A stretch of DNA of 64,000 nucleotides from Eledone cirrhosa. Lineage: Eukaryota. Positions within the stretch are counted from its first letter, which is position 1. Each line of letters begins with the position of its first letter. Positions 1 through 64,000 of the stretch are shown here, one piece after another. The stretch covers positions 9,796,001-9,860,000 of the forward strand of contig OZ024757.1 of assembly GCA_964016885.1 (NCBI GenBank), given 5' to 3'. The position numbers and the translations under genes were made by a program. A model generated the notes under the pieces. The model made no database searches and was not told the DNA's origin. It worked only from the letters and a program-made list of their open reading frames with translations.

Positions 1-252
1 TCAAGGCTAGTACCTTCTTTTCAAATATGGGGCTGAAATGGCTCAAAACAAGACAAATGATCAATGTGTTTTTCCTTAATGTAGGCCATTTAAAGAAAAT
101 TACATCGATTGTTCGTCATGGTTTGAACTGTTTCAGCCCCATATATGAAGAGAGGGTGATAGTCCATCATTTGCCGTTCGTATCTTTCTAATGCACTGTA
201 CTGGTGTTTTAAAACTTATCGGTCTTTTATTATATATCTCACAGGGTCGTCT

Positions 253-303
253 AACCCATGCTAGCGTGGAAGATGGACATTAAACGATGATGATGATGAT
301 GAA
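253..303 (+). mobile_element. Isolated RTE LINE 3' tail with (GAT)n
   Basis: AACCCATGCTAGCGTGGAAGATGGACATTAAACGATGATGAT matches the 3' termini of the RTE copies at ~12500-12544 and ~15569-15623. Confidence 0.7.
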
Positions 304-1060
304 TGCTTTCTGAGATATATAATAAACGACTAAGTTTTAGAAAACCGGTACGCGTTAGAAAAATTACACGAAGTTGGTTTCTTTTTGATTTTTTTTCCCC
401 CTGCCTTTTGATTATAATTTTCACTAGTACATAACTCATTGTTTTAAGGACAACTTTAAGAAAGGTATGTTTGTAGATTAACATAGGTTAATAACAGATT
501 TATCAGACCAGAGTTTATCCCAGTTTCATGCAGTGTCAAGACTTCCCCCTAGACAGGATAACAGTCTATTGCAGAGTTAACCTGCAGCTGCTACTGGTAA
601 ATATTTTTCAACTGAGACGACTTGGGCAATGTGATGGAAGTGTATTGTTCAATTGGATCATGTCCCAACCAGTTCAGGAACCAAACCCACATGATTATAA
701 GCCCAACACCTTAACCACTCTGCATGCCTTCCAACATATCATTAGAGTCCGTTAATTGTGTCAGTTAACCTTATTAGGTCTGATGTGTTTGCTTCTTCTC
801 CTTCTTCTTGCTCTTGCTCAACAAAGTTGGGGTCATTCTGAGCCACCGATTCCAAAGTATTGTTGGTCGTAGAGCTGAATGTGTTTGCTGGTACACCCAA
901 ATGTGTTTTGTGGTATATCCAATTTGGATATTTTCATATTGTGTATGCGTTTATGTGTACAAATACACACATACACACATACATGCACAGAAAAATATCC
1001 ATATATAAAATGAAGTATATTTGATTATAAAATTGTATATTTTAAATCTCTATCCAACAG

Positions 1061-1134
1061 GGAGAAGACCGTAATGAACCACTTGGGGAAGTAGGACTTC
1101 ACCAGAAACTGAAAAATGGAGTGATACTTTGCCG
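1061..1134 (+). pseudogene. Calponin/transgelin (myophilin/Mp20-like) gene, internal exon (CH-domain helix)
   Basis: Acceptor ccaacag, donor gtaaga. Translates GEDRNEPLGEVGLHQKLKNGVILC(R), containing the LKxGVILC calponin-homology motif. The phase-2 end (CG) joins in frame to the exon at 16114. Confidence 0.8.
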
Positions 1135-1239
1135 GTAAGAGAAAATGTTTAGAAAAATGTTGGTTTATTTACATAACTCATGTCTCTTAACTTATTTGAT
1201 ACCAAACCACCTGAAACTGTCCGTATACGTATTGGATGG

Positions 1240-2690
1240 GTCCTTTATTGCACAGCATCTCTCCACTCATCGCGTACACATTCCTTCATCACATTCTCAG
1301 TCAGTCAGTCATTTGAGATCAGTTCTCATCACCTCCGCCAAGGTCGTCCTTCGTCGTCCTCTACTGTGGCTTCCTTCTAGGATGTTTTGGCACGTCTTCA
1401 CCCAGCGATCATCATCCATGTGCATCATGTGTCTGTTCCAACACAGTCTTCTCTCTTGCACACCACTTCTGATTCCTCTTAAACCCAGTTTCTCTCTCAA
1501 TTCATCTAAAGCTCTGCTTATCTCTCAATTTACATTGTACATCCAACAAAGCATAGTCTATGTATCCAGGTTTTGCATTGTGCACATCGTATAGTTTCTG
1601 CTGATTCCTTTTCTGAATATTGAACAGAGCAAATTCTATGAATGAATCAGGGTCCTGTCTTCTTTCCTGCTTATCAACGCTTTAGTTTTTTCAATGTTTA
1701 TTCAGCTCTTTTGATTGTAAATTGTTTTCATAGTTGGAACTTATTCCCTAGTTCTTTTATGGATTCAGCTATAAGAACCAGTTTATCCACACAGAACTGT
1801 TCCCATAAACAGCTGGTCTTAAACTTCCCTGTTATGGCCTAGAGAACTATTATGAACACTAGTGGGCTGAGAAGCAAACCCTGACGAACTCCTACCTTTA
1901 CCTTGAATTCCTCACTGAACTCACTTCCTACTTTCACTTTACAGACAGCTTGCACTGCTCTCATAAGCCATTCTTCTACACTTAAATTTCTTAAGAGCCA
2001 TCAGACAACAGTGAGGTTACTCTGTCAAAGGCCTTTTCTAGATTAACAAAAGCTAAATATAGTGGCTTATCTTTGGCTAGGAACTTCTCTTGTAGTTGTC
2101 TCACTAAGAGGAGGGCATCTGTAGTACTTTTTCCAAGCAAAAAACCAAACTGCATCATGTCCAATTTGACTCTTTCCCTAATTAGCTGTGCTAGAACTCT
2201 TTCCATCACTTTCATAACTTGGTCTATTAGTTTTATTCCTCTATAGTTGCTCCTTTCTAGAGCATCACCTTTACCCTTGTAGCAATTTATGACTGTACTG
2301 CTACACCAGTCATTGGGTTTGACTCCAACCTATACTACCTAATTGACTATGTGGATTACTTCTCCCAATGTTTTTAGCATCTTAGCAACTATCTCTGCTT
2401 GCTTGAGTTTGATTGGCATGGCATGCTTCGTGGTGCCATGTTAACCCACCTGCAGAGTGACACACTTTAGTGTGCAAAATCAAGGTGTATGATGTACACA
2501 AAGATGTTATTTCCACGAGTATGACGTCTGCTATAGTTGAGTAGCCTGTCATTTGACATACATAAATGTTCACATCCTTCATGGTAAGAGTCTCTTTTGA
2601 ACCCTGTTTTGGGAGTGGACTAATATCCCCTATATATTGAACTTCTTGCTTCACTTCAGCATAGGCTCTCTGCTTCTTTTCAAATTCCTT
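1240..2690 (-). mobile_element. Degraded RTE-clade LINE fragments
   Basis: Minus-strand peptides MREKLGLRGIRSGVQERRLCW...RGRRRTT and MKVMERVLAQLIRERVKLDMMQFGF...LEKAFDRV are RT segments homologous to the + strand RTE at 12620-15623. Many stops. Confidence 0.8.
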
Positions 2691-2806
2691 AACACCAATA
2701 GCAATCAGATTTCACTACAAGAAATTGTCTGTTGTGAGATTTTCTCGTGTTTTGTTTTGTTTGGTGTTAGTGTTGACATTCTTCAGGGTTAACTTTCAGG
2801 TAGTCT

Positions 2807-3090
2807 TTAACCCTTTAGCATTTACATTACTCTATATATACTATTGTATTTTCACAGTAAAGGCTTTATCTCACATAGCATTTACATTACTCTATATATG
2901 GTATTGTATTTTCACAGTAAAGGCTTTATCTTATGTAATTATCTCACATAATATCGAATCTACAAGATTTTTATGTTATTTATTTTGAGAACAATACCTT
3001 AACATAAGTATGAGTGGCCAAGCCAATTTGAATAGAAAGAGGTGAGAAAATTCTGGCTGGGTATGGATGGTTTAAATGCTAAATGATTAA
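2807..3090. mobile_element. TTAA-flanked (piggyBac-like) MITE with internal ~60-bp tandem duplication
   Basis: ttaa|CCCTTTAGCATTTA ... TAAATGCTAAATGA|ttaa. Related copies at 34392-34585 and ~30240. Confidence 0.55.
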
Positions 3091-3603
3091 AGCAAGTGAT
3101 GTTTGTCTATGTCCTCTACCTCTATAAACAATATGTCCCACACATTAACAGTTCTACAAAGAAGAGCTGTACATAGCATACTTTAAATGACAAGTAAAGT
3201 CTGGAGCAATGTGAAATGAATTGTCTTACTCAAGGACACATGTCACCCAGTCCTGAAATCAAATAGACAATGTTATAAATCATGAGTCTATTCCCCTAAC
3301 CACTTGTCCCCACATCTTCAAATTACTAGTACAGTTTTCCATAGAAAAAATAGTTAAAGAACTGATACAAAACTGGCTTTAATACTAATACATCTATACT
3401 GAAGTACTTTGGTAAATACAACTTACAGACATGGTTACGTGCAGTGATGGCTGTTAAGAAGTTTACTTCACAACCACATGGTTTTGTGTTCTATCCTACT
3501 GCATAACAACTTGGGCCAATGTATTCTACTATATATAGTCTTGGGTTAACTAAATACCTTCTGTGGATTTAGTAGATAGCAACTGTAACAAAACTTTAGT
3601 GTA

Positions 3604-3798
3604 TGAGGGTTGGCTGAAATGTTCATAAGCTGACCAAGATACTCTCATGGAATGACCAAATGGGGTTTATTTTTCAACAAAGTCTCTAGAAAGAAACAAC
3701 ACAGTTATTAATAAGAGTTGAAATTAAAGCATGCAAGATTTCACAGCTCTAGCATCACTCCTTCATAGTCAGCCTATGAACTTTTCAGCCAACCTTTT
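3604..3798. mobile_element. Tc1/mariner-type MITE
   Basis: ~28-bp imperfect TIRs: AGGGTTGGCTGAAATGTTCATAAGCTGAC / GTCAGCCTATGAACTTTTCAGCCAACCTT, with TA at the left flank. Confidence 0.6.
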
Positions 3799-4649
3799 AA
3801 GTGTGTATGCGTTTGTGTGTTTATCTCTACTCTTTACATTTAACACCACCATTTTAGTCTCTTAGTTATCTTTAGTAGAAGGCATGCTGTTACAAATATT
3901 TGGACCACACCTCAGGGTTTTAACCCTTTCGTTTCCATAATTCTAATGAAAAGTTTTGCCTATGATTTTCAAATAATTTTGAAAATCAGTTAAGAATTTG
4001 TATTAATTAATATTAACTTTCTCTTATTTATCTAGAGTTTGGAAAATAAAAGCTGTATTATTTAAAAGTATTTATATTTATCTAAAAAGAAAAAAGAAAT
4101 TCCATTATGATTTTGCTCGGGTATTAAATAGCAGTTATGTATACCATTTATGTCAATACTTCAGTGCTGCTTCGAAAACTATACTTTTACAAAATCATCG
4201 GCTTTTTCCCAAAGGGGGTTCCTGCCCACAGGGGTCCCCTACTCAATGTGTCACGTTTTATGAAAATCGGTTGTGAACTCCCAGAAGTTATGACGTTTTG
4301 TTGCATTGCACAGCAGTGCTTCAGTCGACTCCAAGGAAGCGGTTGAAAGGGGGTTATCTGCCGGGTTATCCTATAGTCAATATCTGGAAAAATGAAAGTG
4401 CCCATGACCATCCGGGGTACATAAGTAAGCTATGTCTTAAGTTTGGTGAAAATACTGTAGAAATGCATAAGGCTTACACACACACACGTGCGTGTGTGTG
4501 TGTTTGTGTGTATGTATTTGTGTGCGTATGTATGTGTATGTCCGTCGGCGCATATGTATGAACTGGCCTAAATCTTCACTATTTACTTTTACTATTTTAA
4601 TAACCTCTGTCATTTTCATTTTCAATTTTATTTACATTCTTAAACTTTG

Positions 4650-4950
4650 GGGCTGGAAATCATTCGGTTATTTTAAATAGAATATTAGTCTAACTCCATT
4701 TATACCATAAACTTGATCTTGTCTTTACATGAAATTGTTCTTCTCAGTCCACATAACGACGTATTATCATCGCTTTTTTCCCCCTTCATTGCCAAGGAAC
4801 GTCTTCACGAACCAAAATATCGTCTTTCTGTTTTCCTTTGGTTGCAACGCTTCTCGAAATACTTACTTCTGCATTCACAGATTTCAGAAGATCCCTTTAA
4901 TGTTGAAAGCAGCGATTCTTTGCTTAAACTTAAATCTGTTCTTATAACAA
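4650..4950 (+). repeat. Solo 3'-end (pLTR-like) copy of the Penelope family at 9260-10790
   Basis: Colinear similarity with 10490-10770, including CAGAAGATCCC...GAAAGCAGCGATT...TGCTTAAACTT.AATCTGTT. Followed by (TA)n. Confidence 0.6.
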
Positions 4951-5095
4951 ATATATATATATATATGGAAAGTTATATTTAAATTGTTGGGTTACAACTA
5001 GTAAATATTAATAACTGATATAAAAGCACTCGACAAGTATTTGGAGTATATTTACGATATTAAATAAATGGAAACTATATTTATAAAACCATATT

Positions 5096-5161
5096 TATTT
5101 CGTTATATATATTTCAGGGATATCATATTAACAATATGCTATGCCTTCCTCAGACAAAATA
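5096..5161 (-). ncRNA. Type I hammerhead ribozyme (PLE pLTR), mirror copy
   Basis: Exact reverse complement of 8355-8420. Confidence 0.75.
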
Positions 5162-5983
5162 CAATATAAACAGTTTTATAGATAAATAGATTTGACATAC
5201 CGTACAACATCGACTTGTATTTGAAAAGTTGAATTGGCAGTGAAAAAATTGTAAACAGAAAGAAAGAAAGAGAGAAAAAAAAAGAAAGAAAGACAGAAAA
5301 CGAAGAAAAAGAAGAAAAAGAAGAGATGCATGGAACAAAATAGAGAGATGGAAAGATAGATAAAGAGAAGAACTTCATGTAAAGAAACAGAGAGAGATAT
5401 ATATAGAGAGAGGAAATAGATAGAGATAGATATATATATAGAAAAATATGTAGTTGGACATCCGTTGAGTAAACGTATCAATGATACATTTATTTATTTA
5501 TTTATTTATTTAGCCCTAGTATTAATGTAAGGGAGATATATGTGGTTAGGAGAGAAACCAGCAGTTATATAGAGAGAAAAATGAAAAGTAACCAGACATA
5601 GGCGAGGCATATAAACCCTATGTTTTAATGTAGAAGTATTAATATGTATAAAAAATATGTATAAAAACCAGGCACTATATTGAAAATATCAGTATTCCTG
5701 AATGAGACACGTATCCATAATGTGTGAAAAGTAATGATCTTATGTTTAGTTTTAAAAAATTCATATGTTTATATGATAACTACAAACATCGATGTGAATT
5801 TACATGATGCTATAAAAATTTAAGTATACACATATGTGTATATATATACACATATATATATATAGAGTCTATATTACTACTATTCTTGTCTTTACTCTAC
5901 AAGATTATCTATCAAGCAGAAATAGAGAGCAGATTTCAATATATTAATAAAAAATATATCAGAAACAAAAACCAAAAAACAAC

Positions 5984-6016
<33 letters not shown>

Positions 6017-7499
6017 ATAATAAAATAGAAAACTAAAAAATGTAAAACTAAAAAATATTACGAAAAAAATATTACATATTAAAAATATTACATATTAAAA
6101 ATAAAAATATTAGAAAATACTACAATAATAAAAATAAACCACAAAGATCAACCCTTCAAAATTAATTGACAATATATTGCCAAGTTCATTATAAGCATCA
6201 AAGTCGAAAACAGATAAAGCTCAGAATTATTTATCAAATCGCATTTAGCAAAAATCATTTCAAAAAGTTTAGGATGCCCATTTGGTCTACATGTGTTCTT
6301 ATATTTAATATAGAAGTTTATCTAGTGTAACGTTTATTCGAAATATTTGGAGCATCAACTTTTAGGGTAGTTTAATTTTCCATGAAGAATGTTTAAATAA
6401 AAATAAAAATAAAAAGAAGAATAAAAAGAAGAAATCGAAAGATTTATCGGCTAGTTTCCCAAATACTTATAAATCAAACTAAGTATACTACATTTTAAAT
6501 TTAAATTTATATTTATAAGTTGAGTTTAATCTATGTTTGCAGCAACTGAATACATTTGTCCGTAGATTAAGGGAATTTTTAGATTTTAGTATAAAGAATA
6601 TCTCCTCTGCGCAGAGGTCACATGTCTCAGAGGATGAATTAAAAGGAATTCCTCTTGAGACTATATTCCAAGCCGTCGAATATCTAACGTTATCTAGCTT
6701 AAGTTGCCAGAGTACGCCTGATAGTGCCGTTGAAGATTTTTTGCTTGGATCTGTGAAAGAATTCTTGTGGTTATTATAGCGAAGTTTAAATTCCGTCGAT
6801 GTGGAACCGACGTAGTTAAAAGAATTAGAATCAGTTTTAACATTACAATTGTATACTATATTTTTAACTAAGCAGTTGTTATTTAACGGACATTTAGATC
6901 TATCTCTACAGTTACATTTGTTAACTTGTATATTATTTATGCTATTATCACTAGGTTTTAAGTTCCTATTATTTATTCTATTAATATTTTATGCTAAATT
7001 TTTGGTGGATGAGTAGGTTAATTTTATAGTATGTCTATTGAAAATTGAGTGATACCTATGTGTTCTAGGGAAGCGATTATCAAGAGCTTTAAAAAATAGT
7101 TTAGCGATGTGGGTTTTAATGTTTAGTGAGAAAGGGGGGGCAAACCAAATTATGTTCCTAGTTCTATTTCTTTTTTGGCCCTTGGAATTATTGTAATGCT
7201 TTCTATTATAGTTGTTAATTTTTTAAAGCTCTTGATAATCGCTTCCCTAGAACACATAGGTATCACTCAATTTTCAATAGACATACTATAAAATTAACCT
7301 ACTCATCCACCAAAAATTTAGCACAAAATATTAATAGAATAAATAATAGGAACTTAAAACCTAGTGATAATAGCATAAATAATATACAAGTTGTAGTATT
7401 TTCTAATATTTTTATTTTTAATATGTAATATTTTTAATATGTAATATTTTTTTCGTAATATTTTTTAGTTTTCTATTTTTTAGTTTTCTATTTTATTAT

Positions 7500-7532
<33 letters not shown>

Positions 7533-8354
7533 GTTGTTTATTGGTTTTTGTTTCTGATATATTTTTTATTAATATATTGAAATCTGCTCTCTATTTCTGC
7601 TTGATAGATAATCTTGTAGAGTAAAGACAAGAATAGTAGTAATATAGACTCTATATATATATATGTGTATATATATACACATATGTGTATACTTAAATTT
7701 TTATAGCATCATGTAAATTCACATCGATGTTTGTAGTTATCATATAAACATATGAATTTTTTAAAACTAAACATAAGATCATTACTTTTCACACATTATG
7801 GATACGTGTCTCATTCAGGAATACTGATATTTTCAATATAGTGCCTGGTTTTTATACATATTTTTTATACATATTAATACTTCTACATTAAAACATAGGG
7901 TTTATATGCCTCGCCTATGTCTGGTTACTTTTCATTTTTCTCTCTATATAACTGCTGGTTTCTCTCCTAACCACATATATCTCCCTTACATTAATACTAG
8001 GGCTAAATAAATAAATAAATAAATAAATGTATCATTGATACGTTTACTCAACGGATGTCCAACTACATATTTTTCTATATATATATCTATCTCTATCTAT
8101 TTCCTCTCTCTATATATATCTCTCTCTGTTTCTTTACATGAAGTTCTTCTCTTTATCTATCTTTCCATCTCTCTATTTTGTTCCATGCATCTCTTCTTTT
8201 TCTTCTTTTTCTTCGTTTTCTGTCTTTCTTTCTTTTTTTTTCTCTCTTTCTTTCTTTCTGTTTACAATTTTTTCACTGCCAATTCAACTTTTCAAATACA
8301 AGTCGATGTTGTACGGTATGTCAAATCTATTTATCTATAAAACTGTTTATATTG

Positions 8355-8420
8355 TATTTTGTCTGAGGAAGGCATAGCATATTGTTAATATGATATCCCT
8401 GAAATATATATAACGAAATA
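8355..8420 (+). ncRNA. Type I hammerhead ribozyme (PLE pLTR)
   Basis: UAUUUUGU-CUGAGGA-[AGGCAUAGCAUAUU guu AAUAUGAUAUCCCU]-GAAA-UAUAUAU-A^-ACGAAAUA. Stem I is 8 bp, the core is intact and stem III is a short palindrome. Predicted cut at 8412/8413. Confidence 0.78.
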
Positions 8421-8460
8421 AATATGGTTTTATAAATATAGTTTCCATTTATTTAATATC

Positions 8461-8461
<1 letters not shown>

Positions 8462-8544
<83 letters not shown>
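8462..8544. repeat. (TA)n microsatellite, PLE insertion site
   Basis: About 40 perfect TA units. Confidence 0.95.
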
Positions 8545-8547
<3 letters not shown>

Positions 8548-8960
8548 AAGAGAGAGAGAGATGCTTTGTACGGCTTTTGGAGGAAGGAGTGACCAGCAGT
8601 ACGTTGTTCGGTATTATTACGAAAAGGTATAGCAGAGAATCCCGCGTGAACTAACAGCTCGGGAGGAAATTGCTTATCTCGAACATTCATTCGCCATCGT
8701 TCTTGTCAACGCTCCGTTTTTTTGGTATTCGTTGGTCTACAGTTTGATGAATGGCGCACAAAGGGTTAATGTTTATTGGCAAGAAGTTTTTTGAATAATA
8801 AAAGACGGGTTAAAGCAACCTACAATGTATCTGTATATATATATCTATATATATATCTATATATATCTATATATATATAAATGTAAGTATGTACGTACAT
8901 GCATGTATACAGACGTACAGTAGTATGTATATATATATATATATACATACATGCACACAT

Positions 8961-9058
8961 ATATGTACGTATGGGTTTACCGAACATTTATTAGACAAAC
9001 CGAACATTTATTAGAGATACCGAACATTATAATAAATGTTCGGTCAACCCATACGTAC

Positions 9059-9062
<4 letters not shown>
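8961..9062. mobile_element. Small palindromic MITE-like element with internal 20-bp repeats
   Basis: 33-bp arms ATATGTACGTATGGGTTTACCGAACATTTATTA / TAATAAATGTTCGGTCAACCCATACGTACATAT (1 mismatch). ACCGAACATT occurs three times at 20-bp spacing. Confidence 0.55.
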
Positions 9063-9092
<30 letters not shown>

Positions 9093-9259
9093 ATGTGTGT
9101 ATATATATACATGCTACTGTATGTCTGTATACTTGTATGTATGTACTTATACATACTTACATTTAAGTATATTTTCCGCCTACACATAAATATAGTAACA
9201 TTTTTAATAGAAATACTATTAAAATTTCTTACTCTACGACTCCTAACCTTGCACACAAC

Positions 9260-10790
9260 ATCACAGCTTCAAATTTAGCTAAACTACCTAGCCGTAGGAA
9301 CACGTGCAACCCTGTAGTTAGTACTAACTGTAATTGTAGGAATCGGGCTGATTGCCCCCTATCCGGAAAATGCCTCTCTAGTAACATTGTCTACAAATGT
9401 AAGGTTGTAACACCCACGTCCCGTAGGGCCTACACAGGGTTAACCGCCAATAGTTTCAAGCAGCGTCTTTACTTGCATACCCATTCTTTTCGTTACCCTC
9501 TAAGAAGGAATATGACGTCACTTTCAGCTTATATCTGGAGTCTAAAAGACAACCACACCCAATATAAGTTACACTGGGAGATCCTAGCTAGGGCTAGATC
9601 GTATAACGGAAATAAAAGACCATGTGACCTCTGCGCCGCTGAGGCCCTGGAAATACTCTACGCTACAGACCACATCTTAAACAAAAAATCTGAGGCAATT
9701 TCGGCTTGTAAACATAAATTGCACAAAACTTTCCTGTATTACAGCCCCACGTTATACCCTAACGGATAGCACGATCTATACATGGATATTTTACGTCTTG
9801 ATGTGGGAGCTAAGTATATGTTTTGTTTATTCCTTTACTTATTTGCATAGGTAAGTATATATTACCCGTATGTTTTGTGAAGGTATGTATACCTTCTCGT
9901 ACGTATATTTGACTGTTATAGCGTATAATTTTTACATATTCTGGTATTTAGGGTTTGGCTATGTATATACGGGAGTTTTTCGTCCGCGTGAGTGTGTAGG
10001 TTCGTACGTATGGTGGGTGTGTGTATATGTGTACTTCTTGTTTTAGTTGACTTACGTCTCCTAACATTCGTGTATTTATATGTAGGTATGCGTGTGCGCT
10101 TGTTATATACGTATTTATTTACTTATATACGTTTATATAATTATTTATTTATTTGTACACAAACATACACACACACACATATTTATATGTGCGTGGTTTT
10201 GTATACCCATGGTAAGGTTTTGCGTATGCTTGTGTATGTACGTATCTGTTTGCGTGTATGTATTTATTTGTTTCTATTACTTCTGTATTGTATTTATTTA
10301 CTTTGTTCTTAACTCTGTAGCGGAGATTCATTTGGTCTCCTAGTTAGAATTTTAGTCTACGACTTCTGCTATACCATTTACGTGGTTTTGTCTTTGCGTG
10401 CTATTGTTCTCCACGCTCCACATATGACTTATTATCTTCGTTTTTTCGTTCATTGCCAGAGAACGTCTTTATGCACCACTTAAGAGAACATTAGTCTACG
10501 ACCTCTTTTATACCATAAACGTGGTTTTGTCTTTGCGCGTAATTGTTTTTCACCGCTCCTATTAATGACGTATTATTCGTTTTTTCCCGTTCTTTGCCAG
10601 CGAACGTTACCACGAACCAAAGTATCGTCTTCCTGTCTTCCTCCGGTTGCAATGTTTTTTTAAATATCCAGTTCTGCGTTTACAGATTGACTTTGTTAGT
10701 TTCAGAAGATCCCGTTAAGGGTGAAAGCAGCGATTATTTGCTTAAACTTTAATCTGTTATTTTAATAAATATTTGCTCTACGGTTCTTAT
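9260..10790 (+). mobile_element. Second Penelope-like (Hydra-type) family, 3' fragment (GIY-YIG C-terminus plus 3' region)
   Basis: Reads CNCRNRADCPLSGKCLSSNIVYKC...YTGLTANSFKQRLYLH...W...CDLC...ILNKKSE...CKH to the stop at 9769. A ~150-bp tandem repeat at 10340-10620 is followed by a pLTR-like end. Confidence 0.78.
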
Positions 10791-10892
10791 ATATTTGATA
10801 TATATTTTCCTTATCGAGGCCTCTTTGGATTTTAGTCTTCAATTTTATTATTATTACTATATACAGATACATATATATATATATGTGTGCAT

Positions 10893-10932
<40 letters not shown>

Positions 10933-11281
10933 GTGTGTATATATACATATATTTTTATGTGTATATCTATATGTGTATATGTTTGTATATATATATATGT
11001 AAATGTGTGTATGTTTGTATATATATATATGTGTGTGTGAATATGTATATATGCATATATAAGTATGTGTGTGTGTGTGTGAATGTAGCGAAGATAATAC
11101 GTCAGCAATGACGTGTTCGTCAGAATGTCGTTATGCAGAGAGCCAGACATACAGACAGATATTATAAGGGCTCGACGGGGATCAATAACCGGCGCCAAAC
11201 ACCTCTTTAACAACAGAACATTGAAAAATAAAAGCTGTAGTTAGTATCTTTAGACCACAAGGAATATATAAGTGCAATTCT

Positions 11282-12544
11282 AAACATGGAAGCATGGCGT
11301 AGAATCTAAAGGCCTTAAAATTAACCTGCCTAAGACCAAAGTTCTAGTATGTAGGAAGGAAAATAGGGCACTGGTCCCATCTGGGAAATGGCCATACTCA
11401 GTGTGTAGGAAAGGAGTAGGCAGAAACTCCATTTTATGTCCCAAATGCAAAGTATGGGTGCATAAAAGATGTAGGTAAGCTATCTAAGAATATAGATTTT
11501 ATATGTGGCCGGTGCTCAGGTGCAATAAGTAGCAGCAAGTGCCCACAGAATACTAGCTCATTCCATTGCACAGATGGTTCTATAGAAATAGTGGACACCT
11601 TCCGTTACCTGGTTGACAAAATCAGCAGTGGTGGAGGGTGCTCTGAAAGTACAGTAGCTAGAGTCAGAACAGGATGGAAAAAGTTCAGAGAGCTTATACC
11701 ACTATTGGCCACTAAAGGGTTCTATCTAAAAATGAAAGGCAGGCTGTATGATGCCTGCATACGAACAGCAATGTTACATGGCAGTGAGACTTGGGCATTG
11801 TGTGCAGAGGATCTACGTAGACTGGAGAGGAACGAAGCTTGCATGCTCCGTTGGATGTGTAATAGTAATATACATAAACGGCAAAGCATAAATTAAATAA
11901 GTGAGAAATTAGAAATAAGAGGGATCAGATGCTGTTTACTCGACGGAAGACTACGTTGGTATGGTCACGTGATGTGCATGAAAGACGACAGCTGTATAAA
12001 AAAGTGCAGGGCGATCAAAATAGACGGTAGCCACGGAGTAGGCAGACCCAGAAAAACCTGGGACGACTTGATAAATTCCGACCTCACACACTTACAACTC
12101 TCCAAGACAATGTCACTGGACAGAGATCTTTGGCGTTACGCAGTAATACAGAAGACCCGCCTTGCCTAAGTGCAAAGCGAAACCTACAGTCAGTAGGCAC
12201 CTCTTACCAAAATTCACCCCGTCCCACTACCCCTACCCCATTCACACCACCCCTTTCGATGTAAAGTTACGTTGGTACCACAACATCCAGTCCTAAATAA
12301 ATGAGGTCGTGTAGGTGTCACGACAAAAAACACACAGTCCACGCTGTAATGTGGCCGTGTAGGTAATACGGTAAAAACCTCCAAGTCCACACTGTAAACG
12401 TGGTTGGTGTTAGGAAGGGCATTCAGCCGTAGAAAACCCACCAGACAGTCTTATACGAGCAAGACAACCAATCTTGTCTCAAGTGGGAAAATTCCCGTCC
12501 AAACCCATGCCAGCGTGGATGATGGACGTTAAACGATGATGATC
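11282..12544 (+). mobile_element. RTE-clade LINE, 5'-truncated 3' portion
   Basis: GKWP.SVCRKGVGRNSILCPKCKVWVHKRC zinc-finger-like insert, FRYL...ARVRTGWKKFREL...MLHGSETW...MLRWMC, and a 3' UTR ending in (GAT)n. Confidence 0.9.
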
Positions 12545-12619
12545 ATAAGTTTGAAGTCAATCGGAGTAGAAATGTGGATTTGTATAGACTTTGCAAAAAT
12601 GAGGACACACACACAGACA

Positions 12620-15600
12620 ACATCAGTTTTATATCTGCTTATGCACCCCAATCTGGTCTACCTGATGTTATAAAGGACAGGTTCTATGAGATGCTAATGC
12701 ACACTACCTCCCAAATAACCGACAGTGACTACTTAATTATTGCTGGCGATCTAAACGGTCATGTTGGACAACATAGTGATGGCTATGATGGAATCCATGG
12801 AGGCTATGGGGTTGGAAATAGAAATGAGGAGGGCTTCAGAATCCTGGAATTCTGTGACACAAATAGCCTCACTATCTGTAACACAAACTTCAAAAAACGT
12901 GAAAACCACTTGATCACCTATAGATCAGAGGAACACGCCAGCCAGATGGATTATATCCTTATTAGAAGACGGGTCAAAATGTCTGTTGTAAACACTAAAT
13001 CCCTCCCCGTGAAGAATTTACCTCCCAACATAGCCTAGTAGTTAGTGACCTCATAGTCAGGAATAGACGTACTCGACGACAGAGGAGGCCTAACTTGAGG
13101 AGAAGAATATGGAAGTTGAAGGACCCCATAGCCAGTGACAAATTTAAAAGCCTATTACTTGATGCCTTTGACAATAAGGAAGAGTAATTAGAGACGTGCA
13201 ATATAGAGGAACAGTGGCAGTTCTTGAAAGTGAACCTGCTGAAAGCAACTGATGAAATCTGTGGCTGGAGCAGACCTATTGGCAGGAGGAGAGTAACTCG
13301 GTGGTGGAACAGTAAGGTGGAAGAGACAATCAAGGCCAAAAAGCAGGCTTGGAAAGTATGGCAGGATGGGGGAAGTAGAGAGCACTATCAAGTGGCCAGG
13401 AGACAAGCTAGGCGACAAGTGTACCTTGCAAAAAGGGTAGCAGAGGATAGAAAGTTCAAGCATGTTCTACAACGTGAGGACCAAGAACGTGAGGTGTTCA
13501 GGATTGCTAGACAATGTGTCAATGAAAACTGAGATATTGTCGGAGATAAGTGTGTCTGTAATGATAATGGTGTACTTGCGCTCACTGATACTGATAAGAA
13601 GATAGCCAGGAAGTGTCACCTACGAGAGACTATTAAATGAGGAGAATAAATGGGAAAAAGAAAGTCTGCCCCAAATCGATCCAATAGAAGGACCAGCGGT
13701 GCAAGTTAAAGGTAGTATAATAAGTAAGGCAATCAAAGATATGAAGACAGGCAAGGCAGCTGGGTTTTCGGATATAGTTGCTGAGATGTTGAAGGCATCT
13801 GGTATGGTGCGACACACTATGATCACCCGTATAGTTAACTAAGTAATACAGAATGGGGTCATACCAAAAGACTGGCGTAGCAGCATCATTATAAACTGCT
13901 ACAAGATAGGGGAAACTATAGAGGCATTAAGTTAGTTGACCAAGTCATGAAGGTCACAGAAAGAGTTATAGCGTAACTAATCAGAGAGCGAATTGATCTA
14001 GATGAAATGCAGTTTGGGTTTGTGTCAGGTAAAGTACCACAGACGCTCTTTTCTTTGTATGACAACTACAAGAGAAGTACCTAGCTAAAAGTAAACCCCT
14101 CTACTTAGCTTTTGTAGATCTGGAGAAAGCTTTTGACAGAGTCCCCCGCTCAATTATCTGGTGGGCTCTCAGAAAACTAGGTGTAGATGAATGGCTTGTG
14201 AGACCTATACAAGCTATGTATAATGAAACAGTCAGTAAGGTTAGAATTAACAATGAATATTGTTAAGAATTTAGTGTAAAAGTTGGCATTCATCAAGGCC
14301 CTGTCCTTAGCCCCCTCTTATTTATTATTGCCCTTCAGGCTATAACAGAGGAGTTTAAGTCCGGCTGCCCATGGGAACTCCTATACGCTGATGATCTAAC
14401 ACTCATAGCTAAATTAATGGCTGAACTAGAGAAGAAATTCCAAACATGGAAGCATGGCCTAGAATCAAAAGGCCTTAAAGTTAACTTGTCTAAGACGAAA
14501 GTTCTAGTTTGTAGAAAGGAAAATAGGGCACAGGTGCCCTCAGGGAAATGGCCATGCTCAGTGTGTAGGAAAGGAGTAGGTAGAAATTCCATTTTATGTC
14601 CCAAATGCAAAGTATGGGTACATAAAAGATGTAGTGGGCATCACAGGTAAACTATCTAAGAACGTAGACTTTATATGTGGCTGATGCTCAGGTGCAATAA
14701 GTAGCAAGTGTCCAAAGGATACTAGCTCCTTCTATTGCCCAGATGGTTCTGTAGAAATACTAGACACTTTCCGTTACCTGGGTGACGAAATCAGCAGTGG
14801 TGGAGGGTGTTCTGAAAGTACAGTAGCCAGTCAGAACGAGATGGAAAAAGTTCAGAGAGCTTATACCGCTGTTGGCCACAAAAGGTTGCTCTCTAAAAAT
14901 GAAAGGCATATTGTATGTACTTGTATATGAACAGCAATGCTACATGGCAGTGAGACATGGGCATTACGTGCAGAGGACCTGCGTAGACTGGAAAGGAATG
15001 AAGCATGCATGCTCCGTTGGATGTGTAATAGTAATATACGTGAACAGCAAAGCATAAATGAACTAAGTGAGAAATTAGGAATAAGAGGGATCAGCTTCTG
15101 TTTACTCGAGAGAAGACTACGTTGGTATGGTCACGCGATGCGCGTGAAAGACGACAGCTGCATAAAAAACAGTAGGGCGATCAAAATTGATGGTAGTTAC
15201 GGAGTAGGTAGACGCAGAAAAACCTGGGATGAAATACAGAAGACCCGCCTTGCCTATGTACAAAGTGAAACCTACAGTCAGTAGGCACCTCTTGACCAAA
15301 TATACACCCCAGTCCACTACCTATCCTCCCGCTCCCACCAACAGCACGAGAAAATGAGCTCGATATCGTGTAGGTGTCACGACAAAAAAACACACAGTCC
15401 ACACTGTAATGTGGCCGTGTAGGTAACACGGTAAAAAGTTCCCAGTTCCACGCAGTAAATGTGGTTGGTGTTAGGAAGGGCATCCAGCCGTAGAAAACCT
15501 TCCAGATAGTCCTATATGAGGAGACGGTTACCCGACCAGCCTTGCCTCAAATGGGACAACTCCCGTCTAACCCATGCTAGCGTGGAAAATGGACGTTAAA

Positions 15601-15623
15601 CGATGATGATGATGATGATGATG
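12620..15623 (+). mobile_element. RTE-clade LINE, degenerate (APE endonuclease + RT)
   Basis: AYAPQ...AGDLNGHVG...MDYIL APE motifs, DLEKAFDRV, LLYADDL RT motif, and (GAT)n tail. Multiple stops and frameshifts. Confidence 0.92.
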
Positions 15624-16113
15624 AATGGAATGTTTGATTTTTGCTTTTAGATAAATGTCATTCTATATATAAATTTCAGCGACTTCTGTCTCACACACAT
15701 ACACACACTGTGTGTGTGTAAAAGGAAAAAAGGATGGTGAAAAACTATAGCAAAACGGTCACTGGTGTTCCATTTGATATGCTGTGTGTGAGTGTTTGTG
15801 TATGTTTGTGTGAATGTGTGTATTTGTGGGAATGTATGCCTGTGAGTGTATTTTTGTGTTTATATTTATATACTCATACATATAAATGTATGCATATGCA
15901 CGTACACACACACACACATATACACATACACGTCAGCATGTTGAAAAAAATCCTAGTACTTTAAAATAACACAGCTTTTTATTATCGAACCAGGGGTGGT
16001 TTCAGGCAGTTTGGTATCAAAGAGGTCCAGAGATATCTTCCTTCAATTCTCCCACTAACCTTAACGTGTTGAATTTATTCATTTATTATTAATTAATTTA
16101 ATTTTCTTAACAG

Positions 16114-16318
16114 ATTAATGAACTAATTAGCCCCGAACAGCATTAAAAAAATAAATGATAAGAAATCTGCCTTTTATATGATGGAGAATATCGCAAACTT
16201 TCTAAAAGCCACTGAAGACTATGGTGTGATGAAGAATGACCTCTTCCAGACTGTTGACCTTTATGACAAAGTAAATATGTTACAGGTTGTTAATACCCTA
16301 CATGCTTTAGGGAGAAAT
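16114..16318 (+). pseudogene. Calponin/transgelin (myophilin/Mp20-like) exon with premature TAA at 16124-16126
   Basis: Acceptor ttaacag, donor gtaaat. Translates (R)LMN*LAPNSIKKINDKKSAFYMMENIANFLKATEDYGVMKNDLFQTVDLYDKVNMLQVVNTLHALGRN, the CH-domain C-terminal half (MENI, DLFQTVDLY). Confidence 0.88.
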
Positions 16319-17554
16319 GTAAATATGTTTAATTAATATTTTATTATTTTCCGTTATTTCTAACCCTTCCCCTTCATCGTCCCATTTTTTTTTTAAATTT
16401 GGTTTTTTAACTTTTTTTGTTAATCATATTTTCAATGAAGTACTGTGCCTTTGATTTCAAATAATTTTGAAAAAAAAAAACAAAACAAGAATTTGGAGAG
16501 ATCTAAACCTTTAGTTTCCATGTTTCTAATGAGACTGCTAACACAGGAGGCTCTATGTGGTCACTCTACATGCTAAAAATTAAAGACAAATTTCCCTCAA
16601 ATCAGGTGATAGACTTAATCTGTTACCTGGTTTAACCCTTCAGTTAGTATATTTCTAATGAAAGACATTGCCCATGGTTTTCAAGTTATTTTGAAAATAA
16701 TCAAGAATTTGACTACAGGACCACAAGGGATTATAAAAAGCTGCAGTTGGTGGAGGACGATTGTGACTGTCTCTTACTGTAGTTGAACAATAATGATGAT
16801 CGCTCTCACTCCGATCGATCAAGATCCCAGACCTCATTCGCTTGCCAAGTGCGGTGGACCTCATCAAATGGGACCAAGGAAACAATGTTTCCATTGGTTT
16901 TTCCATTTTTCCATTGTTGATACTGGTTGCAACTCCTGGCAGAAGGAGCAACGTGAAATAATGTCTTGTTCAAGGACACAACACATCACCCGGTCTGAGA
17001 ATTGAACTCACAACCTCATGATTGCAAATCCAACCACTAAGCCATGTGCCTTCACATCATGATGATACAGAGTTAATTTTAATTCAATGTTTTCAATAAA
17101 TAATGTTTATTTTAGATAAATTTTGTGACACATTACTGATTACTATTTATGAATTCACCTTTTTTTATATCAAACTGCTCAAAACATGTTCTGGTTCTGT
17201 TAAACTATTTTAGAAAATTTATATTTATCTATAAACCAAATGCTAGCGTGGAAGATGGATGTTAAACGACGATGATGATCATGAAACCTTTCATCATAAT
17301 TCTATGAGAGAACTTTTTAACTTATGTTATGAACATCAATTTAATAATGAGGAAGTTAGTTATTTTCAAGTCGCTCCAAATTCTTGATTATTTCTAAAAA
17401 TTATTTGAAAATCAATCGTAGTCAGTGAACTTCATGAGAAATATTGTAAGAAAAGGGTTAAGCTTAAAAAAATCTCAATATGATGTACTTAAAAAAATGT
17501 CATGTATCTTCTTTATATCTTACATTTGAAATGCTAATATTTTTCTACTACTAG

Positions 17555-17737
17555 GCACGTATGAAGGGGTAACCTGGGCCATGCTTAGGACCTAAAGAAG
17601 CAGAAAAAAATGAACAATTTTTCACTGAAGAACAGTTACTGGCTGGCAGCAACATCATTAGCCTCCAAATGGGCTCTAACAAAGGTGCATCTCAAGCAGG
17701 GATGAATTTTGGCAAATCTCGAAGCATTGTTGATTGA
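17555..17737 (+). pseudogene. Calponin/transgelin (myophilin/Mp20-like) terminal exon with premature TAA at 17570-17572
   Basis: Acceptor ctactag. Translates ARMKG*PGPCLGPKEAEKNEQFFTEEQLLAGSNIISLQMGSNKGASQAGMNFGKSRSIVD-stop. Contains a single calponin repeat (ISLQMGSNKGASQAGM). Confidence 0.9.
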
Positions 17738-17788
17738 TGCATTTACAACTTGCCTTTTTCAAATGTGACTCAAATGTTTTTGTTTTTC

Positions 17789-17845
<57 letters not shown>

Positions 17846-17973
17846 AAAGTTTTATTTAAAATTGTTGGGTTACAACAAGTAAATATTTTATAACTGATAT
17901 AAAGCACTCGACAAGTTTTGGGAATAGATATACGATATTAAACAAATGGAAACTATATTTATAAAACCATATT

Positions 17974-18039
17974 TATTTCATTATACATATTTCAGGGATA
18001 CCATATTAAAAATATGGCATGCCTTCGTCAGATAAAATA
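17974..18039 (-). ncRNA. Type I hammerhead ribozyme (PLE pLTR), mirror copy
   Basis: Reverse complement of 23792-23857. Confidence 0.78.
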
Positions 18040-18558
18040 CAATATATAAACAGTTTTATAAATAATTTTGACGTACCATATTATAAGCGACCATTATATT
18101 AGGAAGCTGTCTGGATAATGAATTGTTTATAATTATTTAGTTATAGTGTTAAGTACAGTTAGAAGAAAGACGGAGAGAAAGAAACGGAGAGAAAGAAAAG
18201 GAGAGAGAGTAAAAATATATAAATAGATAGGAGAAAGAAATAAGAGAGGCAAACGAAAGCAACAGATAAATAATAATTCCCCATACATATAGAGAAACTC
18301 AAGAGAGAGGGAGTCCTATATAGAGAGAGAAGGATAATAATTATTTAAAAGATAAAAATTATTTAAAAGATTTAGAAGACCCAGTGATTCTACGGATGCC
18401 CTTATATTTAGTATAGAAATTTATCTTGCGTAAAATTTAGAGTAGTTTATTACATCTTTGTTTATATTTAGGAAGAAGGTTTAAAAAGAAAAAGGTGAAG
18501 GAATCAAATGATTTATCGTCAGGTTTCATATATTAACTAAATTTCTTAATTAATTATA

Positions 18559-20724
18559 CTACATTTTAAATTTATATTTATATTTAAACGTTGAGTTCAA
18601 TCTATGTCTGCAGCAACTGAATAAATTACTCCTTAAATTAAGGAAATTTTTGGACTTTAATATAAAGAATACCTCCTCCACACAGAGATCACATGTCTCT
18701 GATGAGGAATTAAAAGGTATCCCTTTTGAGACAATATTCCAAAACATCGAATACTTAACATTATCTCGTTTAAGTTGCCAGAGTAGGCTTGATAGCGAAG
18801 TTGAGGATTTTTTGTTTGGATCTGTGAAAGAATTCTTATGATTATTGAAGCGAAGTTTAAATTCTGTCGAGGTGGAACCAACATAGTTGAAAGAATTTAA
18901 GTTAGTTTTAACATTACAATTGTATACTACATTTTTAACTAAGCAATTGTTATTTAACGGACAGTTAGATTTATTTCTACAGTTACAGTTATTTAATTGA
19001 ATATTGTTTGGGTTATTATTGGTATTTTGGTTAGGTTTTAAATTCCTATTATTAATTCTGTTAATATTTTGTGATAAATTTTTGGTGGACGAGTCAGTTA
19101 ATTTTATAGTATGTCTATTAAAAATTGAGTGATATTTATGTGTTCTAGGGAAGCGTTTGTCAAGAGCATTAAAGAATAGTTTAGCAATATGGGTTTTAAT
19201 ATTTAGTGAAAAAAAGGGGGGGGGGGCAAACCATATTATATTTCTAGTTCTATTTCTTTTTCGGCTTTTGGAATTATTGTAATGTTTTCTATTATAGTTG
19301 TTAATGTTGTTACCGTAATTAAAATTGTTATTATTTTGGTTAGTTTGCTTATTATTATCGATGTACTTAATTTTATCACTATATCCTGCTCTAGCTAACG
19401 CTTCATTGTAATACTGCGCTTTTTCATCAAAAATATTTTTATTAGATGAAATTCTTGAAATTCGTTCTTGAACAGAGTTCACTATAGTATTTTTAACAGA
19501 TCTGGGGTGATTAGAGTTAAAATTGAGATAATTCAAGTTCTCATTTAGTTTGTGAAATGGATAGTGAAGACATGTGTTGAGATTTAGTGTTACATCCAGG
19601 AAATTGACTATTCTATGGTTATTCTCTATTTCTATTTTTAGATTAAGGTAATTAAAAAAATTGTATAATTTGTTTTCTTTTTCTATTTAGTTCACAGTTA
19701 TTATTTTCAATAAGTAAAAGCATGTCATCACGATATAATCCTCCGGTTACACCTGGTATTTTTTTATGCAGCGAATTAATTATAAATAGGTCCACAAGAT
19801 CCGTTACCTGAGCTGAGTCATATGATCCCATAGTTATGCTGAAATTATTATTTCTATCTGGCCTAGTCCATAGTTGGTTATTAAATTCTATCAATGTTTT
19901 CCTTGCCGATAATATAATGTGCATTTCATTGCTAGTTAGGTCTGTATGTTTAAATGCGTAATTTAGTGCCTTATTCAGTAGATTAGGAGTGATAGATGAA
20001 TAGTTGTTAGCAATATCAAGTTGAATAAACTTATTATTATAGTTATATTTAATTTCTTTAAACCACTCAATAACCTCACCAGTCCCCTTCCATAACTTTA
20101 AGTAAGGTAAATTATGTAAGTTTTTAATTTACCCTGTCTAGAATGTTTTTGCTAAGTTTTCCCATATCAGATTTTGATGGTGCAATCAATCTGACTGGCA
20201 AATCATTTTCAAAATTTCTTTTTTGATCTTTCATATTGATTTTGGGTTTCCTAGGCATGAAGGGTTGTGTTTTATTCTCAATGTCTAATTCATGCATTAT
20301 ACAAGATGCCTCTGTATTCATTTTTTCCAGTTCGTCCTTACTTGCTACCTTGTACTTTTTCCTTAGTTCTTTCAATATAAGGCCGTTATACATGTCCTTT
20401 TGTACTCCATAAAGGTTATTGGTTTTGTCCGATTTCACTAAGATCTTCTCTGTTTTTTCCAAGCCTTCAATATTATCCTTAATGCATCTTAGATAGTCCT
20501 GGCCTTTGAAGTTTCTCTTGAATTTGATTCCTTGGATGATAGAAATTATATCGTTTTCAAAATCCATTAATAGTTTGTTGGGGGTGGATTTTTTTTAGAT
20601 TTGAAAATTTTATCCAAATCTGAAACATTTTCATTTAGATTAGATTTATCAAAGTGGAAGGCACGCCACCTGATTCTTCTTATAAAAGAGTCTGATTTTT
20701 CTATTAATTGTTTAATAAAGTCAT
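18559..20724 (-). pseudogene. PLE RT/GIY-YIG ORF, frameshifted
   Basis: Pieces 20124-20567 (KSDKTNNLY, PVRLI), 19652-19924 (ITMGS, LYRDDM) and 18559-19536 (GIY-YIG). The N-terminal KQLIEKSDSFIRRIRWRAFHF lies at ~20650-20720. Confidence 0.88.
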
Positions 20725-20736
20725 GTAACGGACCTT

Positions 20737-21969
20737 GTGGGCCTATTTATAATTAATTCGCTGCATAGAAAAATACCAGGTGTAACCGGAGGATTATATC
20801 GTGATGACATGCTTTTACTTATTGAAAATAATAACTGTGAACTAAATAGAAAAAGAAAACAAATTATACAATTTTTTAATTACCTTAATCTAAAAATAGA
20901 AATAGAGAATAACCATAGAATAGTCAATTTCCTGGATGTAACACTAAATCTCAACACATGTCTTCACTATCCATTTCACAAACTAAATGAGAAATTGAAT
21001 TATGTCAATTTTAATTCTAATCACCCCAGATCTGTTAAAAATACTATAGTGAACTCTGTTCAAGAACGAATTTCAAGAATTTCATCTAATAAAAATATTT
21101 TTGATGAAAAAGTGCAGTATTACAATGAAGCGTTAGCTAGAGCAGGATATAGGGATAAAATTAAGTACATCGATAATAATAAGCAAACTAACCAAAATAA
21201 TAACAATTTTAATTACGGTAACAACATTAACAACTATAATAGAAAACATTACAATAATTCCAAAAGCCGAAAAAGAAATAGAACTAGAAATATAATATGG
21301 TTTGCCCCCCCCCCCTTTTCACTAAATATTAAAACCCATATTGCTAAACTATTCTTTAATGCTCTTGACAAACGCTTCCCTAGAACACATAAATATCACT
21401 CAATTTTTAATAGACATACTATAAAATTAACTGACTCGTCCACCAAAAATTTATCACAAAATATTAACAGAATTAATAATAGGAATTTAAAACCTAACCA
21501 AAATACCAATAATAACCCAAACAATATTCAATTAAATAACTGTAACTGTAGAAATAAATCTAACTGTCCGTTAAATAACAATTGCTTAGTTAAAAATGTA
21601 GTATACAATTGTAATGTTAAAACTAACTTAAATTCTTTCAACTATGTTGGTTCCACCTCGACAGAATTTAAACTTCGCTTCAATAATCATAAGAATTCTT
21701 TCACAGATCCAAACAAAAAATCCTCAACTTCGCTATCAAGCCTACTCTGGCAACTTAAACGAGATAATGTTAAGTATTCGATGTTTTGGAATATTGTCTC
21801 AAAAGGGATTCCTTTTAATTCCTCATCAGAGACATGTGATCTCTGTGTGGAGGAGGTATTCTTTATATTAAAGTCCAAAAATTTCCTTAATTTAAGGAGC
21901 AATTTATTCAGTTGCTGCAGACATAGATTGAACTCAACGTTTAAATATAAATATAAATTTAAAATGTAG
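20737..21969 (+). CDS. PLE RT C-terminus/thumb plus GIY-YIG endonuclease (5'-truncated copy, open frame)
   Basis: YRDD, FLDV, SNHP, CNCRNKSNC (CxCx5C linker), VYNC...YVGST, KLRFNNH, CDLC and CRH motifs. As recalled, these match Hydra-clade PLEs. The start is an internal GTG created by the inversion junction. Confidence 0.85.
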   Translation: MGLFIINSLHRKIPGVTGGLYRDDMLLLIENNNCELNRKRKQIIQFFNYLNLKIEIENNHRIVNFLDVTLNLNTCLHYPFHKLNEKLNYVNFNSNHPRSVKNTIVNSVQERISRISSNKNIFDEKVQYYNEALARAGYRDKIKYIDNNKQTNQNNNNFNYGNNINNYNRKHYNNSKSRKRNRTRNIIWFAPPPFSLNIKTHIAKLFFNALDKRFPRTHKYHSIFNRHTIKLTDSSTKNLSQNINRINNRNLKPNQNTNNNPNNIQLNNCNCRNKSNCPLNNNCLVKNVVYNCNVKTNLNSFNYVGSTSTEFKLRFNNHKNSFTDPNKKSSTSLSSLLWQLKRDNVKYSMFWNIVSKGIPFNSSSETCDLCVEEVFFILKSKNFLNLRSNLFSCCRHRLNSTFKYKYKFKM

Positions 21970-23544
21970 TATAATTAATTAAGAAATTTAGTTAATATAT
22001 GAAACCTGACGATAAATCATTTGATTCCTTCACCTTTTTCTTTTTAAACCTTCTTCCTAAATATAAACAAAGATGTAATAAACTACTCTAAAATGTATAT
22101 GCTCCCAATGTATTAAATACATTTTACGCAAGATAAATTTCTATACTAAATATAAGGGCATCCGTAGAATCACTGGGTCTTCTAAATCTTTTTAATAATT
22201 TTTGTTAAATAATTTTTGTTTTTTATTTGTTTTTTACTCTAATAGCTTCTAACTAACTTTGCAATATATTGTTTGAAATATAGGAAGGATAGATTTCTGT
22301 AGTAAATATATGAAGCATATTGTTTTTGGCCTGAGATACTCTATAGTGTGTTGAAAGTATTTTAATGTTTTGATGTTTCTGTGCTGATATATTGATATTT
22401 GATTATCTCTATACAAAGGCCATATGGGTATTAACATGCATATAGAAAGTTTATAGAGTTTATTTTATGTGTTCATGTGTCTGTATATGTGCGTAAAGAT
22501 GCTGGAAAACTCACGCAGATATTTTATATATACATATATATATATATTTAGGTATGGTTCTGTATATGTTACAGATATGCATAATATTAAATACATGAAC
22601 GGTAATCATATATGTGAGGACATGAATATTAATCGTATATTTTATGTATATATACAGTGAAATTTTTATAACACAAGACATTTTTTTATGACACAAGAAA
22701 TTATAGAGTTGATCAAGTGAAGTCATATGTATGTCTATATTATTGACTAGAGTTAGACATAATTTTCTCTTTTTTCTTTTTTCAGGAAGTACATATACGT
22801 GTATATATATATACATATATATTTCCGTATTTTTATAAATAGGGTAATTTTTTGAAGGTTTTATCTTAGTTTTTGGTATATTAACCTCAGAGTTTTAAAC
22901 TAAACATATGGTCATTATTGAACAATGTTATTTTCTCATATTATATATATCTATGTCTCATTCATGAATATTGATATTTGCATTTTTATTATCCATTTCA
23001 TATGAATTGATAATTCAAATTGATATGACATGACGTAAAGATGTAACTGTATCCTTCTCTCTCTATATAGCACTTTCTCCTCTCTCTTGAGTTTATCTTT
23101 ATGTATGATGAATTATTATGTATCTGTCGCTTTCGTTTGCCTCTCTTATTTCTCTCTTGTTTCTTTTTCACTTCCTCTTATCTATTTATATTCTCTCTCT
23201 CTCTGTTTTTTCTCCTCCCCCCTCTCTCTCTCCGTTTTTTCTTTTTTCTTTCTCTCCGTCTTTTTTCTATCTGTGCTTAACACTATAACTAAATAATTAT
23301 TATCCTTCTCTCTATATATAGGACTCCCTCTCTCTTGAGTTTCTCGATATGTATGGGGAATTATTATTTATCTGTTGCTTTCGTTTGCCTCTCTTATTTC
23401 TTTCTCCTATCTATTTATATATTTTTTCTCTCTCTCCTTTTCTTTCTCTCCGTTTCTTTCTCTCCGTCTTTCTTCTAACTGTGCTTAACACTATAACTAA
23501 ATAATTATAAACAATTCATTATCCAGACAGCTTCCTAATATAAT

Positions 23545-23721
23545 TGTTTCTACTTTAGGCACAAGGCCAGCAATTACCCAGTGCATTACTGGTACTTTAT
23601 TTTATCGACCCCGTAAGGATGAAAGGCAAAGTCAACCTCGGCGGGATTTGAACTCAGATCGTAAAGGGACGTAACTATGCTGGAAAGCATGGCGTCCGAC
23701 CCTCTACCGATACTGCCAATC
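23545..23721 (-). mobile_element. tRNA-derived SINE with 17-bp TSD, inserted in one PLE arm
   Basis: TSD CAGCTTCCTAATATAAT at 23528-23544 and 23722-23738. A-box TGGCAGTATCGG, B-box GAGTTCAAATCC and core GCCTTTCATCC..CGGGGTCGATAAAAT. The mirror arm (~18093-18110) has the empty site. Confidence 0.9.
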
Positions 23722-23791
23722 CAGCTTCCTAATATAATGGTCGCATATAATATGGTACATCAAAATTATTTATAAAACTGTTTATATATTG

Positions 23792-23857
23792 TATTTTATC
23801 TGACGAAGGCATGCCATATTTTTAATATGGTATCCCTGAAATATGTATAATGAAATA
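23792..23857 (+). ncRNA. Type I hammerhead ribozyme (PLE pLTR)
   Basis: UAUUUUAU-CUGACGA-[AGGCAUGCCAUAUU uuu AAUAUGGUAUCCCU]-GAAA-UAUGUAU-A^-AUGAAAUA. Predicted cut at 23849/23850. Confidence 0.8.
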
Positions 23858-23897
23858 AATATGGTTTTATAAATATAGTTTCCATTTGTTTAATATC

Positions 23898-23936
<39 letters not shown>

Positions 23937-24239
23937 TGTTAGTTGTAAATCACACAGGCATTAGCAAAGCAATATTACATCCATACACTTAATAATGTTA
24001 AGTTAAACGTTTTTTTAAAAAATTATTTGAATGTCATTAATATTAACTGCATAACACATTCATTTTCCTTACGTAACTGAGAAAAGGGACCAATATTGGG
24101 GATTAAAATGGTACCAAGAGATTGTGCAACATGTATTTCTTCAACATTTCTCATTTGTGATTCCATTAATTTTTTTTCATTTTGTTTTATTTTATAATCT
24201 CAAACATATTATTGTTGCTGTTAATATTATTATTATTAT

Positions 24240-24830
24240 TATCATTTATCTTGCTTTATGTTTATACGAGTTATCACCAAGTCACAACCAGTGACCTCAA
24301 GAGACAACAAGGTCCGCCATGTTCAAGAAAGAACACACATATTCACACATGCATCCTTAGTGTTTAGACTTGTGATGTACTTATATTGACAGGATCTTCC
24401 TTAGTATATGGGCAGTTCCCATTAGTACTATCTTTTGTATTTCTCCTATACGCGGGTTTCATGGGATTTGCGATAAGTAGTCGTTAGACCCCTTAGGTAT
24501 CATTCCCAGAGCGCCTACAACCACTGGTATTGTTTTAGTTCTCAATTTCCACATTTTTCCATTTCTATCTCCAGGTCCTTATACTTGCTCAATTTTTCAA
24601 ATGTTTTTATAGATACATTCTTGTCTATTGGAACAGACATATCAATTAGCAGGCATACCCTCCTTTGAAAGTCCTTCAATATTATATCAGGTCTATTTGC
24701 ATCTATTTTTCGGTCTGTTTGGATGCTAAAGTTCCACAAGATTGAGATGTGATCTTTTTCAAGTATGGGAGGTGGTTGATGCTCCCACCAATTATTTTGA
24801 TGGGGCAGGTCAAAATGTATGTATTGTGCA
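24240..24830 (-). mobile_element. R4/Dong-clade LINE family A, 5'-truncated 3' end between (TAA)n tracts
   Basis: RLE motif NRPDIILKD...LLIDMSVP...KYKDL. Near-identical to 44777-45350. TTA repeats on both sides. Confidence 0.88.
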
Positions 24831-24950
<120 letters not shown>

Positions 24951-25095
24951 ACTGCTACTTACCATATTTCCTGGTATTGAAGATGCTCTGACTTTCAAGA
25001 TTCTACAAGCTCGAAGACGCATCCCAATTTTGACTTAACACCCGCCCCCCACCACCACCACATAAGGTCTCAGCATTTTCATAGATGTTACAAAT

Positions 25096-25488
25096 ACATA
25101 TAGATAATTGTTTCTACTTTAGGCACAAGGCCAACAATTACCCAGTGCATTACTGGTACTTTATTTTATCGACCCCGTAAGGATGAAAGGCAAATCAACC
25201 TCGGCGGGATTTGAACTCAGATCGTAAAGGGACGTAACTATGCTGGAAAGCATGGCGTCCGACCCTCTACCGATACTGCCAATCCACATATAGATAATTG
25301 TTTCTACTTTAGGCACAAGGCCAGCAATTACCCAGTGCATTACTGGTACTTTATTTTATCGACCCCGTAAGGATGAAAGGCAAATCAACCTCGGCGGGAT
25401 TTGAACTCAGATCGTAAAGGGACGTAACTATGCTGGAAAGCATGGCGTTCGACTCTCTACCGATACTGCCAATCCACATATAGATAAT
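25096..25488 (-). mobile_element. Tandem SINE dimer with triplicated 13-bp TSD
   Basis: ACATATAGATAAT occurs at 25096, 25286 and 25476 (period 190), separating two SINE copies. Confidence 0.9.
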
Positions 25489-25509
25489 GACTTTGATTTA
25501 TAGTTTCTG

Positions 25510-25757
25510 TTCTAGTTAGTGACTTAGTAATATATTATTGTTGATCCCTTATAGTTAGTGATTTAGTGATATATAGTTACTGTTGGTACCTTATAGTTAG
25601 TGATTTAGTGATATATAGTTACTGTTGGTACCTATTGGTTAGTGATTTAGTGATATATAGTTACTGTTGGTACCTTATAGTTAGTGATTTAGTGATATAT
25701 AGTTACTGTTGGTACCTTATAGTTAGTGACTTATAGAACCTGTTGGTACCTTATAGT
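25510..25757. repeat. 42-bp minisatellite, about 5-6 units
   Basis: Unit TTAGTGATTTAGTGATATATAGTTACTGTTGGTACCTTATAG. TGTTGGTACC recurs at 25581, 25623, 25665 and 25707. Confidence 0.9.
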
Positions 25758-25984
25758 CTGCTTTTGTACTTTTACTTTTACCTCTTCCTTTGTTACTTGA
25801 TAACGCTGTTAAAATTAATATTTTTATAAATTACCTTTAGTTTGAGTTATCTCCCAATAAAGGAATGAGGTTTTGTAATGAGGTGTTTTTTTTTTTCTTG
25901 TTTTATAAATTTTTTAATACGTTTTGATAATTTATTTAAAATAAATGAAGAAAAATGTATCATTAAAATATAGTATGAAGTTGT

Positions 25985-26153
25985 AGTGGCCTACATTCCG
26001 CGGACTCACATACATTCTCTGTGCGTGATGTGGCTCAGCTCAGCCAATCAGCGCCAGTAGAAGAGGATGTATCCCTACGCTTTCTGAGGGAGAAATAGCC
26101 CGCAAAGATTTGAGGACGCTATCACTCGCAGCTTCGACCGTGCTAAGGTAAAC
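25985..26153 (+). promoter_or_regulatory. Candidate promoter plus non-coding first exon
   Basis: Unique, CpG-enriched patch with an NF-Y-type AGCCAATCAG box (26042-26051) and a splice donor AAG|GTAAAC at 26148. No downstream coding exon was identified. Confidence 0.35.
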
Positions 26154-28153
26154 AACCATTTTTCTTGCGCCGTGAAAGCACAAACAATATGTAACGACAA
26201 AACATTACCTACGAGCCTGGTCAAAAACCCCTTCAGCCAGTCGCCCGTATTTTCTCTTGTAATCTTAATTGAATTATTTCATTTCTCTTGGAATGCCAGC
26301 TTAATTCACTTCTTAACCGTTGTTAATAAATAATGTAAAACCAAGCTAAAGTCGTTGTCGATATTTCCTATCATATCTTTCTACCTAACCTGGTTCCTCG
26401 TGGCGACATTACAACTCTCTAAATACTTCTCCGCTAAATTGGTGACTTATATTCAACAAAGAGAAACATTCATTTCCTTTAAAGTCATGGATTAATGGTT
26501 AGTGTGTTGGGCTCATCACTATTGTAAGATTGTGATGAGAAGTGTGTTGTCCTTGAGCAAGACATTTTATTTCATGTTACTCCAGTCCACATGGGTGGTA
26601 AAGATGAGTTATGATGACACTGGTGCCAAGCTGAATCAATATTTGTCTTTTTCTTAGATAACATCAGTGATGTGTAGAGAAGATGCATGGGTGACTTCTT
26701 GTCTTCTACAAAAACACCTTGACCTGGCTTGCACCTTGGAGTGGAACTTTTCATGCACAAACCTGTGGTCAGGATCATATATTTTATTATACTATCTTCT
26801 CTTCTACTTTATTATTAAATTCCTTTCTATAGGGGAACATTCCCCATTGGTTAAAATTGATTTAGAAAAATGCAACCTTCGTCTTCTCGGATGCATGGTA
26901 AATTTTCAAGACTCATTTTAAGAAAAAAAACAGCATCTTTCACACTTGTAAATATGTTAATTGTATAGTAGTTTTTTCTTTTTCTTTTTTTATTTCTTTT
27001 TTATTTTATTTACAATTGCATATGTTAATGTGAAAATTCATTTTGTGAGATATTATTCCAAACCAAAGCCCGAAAGTCTTAAAAGATGAAAGTTCATGTT
27101 ACACAAACAGAAAGTAGAAATATCTTGCAAATATTTTTAATTTATGTAAACTAAATAGATAGTTTAATTAGATAAACTTTTTTTTTTGTTTTTGGTTTAA
27201 ATCATTCATATTAAGCATGGCATTATGTTTTCTTTATATTAATCCACCCACCTACATATAAAAATAAAATAAAACAAATTATATCATACAAAATATTGAT
27301 TTTGTAGTTTACAGTATTTTGAAAAAAGAAAAAAAAATCTCTTACTAACACAAAATATAGTTTTACTGGAAAATCATGGAAACATTTTTATATCAATTGT
27401 TAAAATAATACAGTCTGTCTGTTAGTAGACTAGACATCAACTCCTGATTATATTTAATAAAAGAAACCTTTTATACAGCTAATACCATATATACACACAC
27501 ATGCATAGCCCCCCAATTTCTCAGTCTAATTGTAGTTGTTTTGTAACTTCCTTTCTGTGTTCCCCTCCCCCCTTTCTTATGATAATCATTGCTAATGTGC
27601 TTTGCATATTAACATTTTTTTTAAATATTTTTTTTTAAAGAAATAAAAAATATATATATTGGAAACTTTTTTTAAATAAAGAATAAAATAAATAAAATCC
27701 CAACAAATTCTTTTTTGAAATAATCAAAAATAAATTACAATTAAAAAGGCTTTAACTCTTGTTTCCTTATATCTCTAGTCATCCTCCAAATGTGCTATCA
27801 CCATGCTCAGCAATTTGAAATGTTACTAACTCACATTAAATCTTTATTATTAGTCAAGCCATAAGAGATTAGAAATTATTACATAAGCAAGTAATTCTCT
27901 CTGTTCAGACACTAAAATATTTGGGATGTATTACACTATTAGCTAAAAAGGTATAATATGCCCATAAGGCAAAAAAAAAAAATAAATAAATAAAAACGCC
28001 ACAAAACACATGATGCCTAACTTATTGTAAAGTTAAGGAAATGTAGTATTGATATATATTGGAACCATATATATATATATATATATAATATATATATATA
28101 ATATATATATATAGACACACACACTCATGTAAATATATATATATATATATATA

Positions 28154-28342
28154 TAATATAAGATCAAAAGATGGTTAAAAGAGTTCCGAGTATTTTATTA
28201 TGCGCATTTCAAAAACAAATATCATCATAGGATGATATCTGCGTTCTCATCAGATAAAATAGGGATACATGATATGAAGCTTAAAAAACACTTGTGAATA
28301 GTGAAGTTTTAAATCAACATAAGATCTTTTGATCTTATATTA
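28154..28342. mobile_element. 189-bp ORF-less hammerhead element with 19-bp terminal inverted repeats
   Basis: TAATATAAGATCAAAAGAT (28154-28172) / ATCTTTTGATCTTATATTA (28324-28342). Adjacent to (TA)n and contains the HHR at 28191-28261. Confidence 0.7.
28191..28261 (-). ncRNA. Type I hammerhead ribozyme
   Basis: Minus strand: UAUUUUAU-CUGAUGA-[GAACGCAGAUAUCAUC cuau GAUGAUAUUUGUUUUU]-GAAA-UGCGCAU-A^-AUAAAAUA. Perfect 8-bp stem I, canonical core, self-complementary AUGCGCAU stem III. Confidence 0.85.
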
Positions 28343-28354
28343 TTTATACTCCAG

Positions 28355-28540
28355 GGCGGAGGATTGGCAGTATCGGTAGAGGGTTGGACGCCATGCTTTG
28401 ATGTATAGAGTTACGGTCCTTGCCATTCTGAGTTCAAATCACGCCGAGGTTAACTTTGCCTTTCATCCTTTCGGGGTCGATAAAATAAAGTACCAGTAAT
28501 ACACTGGGTAATTGCTGGCCTTGTGCCAAATGTAGAAACA
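28355..28540 (+). mobile_element. tRNA-derived SINE, full length, 16-bp TSD
   Basis: TSD ATTATTTATACTCCAG at 28339-28354 and 28541-28556. A and B boxes present. Confidence 0.9.
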
Positions 28541-28671
28541 ATTATTTATACTCCAGTCCTACAAACTGTAGAGTGCTACTTATCCGATATTTGCATTGCT
28601 TTATTGTGCTACAATAAAACTCACCTCCTACATATATATATACACACACACACATATAAATACACACACGC

Positions 28672-28711
<40 letters not shown>

Positions 28712-29480
28712 ACACACACACGCATACGTATGTGTCTATAATTTTTTTGGGGGAAAAGACCAATACATTCAGTTTGAATAAAATGGTGTTTGCACCCCCC
28801 CCCCCCTCTTTCCTTGATGCCATAAAGTATGTGCTTATTTTGATATTTTGCTTAATATTTAATCCTATCCTGAATGGAAGATATGAGCAAGATGAAGTAG
28901 GTCTGACCCATCTGATCTCAGACTCTGACAACCCGTCCAATCCATGCCAAGATGGAAAGTAGATGTAAAATGATGATGATGATGATGATGTCTACTTTAG
29001 AGCTGCATTATTTTTTTTTTTTTTGTTTACCTGTGTATATAGTATATCAGATACACAAGTTACACTACATCTATATGTGTATAGTGCTGCAACACTGTTT
29101 CCTTTACATATATATACACACACACATATGGATAATACCATACTCCATATATACATATATAAAGGAAACTGTTTCCTGTTTGATATCATCTTAGTTAATT
29201 CCTATGTCCTTCAGATTGGCCCCTTAAATATACTTTTCCAGGTGTGCCTTGCTTGTCCTCACTTTTACTTATCACCTATTGGTAGCCAACTTATAGCAGT
29301 TCTTAAAGGTCACTGTTCTGACCAATGTAAAACATTCTGGGCTAATCAGTATTGGAATTCTGTATTGTAGCATATTTACGTTTAAAGTTAAAGAAAAACT
29401 CCTGTAATATTTGCTAATTTTAGAGAGATTATACTCACATACATACATACGTATGTATGTATGTGTGTATATATATATAT

Positions 29481-29607
29481 ATATTTGAAAAAAAGGAAAA
29501 TGACTTCACTTGTAGTCTTTAAAAAATTTTTTATTTAATTTTATATTATATTATCAAAAAAATGTTAACACTACAAGTGAAGTCATTTTTTCCTTTTTTT
29601 CAAATAT
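29481..29607. repeat. Short fold-back (~36-bp arms) next to (TA)n
   Basis: ATATTTGAAAAAAAGGAAAATGACTTCACTTGTAGT / ACTACAAGTGAAGTCATTTTTTCCTTTTTTTCAAATAT. Confidence 0.75.
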
Positions 29608-29707
29608 ACCTAACTGTACCAAGGATCTCACACATTTTCCAATATATATATAATACACTGTGTGTGTGTGTATATATATTGTGTGTATATATGTATACAC
29701 ACACATA

Positions 29708-29803
29708 CAGGGTGTCCATAAAAATGTATACACTTCAACAGCGTTCTAATGAATAATGCCTGTATAAGTGATCAGTGTGTATACATTTTTGGGAGACACC
29801 GTG
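29708..29803. mobile_element. Tc1/mariner-type mini-MITE
   Basis: ta|CAGGGTGTCCATAAAAATGTATACAC ... GTGTATACATTTTTGGGAGACACCGTG imperfect TIRs. Confidence 0.55.
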
Positions 29804-31199
29804 CGTGCATGTGTGTGTGTGTATGTATATATATATATATATATATATATACTTGTAGACAATTGCATTTTTTCTTTTTTTTTCTACTAGATAATTTTGA
29901 TAGGGTGCAAAAAAATCTATACACAACTTCAGTTATGGAATCTTTCTCTGAATGTAGATTATTAAACAGTGAAACCAAAATATGGTAAGCAGGCTGTGAC
30001 TTACATACAAGTGTATGTGTTTGTGTGTACAATACATAGATCACTCTTCTTTCCTCTACCTTTTCTATGGAAATACTTAACACACACACACAAACACATA
30101 AACACTCAACACAATGCAATGTTGAGGATATTGTTAAACATAATTGCTGAAAGAAGCATTTCAAGATATTCTTAGCATTGTTAGGATGAGAATTATGGTG
30201 AGATTAATAATCAAAAATATTTGTGACAGTGATAATACTTTAACCCTTTAATGTTCAAACCGGCCAAAACCAGCCAGAATTCTCTACCTCTTTCTGTTGA
30301 AACTGGCTGTAACTGGTCGCTCAAACTGATGTTAAGGTATTGTTCTCAAAATAAATACTTTCAAAATCTCATAGATTCAATATTATGTGAGGTAAAGCCT
30401 TTACCATGAAAATATAATAGTATATATAAAATAATGTGACAGTGATAAAACTTTTATTGTACAACGACAACCAAGCATTTTAAGGCCTTTCCCGTTCTAA
30501 GGCCAGTTGGTTAGCCTTATGAGTCCCATGATATTCTCTTCATATTCACCACGGAGTTCTGTCTGTCTGATATCAACCCCTTATAGTTGCTTCCTATGAC
30601 ATTCAAGGATTTGATGTAACTACTCTAAATTTGACTGATCCCCCCCCCCCCACATACACACATGGGCACTTTGAGTTCGTTTGTTGAGTAAACCCAAGGA
30701 ATAACCATCTGAGATCCCTGACCAGCTTCATACTCATCATGTGGTCCACTTGAAGATGACATTATTTCTTGGTTGGATGCCCTTCATAGTGCCAACTTAC
30801 TTAGTCACTGTCTAATGACACAGGGATATGGCATACCTATTCTACACTGGATACATACAGAAATAACATTGTTGTTAGTATATATTATCTGTGAAGGCAA
30901 TTCACAATTGTGAGGTTGCAAATTCAATTCTCAAACCAGGTGATGTGTTATGTCCTTGCACGACACTTTATTTCATGTTGCTCTTTCTGCCAAGATTTGC
31001 AACCAATAGATAATATTAGCAATGGAAACATTGTTTCCTTGGTCTGATTTGACAACTTCCACCCCACTTGCTAAATGAGTGAGGTCTGGGATTTATTTGA
31101 TCGATCAATATATTACCAACTGATGGAGATAATATATTTCTATAAAGTTGTTACAAATATTTTTCACTTCACACTTTTTTAGTGAGAGTATGTTATTAT

Positions 31200-31695
31200 T
31201 GGATTGGCAGAATCAGCACAGTTGCGCCTCTTTATGGTTTGAGTTCAAATCCCGCTGAGGTTAATTTTAACTTTCATCCTTACGGGGTCGATAAAATAAA
31301 GTACCAGTAATGTACTGAGATAATTCCTGGCCTTGTGCCAACAGTAGAAACAATTATTATTATTATTATTCTTTCATCTGTATGGGCTCGATAAAATAAA
31401 GTACCAGTAATGCACTGGGGTGATTTAATTGACTTCCCCCCCCCCCTAAAATGTTGGCCTTGTGCCTAAATCAAAAACCACTATTATTATTTAGGGCAGT
31501 GGATTGGCAGTATGAGTAGAACATTGGACAGCATGTTTTGTGGCATATAGTTATGTCCCTTCACATTCTGAGTTCAAATCCTGTTGAGGAGTTGATAAAA
31601 TAAAGTTCCTGTACTGGGGTCGATTTAATCAACTTTCCCTTCACCCCGAAATTGTTAGCCTTGTGCCTATATAAGAAACCATTATTATTATTATT
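31200..31695 (+). mobile_element. Cluster of three diverged SINE copies/fragments, each ending in (ATT)n
   Basis: Repeated GATAAAATAAAGTACCAG core and GGCCTTGTGCC...AAAC.ATTATT tails at ~31340, ~31480 and ~31680. Confidence 0.75.
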
Positions 31696-32982
31696 TGATT
31701 TTATTTCTTGTATTTTTTTCTTGCTTTCTATGAGTGAATTTAAACTTCTGGGCTGATGATCTTTCCCTGAGGAATTCAAACTTTTCTCAGTATGATCTCT
31801 GTTTTTTCCCTTGGTAAAACACATACTACTACTATAACGACTGTTGCTGATACTACTATTATTTCTACTATAACTACTGCTGCTACTGTTACTTCTATTA
31901 CTACTGCTACCACAACTATTATTATTGCTGCTGCTACTACTCTGATTACTACAACTGCTACTGCTACTATTACTACTACTACTACTTGCCTTAGTGTGTG
32001 TTGGATACAAAACTTTCTACTCTCACTTTGTTTTTTCTTTCATTTGTTTTTTTTTAATGTAGCCTTGTAATCTTAGGAGGTCATTCCTGATTAGACAGAT
32101 AGACCTATTCACTTCATGGTTGAGTGATTAACTATGATAATAATATCCTCTACCACAGTAAAAACAAATTCCTTGCTTCAACAGAGGAAATTGGATTTTT
32201 TAAAAACAAACACCTCATTGTTTTCTTCACTTTTTTTTATTTTTTTATTTCTGTTTCATTTTCTGGGTTTTTTTTCTTCTTGATTACAATCTACACCACA
32301 ACTCACATTTTCCACATAAGTGGCTCATTGGCAGAGTCCTTAGAGCATTGAATTTGTCCCAGCATTTGTTCTGACATATTATATTCTGAGTTCAAACTCT
32401 GCCGAGGTCAACTTTGTCCTTTAGAAGTCTTCTTCTTCACCCACTCATATCTGAGAGGGTCTTGGAGGCAGAGTCTGCAAACACACCTTCCAGTGGGTCC
32501 TGTCAGAAGCAACCATCTCCACCTAATTCAGCAGGATCCCCAAGTGAGACCAACCAATCTCATGGATGTTATCCAACCATCTTGCTTGTGGGATCTACCT
32601 CTGTGTCTCCTGCTGGTTGGTTTTGCTTGTAATATCTGTCTAATGATTCTTTCCTGAGATATTCTAACCACATGCCCTTTTGAAGTCAATAAAAATAAAG
32701 TACCAGTCCAGTGGGCAGGGATTCGGTAGAATTTGTTAAATAATCAGATAGAATATTTTGCCGCATGTGACCTAGCTCTGTTGCAGTCTTGAGTTGAAAT
32801 CCTACTTCCTCCTGCCAGGAATTGTAACGTTCAGATAGTTTCATCAATGGAAACATTGATTTGTTGGTTTGGTCTGACAATTGGCTATTTTCCTTTTTTT
32901 TTTTTTTTTTTTCATATTTAAAAAAAGTACAATTTAAAAAAGAAGTATTCACTTATTGTGTTAATGTCAGTTATTAGTTTAT

Positions 32983-33200
32983 ACTAGCTAGCCACAGGCC
33001 GTCAAAAATGAAGGTAATTGTAATATCTATACATAATATAAAAAAGAGGTGTTTGTTGGTTGCTTGGTTGTTTGGTTGCTTGCTTGCTTCCTTCGCACTC
33101 ACACAAGTGATACAAACATACAAACACAGCTGTGACGAATCTTAGAATACTGGACTTCTATTGTTTCTCACCCCATCTTCCTTCATCAGTCATTATATAG
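32983..33200. mobile_element. Possible non-autonomous Helitron ends
   Basis: Minus-strand subterminal hairpin (CCGTCAAAAATGAAGG) plus CTAG|T at ~32983, and a TCTATACATAATATAAAA + (GTTG)n 5'-type end at 33026. Confidence 0.3.
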
Positions 33201-33743
33201 ATGTATGTGTATTAGACACCCTTTCCTTCCCCAGTCGACATAATCACTACTTCCTTCCTCAATCGACATCAGCCATCTCTATTGTGTGACAGACGAATAC
33301 ACAAGGCTATTATATTACTAAGAAAATATACAAATGCTATAATTATTTTTATTATTGGTGGCATAAAACAAGATAAATATAAAAGCTGTTAAAATTTATT
33401 CTACAAAAAGAATCTTTCAATATTATATATACATACATATATACATGATGTAAGTTGGTCAGGGTTAGGAAACTACAGTCATAGAAGCCATACTAATGTG
33501 GAAAGCAGACTTAAAAATGATGGTGTTATATATATACATACACAACACACACACACACACACACACACTTATATGGGTATGTGTGTGTATATATATATAT
33601 ATATGTGTGCATATATATATATTCATATATACACATAAATAGACACACTCTGATATTCACTCTGTTCCTGAATCTGCATCCACTACTATATTGATCTGGT
33701 TTGTCCTGGTCTTCGAATTGCAAACACTTCATATCTGTATACT

Positions 33744-33796
<53 letters not shown>

Positions 33797-34391
33797 ATGT
33801 GTGTGTTTATATATGTATATATGTGTATATAAATGTTTATATATATATGTGTGTATATATATGTTTATATATATATGTGTACATATATAGGTATATACAT
33901 ATGTGTGTGTATATATATGTGTGTGTATATATATATACGTGTGCGTGTATGTATGTATATATATATATATCTGAGTAAGGTTTAGTAGACATTCTACAAT
34001 AGTTGAAACAGGAATTACAACTGACATAGTATCAACATTGAAAAGACCAATGAAGACAGTTTCCTTGGTCAGTCAGATCTGGCAATTGGTTCCTTTCCTT
34101 TATTTTATTCTTCTTTACATCATTTTTCTTTAAAACAAAACACTAAAAATATGGTGGACCAACTAAGAAAACACAACACAAAACATGTTTATACATATTT
34201 TTTTTTATATTTTGTTTCCATTGTTCATTCATGTTCCAGTAAAACACAAAGCACTCTTTTAGTCATTTTTTTTCTAAATATTTGTGCAATTGCTTTAATA
34301 AAGCTGGATTATTATAATGTAAATTATTTTGGGTTTTTAATTATGTCTCTGTATTTGTGTGTGTGTGTGTGTGTGTATGAAGATGCATAAC

Positions 34392-34585
34392 TTAACCCTT
34401 TAGCATTTAAATCAGCCAGAATTCTCTCACTTTCTGTTCATATCAGTGGCCACCCATACTAATGTTAAGGTATTGTTCTCAAAATAAATAATATCAAATC
34501 TCATAGATTCAATATGTAAAATAAAGATTTTACTGTGAAAATACAATAGTATATAGAGTAATTAATGTAAATGCTAAAGGATTAA
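34392..34585. mobile_element. TTAA-flanked (piggyBac-like) MITE
   Basis: ttaa|CCCTTTAGCATTTA...TAAATGCTAAAGGA|ttaa. Same family as 2807-3090, in opposite internal orientation. Confidence 0.6.
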
Positions 34586-35909
34586 TAATTAAGGTTTTGG
34601 ACTCATGGTTGTAAAATAAGGAGTTTTGATTCTTGAACCTGGCCACACATTGACTTGAGCAAGATTTTTCATTTTATGTTGTTCCAGTCCACTCAGCTTA
34701 AATAAAAATGTGCTTGTATGTCAAAGGGCCAACCATGTTACACAGAATCTCCCTAAAGACTATGTTAAGGATGCATATGTCTGAGGAATGCTCAGCCACT
34801 TGTTAATTTCATTATTAAGCTGTTCCATTCTTCAAACAACTGGAACACTCATTGTCGAAACTGAAAGAGGTCCAACAGCAATGCATGTGTGTGTGTGTGT
34901 GTGTATGTATGCATACATGTATGTATGTCTTCTATTTAGAAAAATTATATGAATTCTTCCAGTAAAGAAGGAGCTAGTTTCTACCAAAGGACCAAATTCT
35001 CTTGATAGAATTTAAATAACAAAAATGGTGAGTGTCATTTGTTGAACTTTAGAAAAGTCTTGCATATCTTTACTGCTACATTCAGATTGTTTTTGTAAAG
35101 TATCACTTAGATTTTTACTAACATGTATGTATGAATAATCAGATGAAGAAAGAAGCTGGTCTCTAAGAAACAAAGGCTCCATTGTTAGAGTTTAAACAAC
35201 ACCAGACTAAAGAAACAATTGTTAATACGTTGAATAAACCCTATTGTACAGCCGACCACGTTATTCTTCACTCATTTACTATTATTATTCAAAGAACCGC
35301 TTACTGAGGAACTGTCTTGAATTGGCCACCCAACTAAGGAAACTTCTTGTTGAGTCAAACAACGCCGAATGTTAAAACTATCCTCGATACAGAGTAATCA
35401 TAACCTCTACTAGGATTACCTTAAATGATATCTCGTTAACTTATATATTTAGAATGTTAGGGAGTGACACTCTAGTTGATATATATAATAATAATAAAAA
35501 AAAGTAAAAAATGCTAATGGGATTTTTTTATAGAATAACAGCAAAACATTTATTTACAAAAAAGAAATTTATCATACCGGTTTTAGCCACGTGGGCTTCT
35601 TCATACTACGGAAGTAATAACATTTATAATGGAGTTGAGTTGGATAATAATAAGAATATGGTATAAAATAACATGCTTTACATACATATATATAGAAGTT
35701 GGTGGTGTTGACTATAACTGCAGCAGTGGTAGTGAAAGTAACAGAGGAGAACTAACTTGTTCTATGTTCTTGGTGTTGACCTCGACAGTTGAGGTCAACA
35801 CCATATATATATATATATATATAGGTATTAGAGGTGCAAATTAATTGCTTCCGTAGCCTGTATGCCAAGATGAGCACTTGATGTTCGTGGGGAGCAGAGT
35901 ATCAATAAT

Positions 35910-36092
35910 TGTTTCTACTTTTGGCACAAGACCAGCAATTACCCAGTGCATTACTGGTACTTTATTTTATCGACCCCGTAAGGATGAAAGGCAAAGTTAA
36001 CCTCGGCGGGATTTGAACTCAGAATGGCAAGGGCCGTAACTCTATGCGTCAAAGCATGGCGTCCGACCCTCTACCGATACTGCCAGTCCACC
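35910..36092 (-). mobile_element. tRNA-derived SINE, 18-bp TSD
   Basis: TSD GAGCAGAGTATCAATAAT at 35892-35909 and 36093-36110. Confidence 0.9.
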
Positions 36093-36162
36093 GAGCAGAG
36101 TATCAATAATAACAACAAATAGGGAACAAAGAATCAGTATTACATCATATACATATTTAATT

Positions 36163-36254
36163 ACATATTACATATGTTTCACTGTCGATCAGCTCGAGGA
36201 ACGATCGATTAATGATCGATGCTGACTCTGGAATCGGAAGCTCCTCAGATATGT
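36163..36254 (-). ncRNA. Type I hammerhead ribozyme with long stem II
   Basis: Minus strand: ACAUAU-CUGAGGA-[~60-nt imperfect stem II GCU...AGU]-GAAA-CAUAUGU-A^-AUAUGU. 6-bp stem I, palindromic ACAUAUGU stem III, GUA triplet. Confidence 0.72.
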
Positions 36255-36375
36255 GTTCACATATCTAACTTAATAGCACCGCCTGGCGAAGTCTTTCAAA
36301 TTAGGATTTGGACACCATGGCCCTCTCAAGTAGAGAGTTATTGTTTACTGTAGAGTAATGAGTCTACACATGAAC

Positions 36376-36467
36376 ATATATCAGAGGAGCTTCCAATTCC
36401 AGAGTCAGGATCGATCATTATTTGATCGTTCCTCGAGCTGATCAACAGTGAAACATATGTAATATGT
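36376..36467 (+). ncRNA. Hammerhead mirror copy with core change (CAGAGGA)
   Basis: Same fold as 36163-36254 but with U4 changed to A. Probably impaired. Confidence 0.55.
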
Positions 36468-36569
36468 AATTAAATATGTATATGATACAATACTGATTCT
36501 TTGTTCCCATATATTGTTATTATTATTATCATTATATATATATACACATTACCCACTCTACTACCCGAT

Positions 36570-36753
36570 TGGGGGAGGGGAAAGTCGATTAGATCGACAC
36601 CAGTGCATGATTGGTACTTTATTTTATCGACCATGGAAGGATGAAAGGCAAAGTTAACCTCGGCAGGATTTGAACTCAGATAATAAAGGGCCGTAACTCT
36701 TTGCTGCAAAGCATGGCGTCCTTCCCTCTACCGATACTGCCAATCCACCACCC
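36570..36753 (-). mobile_element. tRNA-derived SINE
   Basis: Same head and core as the other copies. Confidence 0.8.
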
Positions 36754-36784
36754 TAGAGTGTAATATAATTATAACAATAATAAT

Positions 36785-37600
36785 GTATTCTTTATTGGCC
36801 ACAAGGGCTAACATGAAGAAAAACATTACAGACGACACAGAACAGTACAGGATGATACAAAGTGGGTTTTGGTCGTGTAAACAGGTTATAACAGGCTAGA
36901 AATCAAAAAAATTCAAACAACAAAAATTACCCAAAAAGGGGGGAAGCTTCCGAGGGTCACTCGTGGCGAAAACTCCCTAAAAGGCCACGGCCACCCTGAC
37001 AACCAGGGCAAGTGCCCTCTCAGTTTTCCACTCCTCAGTCTACAGGCGCATACTTTGAGCAGCCCCGTTCACTCGGCCAGACACGCCACTTTCTCCCACC
37101 TTTCAACAAAATTACTAGAAGACAGCACTTGCCTCTCTATCCCGATTTTCCAAATTCAAGTGAAATTTGAAAAAGTTAATCAGGGATTGGCCGAGGAGGA
37201 AAGTCTCCGTCTTCAATCCTTTCAACCTTGTCCACCATACAATCTCTTTCACCATGGCCACCAGGCGATGAAAACTGCCTGCCCTTCCTCCTCTTTAAAG
37301 GAAGACGCCGGGGCTATCTGCACAAGCTGATAACCGGATCCGTCTTACACGTGACAGCAAATGTTCGACATAGCTCCACGAGTCAGCAATGCTCGGACAC
37401 TACAGACAACAAGCGCCAATCTCGTTGCTAACACCTTGGCCAAAATCTTGAAATCTGCGTTTAACAGGATGGTTCCTTCTTTGGTAAGAGTCGGCCTCGA
37501 GGCCAGCCCGTCCAAGTCGGAGGTGTCAACCACGATTCAGAGAGCTTTACAATCTTCGTCTCGGACGCGCGATCTATACTCCTCCAGGTACAAGAGTCCC
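36785..37600 (-). mobile_element. Tx1/L1-type LINE, internally deleted 3' fragment
   Basis: Minus strand shows GLLYLEE(PGLDG-like region), LLNADFKILAKVLATRLALVV, WWTRLKGLK and LINFFKFHL segments homologous to 52700-54746, plus the GCCCTTGTGGCCAATAAAGAA tail. Confidence 0.8.
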
Positions 37601-38995
37601 CTAAAGAGGATGTCCTAAACCTCGGATCACCGATCCACCTGCCGGCCATCAGGTCTAGGCTCCAGCAGCTCAAGATTCTCACGAGCTGACTGAGCATGAT
37701 TGACGTCCATCCAGCCCTCTTCCTGTTGAGGAACTGCTTCACCATGCAGAAGCTCCTCTATATTCTTCGTAGCGATCCTTGCAACAGCCACACATCTGTA
37801 CTTGCTGACCCCGACACTTGTATCCGAGCAGCAGCTAAGGAGATATGCAACGTCAACAGGCCATCTTACCTATTCGATACGGTGGCCTTGGCCTCCGGCC
37901 CCCGATCTCGCTGGCTTTGCCGGTGTTTCTTTCGTCGGTAACCTTATGCCGCATCCTCATCAACAAGGTTCTCCTAAACACAATGGAACCCACTGAGATC
38001 GAGGAATGTGAGGCCGCCTGCGAGACGTGGAACCGGCTCGGACTCAGCCCAGTAGACGATTTTATGCTTTCCCCCTATCGAAGTCATGTCCCCCCAGAGT
38101 ATTTGGGATGCCATCCAGTGCAACATGGCTTCGGACAGGCTAGCGCGCCAGTTCGACCAGCACCGCCTCGCACTTTTTCGCTCGGCATTGCAATCTCACA
38201 GCACTTCCTGGCTCCATGCCTTACTCTCCCTTTCTACTGGCACGCAGCTGGATAATGATAGCCTGCGCATCACGGTTTCACTGAGGCTTGGCCTCCATAT
38301 GTGCAATCCACACAAATGTCGCTGCAGATCCACCGTAGACTCTTTTGGACTCCACCTGCTGTCCTGTCACTACATTGCTGGCCGCCTTCCACACCATGCT
38401 GTTCTCAACGAGGTTATAAAGCATGGCTTGGATGCTGCAGGCTTTCCCTCCTAGCTTCAGCCGGTGGGGCTGGACAGAGGTGAAGGCAAAAGGCCAGATG
38501 GCATGACCATCTTCCAGTTACGTGGTGGTAAACCCCAAACCTGGGATGCCACATGCAGCGACACATTCTCCAGCGGCAACCTGGTGCAGTCTGCAACTAA
38601 CCCAGATTCTTCTGCACTTCGGGCTGAGGAGGGTCTACTCTCCAAATATCGATTGCTCTCCAACAGGTTTGCAGTCAAGCCCCTAGCAGTGGAAACCTCC
38701 GGTGTCTTTGGCCCTAGGGCTATCTCCTCAACTACCACCATAGGCGCTGAGCTGGGGTGCCGCAGGTGTGAGCCTCACGAGAGGGAATGACTTTTCCAGC
38801 GCATCTCCTTTACCATCCTCCGGGGAAACGCCTTCTCCATTCTGTCCGCCGGAGCCATGGGCGGCCAGCGCACGGGGTCCCATTTGCTCATGATAGTGAG
38901 AGTTGGGGAAGGCGAGAGAGATGGAGGCGATGACAATGGGAGTTCAGACTGGGATCTACGTGCATATGTATGTTTACCATTATTATTATTATTAT
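37595..38995 (+). mobile_element. CRE-clade (RLE-type) non-LTR retrotransposon, 5'-truncated and degenerate
   Basis: LGSPI, QAILPIRYGGLGLR, SWLHAL...LRLG...CRC...HLLSC...HAVLN zinc motif, RPDG...WDATCSDT, PLAVETSGVFG and FQRISFTILRGNA. Ends in (TTA)n. Confidence 0.78.
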
Positions 38996-38996
38996 C

Positions 38997-39166
38997 GAGG
39001 GTCGGACGCCATGCTTTGCAGCAAAGAGTTACGGCCCTTTATGGTCTGAGTTCAAATCTCTCCGAGGTTAACTTTGCCTTTCATCCTTACGGGGTCGATA
39101 AAATAAAGTACCAGCAATACACTGGGTAATTGCTGGCCTTGTGCCAAACGTAGAAACAATTATTAT
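38997..39166 (+). mobile_element. 5'-truncated SINE in (TTA)n tail
   Basis: Matches 28378-28545. Confidence 0.85.
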
Positions 39167-39835
39167 TGATTTCTTTATTGGCCACAAGGGCTGACATCAA
39201 GAAATAAGTAAGTATGTCTCCAAGCCCTCACTGCCCTCTGCCAGCTAGGCACCAGTATCAGTGGAACATCCACCTCGGCGTTCTATAGAGGACTAGTGGA
39301 GGGGAAGAGCGACGACGTTCTCGGAGAGATCCTGGGCGTCGAAAAAGATCAGCTGTTTGCTCTCTTCCGGAGAACTTTCAGCCCAGGGCCTATGGATAAC
39401 TTCCAAAAATCCCTGGCCTAGCAGTGGTGGGTGAATGTATTGAGAATGGTCCGAGTGAACGGGACGGCTCTCAATATACGCCTGTAGTTTGAGAAATGGA
39501 AAAACTTGAGAGAGGGCGCTGGCCCTGGTGGTCAAGGTGGCCGTGGTCTTTTGTGTGGTCTTCGCCACGTGTAACCCTCGGAGGCTTCCCCCCTATTGGG
39601 GAATTTTCCATTGTTTCAATTTGATTTTTATTGTTTACATATGTTTATATATATATATATATATATGTTTTTATGTCTTTTTTTTCTTCTTTTCTTATAT
39701 AAATAATAAAAATCTTTACACGCACAAAACCCAGATCGTACCGTCCTGTACCGTCCTATGCCGTCGTCTGTAATGTTTTTCTTGATGTCAGCCCTTGTGG
39801 CCAATAAAGAAATCATTATTATTATTATTATTATT
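39167..39835 (+). mobile_element. Tx1 3' fragment with internal deletion and inverted duplicate of its own 3' end
   Basis: 39215-39490 is homologous to 54055-54746 with a deletion after ~39428. 39167-39204 is the exact reverse complement of 39778-39815. Confidence 0.82.
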
Positions 39836-39916
39836 ACAGTTGCATTTATCTTGCTTTATATTCATACGAGTTATCACCAAGTCACAATTATTATTATTAT
39901 TATTATTTTTTTTTTT

Positions 39917-42900
39917 TGAGTCTCAGTCATTGATGTTAGTTAACTGGAAAGTTTGTTGAAATGAATATCAAGCCACTACCTGCAGCCTCAGATATTCATG
40001 ACGTATCGGAGGGTTCTTGCTGTTCCCAGCAAGCATGCCTTTTGAAGCGTTCCAAAAAGCGTGAAGGGGCCAATTTTCTTTAACCATCCCTGGAAACTTT
40101 TTGAGATAGTCCCTAGTGCGCCTATGACAATCGGGATCACTTTGACTTCATGGCAGTTCCAAATCCTTTTTACCTCCCACTTTAAGTCCTGGTATCGGTT
40201 AATTTTCTCCCTCTCCTTCTCTTGCACTCTCGTGTCGAATGGGCAGGCCACATCCACAATCAGGCACGATCTTTTTTCTTTGTCCAAAACCACCAGGTCA
40301 GGTCTATTGCGTTCCAGTTTCTTGTCCGTCTGTATCCTAAAATCCCACAGCACCTTCACCTGATCGTTTTCTATCACCGACTCTGGCTTATGCTCACACC
40401 ACTTCTCAGAATGTGGTAAATTGTTTACTTTGCATAGGTGCCAGTGGATCACCCTGCCCATCACATCATGTCTCCAGCCCTTATAGTGAGTCTGGGCTAG
40501 GTGTTTACATTCGGATACAATGTGAGCCACAGTCTCCTCTCTCTCTCCACAGATCCTGCACAGTGGGCTAGCCTCCTCCTTGTAAATGTGGTGTTTCAAC
40601 CACTTCGTTTTGAGGGCCTGCCCCTGCGCAGCCATTAATATTCCTTCTGTAGCCTTTTTAAGGTCTCCTCTTTTAAACCAGTTCCATGTCTGTGGATATC
40701 TAAGTTCAGTTTACTCAAAGAAGGTACTATGAAGGGATTTTTCCTGAAGGCTGTTCTTTCTCCTTGATGTTATTTCCTCCTTGGACATCCCCTGGCCTAT
40801 TGTCCCCTCCTTCAGTACAGTTCTGAGCATTGGCTCCTTACTATCAGTCACGTATTTGTGTAGGTTGTTTTTCTCCATCTGAACACAGTCCTCTATGCTG
40901 ACAAGACCTCTTCCACCCTCAGATCTCCTTAAGTAGAGTCTATCGACATCACTCCTCTTGTGGAACATGTTGTAGATAGTCAATAGCTTCCTAGTCTTCC
41001 TATCCATTTCTTTTTGTTCAGCAACATTCCATCTCAGAATTCCCGCACTGTACCTAATAATAGACACAGCTCGGGAATTTACTGCACTTATGGCATTCCT
41101 ACTGTTCAGATGTGACTTTAATACGCTCCTTACTCTCCGAAGGTATTTCTTATCAATTCCTTCATTTTTTTGTTCTTGATGTCATCAGCCTCCAGAACGC
41201 CCAAATACTTGTATCCTTCCTCAGAGTCAATTTCCTTTATCAACTCACCTGTTGGTATCTGGATTCCGTTACTTCTGCTCAACGTACTCCTCCTCATCAC
41301 AATGACTCCACACTTACTAATACCAAATTGCATACATATGTCATTGCTGAAAATACGGACAGTGTCAACAAGCACACCCAACTCCTTCTCACTCTTCCCG
41401 AAGAGCTTAAGATCGTCCATGAAGAGGAGGTGATTGATGGTAAGCCCTCCCTTTTCCAACCTGTATCCTGCTCACACTTTTCGCAGTACACTGGTCAGGG
41501 GCATCAGGGCAAGGACAAACAACAGAGGGGACAGACTATCTCCCTGGAAGATACCTCTCTTGATCTTCACGCTTCCCAAGGATTCTCCAGTTGATGTTAA
41601 CTCTGTTTCCCAGGACTTCATACTTTTGCCCAACAACTGTCTGATGTTATCTGCCACCTTGAAGATCTCCAGGCTTTTGGTGATCCAAGAATGAGGCACC
41701 ATGTCAAATGCCTTTTTGTAGTCTATCCATCCCATGGCAAGACCAGTGTGTCTTCTCTTGCAATTCCTCATTACCATCTTATCAATAAGTAACTGGTCCT
41801 TTGTACCACGTGACTTCTTTCGGCATCCTTTCTGTTCGTCCGGTAACAAGTTGTTTGTGTGGAGGTGATGGTAGATTTCCTCAGACATAATTGTTTCTAC
41901 TTTTGGCACAAGGCCAGCAATTACCCAGTGCATTACTGGTACTTTATTTTATCGACCCCGTAAGGATGAAAGGCAAAGTCAACCTCGGCGGGATTTGAAC
42001 TCAGATCGTAAAGGGACGTAACTATGCTGGAAAGCATGGCGTCCGACCCTCTACCGATACTGCCAATAGACATAATGCTTGTCAACAGTTTCCACATTAC
42101 GGACAGACATGTGATAGATCTATAGTTGGTAACATCATTACCCTTGATTCGGTCTTTCATTATCAGAACTGTGGTACCTTTTGTCAACCACTCTGGTATC
42201 TCACCTGACATCAAGCAGTCATTGAACATGGTTGTCAGTTTCGGGTGGAGGGATGTTATGTTTTTAATCCAATACCTCTGCACACCATCTGGGCCAGGTG
42301 ATTTCCAGTTGGTTAGTTTTTTGGCCTGCCCCTTAAGAGTTTCAACTGTGATACTCAAATCAGTTTGTTGGTGTGCCTGTTCACTGATCTACTTCTGTAC
42401 TGTTTCAATCCACACAGCCCGGTCATTATGTTTAACATCCTGCTCCCATATTCCTCTCCAGAATGTTCTAGTTTGTTCCGCCTCAGGGATCAAGTCGTTG
42501 CCTCTTTCTTTCCCTTCAAGCTGTCCAAACAGCATCTTCTGGTTGTTGTCGAACATGCGGTTCTCTCTATACTGGCTGACTCTTTTCTCGTATCGCCTGA
42601 TTTTTGTACGCTTTGCTACAATGCGTTGCTTCAGTTCTTCTATGATAATATTTAGCTTTTTCCTCCGAGTTTTTTACTTTATTTCCAGTCTATTTTTAGT
42701 ATCTATGTTTTTTAGTGTCCCATTCAGTAGGGACTCAAGCTTTCCAATGTCATTTCTCATTTCCCTGATTTGACCACTCAGTCGTTTCTTCCACCAAGGC
42801 TCTGCTCTTTCTTGTCTGTTGTTTCCTCTCGCTTTTATACCAAGTAGTTTCCTCACCGTATTTGCTGTTGCTTTGAGGATATTGTTGTACTGGTGAAGGC

Positions 42901-43700
42901 TCCTCGCCTCAAGGTATGGGATGACTTTGTTTATCTTAGCTGTTGTTTCTTTTAACTTTTTCCTGTCTACAAATCTTAGGTTCATAGGTCTCCCACTATC
43001 ATTGTTATACCACTAAGTTTAGGATATCTACCAAATCTTGTCCTAGCCAGTCAGCATTCATCTCCTCAGTGGCCGTATCTCTGTTCCAGGTATTATTTAT
43101 CTCAGCATTCAGATCATTGTCTGTTTCGGATGGTTCCTCCGTTCTCTCGACCCCCCACCTTCATTTCCCACTGGCTCGCTTGCCTGGCATACTCCAACCT
43201 CCATCTCCAAGCTAATCTCTCTGCTCAGTTCCTCCAGTTCCAGCTCGCTTATCCACCCATTAGTTCTTATTACCCGAGCCTGCCCGGCCAGTTTTTGTTC
43301 ATCTAATTTAAATGGACCAAATTCGTTCCAGATGTTATGCATCCTTTTCCTATAGCCTTTCTCCTTGGGGTTACTCTTCAGGTAACATTGCATAACAGTT
43401 CTATTCAATTCTTTCGTCCAGTTGGTTCTGGTCCCTTTCATTCTTCTTCTTCCTCCGACACCAGCAGTATTTGGTTGACAGCCAGGTCCCTGCTGCTGAG
43501 CCAGGGAGCACCTGTTGGGTGAGAGTCTGTCACATGACATTCTAGTCTCCATTTCACCGTTATTCGAACTGTTTAGGTTCGACATTTAAACACTCTTATC
43601 GAGGATTGGCGAATGTATGGTTACATAACCACCGGTGAATTACTTGTCTCCGGTGGTTTCGTCACTCCACGTGACTTTTGTGTGGCATTATCACGCTGTA
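39917..43700 (-). mobile_element. R4/Dong-clade LINE family B, near full length, frameshifted
   Basis: N-terminus RTNWTKELNRTVMQCYLKSNP...GYRKRM (43109-43585), [34 protein letters not shown]...HIVSEC and RPDLVV...DVACP RLE. (TAA)n follows the 3' end. Confidence 0.92.
41892..42067 (-). mobile_element. SINE inserted in R4/Dong RT, 9-bp TSD
   Basis: AGACATAAT at 41883-41891 and 42068-42076. Interrupts LLTSIMS|EEIY. Confidence 0.9.
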
Positions 43701-44744
43701 GACGAACCCAAATAAACAAAGAAACAGGCAGAAAAAACCCCCAAAATGAATAAGCATAAGTTTCATTGTAATGTAGTGTTTGAATGTCTGACTTAGTTTT
43801 TCCCTTCCCTTCTCTGTCCGTCCGTTTGTTTTTCTCTTCATTTTTATTTCCTTTACGTTTTTCGTTGTTGCTGTGCTGCTGTGATTTTGATTTTTTTTTT
43901 GATTTTGACCGGGTCATCAATTCAGTCTATTTATATATTTTGATGCCTTCCTCTTTTAGTGAGAATTCTACAATGTAGCAGGGGGTAGCGGGAGAGAATA
44001 GCGGCGGTAGTGATATTGAGGCAGCGGCGGCGGTTGTGGTGGCGGTGCTGTGCCAGCAGCAACTAGCAGAAGGTAGTGGGAGAGAGTAGCGGCGGTAGCG
44101 ATAATGAGGCAGTGGTAGTGGTGATGATGTGGTCTTATTACTGTAGTGATGGTGTTGAAGTTGGAGTAGAAATTTGAGTCGACCTGACCAGAGTTTTCAT
44201 CGTGGTAGTGGTGGTGGTATTGGTGGTGAAATTATCTTTAGTGAAATTATCGTTAGTCGCGTATATGTATTGACATAAATACCTTAATATTGGGATTAAA
44301 CATTTTGTTAAAACTAAAACTTGAGGCAATAGTAATAGTAATTATTATTATTATGCTGAGATTGGTGGTGGTGGTGGTGAAATTGCCGTTATCTGGCTGT
44401 TGTGTTTAGTGTACACAGAGGGGTAATGGGGTAGGTGGTGTATCTAGTTTCTGATGTTGGTGAAATTGCTGGTATTTGGCTGTTCTATATAGTGTAGACA
44501 GAGGGGGTTTTCTTCCATTTATAACCATTTTCTTTTTTGAATATAAAATGTATAATACAAAATTGAATATTTGAGCGATATAACAATATATTGTGGATCC
44601 GAATTTTTTGGGACTCAAGCTGGATGTTTTATGCAACATTTGTACTAAGAATTGTTATTTCACAATTGATTTAAATATGTTAAAAAATCAAAACTTACGG
44701 GAGCGATTTCTCGACCTTCTTACGGGAGCGATTTCTCGACCTTC

Positions 44745-44776
<32 letters not shown>

Positions 44777-47700
44777 CAGTTGCATTTATCTTGCTTTATG
44801 TTCATACGAGTTATCACCAAGTCACAACCAGTGACCTCAAGAGACAACAAGGTCCGCCATGTTCAAGAAAGAACATACATACTCACACATGCATCTTTAG
44901 TGTTTAGACTTGTGATGTACATATATTGACAGAATCTTCCTTAGTATATGGGCAGTTCCCATTAGTACTATCTTTTGTGTTTCTCCTATGCGCGGGTTTC
45001 CTGGGATTTGCGATAAGTAATCATTAGACCCCTTAGGTATCATTCCCAGAGCGCCTACAACCACTGGTATTGTTTTAGTTCTCAATTTCCACATTTTTCC
45101 AATTTCTATCTATACTTGCTCAATTTTTCAAATGTTTTTATAGATACATTCTTGTCTATTGGAACAGACATATCAATTAGCAGGCATACCCTCCTTTGAA
45201 AGTCCTTTAATATTATATCAGGTCTATTTGCATCTATTTTTCGGTCTGTTTCGATGCTAAAGTTCCACAAGATTGAGATGTGATCTTTTTCAAGTATGGG
45301 AGGTGGTTGATGCTCCCACCAATTCTTTTGATGGGGCAGGTCAAAATGCTTACACATTATCCAATGGTCTCTGGTTGTTTTTTGCATACAAGGCATAATG
45401 GGCTGCACCCATTTTTTATTATGTTGGCTTGGTAATTTTTTGTTGGCAGACACTGATCTTGTGCTGATATAATCAGTCCTTCAGTCTCCGATTTCAGTCC
45501 AGAAGATGCTAACCACTGATGGGTTAAAGTTTTGTCAACATCAGGATTGTTAGCTCGCTCTGGGTATTTTCCATATAGAGGCTTTTCTTGCCATTTCTTA
45601 GACAGTTTCTGTAGCAGTTCTTTCTTTGCAGTTACTTTTACCTGCTTTGCTTTTTCTGTGTTTTCCATTTCAGCAGTAAATGGGACTTCTGAAATTTGTA
45701 GTCCATTACTGTATCTTTGTGCATCTTTTGTAATGGAATATGATCTTTTGATGCTTTCGTGTTTCAAAACGAGTTTGATCATCCAATCATGTGATTCCCT
45801 TAGATATGTAGATAATCCAATTGTTGCAGTTTTCAACACAATGTCTAACTGGATTAACCCACGTCCTCCTTCTTTCCTAGGGAGATATATTCTATCTATA
45901 TCTGCCTTAGGGTGATGCATTCTGTGCATGGTTAAGAATTTTCGAATTTTTGTATCGAGCCTACGGATCTCTGTGCTTGACCAGTTGATGACATTGTAAC
46001 TGTAGGTTACTACTGGTATGGCAAGCGTGTTTATGGCATCGATCCTATTCCTTGCATTCAATTCCGTTCTTAAGATTGCTCTTACTCTGCGGTAACATTC
46101 CTTCCTTATCCTTTCCCTCATTGTCGAGTGCTTGATTCCGTCTCCTTCACAAACACCTAGATATTTGTAAGTTTTTTCTTGATCAAGTTCTCTTATCACG
46201 TTCCCCCGATCAAGATTAATGTCTGAACTCTTCAGCAGCTTTCCTCTGGTGAACGTTGCTTTGGCGCATTTATCTAGTCCAAACTCCATTTTAATGTCAT
46301 CACTGAACTGCTCCACAGTGGATAATAGCCCTTGCAATTGTTCATCATTTTTTGCAAATAGTTTCAGGTCATCCATGTAGAACAGGTGATTAATGGTTTT
46401 GTCATAGACTTTATATCCATGTTTTGTTTCATTGAGCATTTTACTTAATGGTATAAGTGCGATGTAGAATAAAAGCGGTGATAAAGAGTCACCCTGAAAA
46501 TTTCCACAATTAATATTAACTTCTCCAGCTTCCAGTGATTTTGTTTCACTATTCAAAAGGAGTGTCGTTTTCCATGTCTTCATACTGAATGACAAAAACC
46601 TCCTGACAACGGGGGATATTTTGAATTATTATTATTATTATTATTATTATTGTTGTTATTCCTTGAATCTCAGTCATTGATGTTGGTTAACTGGAAAGTC
46701 CGTTGGAATGAATATCAAGCCACTACCTGCAGTCTCAGATATTCAGGACGTATCGGAGGGTTATTGCTATTCCCAGCAAGCATGCCTTTTGAAGCGTTCC
46801 AAAAAGCGTGAGGGGGCCGATTTTCTTTAACCATCCCTGGAAACTTTTGGAGATAGTCCCCAGTGCGCCTATGACAATCGGGATCACTTTGACTTCATGG
46901 CAGTTCCAAATCCTTTTCACCTCCCACTTTAGGTCCTGGTATCGGTTAATTTTCTCCCTCTCCTTCTCTTGCACTCTCGTGTCGAATGGGCACGCCACAT
47001 CCACAATCAGACACGATCCTTTTTCTTTGTCCACAAGCACCAGGTCAGGTCTATTGTGTTCCAGTTTCTTGTCCGTCTGTATCCTAAAATCCTACAGCAC
47101 ATTCACCTGATCGTTCTCCGTCACCGCCTCTGGCCTATGCTCATACCATTTCTCAGAATGTGGTAAATTGTTTACTTTGCACAGGTGCCAGTGGATCACC
47201 CTGCCCATCACATCATGTCTCCAGCCCTTATAGTGAGTCAGCTTCCAGTGATTTTGTTTCACTATTCAAACGGAGTGTCGTTTTCCATGTCTTCATACTG
47301 AATGACAAAAACCTCCTGACAACGGGTGATATTTTGAAAATCTCTAAACATTTTTCAATCCAACTGTGTGGAAAACTATCGAATGCTTTTTTATAATCTA
47401 TCCAAGCAATCGATAGATTTTTGTGTCTATTATGACAATCTTCCAGTATCATTTTGTTAACCAGAAGCTGATCCTTACAGCCATATGAGCCTCGTTTACA
47501 CCCTTTCTGCTCAATGGGAAATAGGTCATTTGTTATCAGGTGGTCATATGTGTATTCAGTTAAGTCTGATTTTAAAATTTTATACATTGTGGTCAAGCAA
47601 GTTATCGGTCAGTAATTTTTGGGATTGTTTGTCTCATCATTCTTCGGAAGCAGGAATGTAATGCCGTTAACTAGCCATGATGGTATCTTTTCTGGCTCCT

Positions 47701-49104
47701 TAACTATTTCATTGTAAAGTAGGGCTAACAGCTCATGAGACTCTGTGAAGGCATTTATTCGAAAGTTTTGTATTTTGTCTTTTCCTGGGGATTTCCATTT
47801 GCTGGTTTTTCTTAGAGCCAAGCGCAACTGTTCAACTGTTATATTTTCCCATATTTGTTCCTCAAGGTGAGCTGTATCTTTCATTTGTCTGTCTATTCAT
47901 GGGGCATGTATGTTATGAACTTTTTCTTCGGCCCAGATCTTTTCCCAGAATTCTTGCACTTCCTCCATGGGTGGTATTGATTTAGCAGTTATTGTTGACT
48001 TACCAATTTTTCAGTAGAAGTTTCTTTGGTTGTTTTTGTCCTTATAGAATCTAGATCGTTTTTCAAAGCGCCTGATACGAGCAGCTTTGGCCGACACTTT
48101 TTGCTTGATTATTTCTATCAGCATGTCTATGTTACATGTTGATTTTATACTGTACTTTTTTTTCAATTTTCTAAGTTTAGTTTGTTTAACATGTTCACCT
48201 ACTTTATAGTTTGTTAAAATTTCTATGTCAGATCGGAGAAGGTTTATTTGGCGATTGATGTTCTCTTGCCAAGTAGATTTCTTGTGGGAATTCCTTTGTT
48301 TTTTCATTTTCACTCCACATAAGTGAGTGGTGACTTTAGCCAATGCATAATAGAGATGATTTAAATCAGTAATGTATAGTTTGTTTGTGATGATAATGTT
48401 TTTGAAAATTATGTTAGTCTTGTGTATTATCTTTTGGTTCTGTTTGGAGTTCTGAATCTTAGGGAGGGTGTCTCGTTGCCCCATGTCAGATTATTTCATT
48501 TTCATCCATTCGATCATAATTTCATCCTTCAAGTTGTCAAATTCATTCTCATTCATTTCTTTATCATTTACGATTTCATTATTTTCATTTGGAGTTTCAT
48601 CTTGAGCATGCACTCCCTCCACTTTTTCGATCCTTTCTTTAATTTGTTCTGTTGCCAGTGATTCCGCCCCAACCCTGGGATTCGAAGTGTTACAATTTAC
48701 CTCGTTTTCACTGACAAATGTTTCATTTTCCCTTCGCTGACATTGTGCTAATAGCTTGATCTGATCAATTTCTATATCAGTTAGTAACTTTTTTCTTACA
48801 ATATTTCTTCGTATATTGGCTAGTTTGTTACTGTCAATATAGCCTCTGTTTTCGGGATGTTTCTTTTTCCAGTTGATATATGTCTGTTCTGTATTCGATG
48901 TATTTGATGGGTAGTACATGGCAGTGTAGAAAGCCTCAAGGACTTCTTTATTATCTTCCCTTGACCATTTTTTTTCTCTTTTTCTTTGGATTTCTTGGTG
49001 GTGAGCATGGAGGGCCAACAGTAGGAGTATTCCGGTTATGGGAGGTCTCCAGCTCCGAAGTGATGGGAAGGTTTGAACCATTAGCTGATTTTTCGACCCC
49101 AGTC

Positions 49105-49105
<1 letters not shown>
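44777..49105 (-). mobile_element. R4/Dong-clade LINE family A, near full length, interrupted at 46626-47238
   Basis: ORF pieces 48491-49105 (KWSREDNKEVLEAFY), 48011-48484, 47609-47884 (KSPGKD), 47228-47596, 45357-46595 ([18 protein letters not shown]) and the RLE at 44897-45350. (TAA)n at both ends. Confidence 0.92.
46655..47238 (-). mobile_element. R4/Dong family B 5'-truncated copy nested in family A
   Basis: RLE C-terminus ...LRYVLNI and 3' UTR like 61490-62070, with a TTA tail at 46626-46655. Confidence 0.9.
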
Positions 49106-49166
<61 letters not shown>

Positions 49167-49668
49167 GGCAACCTACGTAGTAAATCGTATCATCGTGAGC
49201 TCCGCAAAGGTTTGTTATTTCCGTTTGTTAAAAATTGCCATTTATGGAAAATGTTTATTGTTAACTATATATAAGCGCATATACATTGTTTTCCGAAAAG
49301 GACACCCAAACAGATTGGGGCCTTGTGCCCAAAATTTAAACTTTTATGATTATCAAAAAATTTCTTTGTAAAAAAAATGTCTAATTCACCACTGCACCAA
49401 GCAGCTGAAAGCCTTTCTCACAAATTAACACCTCACACCGACACACCATTTAAAATGATTATACGTCTTCCAACACAAACAATTTAAGCACTAGCAATAT
49501 TTTAAATTTGTCTCAGGCAGACATTCATTTCCCGCCATTACCAATGACTGCAGGTGTTAAAGCCGCCACCACCACCAACGCGACACCACCACCCCCGCCA
49601 CGACCGCGACAACAGAAACAAAAGGAAAAAATAAATCAAGTCGTGATGTCGAAATATTTTCAACCAAA

Positions 49669-51294
49669 ATGGACTCTCCCAAACCGACTTTCACTGACGT
49701 CACCACCACCACCACAACTGAAACTAAAATTAATAATAACAAAAATAACGATAGCAACAACAACAAGAATGACATTAAAAAAACCACCCTGAGTTTTGCC
49801 AGAGTAGCAAAACAGTTCGAATTTTTTACGGTAACTCAGGAGGATTTAGAAAATGCCAAACAAATGGTAAAGAAAGATGGGTACAGGGTCAACCTCACCC
49901 CCACCTAATAAAATGGAGCATCGGCGCCTATGCACCGTGTCGTATCGAACAATAAATGTAAAATCGCGCCGAGTGGAACGGGCATCCGAGTCCCAAATCC
50001 AAAAAGCTTTAGGACATGTGTGGGCAAGAAAAACCCACATCAGACGTGGGCAGAAGTAGGGTACCGTGGACGTGTTCTTTGAAACACTAGAGGAGGCTAG
50101 AGAACACTCCATGGCCCCATTAAGAAGTGACGACTTCACACTCGTCCCAAGCTATTGTGGCCAGAGACTCGTAAAGATCAGGGTGACCCACGTTCCAGAT
50201 AATAGCAATAGCAAAAGAAAAGCAGGAGAACTGGTCCGGATCTGGGATGGAGCTCCTGATCCAAGCGGACCAAAAAAGCATTGAGGAGATCCCAGAGGTA
50301 ATAGACCTCACTGACGGCAGCCACCTCACAGTAATTGTCGAGGGCAGAAGGCCTAGGTGTGTCGTTTGTGGTGAAGGAACCCACCTAAGGGCTTTCTGCC
50401 CTCAGGCTAAAAGGTTGAGGCCACATCTCCTACCCACCCCTGTGACACAACCATCAACACCACCAGTAGCAGAGATGGCAGCAACAACTGTAGCAGCAAC
50501 AACAGAAGCAACTATAACAGCAACAACCCCAGCAACAGTAGCAAAACCAACACCACCACCACCAGCAAAACCAACACCACCACCACCCAACGCTTCAGAA
50601 CTAGCACCAGCGCCTACACCATCCACCACGCCACAACCAAAACTAACGCCTGTGGAGGATTTTCCACTCCCCGGCCTATCACAACTGGAGACAGATTGTG
50701 ACGACGAGGAGTGGGAAACGGTATCAGGAAAAAAAAAGAAACCAAAAAAGAAAAAATTCTCTTCCTTCCCCCTCCAAAAATAAAATACAGAGGGAAACAA
50801 ATAAATTAACAAACAAAAATGTTAGGACAGATATGCCACCATCCACACCAGCATCACCAACCCCATCAACCCAAACACCAACACCATCACCATCATTAAC
50901 CCCAACACCACCATCACCTACACCACAAAAGTCACCAAAATGTGAAACAGAAACAAACCCACAACAAACGCAAACAAAACAAAACAACCAAAACGATACA
51001 CACTACACAGCATTAAATTTGAACAACAAGCAATTATTACACTACATCCAACACAACACCAGCATCACAGAAAAAGACTACACAACAACCCCAAAATTCA
51101 CACCACCTCCACACATACAAATCACTCGCATCACACAGAAAACGTACATGACACTAAAACAAAAATTCCCCAAAGACATCGGAGACTTCCGACAAGCACT
51201 CTCCAGGAGGATTTATAAGGACATCCTTCCTGAGGAGGCCACAAGCAGTGAAAAGGATGGAAAAACCGTCCTTCCCCTACGAGAAGTAAGGTAA
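49669..51294 (+). pseudogene. Tx1 ORF1 (gag-like, CVVCGEGTHLRAFC zinc knuckle), disrupted
   Basis: Fragments 49669-49908, 49877-50059, 50066-50284, 50247-50783 and 50698-51294, homologous to ORF 55233-56504. Confidence 0.75.
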
Positions 51295-51328
51295 GTGGTC
51301 TTTCCCATCTTTTCCACTCCTATTCAAC

Positions 51329-54300
51329 ATGACCTCACTCAGAATAGGCAGCATAAATGCGCGTGGCTTGGGGTCGTCATGGAAGCAGGGCCACCTGCTC
51401 AAAGAACTCAGGTCACTAAACATAGATGTAGTGGCCATCAGCGAGACCAGAATCTCCGAAGCACGGGCCTTCGCACCGATCTTCGGCGGCTACGATGTGT
51501 ACGCATCTCCCAGCCGTCCGGGATCGGGGGGAGGAGTTGCTGTGCTTTTTCGGAGAGGTTTGGATCTTGCCATACGGGCCATCTTCCTGGACCCAGAAGG
51601 TAAGTTGGTGGTGCTGGACGTGACCAGCGGAGAAGGGCAAGCTTTCAGGTTAGTGGCCGTCTATGCCCCGACAGGAGCAGGGAGGCCTGATTTCTTCCGG
51701 CGTCTGGAGACCTTTCTTGGAACGTCCCGCTCTTTAGTGTTAGTGGGCGACTGGAACGGGATCTTAGATGCACGCTGGGATTGTGTGGGATTAGTGGATA
51801 GGGAAGGAGGGTGCAAGAGTCTCACCAACCTGCTCAGGCGTTTTCAACTGTCTGACAGGTACCGAATGGATTTCCCGAATGTACCAATGTGGACTTGGAC
51901 AAATCGCATAGGGTCATCCATATCAGATCTAGATAGAGTATTTTGTAGGGAAATAGATAGGTCTAGCATAGGCTGTCCACAATTCAAGATAGTCAGCTAC
52001 ACGGACCACAAATTCGTGATCTGTGTGCTTGACTTAGATAGGCTTCATAGACGAGGACCCGGCTACTGGAAGCTAAACGCGTCCTTACCAGCGCGCAAGG
52101 CCTACAGAGACCGGATTAGCGAACTAGTTAAGCGGGCGTTGATGGGGGCCATCGTCAACAACAAGTGGTGGTTTGCTCTGAAAAGAGCAATTAGAATAGA
52201 GTCCATTAGGTTTAGTAAGGCTTTAGCAATAGAGAAAAATAGAGCAGAGGGAGAATTAGTTAGAAAATTAGACGAGGCGCTTAGCAAAGGCATCGCGCCC
52301 GACGTACTTGCGGCGAAATTGGCCATTGACCAATTCTTCAATGCAAAGCACGATGGCTGCGTTGTCAGAGCTAGGGTGCGTGCTCTCAGACACGAGGGGA
52401 CGAAAGCCGTTCGATGGGCCCGCGTGGCGGAGGCGCTTCGTGGCAATAAAGCCACGATCCGGTCTTTGGTGGACCACGACGGGCGCATGCTACTCGATCC
52501 CGGGCAAATGTGTGAAGCTTTTCAGCGACACTTCGCTCAACTGTTCGGGGGCAGTGGCGGGCCGGATCGAGGGATGGACTTTAGTGTCTACCTCGACGGA
52601 CTGCCGCGGCTTTCGGCCACTGAGGCGGAGTGTTGCGAAAAGCCGATAACAACCGCTGAAGTACGGGAGACAATGACTGGCTGCACAAGGGGTAAATCGC
52701 CTGGTTTAGATGGTCTGCCCTATGAACTTTACGTACAAATGCCAGACTGGTTCGGAGGCCTCTTGGCGGACGTCTACTGCAACTGGCAACAGAACGGGAG
52801 AATTCCCAGCTCTGTGAGCCGAGGAGCGGTGGCGCTGCTGAGAAAGGATCCGAACAAGGGGTATAATATAGATAATTTTAGGCCCATAACTCTGCTAAAC
52901 ACAGAGAACAAGATTTTGGCCAAGGTGCTAGCAAAGAGGTTGGCGCTTGTCGTTGGTGGTCGGTGGAAGAGGCACAGACATGCGCCATTCCCGACAGATC
53001 CATCCACGACAATCTCCACCTCATGCGATACATCGTAGAGAGGGTAGCTAGGTATCCTGGCACGGGTGGCTCTTTGATCAATTTAGATCAGTTGAAAGCC
53101 TTCGATAGGGTCGACCATCGTTACCTAGCGGCAGTCCTGAGGGCGGCTGGCTTTGGGCCCGTCTTCAGAGGCTGGATCGCTGCCATGCACAGCGACATCT
53201 GCTCTGTAGTGAGAGTGAACGGTCACCTTTCGGACCCGTTCAACATCATGCGCTCGGTCCGTCAAGGATGTCCCCTCTCGTCCCTATTGTACGTATTGAC
53301 TCTCGAGCCATTACTGCACAAACTGGAGACGTTGAGGGGGGTCCCGCGCGAACTAGGATGCGGAAGATCCGTGTCAGAATATGCGGACGATGTCACCGTA
53401 GTGGTGTCGAACGCCAAACACATCGAGGCGATCGGCACTACACTAAGAGAATACGAAGCGGTGACAGGAGCAATGATCAACCAGGAAAAGTGAGTGGGCC
53501 TGCAGCTCGGCACCTGGAGAGGCAGGTCCATGCCGTCCAACAGCGTCGTCGGGAGCTGGACGGACGGACCGGTAAATTGCTAGGGGTCTGGTTCGGTCCA
53601 GATCTCCAGACGGACAAAAACTGGGACGAGGTGACGAGCAGGGTGGCTTCTCTCATCCAGAAATGGGCCGTGAGGAAGCTATCCCTGAAAGGTCGAGCGG
53701 AGGTGGCTAACGCGTACATCGCGTCCGTCATCTACTACCGCCTGACCGTCGTACCTTGTCCTAAGCCCCGCCTGACTGCGCTGGAGCGTTTGCTCTTTCG
53801 CTTCTTGTGGAAGGGACGCGCTCCGATGGTCAGGCGGTCCATCTGCTGTCAACACCCGCTACATGGAGGGCTGGGCATGCCGTGGCTGATGATGCGCAGA
53901 CACGCGCTCAGGCTACGACATCTCCACCTCTTCCTCGACGGTGATCAGGTGTGGTCGCCGTTTGCTAGACACGTTTTTCCCCAGCTCGTCTCCTTGACGG
54001 AGCTGCAGTCCTGGGTCAAGCGAAGACCGAGAGGGAGCGCTTGGAGACTGGAACGTCTTCAGGCGCTCACAGCTTTCGACCAATCGGGCAATGTGATCGG
54101 TGGAAACTCCACCTTGGCGTTCTATAGTGGATTAGTGGAGGGTAAGAGCGACGACGTACTTGGAGAAACTCTAGGCGTCGACGAAAATCAACTAGCCAAT
54201 CTCTTCGGAAGGACTTTCGGGCCGGGGCCTATGGACAACTTCCAGAAATCCCTGGTCTGGCAGTGCTACCGGGGTGCTTTGCCAGTTCGGGATAAACTCT

Positions 54301-54746
54301 ACAGGCATGGAGGTGCCGTCAGCCGGGAATGCTCGAGATGCGCACAGGGCGACGAAACCGTCCTGCACGCACTCGTCCAGTGTCCGAGCATTGCTGACTT
54401 GTGGGTTTATGTCGAACACCTGCTGTCACGTGTAGGACGGATCCAGCTATCAGCTGAGTCCATCGTGAGGATTGCCCCGCCCCCTTCCTTTAGCCGGGAA
54501 GGGCAGGCAGTTTTTATCTGTCTGGTGGCCATGGCGAAAGAGATAGTATGGTGGACACGTTTGAAAGGGCTGAAGACGAGCACTTACCTCTTCGGTGATG
54601 CCCTGATTAACTTTTTCAAATTTCATTTGAAAAGGAAAATCAGGGTAGAGAGGGAAGTGCACTCTTCCCAGCATTTTGTTGAAAGATGGGTGAGAGAAGC
54701 AAGTATGGCCCGAATGAATGGGCCTTCTCTGAGTATGTGTCTGTAA
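51329..54746 (+). pseudogene. Tx1 ORF2 (APE endonuclease, RT, C-terminal zinc finger), frameshifted
   Basis: SINARGL, SET, VYAP, GDWN, TDHK, WKLN, SPGLDGLP, KAFDRV, VRQGCPLS, YADD, GGLG and CSRC...ETVLHALVQC. Frameshifts near 52960 and 53550. Confidence 0.9.
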
Positions 54747-55232
54747 ATTAAAGGTGGAAAACTGAGAGAGGGCACTTGCCCTGGTGGTCAGGATCATTGT
54801 GGTTTTTTAATGGGCTTTCTCGACAAATATCCCTCGGAAGTCTCCCCCCTATTGGGGAATTTTTCTTTGTTATTTTATTACATCCTCTGTTTTTTACACG
54901 CAGAAATGCCAATTTGTACCGTCATGTATTGTCCTGTACTGTCCTTAATGTCTACTTTATGTAAACCCTTGTGGTTAATAAAGAAAACATTATTATTATT
55001 ATTATTTGGCCGCACATGTGTGAAGACAGACAAGTCTGCGGGGGAAAAGGTTCGTAGCTTTAAGCTGTTTTAAAGTGTCATTTTTTTGTATTTTCTTGTC
55101 ATTAACGAAACTTAAGGTACACATCTTGATTTAAAGAGAGGGATTCCTCTCAATATTCGGGCTTTAAGCCCGAATATTCAGATCTATTTTTAAAATCTTC
55201 GAAAAAAATCGCTTCCCCACCAAAAGAAAATT

Positions 55233-56504
55233 ATGGAAATTTTCGACCTTGAAACGGTAAACAACGTTCAGGTCAAAAGTTTAAAGGCAGCCACTGCAGA
55301 TTTCACCACGACTACGACGGCTACAGTCATGCCTGTCATCCACTCTACTGAATGTGAAGGCAAAACTAAAAAGCTACCATCACAACCTTCTGGCATAGCA
55401 GCAGTATCATCTGAAAACGACATCACCACCACCGCCACCACCACCACCACCACCACCACAACAACAACAACTCAGAGCAATAACGACAAAAACACCGACA
55501 GCTTCAATGTAAACAAGGATGGCGGTGGCAACAGCAAGAATGACAAAAACAACAATAAGAGCATCAGAAACACCACATTTGCTGCAGCAGCAGCAGCAAA
55601 GACAAAGCGCTTATTGAATATCGATATTGATATTAGCGATAAAGACGAACAGTTGGCCAAAGCGTGGAGGCTAATTAAACGGGAGAAGTCCTGGGCAAAC
55701 CTGACCATCCCGGACGAGGCAATAGCGGCCATACAAAGGAGGACGGTGCTCTTTCGATGTATTTCGGTGCAGACACGAAAAGTGGAACTTGCAAGCCAAG
55801 CAGAGGTAGAGGCTGCTTTGGAGTACATCGGAAGTAACATAGAGTACAAAGCAAGAGGCAAACAGTACGGTACCATCTCGGTACTGTTCAAATCCGAGGC
55901 CCTCGCTATTAAGCACTCGGTGATCCCCTGCAGAACGGAACGCATTATCATGCATCCGTCCTATATGGGTAAAAGGACAGTGAAGGTACGCATTCCCAGC
56001 ATCCCACCAGGAATGAACATATGGTGGCTGCTGGGATGCGTAATCGAGGAGGGGACAGACACCACCCTCCTGGACAACAAAAGGACAGAGAGAGAAGACT
56101 GGTCCGGAATGGATTTGGAGATTCTTCTCCAAATGAAACCGGAGGATATAAATAACATCCCAGATTTTGCCCGCCTGCAGGACGGGACAACAATCCAACT
56201 AATGATTGACGGAAGAAGGCCACGCTGCTTCGTTTGCGGGGAAGCCACGCATCTTCAAGCCTTCTGCCCTCAGCGCAAAAATGCAGGGGGTCGCAAACCT
56301 CCTTTGTTGCCAACGCCAGTGTCAGCACGGAAAGCTGCACCACCACCACCACCAAAAACAACATCAACAAAAACACGGACACCAACATCAAAAGCAGCCG
56401 GATCACCACCAACACCAAAACCAATCCAAGGAGAAAACGAGGAAAGCTCTCCCACTCCCCCTACCCCCCCCCCCCCAACTATATACATAGACAAAACAAA
56501 ATAA
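55233..56504 (+). CDS. Tx1 ORF1 (gag-like nucleic-acid-binding protein with CCHC knuckle)
   Basis: 423-aa open frame with CFVCGEATHLQAFC. The true C-terminus probably extends to ~57224 through frameshifts in the poly-C/poly-A tracts. Confidence 0.78.
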   Translation: MEIFDLETVNNVQVKSLKAATADFTTTTTATVMPVIHSTECEGKTKKLPSQPSGIAAVSSENDITTTATTTTTTTTTTTTQSNNDKNTDSFNVNKDGGGNSKNDKNNNKSIRNTTFAAAAAAKTKRLLNIDIDISDKDEQLAKAWRLIKREKSWANLTIPDEAIAAIQRRTVLFRCISVQTRKVELASQAEVEAALEYIGSNIEYKARGKQYGTISVLFKSEALAIKHSVIPCRTERIIMHPSYMGKRTVKVRIPSIPPGMNIWWLLGCVIEEGTDTTLLDNKRTEREDWSGMDLEILLQMKPEDINNIPDFARLQDGTTIQLMIDGRRPRCFVCGEATHLQAFCPQRKNAGGRKPPLLPTPVSARKAAPPPPPKTTSTKTRTPTSKAAGSPPTPKPIQGENEESSPTPPTPPPPTIYIDKTK

Positions 56505-57233
56505 ACGCACACACAGACAAGACACAGAGACACTCACAGACACATACCCTTTGTCTTCCAGCAGCGAGGATGAAGGAAAACCCAAAAGTGCAAAAAAACA
56601 GAGAAAACTCACAAAAAAAAGCCCCAACAAAACACAAAAACACACACAACAAAAAATACAGACACCACAAACGCAGACAATTCCCCAATAACATCAGCAC
56701 CATCAGCAACATCGACACCACCTCCAAAATCCCCGAAACGCAAACAACCTAAACAAACACAAGTACAAATAAACACACAAATACCTGAAATTGCAGACAC
56801 CACACCTACAACAAACATAGACATACCTCAAACAACACCACCAAAACCATCGCCACCACCTTCACCAAAACGAAAACAAATAAAACCACACCAACAAAAT
56901 GTTAAAAACTTCGTGCTTGTCAGAAGGGCCAACGATAAACTGATGGCCCTCTTAGCGCGAAGCGAGGACATTCAAACAGAGGGGGAGATTTTTGAAATGA
57001 GCACATTATGCGTGCCAGAAGATTTGCTTCTGGTCCGAATGTCACTCAATTCCTTCAAAGAAATTCGAGAGAGCTTTCCTCAAGACGTGGGAATCCCGAA
57101 TGTGAAACCCACATCAAGGCTTTTAAAGGGGTTCCCAAAAGAAACCCCACCAACCATGGAGGTCGAACCACGCGACCTTCACAAGACCCGGGAGGTAAGT
57201 AAACCTTCCCTCTCTCTCTCTTAGCTTACCAAT

Positions 57234-60200
57234 ATGGCCATATTAAGAGTAGGAAGTTTAAATATTCGCGGCCTGGGGTCACCCTGGAAGCAGGGTCGCC
57301 TGCTCAACGACCTCCGGTCGCTGGAAATGGATGTGATTGCCGTAAGCGAGACCAGAATTTCCAACACGCGTGCACTAGCCCCCATTTTCGACGACTATCA
57401 GATCTTCGCATCTGTTAGCAGGCCGGGAATGGCAGTGCTGTTTAGGAAAGGACTGGATCTCGAGGTAAGGTCGATCTTCCGGGACCCGGACGGTAAGTTG
57501 GTGGTCTTGGATGTGAGCAGTAGCGAAGGTGGTGCCTTTAGACTGCTGGCCGTCTACGCCAGTACAGGGGCCGGACGACCTGATTTCTTTAGGCGCCTGG
57601 AGACCTTTCTGGGTACGTCTCGTCCTTTACTGTTAGCGGGGGACTGGAATGGCATCTTAGACGCACGCTGGGATTGTGTGGGAGTAGCCGATAGGAGCGG
57701 GGGGTGCAAAAGCCTCAAGCACCTACTCAGCCAGTTCCAACTGTCTGACAGGTATCGACTAGATTTCCCCAATGTGCCAGTATGGACATGGACCAACCGA
57801 ATGGGGTCATCTAGATCGTATATAGACAGAATCTTCATTAGGAAAATAGATAGAAATAGTGTGGGCTGTCCACTTTTTAAAACGGTCGCCTATTCAGATC
57901 ACAAATTTGTGATCTGTACGGTCGACCTAAATAAAACGCGGAGGTTAGGACCGGGTTACTGAAAGCTGAACATGTCATTTCCGGCACGTAAGGCTTACAG
58001 GGACCGAGTCAATAAGTTAGTTAAGCAAAAGTTGACAGGGGGGATCATCAACAACAGATGGTGGGGGGCTCTCAAAAGAGAGATTAGAGTAACTTCGATA
58101 GAGTTCAGCAAAGAACTAGCGTTAGAGAAAAATAGAAAGTAGGGGGAGCTGGTAGATAAGTTAGACGAGGCTATTTGTAGTGGCATCGCAACTGACGTGC
58201 TAGCGGCGAGAATGGCATTAGACCATTTCTTCAATGCCAAACACGAAGGTTGCATTGTCAGAGCTAAGGCGCGTGCGCTGAGAAACGAGGGAACTAGAGC
58301 TGTTCGATGGGCCCGCGTGGCGGAGGCGCAGCGTGGTAATAAAACCACAATTCGGTCTTTGGCGGACCGAGACGGACACGAGATAAGCGATTCCAAGCGG
58401 ATGTGTGAGGCCTTTTGCCAGCACTTTGCTCGGTTGTTCGGGGAGAGTGGCGAGTCAGAGAGAGTAGCGGATTTCAGTCCCTACCTTGACGGCTTGCCGC
58501 GCATCTCGACGGTCGACGCTGAGCGCTGCGAAAGGCCGATTACTTCAGCCGAAATTCAGGATGCCCTTGTCGGCTGCATGAGGCGCAAGTCACCCGATTT
58601 GGATGGCCTGCCCTACGAGCTTTACGTAAATATGCCAGACTTGTTCTCCGAACTCCTCGAAGCACTCTACTGTAACTGGCAGCAGAATGGGAGTATTCCC
58701 AGTTCTGTGAGCAGGGGAGTGGTGACGCTGATAAGGAAAGACGAGAACAAGAGGGATACATTAGACAACTTCAGGCCCATAACTCTGCTCAACACAGAGT
58801 TTAAGATTTTGGCCAAGGTTTTTAGCAAAGAGATTGGCGCTTGTCCTCGAGGATTTGGTTGGGGAGGCGCAAACTTGCGCAATCCCAGCCAGGTCCATAC
58901 ACGACAATCTCCACCTCATGCGATACATCATAGAGAGGGTAGGGTGTAAACCTGGCTTCGGTGGGGCACTGATCCATTTAGATCAATCGAAAGCATTCGA
59001 TAGGGTCGACCATCGGTATCTGGAGTTTGTCCTCAAAGCAGCTGGCTTCGGCCCTGTCTTTAGAAGCTGGATCGTTGCAATGCACAGCGGCACACGCTCG
59101 GTGGTCAAGGTTAATGGCCACCTCTCGGAACCATTTCGGCTCTCCCGATCGGTCCGTCAAGGGTGCCCTCTCTCTTCCCTTCTGTACTCGAGCCTTTACT
59201 GCGGAAGCTGGAGCTGTTGCAGGGCATCCCGCTCGAACGGAGACGTGGAAAGGCGGTGTCGGCTTATGCGGACGACTTCACCGTGATGGTGTCGAACACC
59301 TCAGAAATCGAGGTGGTCGGCACCTTATTGAAGGAATATGAAAGGTTGACAGGAGCCAAACTTAACTCGGAAAAGTCGGTGGGCTTGCAGCTCGGAACCT
59401 GGAAAGGCAAGCCCATGCCGTCCAACAGCGTCGTGGGGCGCTGGACGGACGGACCAGTAAAGTTGCTCGGGGTTTGGTTCGGACCAGACCTCCAGGTGGA
59501 AAAGAATTGGGACGAGGTAACGAGCAGAGTAGCCAGTCTCACCCAAAAATGGGCTGGGAGGAAGCTATCACTGAAAGGTCGCGCGGAGGTGGCGAATGCG
59601 TACATCGCGTCCGTCATCTATTACCGCCTAACCGTCGTGCCTTGCCCACGTCCGCGCCTCGTCAAGTTGGAACGGCTCCTCTTCAAATTCTTGTGGAGGG
59701 GACAAGTTCCGTTGGTGAGGCGGTCCATCTGCTGCCAGCACCCTCTACGCGGAGGGCTGGGCATGCCGTGGCTAATGATGCGCAGACATGCGTTGAGGCT
59801 GCGACATCTCCAGATATTCTGCCTCAATGGTGAACAGGTGTGGTCGCCGTTTATCAGACGGGCCTTTCCGCAGCTCATTTCTTTGACTGAGCTGCAGTCC
59901 TGGGTCAAGAAGAGACCGAGACTGGGTGACTGGCACCTGGAATGTTGCCAGGCACTCACTGCCCTCTACCAAGCGGGCAATGCGATCAGTGGAACTTCCA
60001 CTCTCGAGTTCTATAGAGGATTAGTGGTGGGCAAGTGCGTTGACGCACTCGGAGAAGCTTTGGGCCTCGACGAAGTCGAACTGACCAGTCTGTACCGGAG
60101 GACTTTTGAGCCGGGGACGATGGACAATTTCCAGAAATCCCTCGCTTGGCAGTGCTACCGGGGGGCACTGCCGGTTCGGGATAAACTCTACAGGCACGGA

Positions 60201-60635
60201 AGTGCTGTCAGACGGACCTGCCCAAGATGCGCACAGAACGACGAAACCGTTCTGCACGCACTTGTCCAATGTCCGTGCATTACTGACTTGTGGAGTTATG
60301 TCGAACAGCTACTGTCGCGTGTGTAACGAATCCGGTTATCGGCCGAGTCCATAGTGAAGATCGAGCCGCCACCTTCCTTAGGTCAGGAAGAGCAGGACAT
60401 TTTCCTCTGTCTGGTGGCAGTTGCGAAAGAGATTATATGGTGGACCAGGTTGAAAGGACTAAAGACAGACACTTTTCTCTTCGGCCAATCCCTCATCAAC
60501 TTCTTCAAGTTTCACCTGGAAAGGAGGGTGAGGGTGGAGAGAGAAGTGCTGCCCCCCAGTACATTTGCTAAAAGGTGGGTGAATGTGGCGAGAATGGCTC
60601 GTGTGAATGGGCCTACTCTGACCATGCGCCTATAG
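57234..60635 (+). pseudogene. Tx1 ORF2 (APE-RT-zf), disrupted
   Basis: Colinear with 51329-54746. Stops at 57960, 58140 and 60324, and frameshifts near 58820 and 59185. Confidence 0.9.
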
Positions 60636-60910
60636 GCTGGCTAACTTGAGGAGAGGGGTGCTCTCCTGGGTGCCCTAGAAGCGCAGGGTGGTTCAGGATT
60701 GGTGGGGTACCCGAATCACCCCAGGGTCGTCCACCCCCTATCGGGGAATTTATTTTGTTATATTTTGCATAGTTTATTTTATATTTTTATATTTTCATTG
60801 TTGAATTAGTCTTGCCATTGTGCACTTTTACTCGACCTAATTGTAAACCCCCACTGTCCCTGTCTTTGTATTGTCCCCTACATGTTGGCCCTTGTGGCTA
60901 ATAAATGAAA

Positions 60911-60942
<32 letters not shown>

Positions 60943-60944
60943 TT

Positions 60945-61185
60945 TGTTGTTATTCCTTGAATCTCAGTCATTGATGTTGGTTAACTGGAAAGTCCGTTGG
61001 ATTGAATATCAAGCCACTACCTGCAGCCTCAGATATTCAGGACGTATCGGAGGGTTCTTGCTGTTCCAAGCAAGCATGCCTTTTGAAGCGTTCCAAAAAG
61101 CGTGAAGGGGCCGATTTTCTTTAACCATCCCTGGAAACTTTTGGAGATAGTCCCCAGTGCGCCTATGACAATCGGGATCACTTTG

Positions 61186-61224
<39 letters not shown>

Positions 61225-61414
61225 TGAGTCTCAGTCATTGATGTTAGTTAACTGGAAAGTTTGTTGAAATGAATATCAAGCCACTACCAGCAGCCTCAGA
61301 TATTCAGGACGTATCGGAGGGTACTTGCTGTTCCCAGCAAGCATGCCTTTTGAAGTGTACCAAAAAGCGGGGCGGGGCCAATTTTCTTTAACCATCTCTG
61401 GAAACTTTTTGAGA

Positions 61415-61479
<65 letters not shown>

Positions 61480-64000
61480 GTTGTTATTCCTTGAATCTCA
61501 GTCATTGATGTTGGTTAACTGGAAAGTCCGTTGGATTGAATATCAAGCCACTACCTGCAGCCTCAGATATTCAGGACGTATCGGAGGGTTCTTGCTGTTC
61601 CAAGCAAGCATGCCTTTTGAAGCGTTCCAAAAAGCGTGAAGGGGCCGATTTTCTTTAACCATCCCTGGAAACTTTTGGAGATAGTCCCCAGTGCGCCTAT
61701 GACAATCGGGATCACTTTGACTTCATGGCAGTTCCAAATCCTTTTCACCTCCCACTTTAGGTCCTGGTATCGGTTAATTTTCTCCCTCTCCTTCTCTTGC
61801 ACTCTCGTGTCGAATGGGCAGGCCACATCTACAATCAGTCACGATCTTTTTTCTTTGTCCACAACCACCAGGTCAGGTCTATTGTGTTCTAGATTTTTGT
61901 CCGTCTGTATCCTAAAATCCCACAGCACCTTCACCTGATTGTTCTCCATCACCGCCTCTGGCCTATGCTCATACCATTTCTCAGAATGTGGTAAATTGTT
62001 TACTTTGCACAGGTGCCAGTGGATCACCCTGCCCATCACATCGTGTCTCCAGCCCTTATAGTGGGTCTGGGCTAGGTGTTTACACTCGGACACAATGTGA
62101 GCCACAGTCTCCTCTCTCTCTCCACAGATCCTGCACAATGGGCTAGCCTCCTCCTTGTAAATATGGTGCTTCAACCACTTCGTTTTGAGGGCTTGCTCCT
62201 GCGCAGCCATTAGCATTCCTTCTGTAGCCTTTTTGAGGTCTCCTCTTCTCAACCAGTTCCATGTCTGTGGATCTCTAAATTCAGTTTTCTCAAAGAAGGT
62301 ACTATGAAGGGATTTTCCCTTAAGGCTGCTCTTCCTCCTTGATGTTATTTCCTCCTTGGACATCACCTGGCCTACTGTCCCCTCCTTCAGTACAGTTCTG
62401 AGCATTGGCTCCTTACTATAGGTCACGTATTTGTATAGGTTGTTTTTCTCCATCTGAACACAGTCCTCTATGCTGATAAGACCTCTTCCACCCTCAGATC
62501 TCCTTAGGTAGAGTCTATCGACATCACTCCTCTTGTGGAACATGTTGTAGATAGTCAATAGCTTCCTAGTCTTCCTATCCATTTCTTTTTGTTCAGCAAC
62601 ATTCCATCTCAGAATTCCCGCACTGTACCTAATAATAGACACAGCTCGGGAATTTACTGCGCTTATGGCATTTCTGCTGTTCAGATGTGACTTCAATACG
62701 CTCCTTACTCTCCGAATGTATTCAGTTCTTAACAATTCCTTCATTTTTTTGTTCTTTATGCCATCAGCCTCCAGAACGCCCAAATACTTGTATCCTTCCT
62801 CAGAGTCAATTTCCTTTATCATCTCACCAGTTGGTATCTGGATCCCGTTACTTCTGCTCAACCTACCCCTCCTCATCACAATGACTTCACATTTACCAAT
62901 ACCAAACTGCATACATATATCACTGCTGAAAATACGGACAGTGTCAACAAGCACATCCAACTCCTTCTCACTTTTCCCGAAGAGCTTAAGATCGTCCATG
63001 AAGAGGAGGTGATTGATGGTAAGCTCTCCCCTTCCCAACCTGTATCCTGTTCTCACTTTTCGCAGCATAATGGTCAAGGGTATCAGGGCAAGGACAAACA
63101 ACAGAGGGGACAGGCTATCGCCCTGGAAGATACCTCTCTTGATCTTCACGCTTCCCAAGGATACTCCAGTTGATGTCAACTCTGTCTCCCAGGACCCCAT
63201 ACTCCTGCCTAGCAACTGTCTGATGTTATCTGCCACCCTGAAGATCTCCAGGCGTTTGGTGATCCAAGAATGAGGCACCATGTCAAATGCCTTTCTGTAG
63301 TCTATCCATCCCATGGCAAGATCAGTGTGTCTCCTCCTGCAATTCCCCATTACCATCTTATCAACAAGCAATTATTATTATTATTATTATTGTTGTTATT
63401 CCTTGAATCTCAGTCATTGATGTTGGTTAACTGGAAAGTCCGTTGGAATGAATATCAAGCCACTACCTGCAGCCTCAGATATTCAGGACGTATCGGAGGG
63501 TTCTTGCTGTTCCAAGCAAGCAAGCATGCCTTTTGAAGCGTTCCAAAAAGCGTGAAGGGGCCGATTTTCTTTAACCATCCCTGGAAACTTTTGGAGATAG
63601 TCCCCAGTGCGCCTATGACAATCGGGATCACTTTGACTTCATGGCAGTTCCAAATCCTTTTCATCTCCCACTTTAGGTCCTGGTATCGGTTAATTTTCTC
63701 CCTCTCCTTCTCTTGCACTCTCGTATCGAACGGGCAGGCCACATCCACAATCAGACACGATCTTTTTTCTTTGTCCACAACCACCAGGTCAGGTCTATTG
63801 TGTTACAGTTTTTTGTCCGTCTGTATCCTAAAATCCCACAGCACCTTCACCTGATTGTTCTCCATCACCGCCTCTGGTCTATGCTCATGCCATTTCTCAG
63901 AATGTGGTAAATTGTTTACTTTGCACAGGTGCCAGTGGATCACCCTGCCCATCACATCGTGTCTCCAGCCCTTATAGTGGGTCTGGGCTAGGTGTATACA
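60945..64000 (-). mobile_element. Tandem array of four 5'-truncated R4/Dong family B copies separated by (TAA)n
   Basis: Copies at ~60945-61186, ~61225-61415, ~61480-63370 and ~63390-window end. All end in ...GTARTLRYVLNI (or a close variant) plus the same 3' UTR. Confidence 0.92.
61839..63371 (-). CDS. R4/Dong RT plus CCHC zinc finger (5'-truncated, open 510 codons; stop just inside the RLE)
   Basis: [49 protein letters not shown] and RPD. Confidence 0.88.
   Translation of the reverse strand: MLVDKMVMGNCRRRHTDLAMGWIDYRKAFDMVPHSWITKRLEIFRVADNIRQLLGRSMGSWETELTSTGVSLGSVKIKRGIFQGDSLSPLLFVLALIPLTIMLRKVRTGYRLGRGELTINHLLFMDDLKLFGKSEKELDVLVDTVRIFSSDICMQFGIGKCEVIVMRRGRLSRSNGIQIPTGEMIKEIDSEEGYKYLGVLEADGIKNKKMKELLRTEYIRRVRSVLKSHLNSRNAISAVNSRAVSIIRYSAGILRWNVAEQKEMDRKTRKLLTIYNMFHKRSDVDRLYLRRSEGGRGLISIEDCVQMEKNNLYKYVTYSKEPMLRTVLKEGTVGQVMSKEEITSRRKSSLKGKSLHSTFFEKTEFRDPQTWNWLRRGDLKKATEGMLMAAQEQALKTKWLKHHIYKEEASPLCRICGEREETVAHIVSECKHLAQTHYKGWRHDVMGRVIHWHLCKVNNLPHSEKWYEHRPEAVMENNQVKVLWDFRIQTDKNLEHNRPDLVVVDKEKRS

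What the first reader, a model, noticed from the sequence alone, without database searches (positions are those of the whole stretch)
28154..28342. 189-bp ORF-less element: a canonical hammerhead ribozyme between 19-bp terminal inverted repeats
Seen: the minus strand has a complete type I hammerhead (28191-28261; CUGAUGA/GAAA core, perfect 8-bp stem I, ~16-bp stem II, self-complementary AUGCGCAU stem III). It lies inside perfect 19-bp inverted ends, beside (TA)n. Apart from the core and the stem I strand UAUUUUAU, its sequence differs from the Penelope HHRs in this window. Known: Penelope pLTRs carry minimal type I HHRs that act as dimers through palindromic stem III, and retrozymes are non-autonomous HHR retroelements, usually in direct-repeat arrangement. 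Inference: this is either the smallest possible fold-back Penelope insertion product or a MITE-looking non-autonomous ribozyme retroelement that TIR-based annotators would mislabel as a DNA transposon.
Basis: partly seen in the sequence, partly recalled or inferred. Interest (0 to 1): 0.8.

Follow-up and report, generated by a model that had tools for sequence, protein, structure and literature searches.

The report
Truncated Penelope fold-back with hammerhead
The hammerhead-ribozyme motif and the 19-base inverted ends are real, but they are part of a short, likely dead, two-armed insertion scar of a very common Penelope-like jumping gene whose longer arm was split by a second repeat, which is an arrangement already described for these elements.

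Summary
The type I hammerhead motif (28261-28191, minus strand) and the perfect 19-bp inverted repeat are real and beyond chance. The 189-bp boundary is wrong. The right arm runs on into an 87-nt Penelope 'tail' (28343-28354 plus 28557-28631), split by a SINE whose 16-bp target duplication overlaps the repeat. Same-species runs show the body is a high-copy repeat, show the tail joined without the SINE, and show most copies running past 28321 into other upstream sequence. All 9 listed stem variants keep pairing on the minus strand. Three other fold-backs in the window have one tailed and one tail-less arm in (TA)n, two with Hydra-clade proteins. Best reading: a 5'-truncated, inverted insertion of a probably Hydra-clade Penelope family, a published arrangement that this scan also noted on other DNA (e1-9867701). 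One RAD stack has a near-identical junction, so a small mobile fold-back subfamily is not excluded (about 8%). The parent ORF, self-cleavage and expression were not seen. Interest low.

The parts
28134..28153 (.). (TA)10 microsatellite, left side of the likely target site; the exact boundary is ambiguous by a few bases
   Evidence: sequence
28154..28321 (-). long arm: 5'-truncated 3' end (pseudo-LTR) of a high-copy Penelope-like family, no tail on this side
   Evidence: high depth 28148-28321 in all 4 runs laid; loose ends at 28321 (X1 33 contigs, X11 460 reads) show that the family sequence goes on upstream
28191..28261 (-). type I hammerhead motif: 8-bp stem I, 16-position stem II, palindromic stem III, expected cut between 28199 and 28198
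   Evidence: activity not tested
28322..28323 (.). two-base junction between the arms, flanked by short matches to the near end (microhomology inferred)
   Evidence: loose ends at 28321; junction print
28324..28342 (+). short arm, part shared with the long arm = the reported 19-bp 'TIR'
28343..28354 (+). Penelope tail, first 12 nt
   Evidence: records that go past 28354 continue with the sequence at 28557 (X1 7 contigs, X4 1, X5 1)
28355..28540 (+). SINE-like repeat inserted into the tail; 16-bp target-site duplication 28339-28354 / 28541-28556
   Evidence: many window copies; TSD; the label SINE is inferred from size, copy number, TSD and lack of ORF
28557..28631 (+). Penelope tail, remaining 75 nt (87 nt in all)
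   Evidence: loose ends before 28146-28149; homology to the 89- and 91-nt tails of the neighbouring elements
28632..28642 (.). (AT)n run, right side of the likely target site

Best explanation
This is a two-armed fold-back made of a 168-bp hammerhead-bearing arm and an inverted arm of about 106 bp with a SINE-split tail, and it is likely a dead, 5'-truncated insertion product of a high-copy Penelope-like retroelement family, probably of the Hydra clade. Likely mechanism: the element's GIY-YIG endonuclease cut a (TA)n tract on both strands; each broken end primed reverse transcription on the element RNA, one from the near start site (no tail) and one from a site about 87 nt further downstream (tail); the first copy stopped after 168 nt, the second 19 nt past the near site; the two ends were joined head to head through short microhomology. 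The 19-bp 'TIR' is the stretch that both copies share. A SINE later inserted into the tail. The hammerhead is the family's ordinary pseudo-LTR ribozyme, predicted to cleave only as a dimer. Shown: anatomy, high copy number, tail continuity, run-on past 28321, order of SINE after fold-back (its TSD spans repeat and tail). Inferred: clade, two-ended priming, microhomology joining, ribozyme activity, inactivity of this copy.
For:: 3467 of 16.5 million contigs (X1), 257 of 0.76 million (X4), 3709 of 12.5 million reads (X11) and 54 of 8.3 million contigs (X5, another organism) lie on 28140-28375. X11 mean depth falls from 353+175 (28316-28323) to 11+4 (28324-28331), and 460 reads leave the reference at 28321. 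Loose letters before 28146-28149 (X1 19 contigs, X11 1189+89 reads, X5 3 contigs) match the reverse complement of the DNA behind the SINE, and records passing 28354 continue at 28557, so arm and tail are contiguous in other copies. Other pivots: 28178 (X4 1 contig, X1 table 5c), 28218/28287 (X11 5 reads); 16-bp TSD; tail of 87 nt aligns with the 89- and 91-nt tails of the elements at 5047-8469 and 17924-23907 (z 4.2 and 4.5; 2 of 6316 other window segments score as well); those two and the one at 36105-36524 have one tailed and one tail-less arm, in (TA)n; neighbours' ORFs carry DKT, CxCX5C, CxxC and CxH and lack the two cysteines in GIY-YIG, the Hydra diagnostics of PMC8557442 section 11; 9 of 9 listed stem variants keep the pair on the minus strand; the 5 informative ones become G-U there and would be A-C on the plus strand. 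Inverted 5'-truncated copies, one-sided tails and (TA)n targets: PMC8557442; both-strand cutting and two RT start sites that define the tail: PMC11167929.
Against: The parent ORF was not seen: no genome is held and loose ends give 30 letters at most, so the family may be non-autonomous and its clade rests on tail homology to neighbours. 80 reads from 2 start places in X11 join the body at 28321 to the tailed arm with 11 bases fewer (0 in X1, X4, X5), so a near-identical junction exists a second time, as an allele, a hotspot product or a subfamily member. RAD reads come in stacks, so read counts are not locus counts; summed contig depth is not a copy number. Only 40 of 89 variant rows, 24 of 214 loose-end rows and 24 of 3935 pieces were shown. 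The variant table is not phased, so no two-sided compensatory change within the family is shown; the coin-flip chance for 5 informative sites is about 0.03. The tail (87 nt) is longer than the 30-40 bp in the papers read.
Confidence: 0.82

Rival explanations
1. Same fold-back scar, but the parent is a non-autonomous, ORF-less Penelope derivative (pseudo-LTR plus tail, a few hundred bases) that borrows the Hydra-type enzyme. This changes the parent, not the nature of this locus, and overlaps with the best explanation.
For: Very high abundance of the 3' region and no ORF seen; non-autonomous PLE derivatives are described (MRC1 in PMC8557442; animal retrozymes as PLE derivatives, 10.64898/2026.07.22.740005).
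Against: Heavy 5' truncation alone gives the same picture (PMC4209133: most minimal HHRs are single, probably truncated PLEs); neighbouring families with homologous tails have ORFs; no tandem arrangement at this locus.
Confidence: 0.25
2. The fold-back unit itself (body to 28321, short inverted arm, tail) was copied again and forms a small MITE-looking ribozyme family.
For: A second, near-identical junction in X11 (80 reads, 2 starts, 11 bases left out at 28321); by depth these reads seem to reach about 28354 and not the SINE (table 2; my reading of bin means). RAD samples few loci, so meeting such a junction is notable.
Against: The two junctions differ by 11 bases; that variant is absent from X1, X4, X5; reads across 28324-28331 are about 15 against about 530 just before; the ribozyme strand ends without the tail, the stretch that the lizard element's RT starts in (inferred from PMC11167929); this copy has private changes at 28188, 28189, 28229 against nearly all other records; the body end resembles the near end (7 of 10 bases), which would favour repeated joining there.
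Confidence: 0.08
3. A true DNA-transposon MITE (19-bp TIR, TA target) that captured a hammerhead.
For: Perfect 19-bp inverted repeat beside TA.
Against: The repeat is the family's own 3' end and continues into the tail on one side only; most copies have no second arm at 28324; same one-sided tail in three neighbouring fold-backs.
Confidence: 0.02

Closest known systems
Inverted 5'-truncated insertion units of EN+ Penelope-like elements, Hydra clade (Craig et al. 2021, PMC8557442; includes Hydra-1_Obim from Octopus bimaculoides)
   Same: Inverted 5'-truncated arm, tail at one end only, hammerhead in the pseudo-LTR, (TA)n target; neighbours with homologous tails carry the Hydra protein motifs.
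   Different: Extreme shortness (arms of 168 and about 106 bp); tail 87 nt rather than 30-40 bp; hammerhead stems unlike the Hydra-1_oBim row of File S2; no ORF at this locus.
Minimal type I hammerheads of metazoan PLEs (Cervera and De la Pena 2014, PMC4209133)
   Same: Type I topology, intact core, small palindromic helix III predicted to work as a dimer, mostly single motifs from truncated PLEs, pairs on opposite strands 100-700 bp apart already noted.
   Different: Longer helices here: stem I 8 bp against 4-5, stem II about 16 positions against 7-8; no unpaired base at the 5' end of stem II.
Non-LTR retrozymes (Cervera and De la Pena 2020, PMC7229834; Li et al. 2026 preprint 10.64898/2026.07.22.740005)
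   Same: Short, non-coding, type I hammerhead, PLE-related.
   Different: Retrozymes are head-to-tail tandem repeats with two ribozymes that release a circular monomer; this locus has one ribozyme, inverted arms and no tandem unit.
MITEs (non-autonomous DNA transposons; definition recalled)
   Same: Short, non-coding, apparent inverted ends next to TA.
   Different: The right repeat is not terminal, ends are not fixed across copies.

Membership tests
Type I hammerhead ribozyme (PLE-type) | Core CUGANGA / GAAA / UH with three helices, helix I open | tested here: met
   0.00 per shuffled window; no Rfam hit
Type I hammerhead ribozyme (PLE-type) | Structure kept across copies, core invariant | tested here: met
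   rows shown (40 of 89): 9 of 9 stem I/II variants keep the pair, only N7 varies in the core, one X11 stack changes the stem III loop (28205); stem I has an A-U to G-C change in the neighbour at 5161-5096. Not phased.
Type I hammerhead ribozyme (PLE-type) | Palindromic helix III allowing a dimer | tested here: met
   palindrome, self-duplex -10.5 kcal/mol; predicted dimer 10.9 kcal/mol below two monomers (prediction only)
Type I hammerhead ribozyme (PLE-type) | Self-cleavage | not testable with these tools
   needs an in vitro assay
Penelope-like element insertion unit | 5'-truncated copy with an inverted 5'-truncated copy at its 5' end | tested here: met
Penelope-like element insertion unit | Tail extension at one end only | tested here: met
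   (87 nt, longer than published 30-40 bp)
Penelope-like element insertion unit | Parent with RT and GIY-YIG ORF | tested here: inconclusive
   no genome; metagenome scans empty; upstream continuation seen only as loose ends
Hydra clade | DKT, CxCX5C linker, no CCHH, CxxC and CxH | tested here: inconclusive
   met for neighbouring elements; this family's own protein not seen, link is tail homology
Hydra clade | Insertion into (TA)n | tested here: met
   TA runs at both outer ends
Non-LTR retrozyme | Head-to-tail tandem units each with a hammerhead | tested here: not met
   single motif, no second copy in the window; a joint that goes back between two ribozymes is not among the joints shown
Non-LTR retrozyme | Circular RNA monomer | not testable with these tools
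   no RNA run was available to lay
MITE | Inverted repeats terminal on both sides, fixed ends across copies | tested here: not met
   run-on past 28321, tail beyond 28342, other pivots

The most novel reading that the evidence does not exclude
The fold-back (ribozyme arm, short inverted arm, tail) is itself a mobile unit: a small MITE-looking, hammerhead-bearing retroelement family with a recurrent junction at 28321, copied in trans by a Hydra-clade Penelope enzyme. The near-identical junction in run X11 would be a second member.
Probability: 0.08. Interest if true: 0.65.

Novelty: new member of a known kind. Interest (0 to 1): 0.2.

Why it matters
As it stands, little: it is one more copy of a known insertion shape, from a family not found in the papers searched. 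It is a tidy example for two practical points. Tiny Penelope fold-backs can look like MITEs to scans for inverted ends. And the unequal arms fit the idea that both broken target ends start copying, from two different sites on the RNA; the roughly 80-90 nt tails with a shared short motif in four elements of this window give a ready substrate to test that in a Hydra-clade element.

Tried and rejected
Whole-genome search: no genome held. Rfam, whole window and 28150-28640: no hammerhead family hit; hits were miRNA models on microsatellites. BLASTN of the 189-mer against the window: no second copy, best outside hit E 0.11. Hammerhead pattern in metagenome contigs: 0. Looser pattern in viral contigs: 7 loci, none with a stem I, taken as chance. 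Neighbour's protein in metagenome contigs: 399 pattern matches, 0 confirmed. Pfam on four neighbouring ORF pieces: no hit at the curated cut-off. Protein homologue search: 56 relatives of 729-937 aa, almost all unnamed. Sequencing runs: no RNA holder listed; 4 of the 13 listed runs were laid. First tail test used boundaries off by 1 to 9 bases and was weaker (6 and 35 of 2000 shuffles; 15 of 6320 window segments); it was repeated with corrected boundaries. Motif search in the held supplement of PMC8557442: 0 hits for four motifs; I did not check whether consensus sequences are in that file. Paper searches showed no description of this family or of hammerhead MITE families; they match words only and miss most subscription papers, and the preprint's supplements were not viewable. 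Our-findings look-ups by sequence, by genome and by Hydra words gave nothing. Rejected: MITE reading, tandem retrozyme reading, chance motif.

Full report
Observation. The minus strand holds a complete type I hammerhead motif at 28261-28191: 8-bp stem I, CUGAUGA, a stem II of 16 positions (15 paired), GAAA, the palindrome AUGCGCAU, and the expected cut between 28199 and 28198. My motif scan with stem I of at least 8 found 5 sites in the window against a mean of 0.00 in 50 shuffled windows; with at least 6, 6 against 0.02. The 19-bp inverted repeat is perfect and none arose in 20 shuffled windows. Rfam does not score the motif. The palindrome self-pairs at -10.5 kcal/mol and a dimer is predicted 10.9 kcal/mol below two monomers; this is a folding prediction, not activity.

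Surroundings. The window is AT-rich, microsatellite-rich animal-type DNA full of retroelements. The host is not given; the only named UniRef relative of a neighbouring protein is from Octopus bimaculoides, a partial match, so a cephalopod is a guess. The other five hammerhead motifs lie in three fold-backs: 5047-8469, 17924-23907 and 36105-36524. In each, one arm stops at a near end followed by (TA)n, and the other runs on for about 80-90 nt before (TA)n. The ORF pieces of the first two carry CxCX5C, CxxC and CxH and lack the paired cysteines within GIY-YIG, and the second has DKT: the Hydra-clade diagnostics of PMC8557442 section 11.

The real boundary. The repeat to the right of 28342 has a 16-bp target-site duplication, 28339-28354 and 28541-28556, which covers the last 4 bases of the inverted repeat and the next 12. 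It therefore inserted after, and into, the unit. With it set aside, 87 nt follow the right repeat before an (AT)n run at 28632. These align with the 89- and 91-nt tails of the two Hydra-type neighbours at 54 identities in 95 and 94 columns; 0 of 3000 shuffles reach either score, and 2 of 6316 other window segments score as well (a first try with wrong boundaries was weaker). A four-way alignment with the 36-kb element's tail shows a shared TCC...AGTGCT core.

Other copies. No genome is held, so I searched runs (13 listed, no RNA holder) and laid 4 of them on 28140-28375 at 80% likeness. Laid records: X1 3467 of 16.5 million contigs, X4 257 of 0.76 million, X11 3709 of 12.5 million RAD reads, X5 (another organism) 54 of 8.3 million. 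The body is thus a high-copy repeat; the tool's depths are not copy numbers and RAD reads come in stacks. Three results decide the reading. First, records that pass the left end continue into the reverse complement of the DNA behind the SINE (X1 19 contigs, X11 1189 and 89 reads, X5 3 contigs), and records that pass 28354 continue directly at 28557 (X1 7, X4 1, X5 1): the tail belongs to the family and is unbroken elsewhere. Second, at 28321 most records leave the reference into a shared upstream sequence (X1 33 contigs, X11 460 reads; X11 depth 353+175 falling to 11+4): 28321 is this copy's truncation point. Third, other fold-back pivots occur, at 28178 (X4, X1) and 28218/28287 (X11, 5 reads). 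Subfamilies with other 3' ends (28166) and other stem II sequences (28218-28243) also show.

Against. 80 X11 reads from 2 start places join the body at 28321 to the tailed arm with 11 bases fewer; X1, X4 and X5 show none. Bin depths suggest that they reach about 28354 and do not enter the SINE, but I could not see them singly. They may be another allele of this locus, an independent product of a favoured joining site (the body end matches the near end at 7 of 10 bases), or a member of a small amplified subfamily. Rarer junction variants would fall below the 3% listing limit, so their number is unknown. The parent ORF was not reached (empty).

Ribozyme conservation. Among the 40 variant rows shown (49 hidden), 9 fall in stems I and II and all 9 keep the pair on the minus strand; 5 turn a Watson-Crick pair into G-U and would be A-C mismatches on the plus strand, about 0.03 by a coin-flip null. 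In the core only N7 varies; one X11 stack changes the stem III loop. The table is not phased, so two-sided covariation within the family is not shown; between families stem I has one A-U to G-C change. This points to selection on the ribozyme fold in the parent lineage, not in this copy, which differs from nearly all records at 28188, 28189 and 28229.

Mechanism. Shown: two unequal inverted arms of the same family end, tail on one side, TA runs outside, later SINE. Inferred: the endonuclease cut (TA)n on both strands, each end primed copying from one of two start sites 87 nt apart, both copies aborted early (168 nt; tail plus 19 nt) and were joined head to head through microhomology. This follows the in vitro work on the anole element, which cuts and extends both strands and starts at two sites whose spacing is the tail, and whose hammerhead was not needed for insertion (PMC11167929, parts 1-2 of 4 read). 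A lone ribozyme with this helix III is expected to be inactive without a partner (PMC4209133, part 1 of 4 and passages).

Comparison. Inverted 5'-truncated copies, one-sided tails, pseudo-LTR hammerheads and (TA)n targets are described in PMC8557442 (passages, section 11 and rows of supplementary files S1 and S2 seen), which lists one octopus Hydra family with a different hammerhead. Opposite-strand hammerhead pairs and single motifs from truncated elements are in PMC4209133. Retrozymes need tandem units (PMC7229834, passages; preprint 10.64898/2026.07.22.740005, part 1 of 5), which this lacks. What differs from print: the extreme shortness, long stems, and tails of 80-91 nt. Five paper searches did not show this family.

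Verdict. Real ribozyme motif, real repeat, wrong boundary. New member of a known kind; interest 0.2. Novel case, a self-mobile fold-back subfamily: probability 0.08, interest 0.65 if true.

Noticed in passing
window 28339-28556 and 35892-36110: The same SINE-like repeat sits in the tail of two different Penelope fold-backs, about 12 nt past the near end, with TSDs of 16 and 18 bp that both begin with ATTATT on the element's sense strand; a third copy lies in the pseudo-LTR at 23540-23723. Possible target preference.
   Followed up: partly
window 4966-5054, 17842-17932, 28343-28631, about 35822-35909: Tails of four fold-backs are about 80-91 nt, longer than the published 30-40 bp, and share a short TCC...AGTGCT core; a candidate signal for the enzyme.
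   Followed up: partly
window 36105-36524: A 420-bp fold-back with a hammerhead whose stem II region is 61 nt (36254-36163, minus) and a damaged core in the opposite arm.
   Followed up: partly
window 8955-9068: A 110-bp hairpin element between TA runs with about 28-bp inverted arms and three internal repeats of about 19 nt, no hammerhead, 100 bp upstream of a Hydra-type endonuclease ORF piece at 9167-9769.
   Followed up: no
window 4951-5046 and 17829-17923: Two related Hydra-type families (about 80-87% alike) form nested inverted structures of 3.4 and 6 kb with arms 96-100% identical, so recent; the first has a second inner inversion at 6923-7392.
   Followed up: partly
window 28187-28190 and 28266-28271: Most copies carry bases at 28188-28189 that could extend stem I by a second short helix across a bulge; this copy has lost them (variants; pairing read by eye).
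   Followed up: no
window 25096-25475 and 25493-25744: Head-to-tail pair of the SINE (190-bp spacing, 98% alike) followed by a 42-bp tandem repeat of about six units.
   Followed up: no
window 39900-63400: Dense cluster of broken non-LTR retrotransposon ORFs (RT and endonuclease-like pieces) of several kinds (kinds judged by eye).
   Followed up: no

Follow-up and report, generated by a model that had tools for sequence, protein, structure and literature searches.

The locus analysed here raises the question of what kind of element carries two hammerhead motifs on opposite strands, how such a structure came into being, and whether it could put a ribozyme on whichever strand is transcribed, as the original prediction had proposed. 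All positions given below refer to the window, i.e. the whole stretch of 64,000 nucleotides that was analysed.

The arms of the fold-back (36122-36259 and 36371-36508) are 138 nt long and 93% complementary. Followed to their true inner edges (36122-36262 and 36368-36508), the two copies carry 11 differences over 141 positions (8 transitions), and the pairing continues more weakly beyond the clean arms, out to about 36105 and 36525. The element as a whole spans about 35823-36532, comes from an AT-rich eukaryotic host and is flanked on both sides by (TA)n. The extent of 36105..36525 proposed originally did encompass real inverted arms, but it was too small, since the element runs to the left across a SINE to about 35823. 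The following features were distinguished, with the basis of each in brackets:

35803-35823, no strand: (TA)n tract at the long (tail) end, the likely insertion target (sequence)
35823-36121, minus strand: minus-arm tail, present on one side only, about 97 nt without the SINE and one copy of its target-site duplication (contigs)
35892-36110, no strand: later SINE-like insertion inside the tail (SINE 35910-36092) with the copies of its target-site duplication (repeat comparison)
36122-36262, minus strand: left arm, resembling the 3' end of a pseudo-LTR (pLTR) (arm comparison, contigs)
36163-36254, minus strand: type I hammerhead, predicted cut after A36169 (pattern)
36260-36348, no strand: fragment of another high-copy repeat where the arms join, 88 nt, with a 3-nt overlap with the left arm (contigs)
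about 36349-36368, no strand: decayed junction palindrome GTAGAG-6 nt-GTCTAC (loose ends and joint letters of contigs)
36368-36508, plus strand: right arm, an inverted short-ended copy, with weaker likeness to about 36525 (arm comparison)
36376-36467, plus strand: type I hammerhead with a U4->A core, CAGAGGA at 36382-36388, predicted cut after A36461 (pattern)
36533-36544, no strand: (TA)n tract at the short end (sequence)

The SINE-like repeat, which we take to be octopus-like, is bracketed by an exact 18-bp target-site duplication (35892-35909 and 36093-36110) and has many copies within the 64-kb window. With this SINE set aside, the minus arm extends 144-145 nt beyond the cut site to the (TA)n at 35823. 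The short end of the arms is at 36121, 47/48 nt beyond the cut site, and the clean arm pairing stops there too. The longest stop-free frame over 35823-36532 comprises 61 codons. The element contains no ORF, and an RT or GIY-YIG ORF was looked for in this copy with a negative result. The earlier description of an ORF-less fold-back with twin inverted hammerheads is borne out in this respect, as it is for the arms and both motifs. The arm, the tail and the central insert each have no second copy elsewhere in the window.

A strict hammerhead pattern matched the window 6 times, but not a single time in any of 100 local shuffles. In the minus motif, stem I is formed by 36254-36249 and 36168-36163, the core CUGAGGA lies at 36248-36242, the stem II insert at 36241-36181 and GAAA at 36180-36177, while the corresponding insert of the plus motif occupies 36389-36449. 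The spans from core to cut (36248 to 36169 on the minus strand, 36382 to 36461 on the plus strand) show both motifs facing outward. Each has a 6-bp stem I, a palindromic ACAUAUGU stem III and a GUA triplet. The insert between core and GAAA measures 61 nt in both motifs and includes a CGAUC/GAUCG hairpin. The base of stem II reads G-U/C-G/U-A, with G10.1-U11.1 directly after A9; this pair is G-U rather than G-C. The pattern scan is thus in agreement with what had been predicted about both cores (CUGAGGA on the minus strand, CAGAGGA on the plus strand), the palindromic stem III, the GUA triplet and a stem II of some 60 nt with a CGAUC...GAUCG hairpin. The core of the minus copy had also been called intact, which is true of CUGAGGA, but in stem II of this copy a change at 36221 breaks a pair. 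The CUGANGA and GAAA-NUH parts of the core are present in the minus copy and in the majority of the family, and the plus copy fails at U4. U4 is required for hammerhead cleavage. Rfam returned no hammerhead match for the element or for any other hammerhead motif in the window, those of the neighbouring elements included, and exact-pattern scans of metagenome contigs, viral contigs and prokaryotic genomes gave no match.

The window also contains two kb-scale fold-backs, at about 4967-8461 and 17843-23898, whose RT-endonuclease ORFs are broken and have 1134 homologues. Within the window, tblastn of these ORFs found matches only in both fold-backs and at 9107-9766. Pfam gave no name for the ORFs. 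The encoded proteins show DKT, GSYD, GLYRDD and CxCX5C, as read by eye against the description of the Hydra clade, for which the available sections of PMC8557442 list DKT, CxCX5C, RWK and the absence of CCHH. From motifs and homologues rather than a tree, both neighbours would be placed among the Hydra-type Penelope-like elements (PLEs). In both neighbours the stem II insert of the hammerhead is 31 nt long, with A-U closing the stem at its base, and it differs between the two elements by apparent compensatory changes.

In each neighbour, (TA)n is reached 137-139 nt beyond the cut site on the minus arm and 49 nt beyond it on the plus arm, and the one-sided tails of 88-90 nt are two to three times as long as the published 30-40 bp. 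The distances from cut site to outer end are therefore +49 and +137/139 in the neighbours and +47/48 and +144/145 in the element, all of them bounded by (TA)n, and the earlier proposal that the element repeats the architecture of the kb-scale Penelope fold-backs is supported by this match. The arms of the two neighbours diverge by 0.3% and 1.6%. Alignment of the post-cut region of the element with those of the neighbours was not significant (p-values of 0.16-0.84), and the neighbours are therefore not shown to be parents of the family. The 9-mer TCRAGTGCT is found in all three long tails (5025-5033, 17903-17911 and 35873-35881) and in a LINE-like ORF (46124-46132), that is four times in the window against 0.5 expected for a word chosen after the fact. 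It was rejected as a sign of a common parent because of this post hoc choice and because the tail alignments were not significant.

Several other features of the window were recorded. A solo type I hammerhead motif of a third family lies at 28253-28199 on the minus strand, with a perfect-looking stem II of 36 nt and a palindromic AUGCGCAU stem III; it lies 43 nt before (TA)n, and no partner arm was seen. The sequences at 10703-10736 (about 0.9 kb behind the end of the third PLE ORF at 9107-9766) and 4885-4918 are related to each other and hammerhead-like, consisting of CAGAAGA, a short hairpin and GAAA, and both share the U4->A change of the plus arm. Short imperfect fold-backs at 8871-9172, 12-157 and 29480-29608 gave no hammerhead pattern in the scans, and in the first of these, (TA)n-rich arms enclose three CCGAACATT repeats plus one inverted copy. 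LINE-like copies with RVT_1, AP endonuclease and zf-RVT matches are located at 39887-41792, 45360-46625, 51290-54746, 57225-60634 and 61459-63371.

The element was further compared, at 80% likeness, with public contigs of four out of nine listed sequencing runs, namely X1 and X2 (one sample, organism A), X4 (organism B) and X5 (organism C). The numbers of aligned contigs were 3412, 3385, 3332 and 168, respectively; contigs of the central insert are counted in, and the figures should not be read as copy numbers. Depth over the arms was high in organisms A and B, in both of which the arm is an abundant repeat, and next to none in organism C. Eighteen X1 contigs continue from 36093 into letters that match 35862-35891 at 27 of 30 positions. 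Since they skip from 36093 to the letters of the tail, other copies own this tail without the SINE. The short end also recurs, as 34 X1 and 39 X2 contigs switch to TA-rich DNA at 36121.

At the inner edge of the arm, 55 (X1), 50 (X2) and 85 (X4) contigs proceed into a palindrome, GTAGAC-TCGC(GC)-GTCTAC, and then diverge. A decayed form of this palindrome survives in the window at 36350-36367. Beyond the palindrome, loose ends agree at 0.59-0.69 among the 24 listed of 972. Two X4 records (36264 to 36373 and 36257 to 36446), among the 15 listed of 81 joints, read arm-palindrome-arm with a single palindrome. In the eight joints examined, the first arm extends to within 4-16 nt upstream of the core, and the second arm begins at variable points with offsets of -23 to +73 from C3. 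None of the listed contig pieces spans the whole element, and short-read contigs handle palindromes badly.

The segment 36260-36348 was deep in all three organisms, organism C included. It is a piece of another repeat, because contigs of all four runs extend into other shared sequence before 36260/36264 and behind 36346/36348; no source for this 88-nt piece was found elsewhere in the window. The idea that the spacer of about 111 nt is the family's own sequence was rejected, as most of it consists of this piece. The left continuation of the inserted repeat shows, on the minus strand, a GGCC hairpin followed by GAAAC, with an interrupted CUGA..GA about 65 nt upstream, and it may be another ribozyme-bearing repeat.

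We also examined how sequence variation is distributed over the hammerhead. Most of the family depth aligns to the left arm, which has T at the U4 position. At 36383, a T that restores CUGAGGA accounts for 42% (X1) and 82% (X4) of the depth there. CUGAGGA is the common core of the family among the public contigs, and a CUGANGA core, on which the original prediction had been made to depend, is indeed found. Among the 40 listed of 71 variant rows, the distal 55 nt of stem II hold 27, the flanks 5, and the 37 nt formed by the core, stems I and III and the base of stem II a single one, namely the A->T change at 36383; the other 7 lie in the central insert and were excluded. The skew between 1 and 27 rows has a binomial p-value of 1e-5, a figure weakened by the preselection of rows, by the separate treatment of arms and double alleles, and by about ten CpG rows. 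On these grounds the core looks kept and the outer stem II variable. Covariation within stem II is no more than hinted at by variant shares that are unphased. The variant at 36221 restores the stem II pair G21-C43 in 91-94% of the depth, C5U and A57G each convert a mismatch to a pair, and G25A (53%) and C39U (61%) in X4 would fit a swap of G-C to A-U, both being CpG sites with unphased shares. By contrast, pairs are lost through A22U (45-70% in X1) and through U27A (60% of the depth on the right arm in X4), unless the partner changes are among the other 31 rows.

Taken as a whole, the element is a real, decayed PLE-type fold-back of an abundant family. It very probably represents a head-to-head pair of a hammerhead-bearing repeat that would correspond to the pLTR end of a Hydra-type PLE and would have been copied by a PLE RT-endonuclease encoded elsewhere. 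A PLE origin is indicated by a geometry equal to that of two neighbours with PLE ORFs, by the presence of the tail and the short end in other copies, and by a hammerhead that fits the published Hydra rows. Against it count that no ORF or parent is linked to the family, that its post-cut region does not align significantly with those of the neighbours, that the tail is longer than published, and that even a single arm pays more than the neighbours do to reach the active monomer fold.

A possible course of events would begin with a PLE protein, made elsewhere, that nicks both strands of a (TA)n target. Reverse transcription might then start at two internal RNA sites, at about +48 and +144 from the cut site, giving one short arm and one tailed arm; the unequal outer ends favour two such primings. 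The available sections of PMC11167929 explain the PLE tail by two internal RT start sites, with the tail as the stretch that separates them, based on in vitro work with an anole element, for which ribozyme cleavage was not needed for insertion. Copying would reach the short palindrome at the 5' edge of the unit, where two self-complementary cDNA ends could anneal, or one could snap back, to leave one shared palindrome. A proposed self-priming has likewise been put forward for junction palindromes (PMC3846280, available sections). The 88-nt piece of the other repeat would have been patched into the junction, probably by template switching, and the SINE would have landed in the tail later. The hammerhead would be inherited cargo, with predicted dimer cleavage through the palindromic stem III in a single-arm or tandem precursor RNA.

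An alternative that we consider possible, though doubtful, is a self-standing, non-autonomous mini-PLE family of about 260 nt. Its RNA would start at the fixed self-complementary palindrome, its fold-backs would be programmed, and its hammerhead would cut with the 61-nt stem II, which might possibly dock a PLE protein. If this were true, length-limited searches would have missed PLE ribozymes with a long stem II, possibly including some of the Naiad 'half-core' cases.

The locus could, improbably, be a rearranged copy of a non-LTR retrozyme, i.e. a tandem, circRNA-forming hammerhead repeat. The element does share with retrozymes its small size, abundance, type I hammerhead and lack of an ORF, and animal retrozymes have been argued to derive from PLE pLTRs (available sections of bioRxiv 10.64898/2026.07.22.740005 and PMC7229834). 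However, the arms are inverted and not tandem, no monomer-length head-to-tail joint was present among the 15 listed of 81 joints, and the ends sit at fixed short and long positions of PLE type within TA-rich DNA.

The remaining question is whether the fold-back could be retained as a two-way device, able to cut transcripts of either strand, and this was approached by folding. With G10.1-U11.1 forced, the minus insert is predicted to form a single irregular rod of -13.1 kcal/mol, which exceeds the free minimum of this insert by 0.2, and the plus insert reaches -15.2 kcal/mol compared to a free minimum of -17.4. Closure of all three stems (I, II and III) around the core is possible, stem III having 2-3 bp in the monomer; in a dimer, stem III self-pairs across 8 bp (-7.0 kcal/mol). 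For the motif alone the active monomer lies 6.5-7.1 kcal/mol above the MFE. Bringing a single arm into the active monomer fold costs 12.6-15.8 kcal/mol, compared to 3.4-6.1 in the two neighbours, and the folding z-scores of single arms are modest (-1.6 to -2.0). Pairing of the arms in read-through RNA yields -244 to -251 kcal/mol, and 112-122 kcal/mol must be paid to reach the active fold, in RNA of nascent length too. Moreover, whichever strand is read through, the antisense arm is the first to be transcribed.

A two-way ribozyme is therefore very unlikely, because arm-to-arm pairing imposes this cost on the active fold, and the hammerhead of the present copy is predicted to be silenced by the same pairing. 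The motif is indeed present on both strands, and the pLTRs of A. vaga have been proposed to hold bidirectional promoters (PMC3846280, available sections). Against such a device, however, stand the energetic cost in both read-through and nascent RNA, the U4->A change in the plus core, and the drift of the arms, which touches core and stem II and amounts to 11 of 141 positions, compared to 0.3% and 1.6% in the neighbours. In addition, opposite twin motifs arise as a by-product of PLE insertion according to the available sections of PMC8557442 and PMC4209133. The original proposal of a ribozyme on whichever strand is transcribed could thus not be upheld.

A MITE or foldback DNA transposon, with a hammerhead-like pattern that its long inverted repeats contain by chance, would account for long inverted arms, abundance, TA flanks and the missing ORF, but this highly improbable reading is largely refuted by the asymmetric ends, the one-sided tail, the variable inner truncation and the arms without a partner in the contigs, as well as by the 6 hammerhead patterns against 0 in 100 shuffles and a geometry equal to that of the ORF-bearing PLEs of the window. 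That a solo copy was turned into a fold-back later by break repair at this locus is least probable: although foreign DNA with a 3-nt overlap at the junction resembles a repair patch, other copies share the arm-palindrome-arm junction but lack such a patch, and a local duplication would not choose the family's short end, at which the right arm stops.

As an architecture, the PLE-type fold-back described here is ordinary, and its value is narrower. It belongs to a natural, abundant family in which predicted PLE hammerheads exceed the length limits of the usual descriptors and of Rfam; the core searches in the available sections of PMC8557442, for example, allowed 7-17 nt. PLE hammerhead counts are therefore likely to be too low. 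In addition, short copies in their thousands, with two fixed 3' ends and a palindrome fixed at the junction, would lend themselves well to the question of how PLE inverted repeats originate, as they could separate twin cDNA annealing from snap-back, a point left open in the available sections of PMC3846280 and PMC8557442. A published description of the family was not found in the open-access literature, and a search of the PMC8557442 supplement with six short strings from the element and its insert gave no match, although line breaks and cut runs in that file may hide matches.

The comparison with known systems, for which we relied on the available text and supplements of the cited papers, is closest for the insertion unit of endonuclease-bearing (EN+) PLEs (Arkhipova et al. 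2013, PMC3846280; Craig et al. 2021, PMC8557442; Frangieh et al. 2024, PMC11167929). The element shares with it head-to-head inverted arms of pLTR size, a shared junction palindrome, a one-sided tail, a (TA)n target, unrelated DNA captured between pLTRs, and a hammerhead in the pLTR together with a palindrome at the inverted junction. Specifically, inverted 5'-truncated copies with a one-sided tail and (TA)n bias have been published (PMC8557442), as have pLTRs of 181-218 bp with palindromes of 15-38 bp at their 5' edge, at which inverted pLTRs overlap, and DNA captured between solo pLTRs (PMC3846280). The element differs in having no linked ORF and a tail of about 97 nt instead of 30-40.

With the minimal PLE hammerheads of Cervera and de la Pena 2014 (PMC4209133), which are described as dimer-dependent and weakly active, the element has the palindromic helix III and the predicted dimer cleavage in common. 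Its layout corresponds to the twin motifs that were found there on opposite strands, 100-700 bp apart, and read as truncated PLEs. The consensus of that study has an unpaired base after A9 and G10.1-C11.1, whereas the element has neither, although 9 of the 44 rows in Fig. S3 share its U11.1; helix II inserts in these 44 rows are at most about 24 nt by eye, compared to 61 nt. The animal non-LTR retrozymes (PMC7229834; bioRxiv 10.64898/2026.07.22.740005) are equally small, ORF-less and abundant, carry a type I hammerhead and are probably moved by PLE proteins. Unlike the head-to-head element with its PLE-type ends, they form head-to-tail tandem repeats yielding circRNA.

Finally, the Hydra clade shares with the element the (TA)n target and a canonical-type hammerhead. 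The Hydra-clade hammerheads in File S2 of PMC8557442 are of type I, with a CUGANGA core and a near-palindromic AC..GU stem III, and, counted by eye, 18 of 26 rows have U before GAAA and 12 of 26 are cut after A, as in the element. They differ in stem III (9-10 nt compared to 8 nt) and, above all, in stem II. Two plant PLE-X1 rows, flagged as deviating, reach stem II lengths of about 48 and 54 nt by eye, and eight Naiad 'half cores' are 35-50 nt apart (both PMC8557442). The architecture is already published; what is new is the long stem II, whose 61-nt insert is over twice as long as the longest of the 26 published Hydra rows (at most 26 nt by eye).
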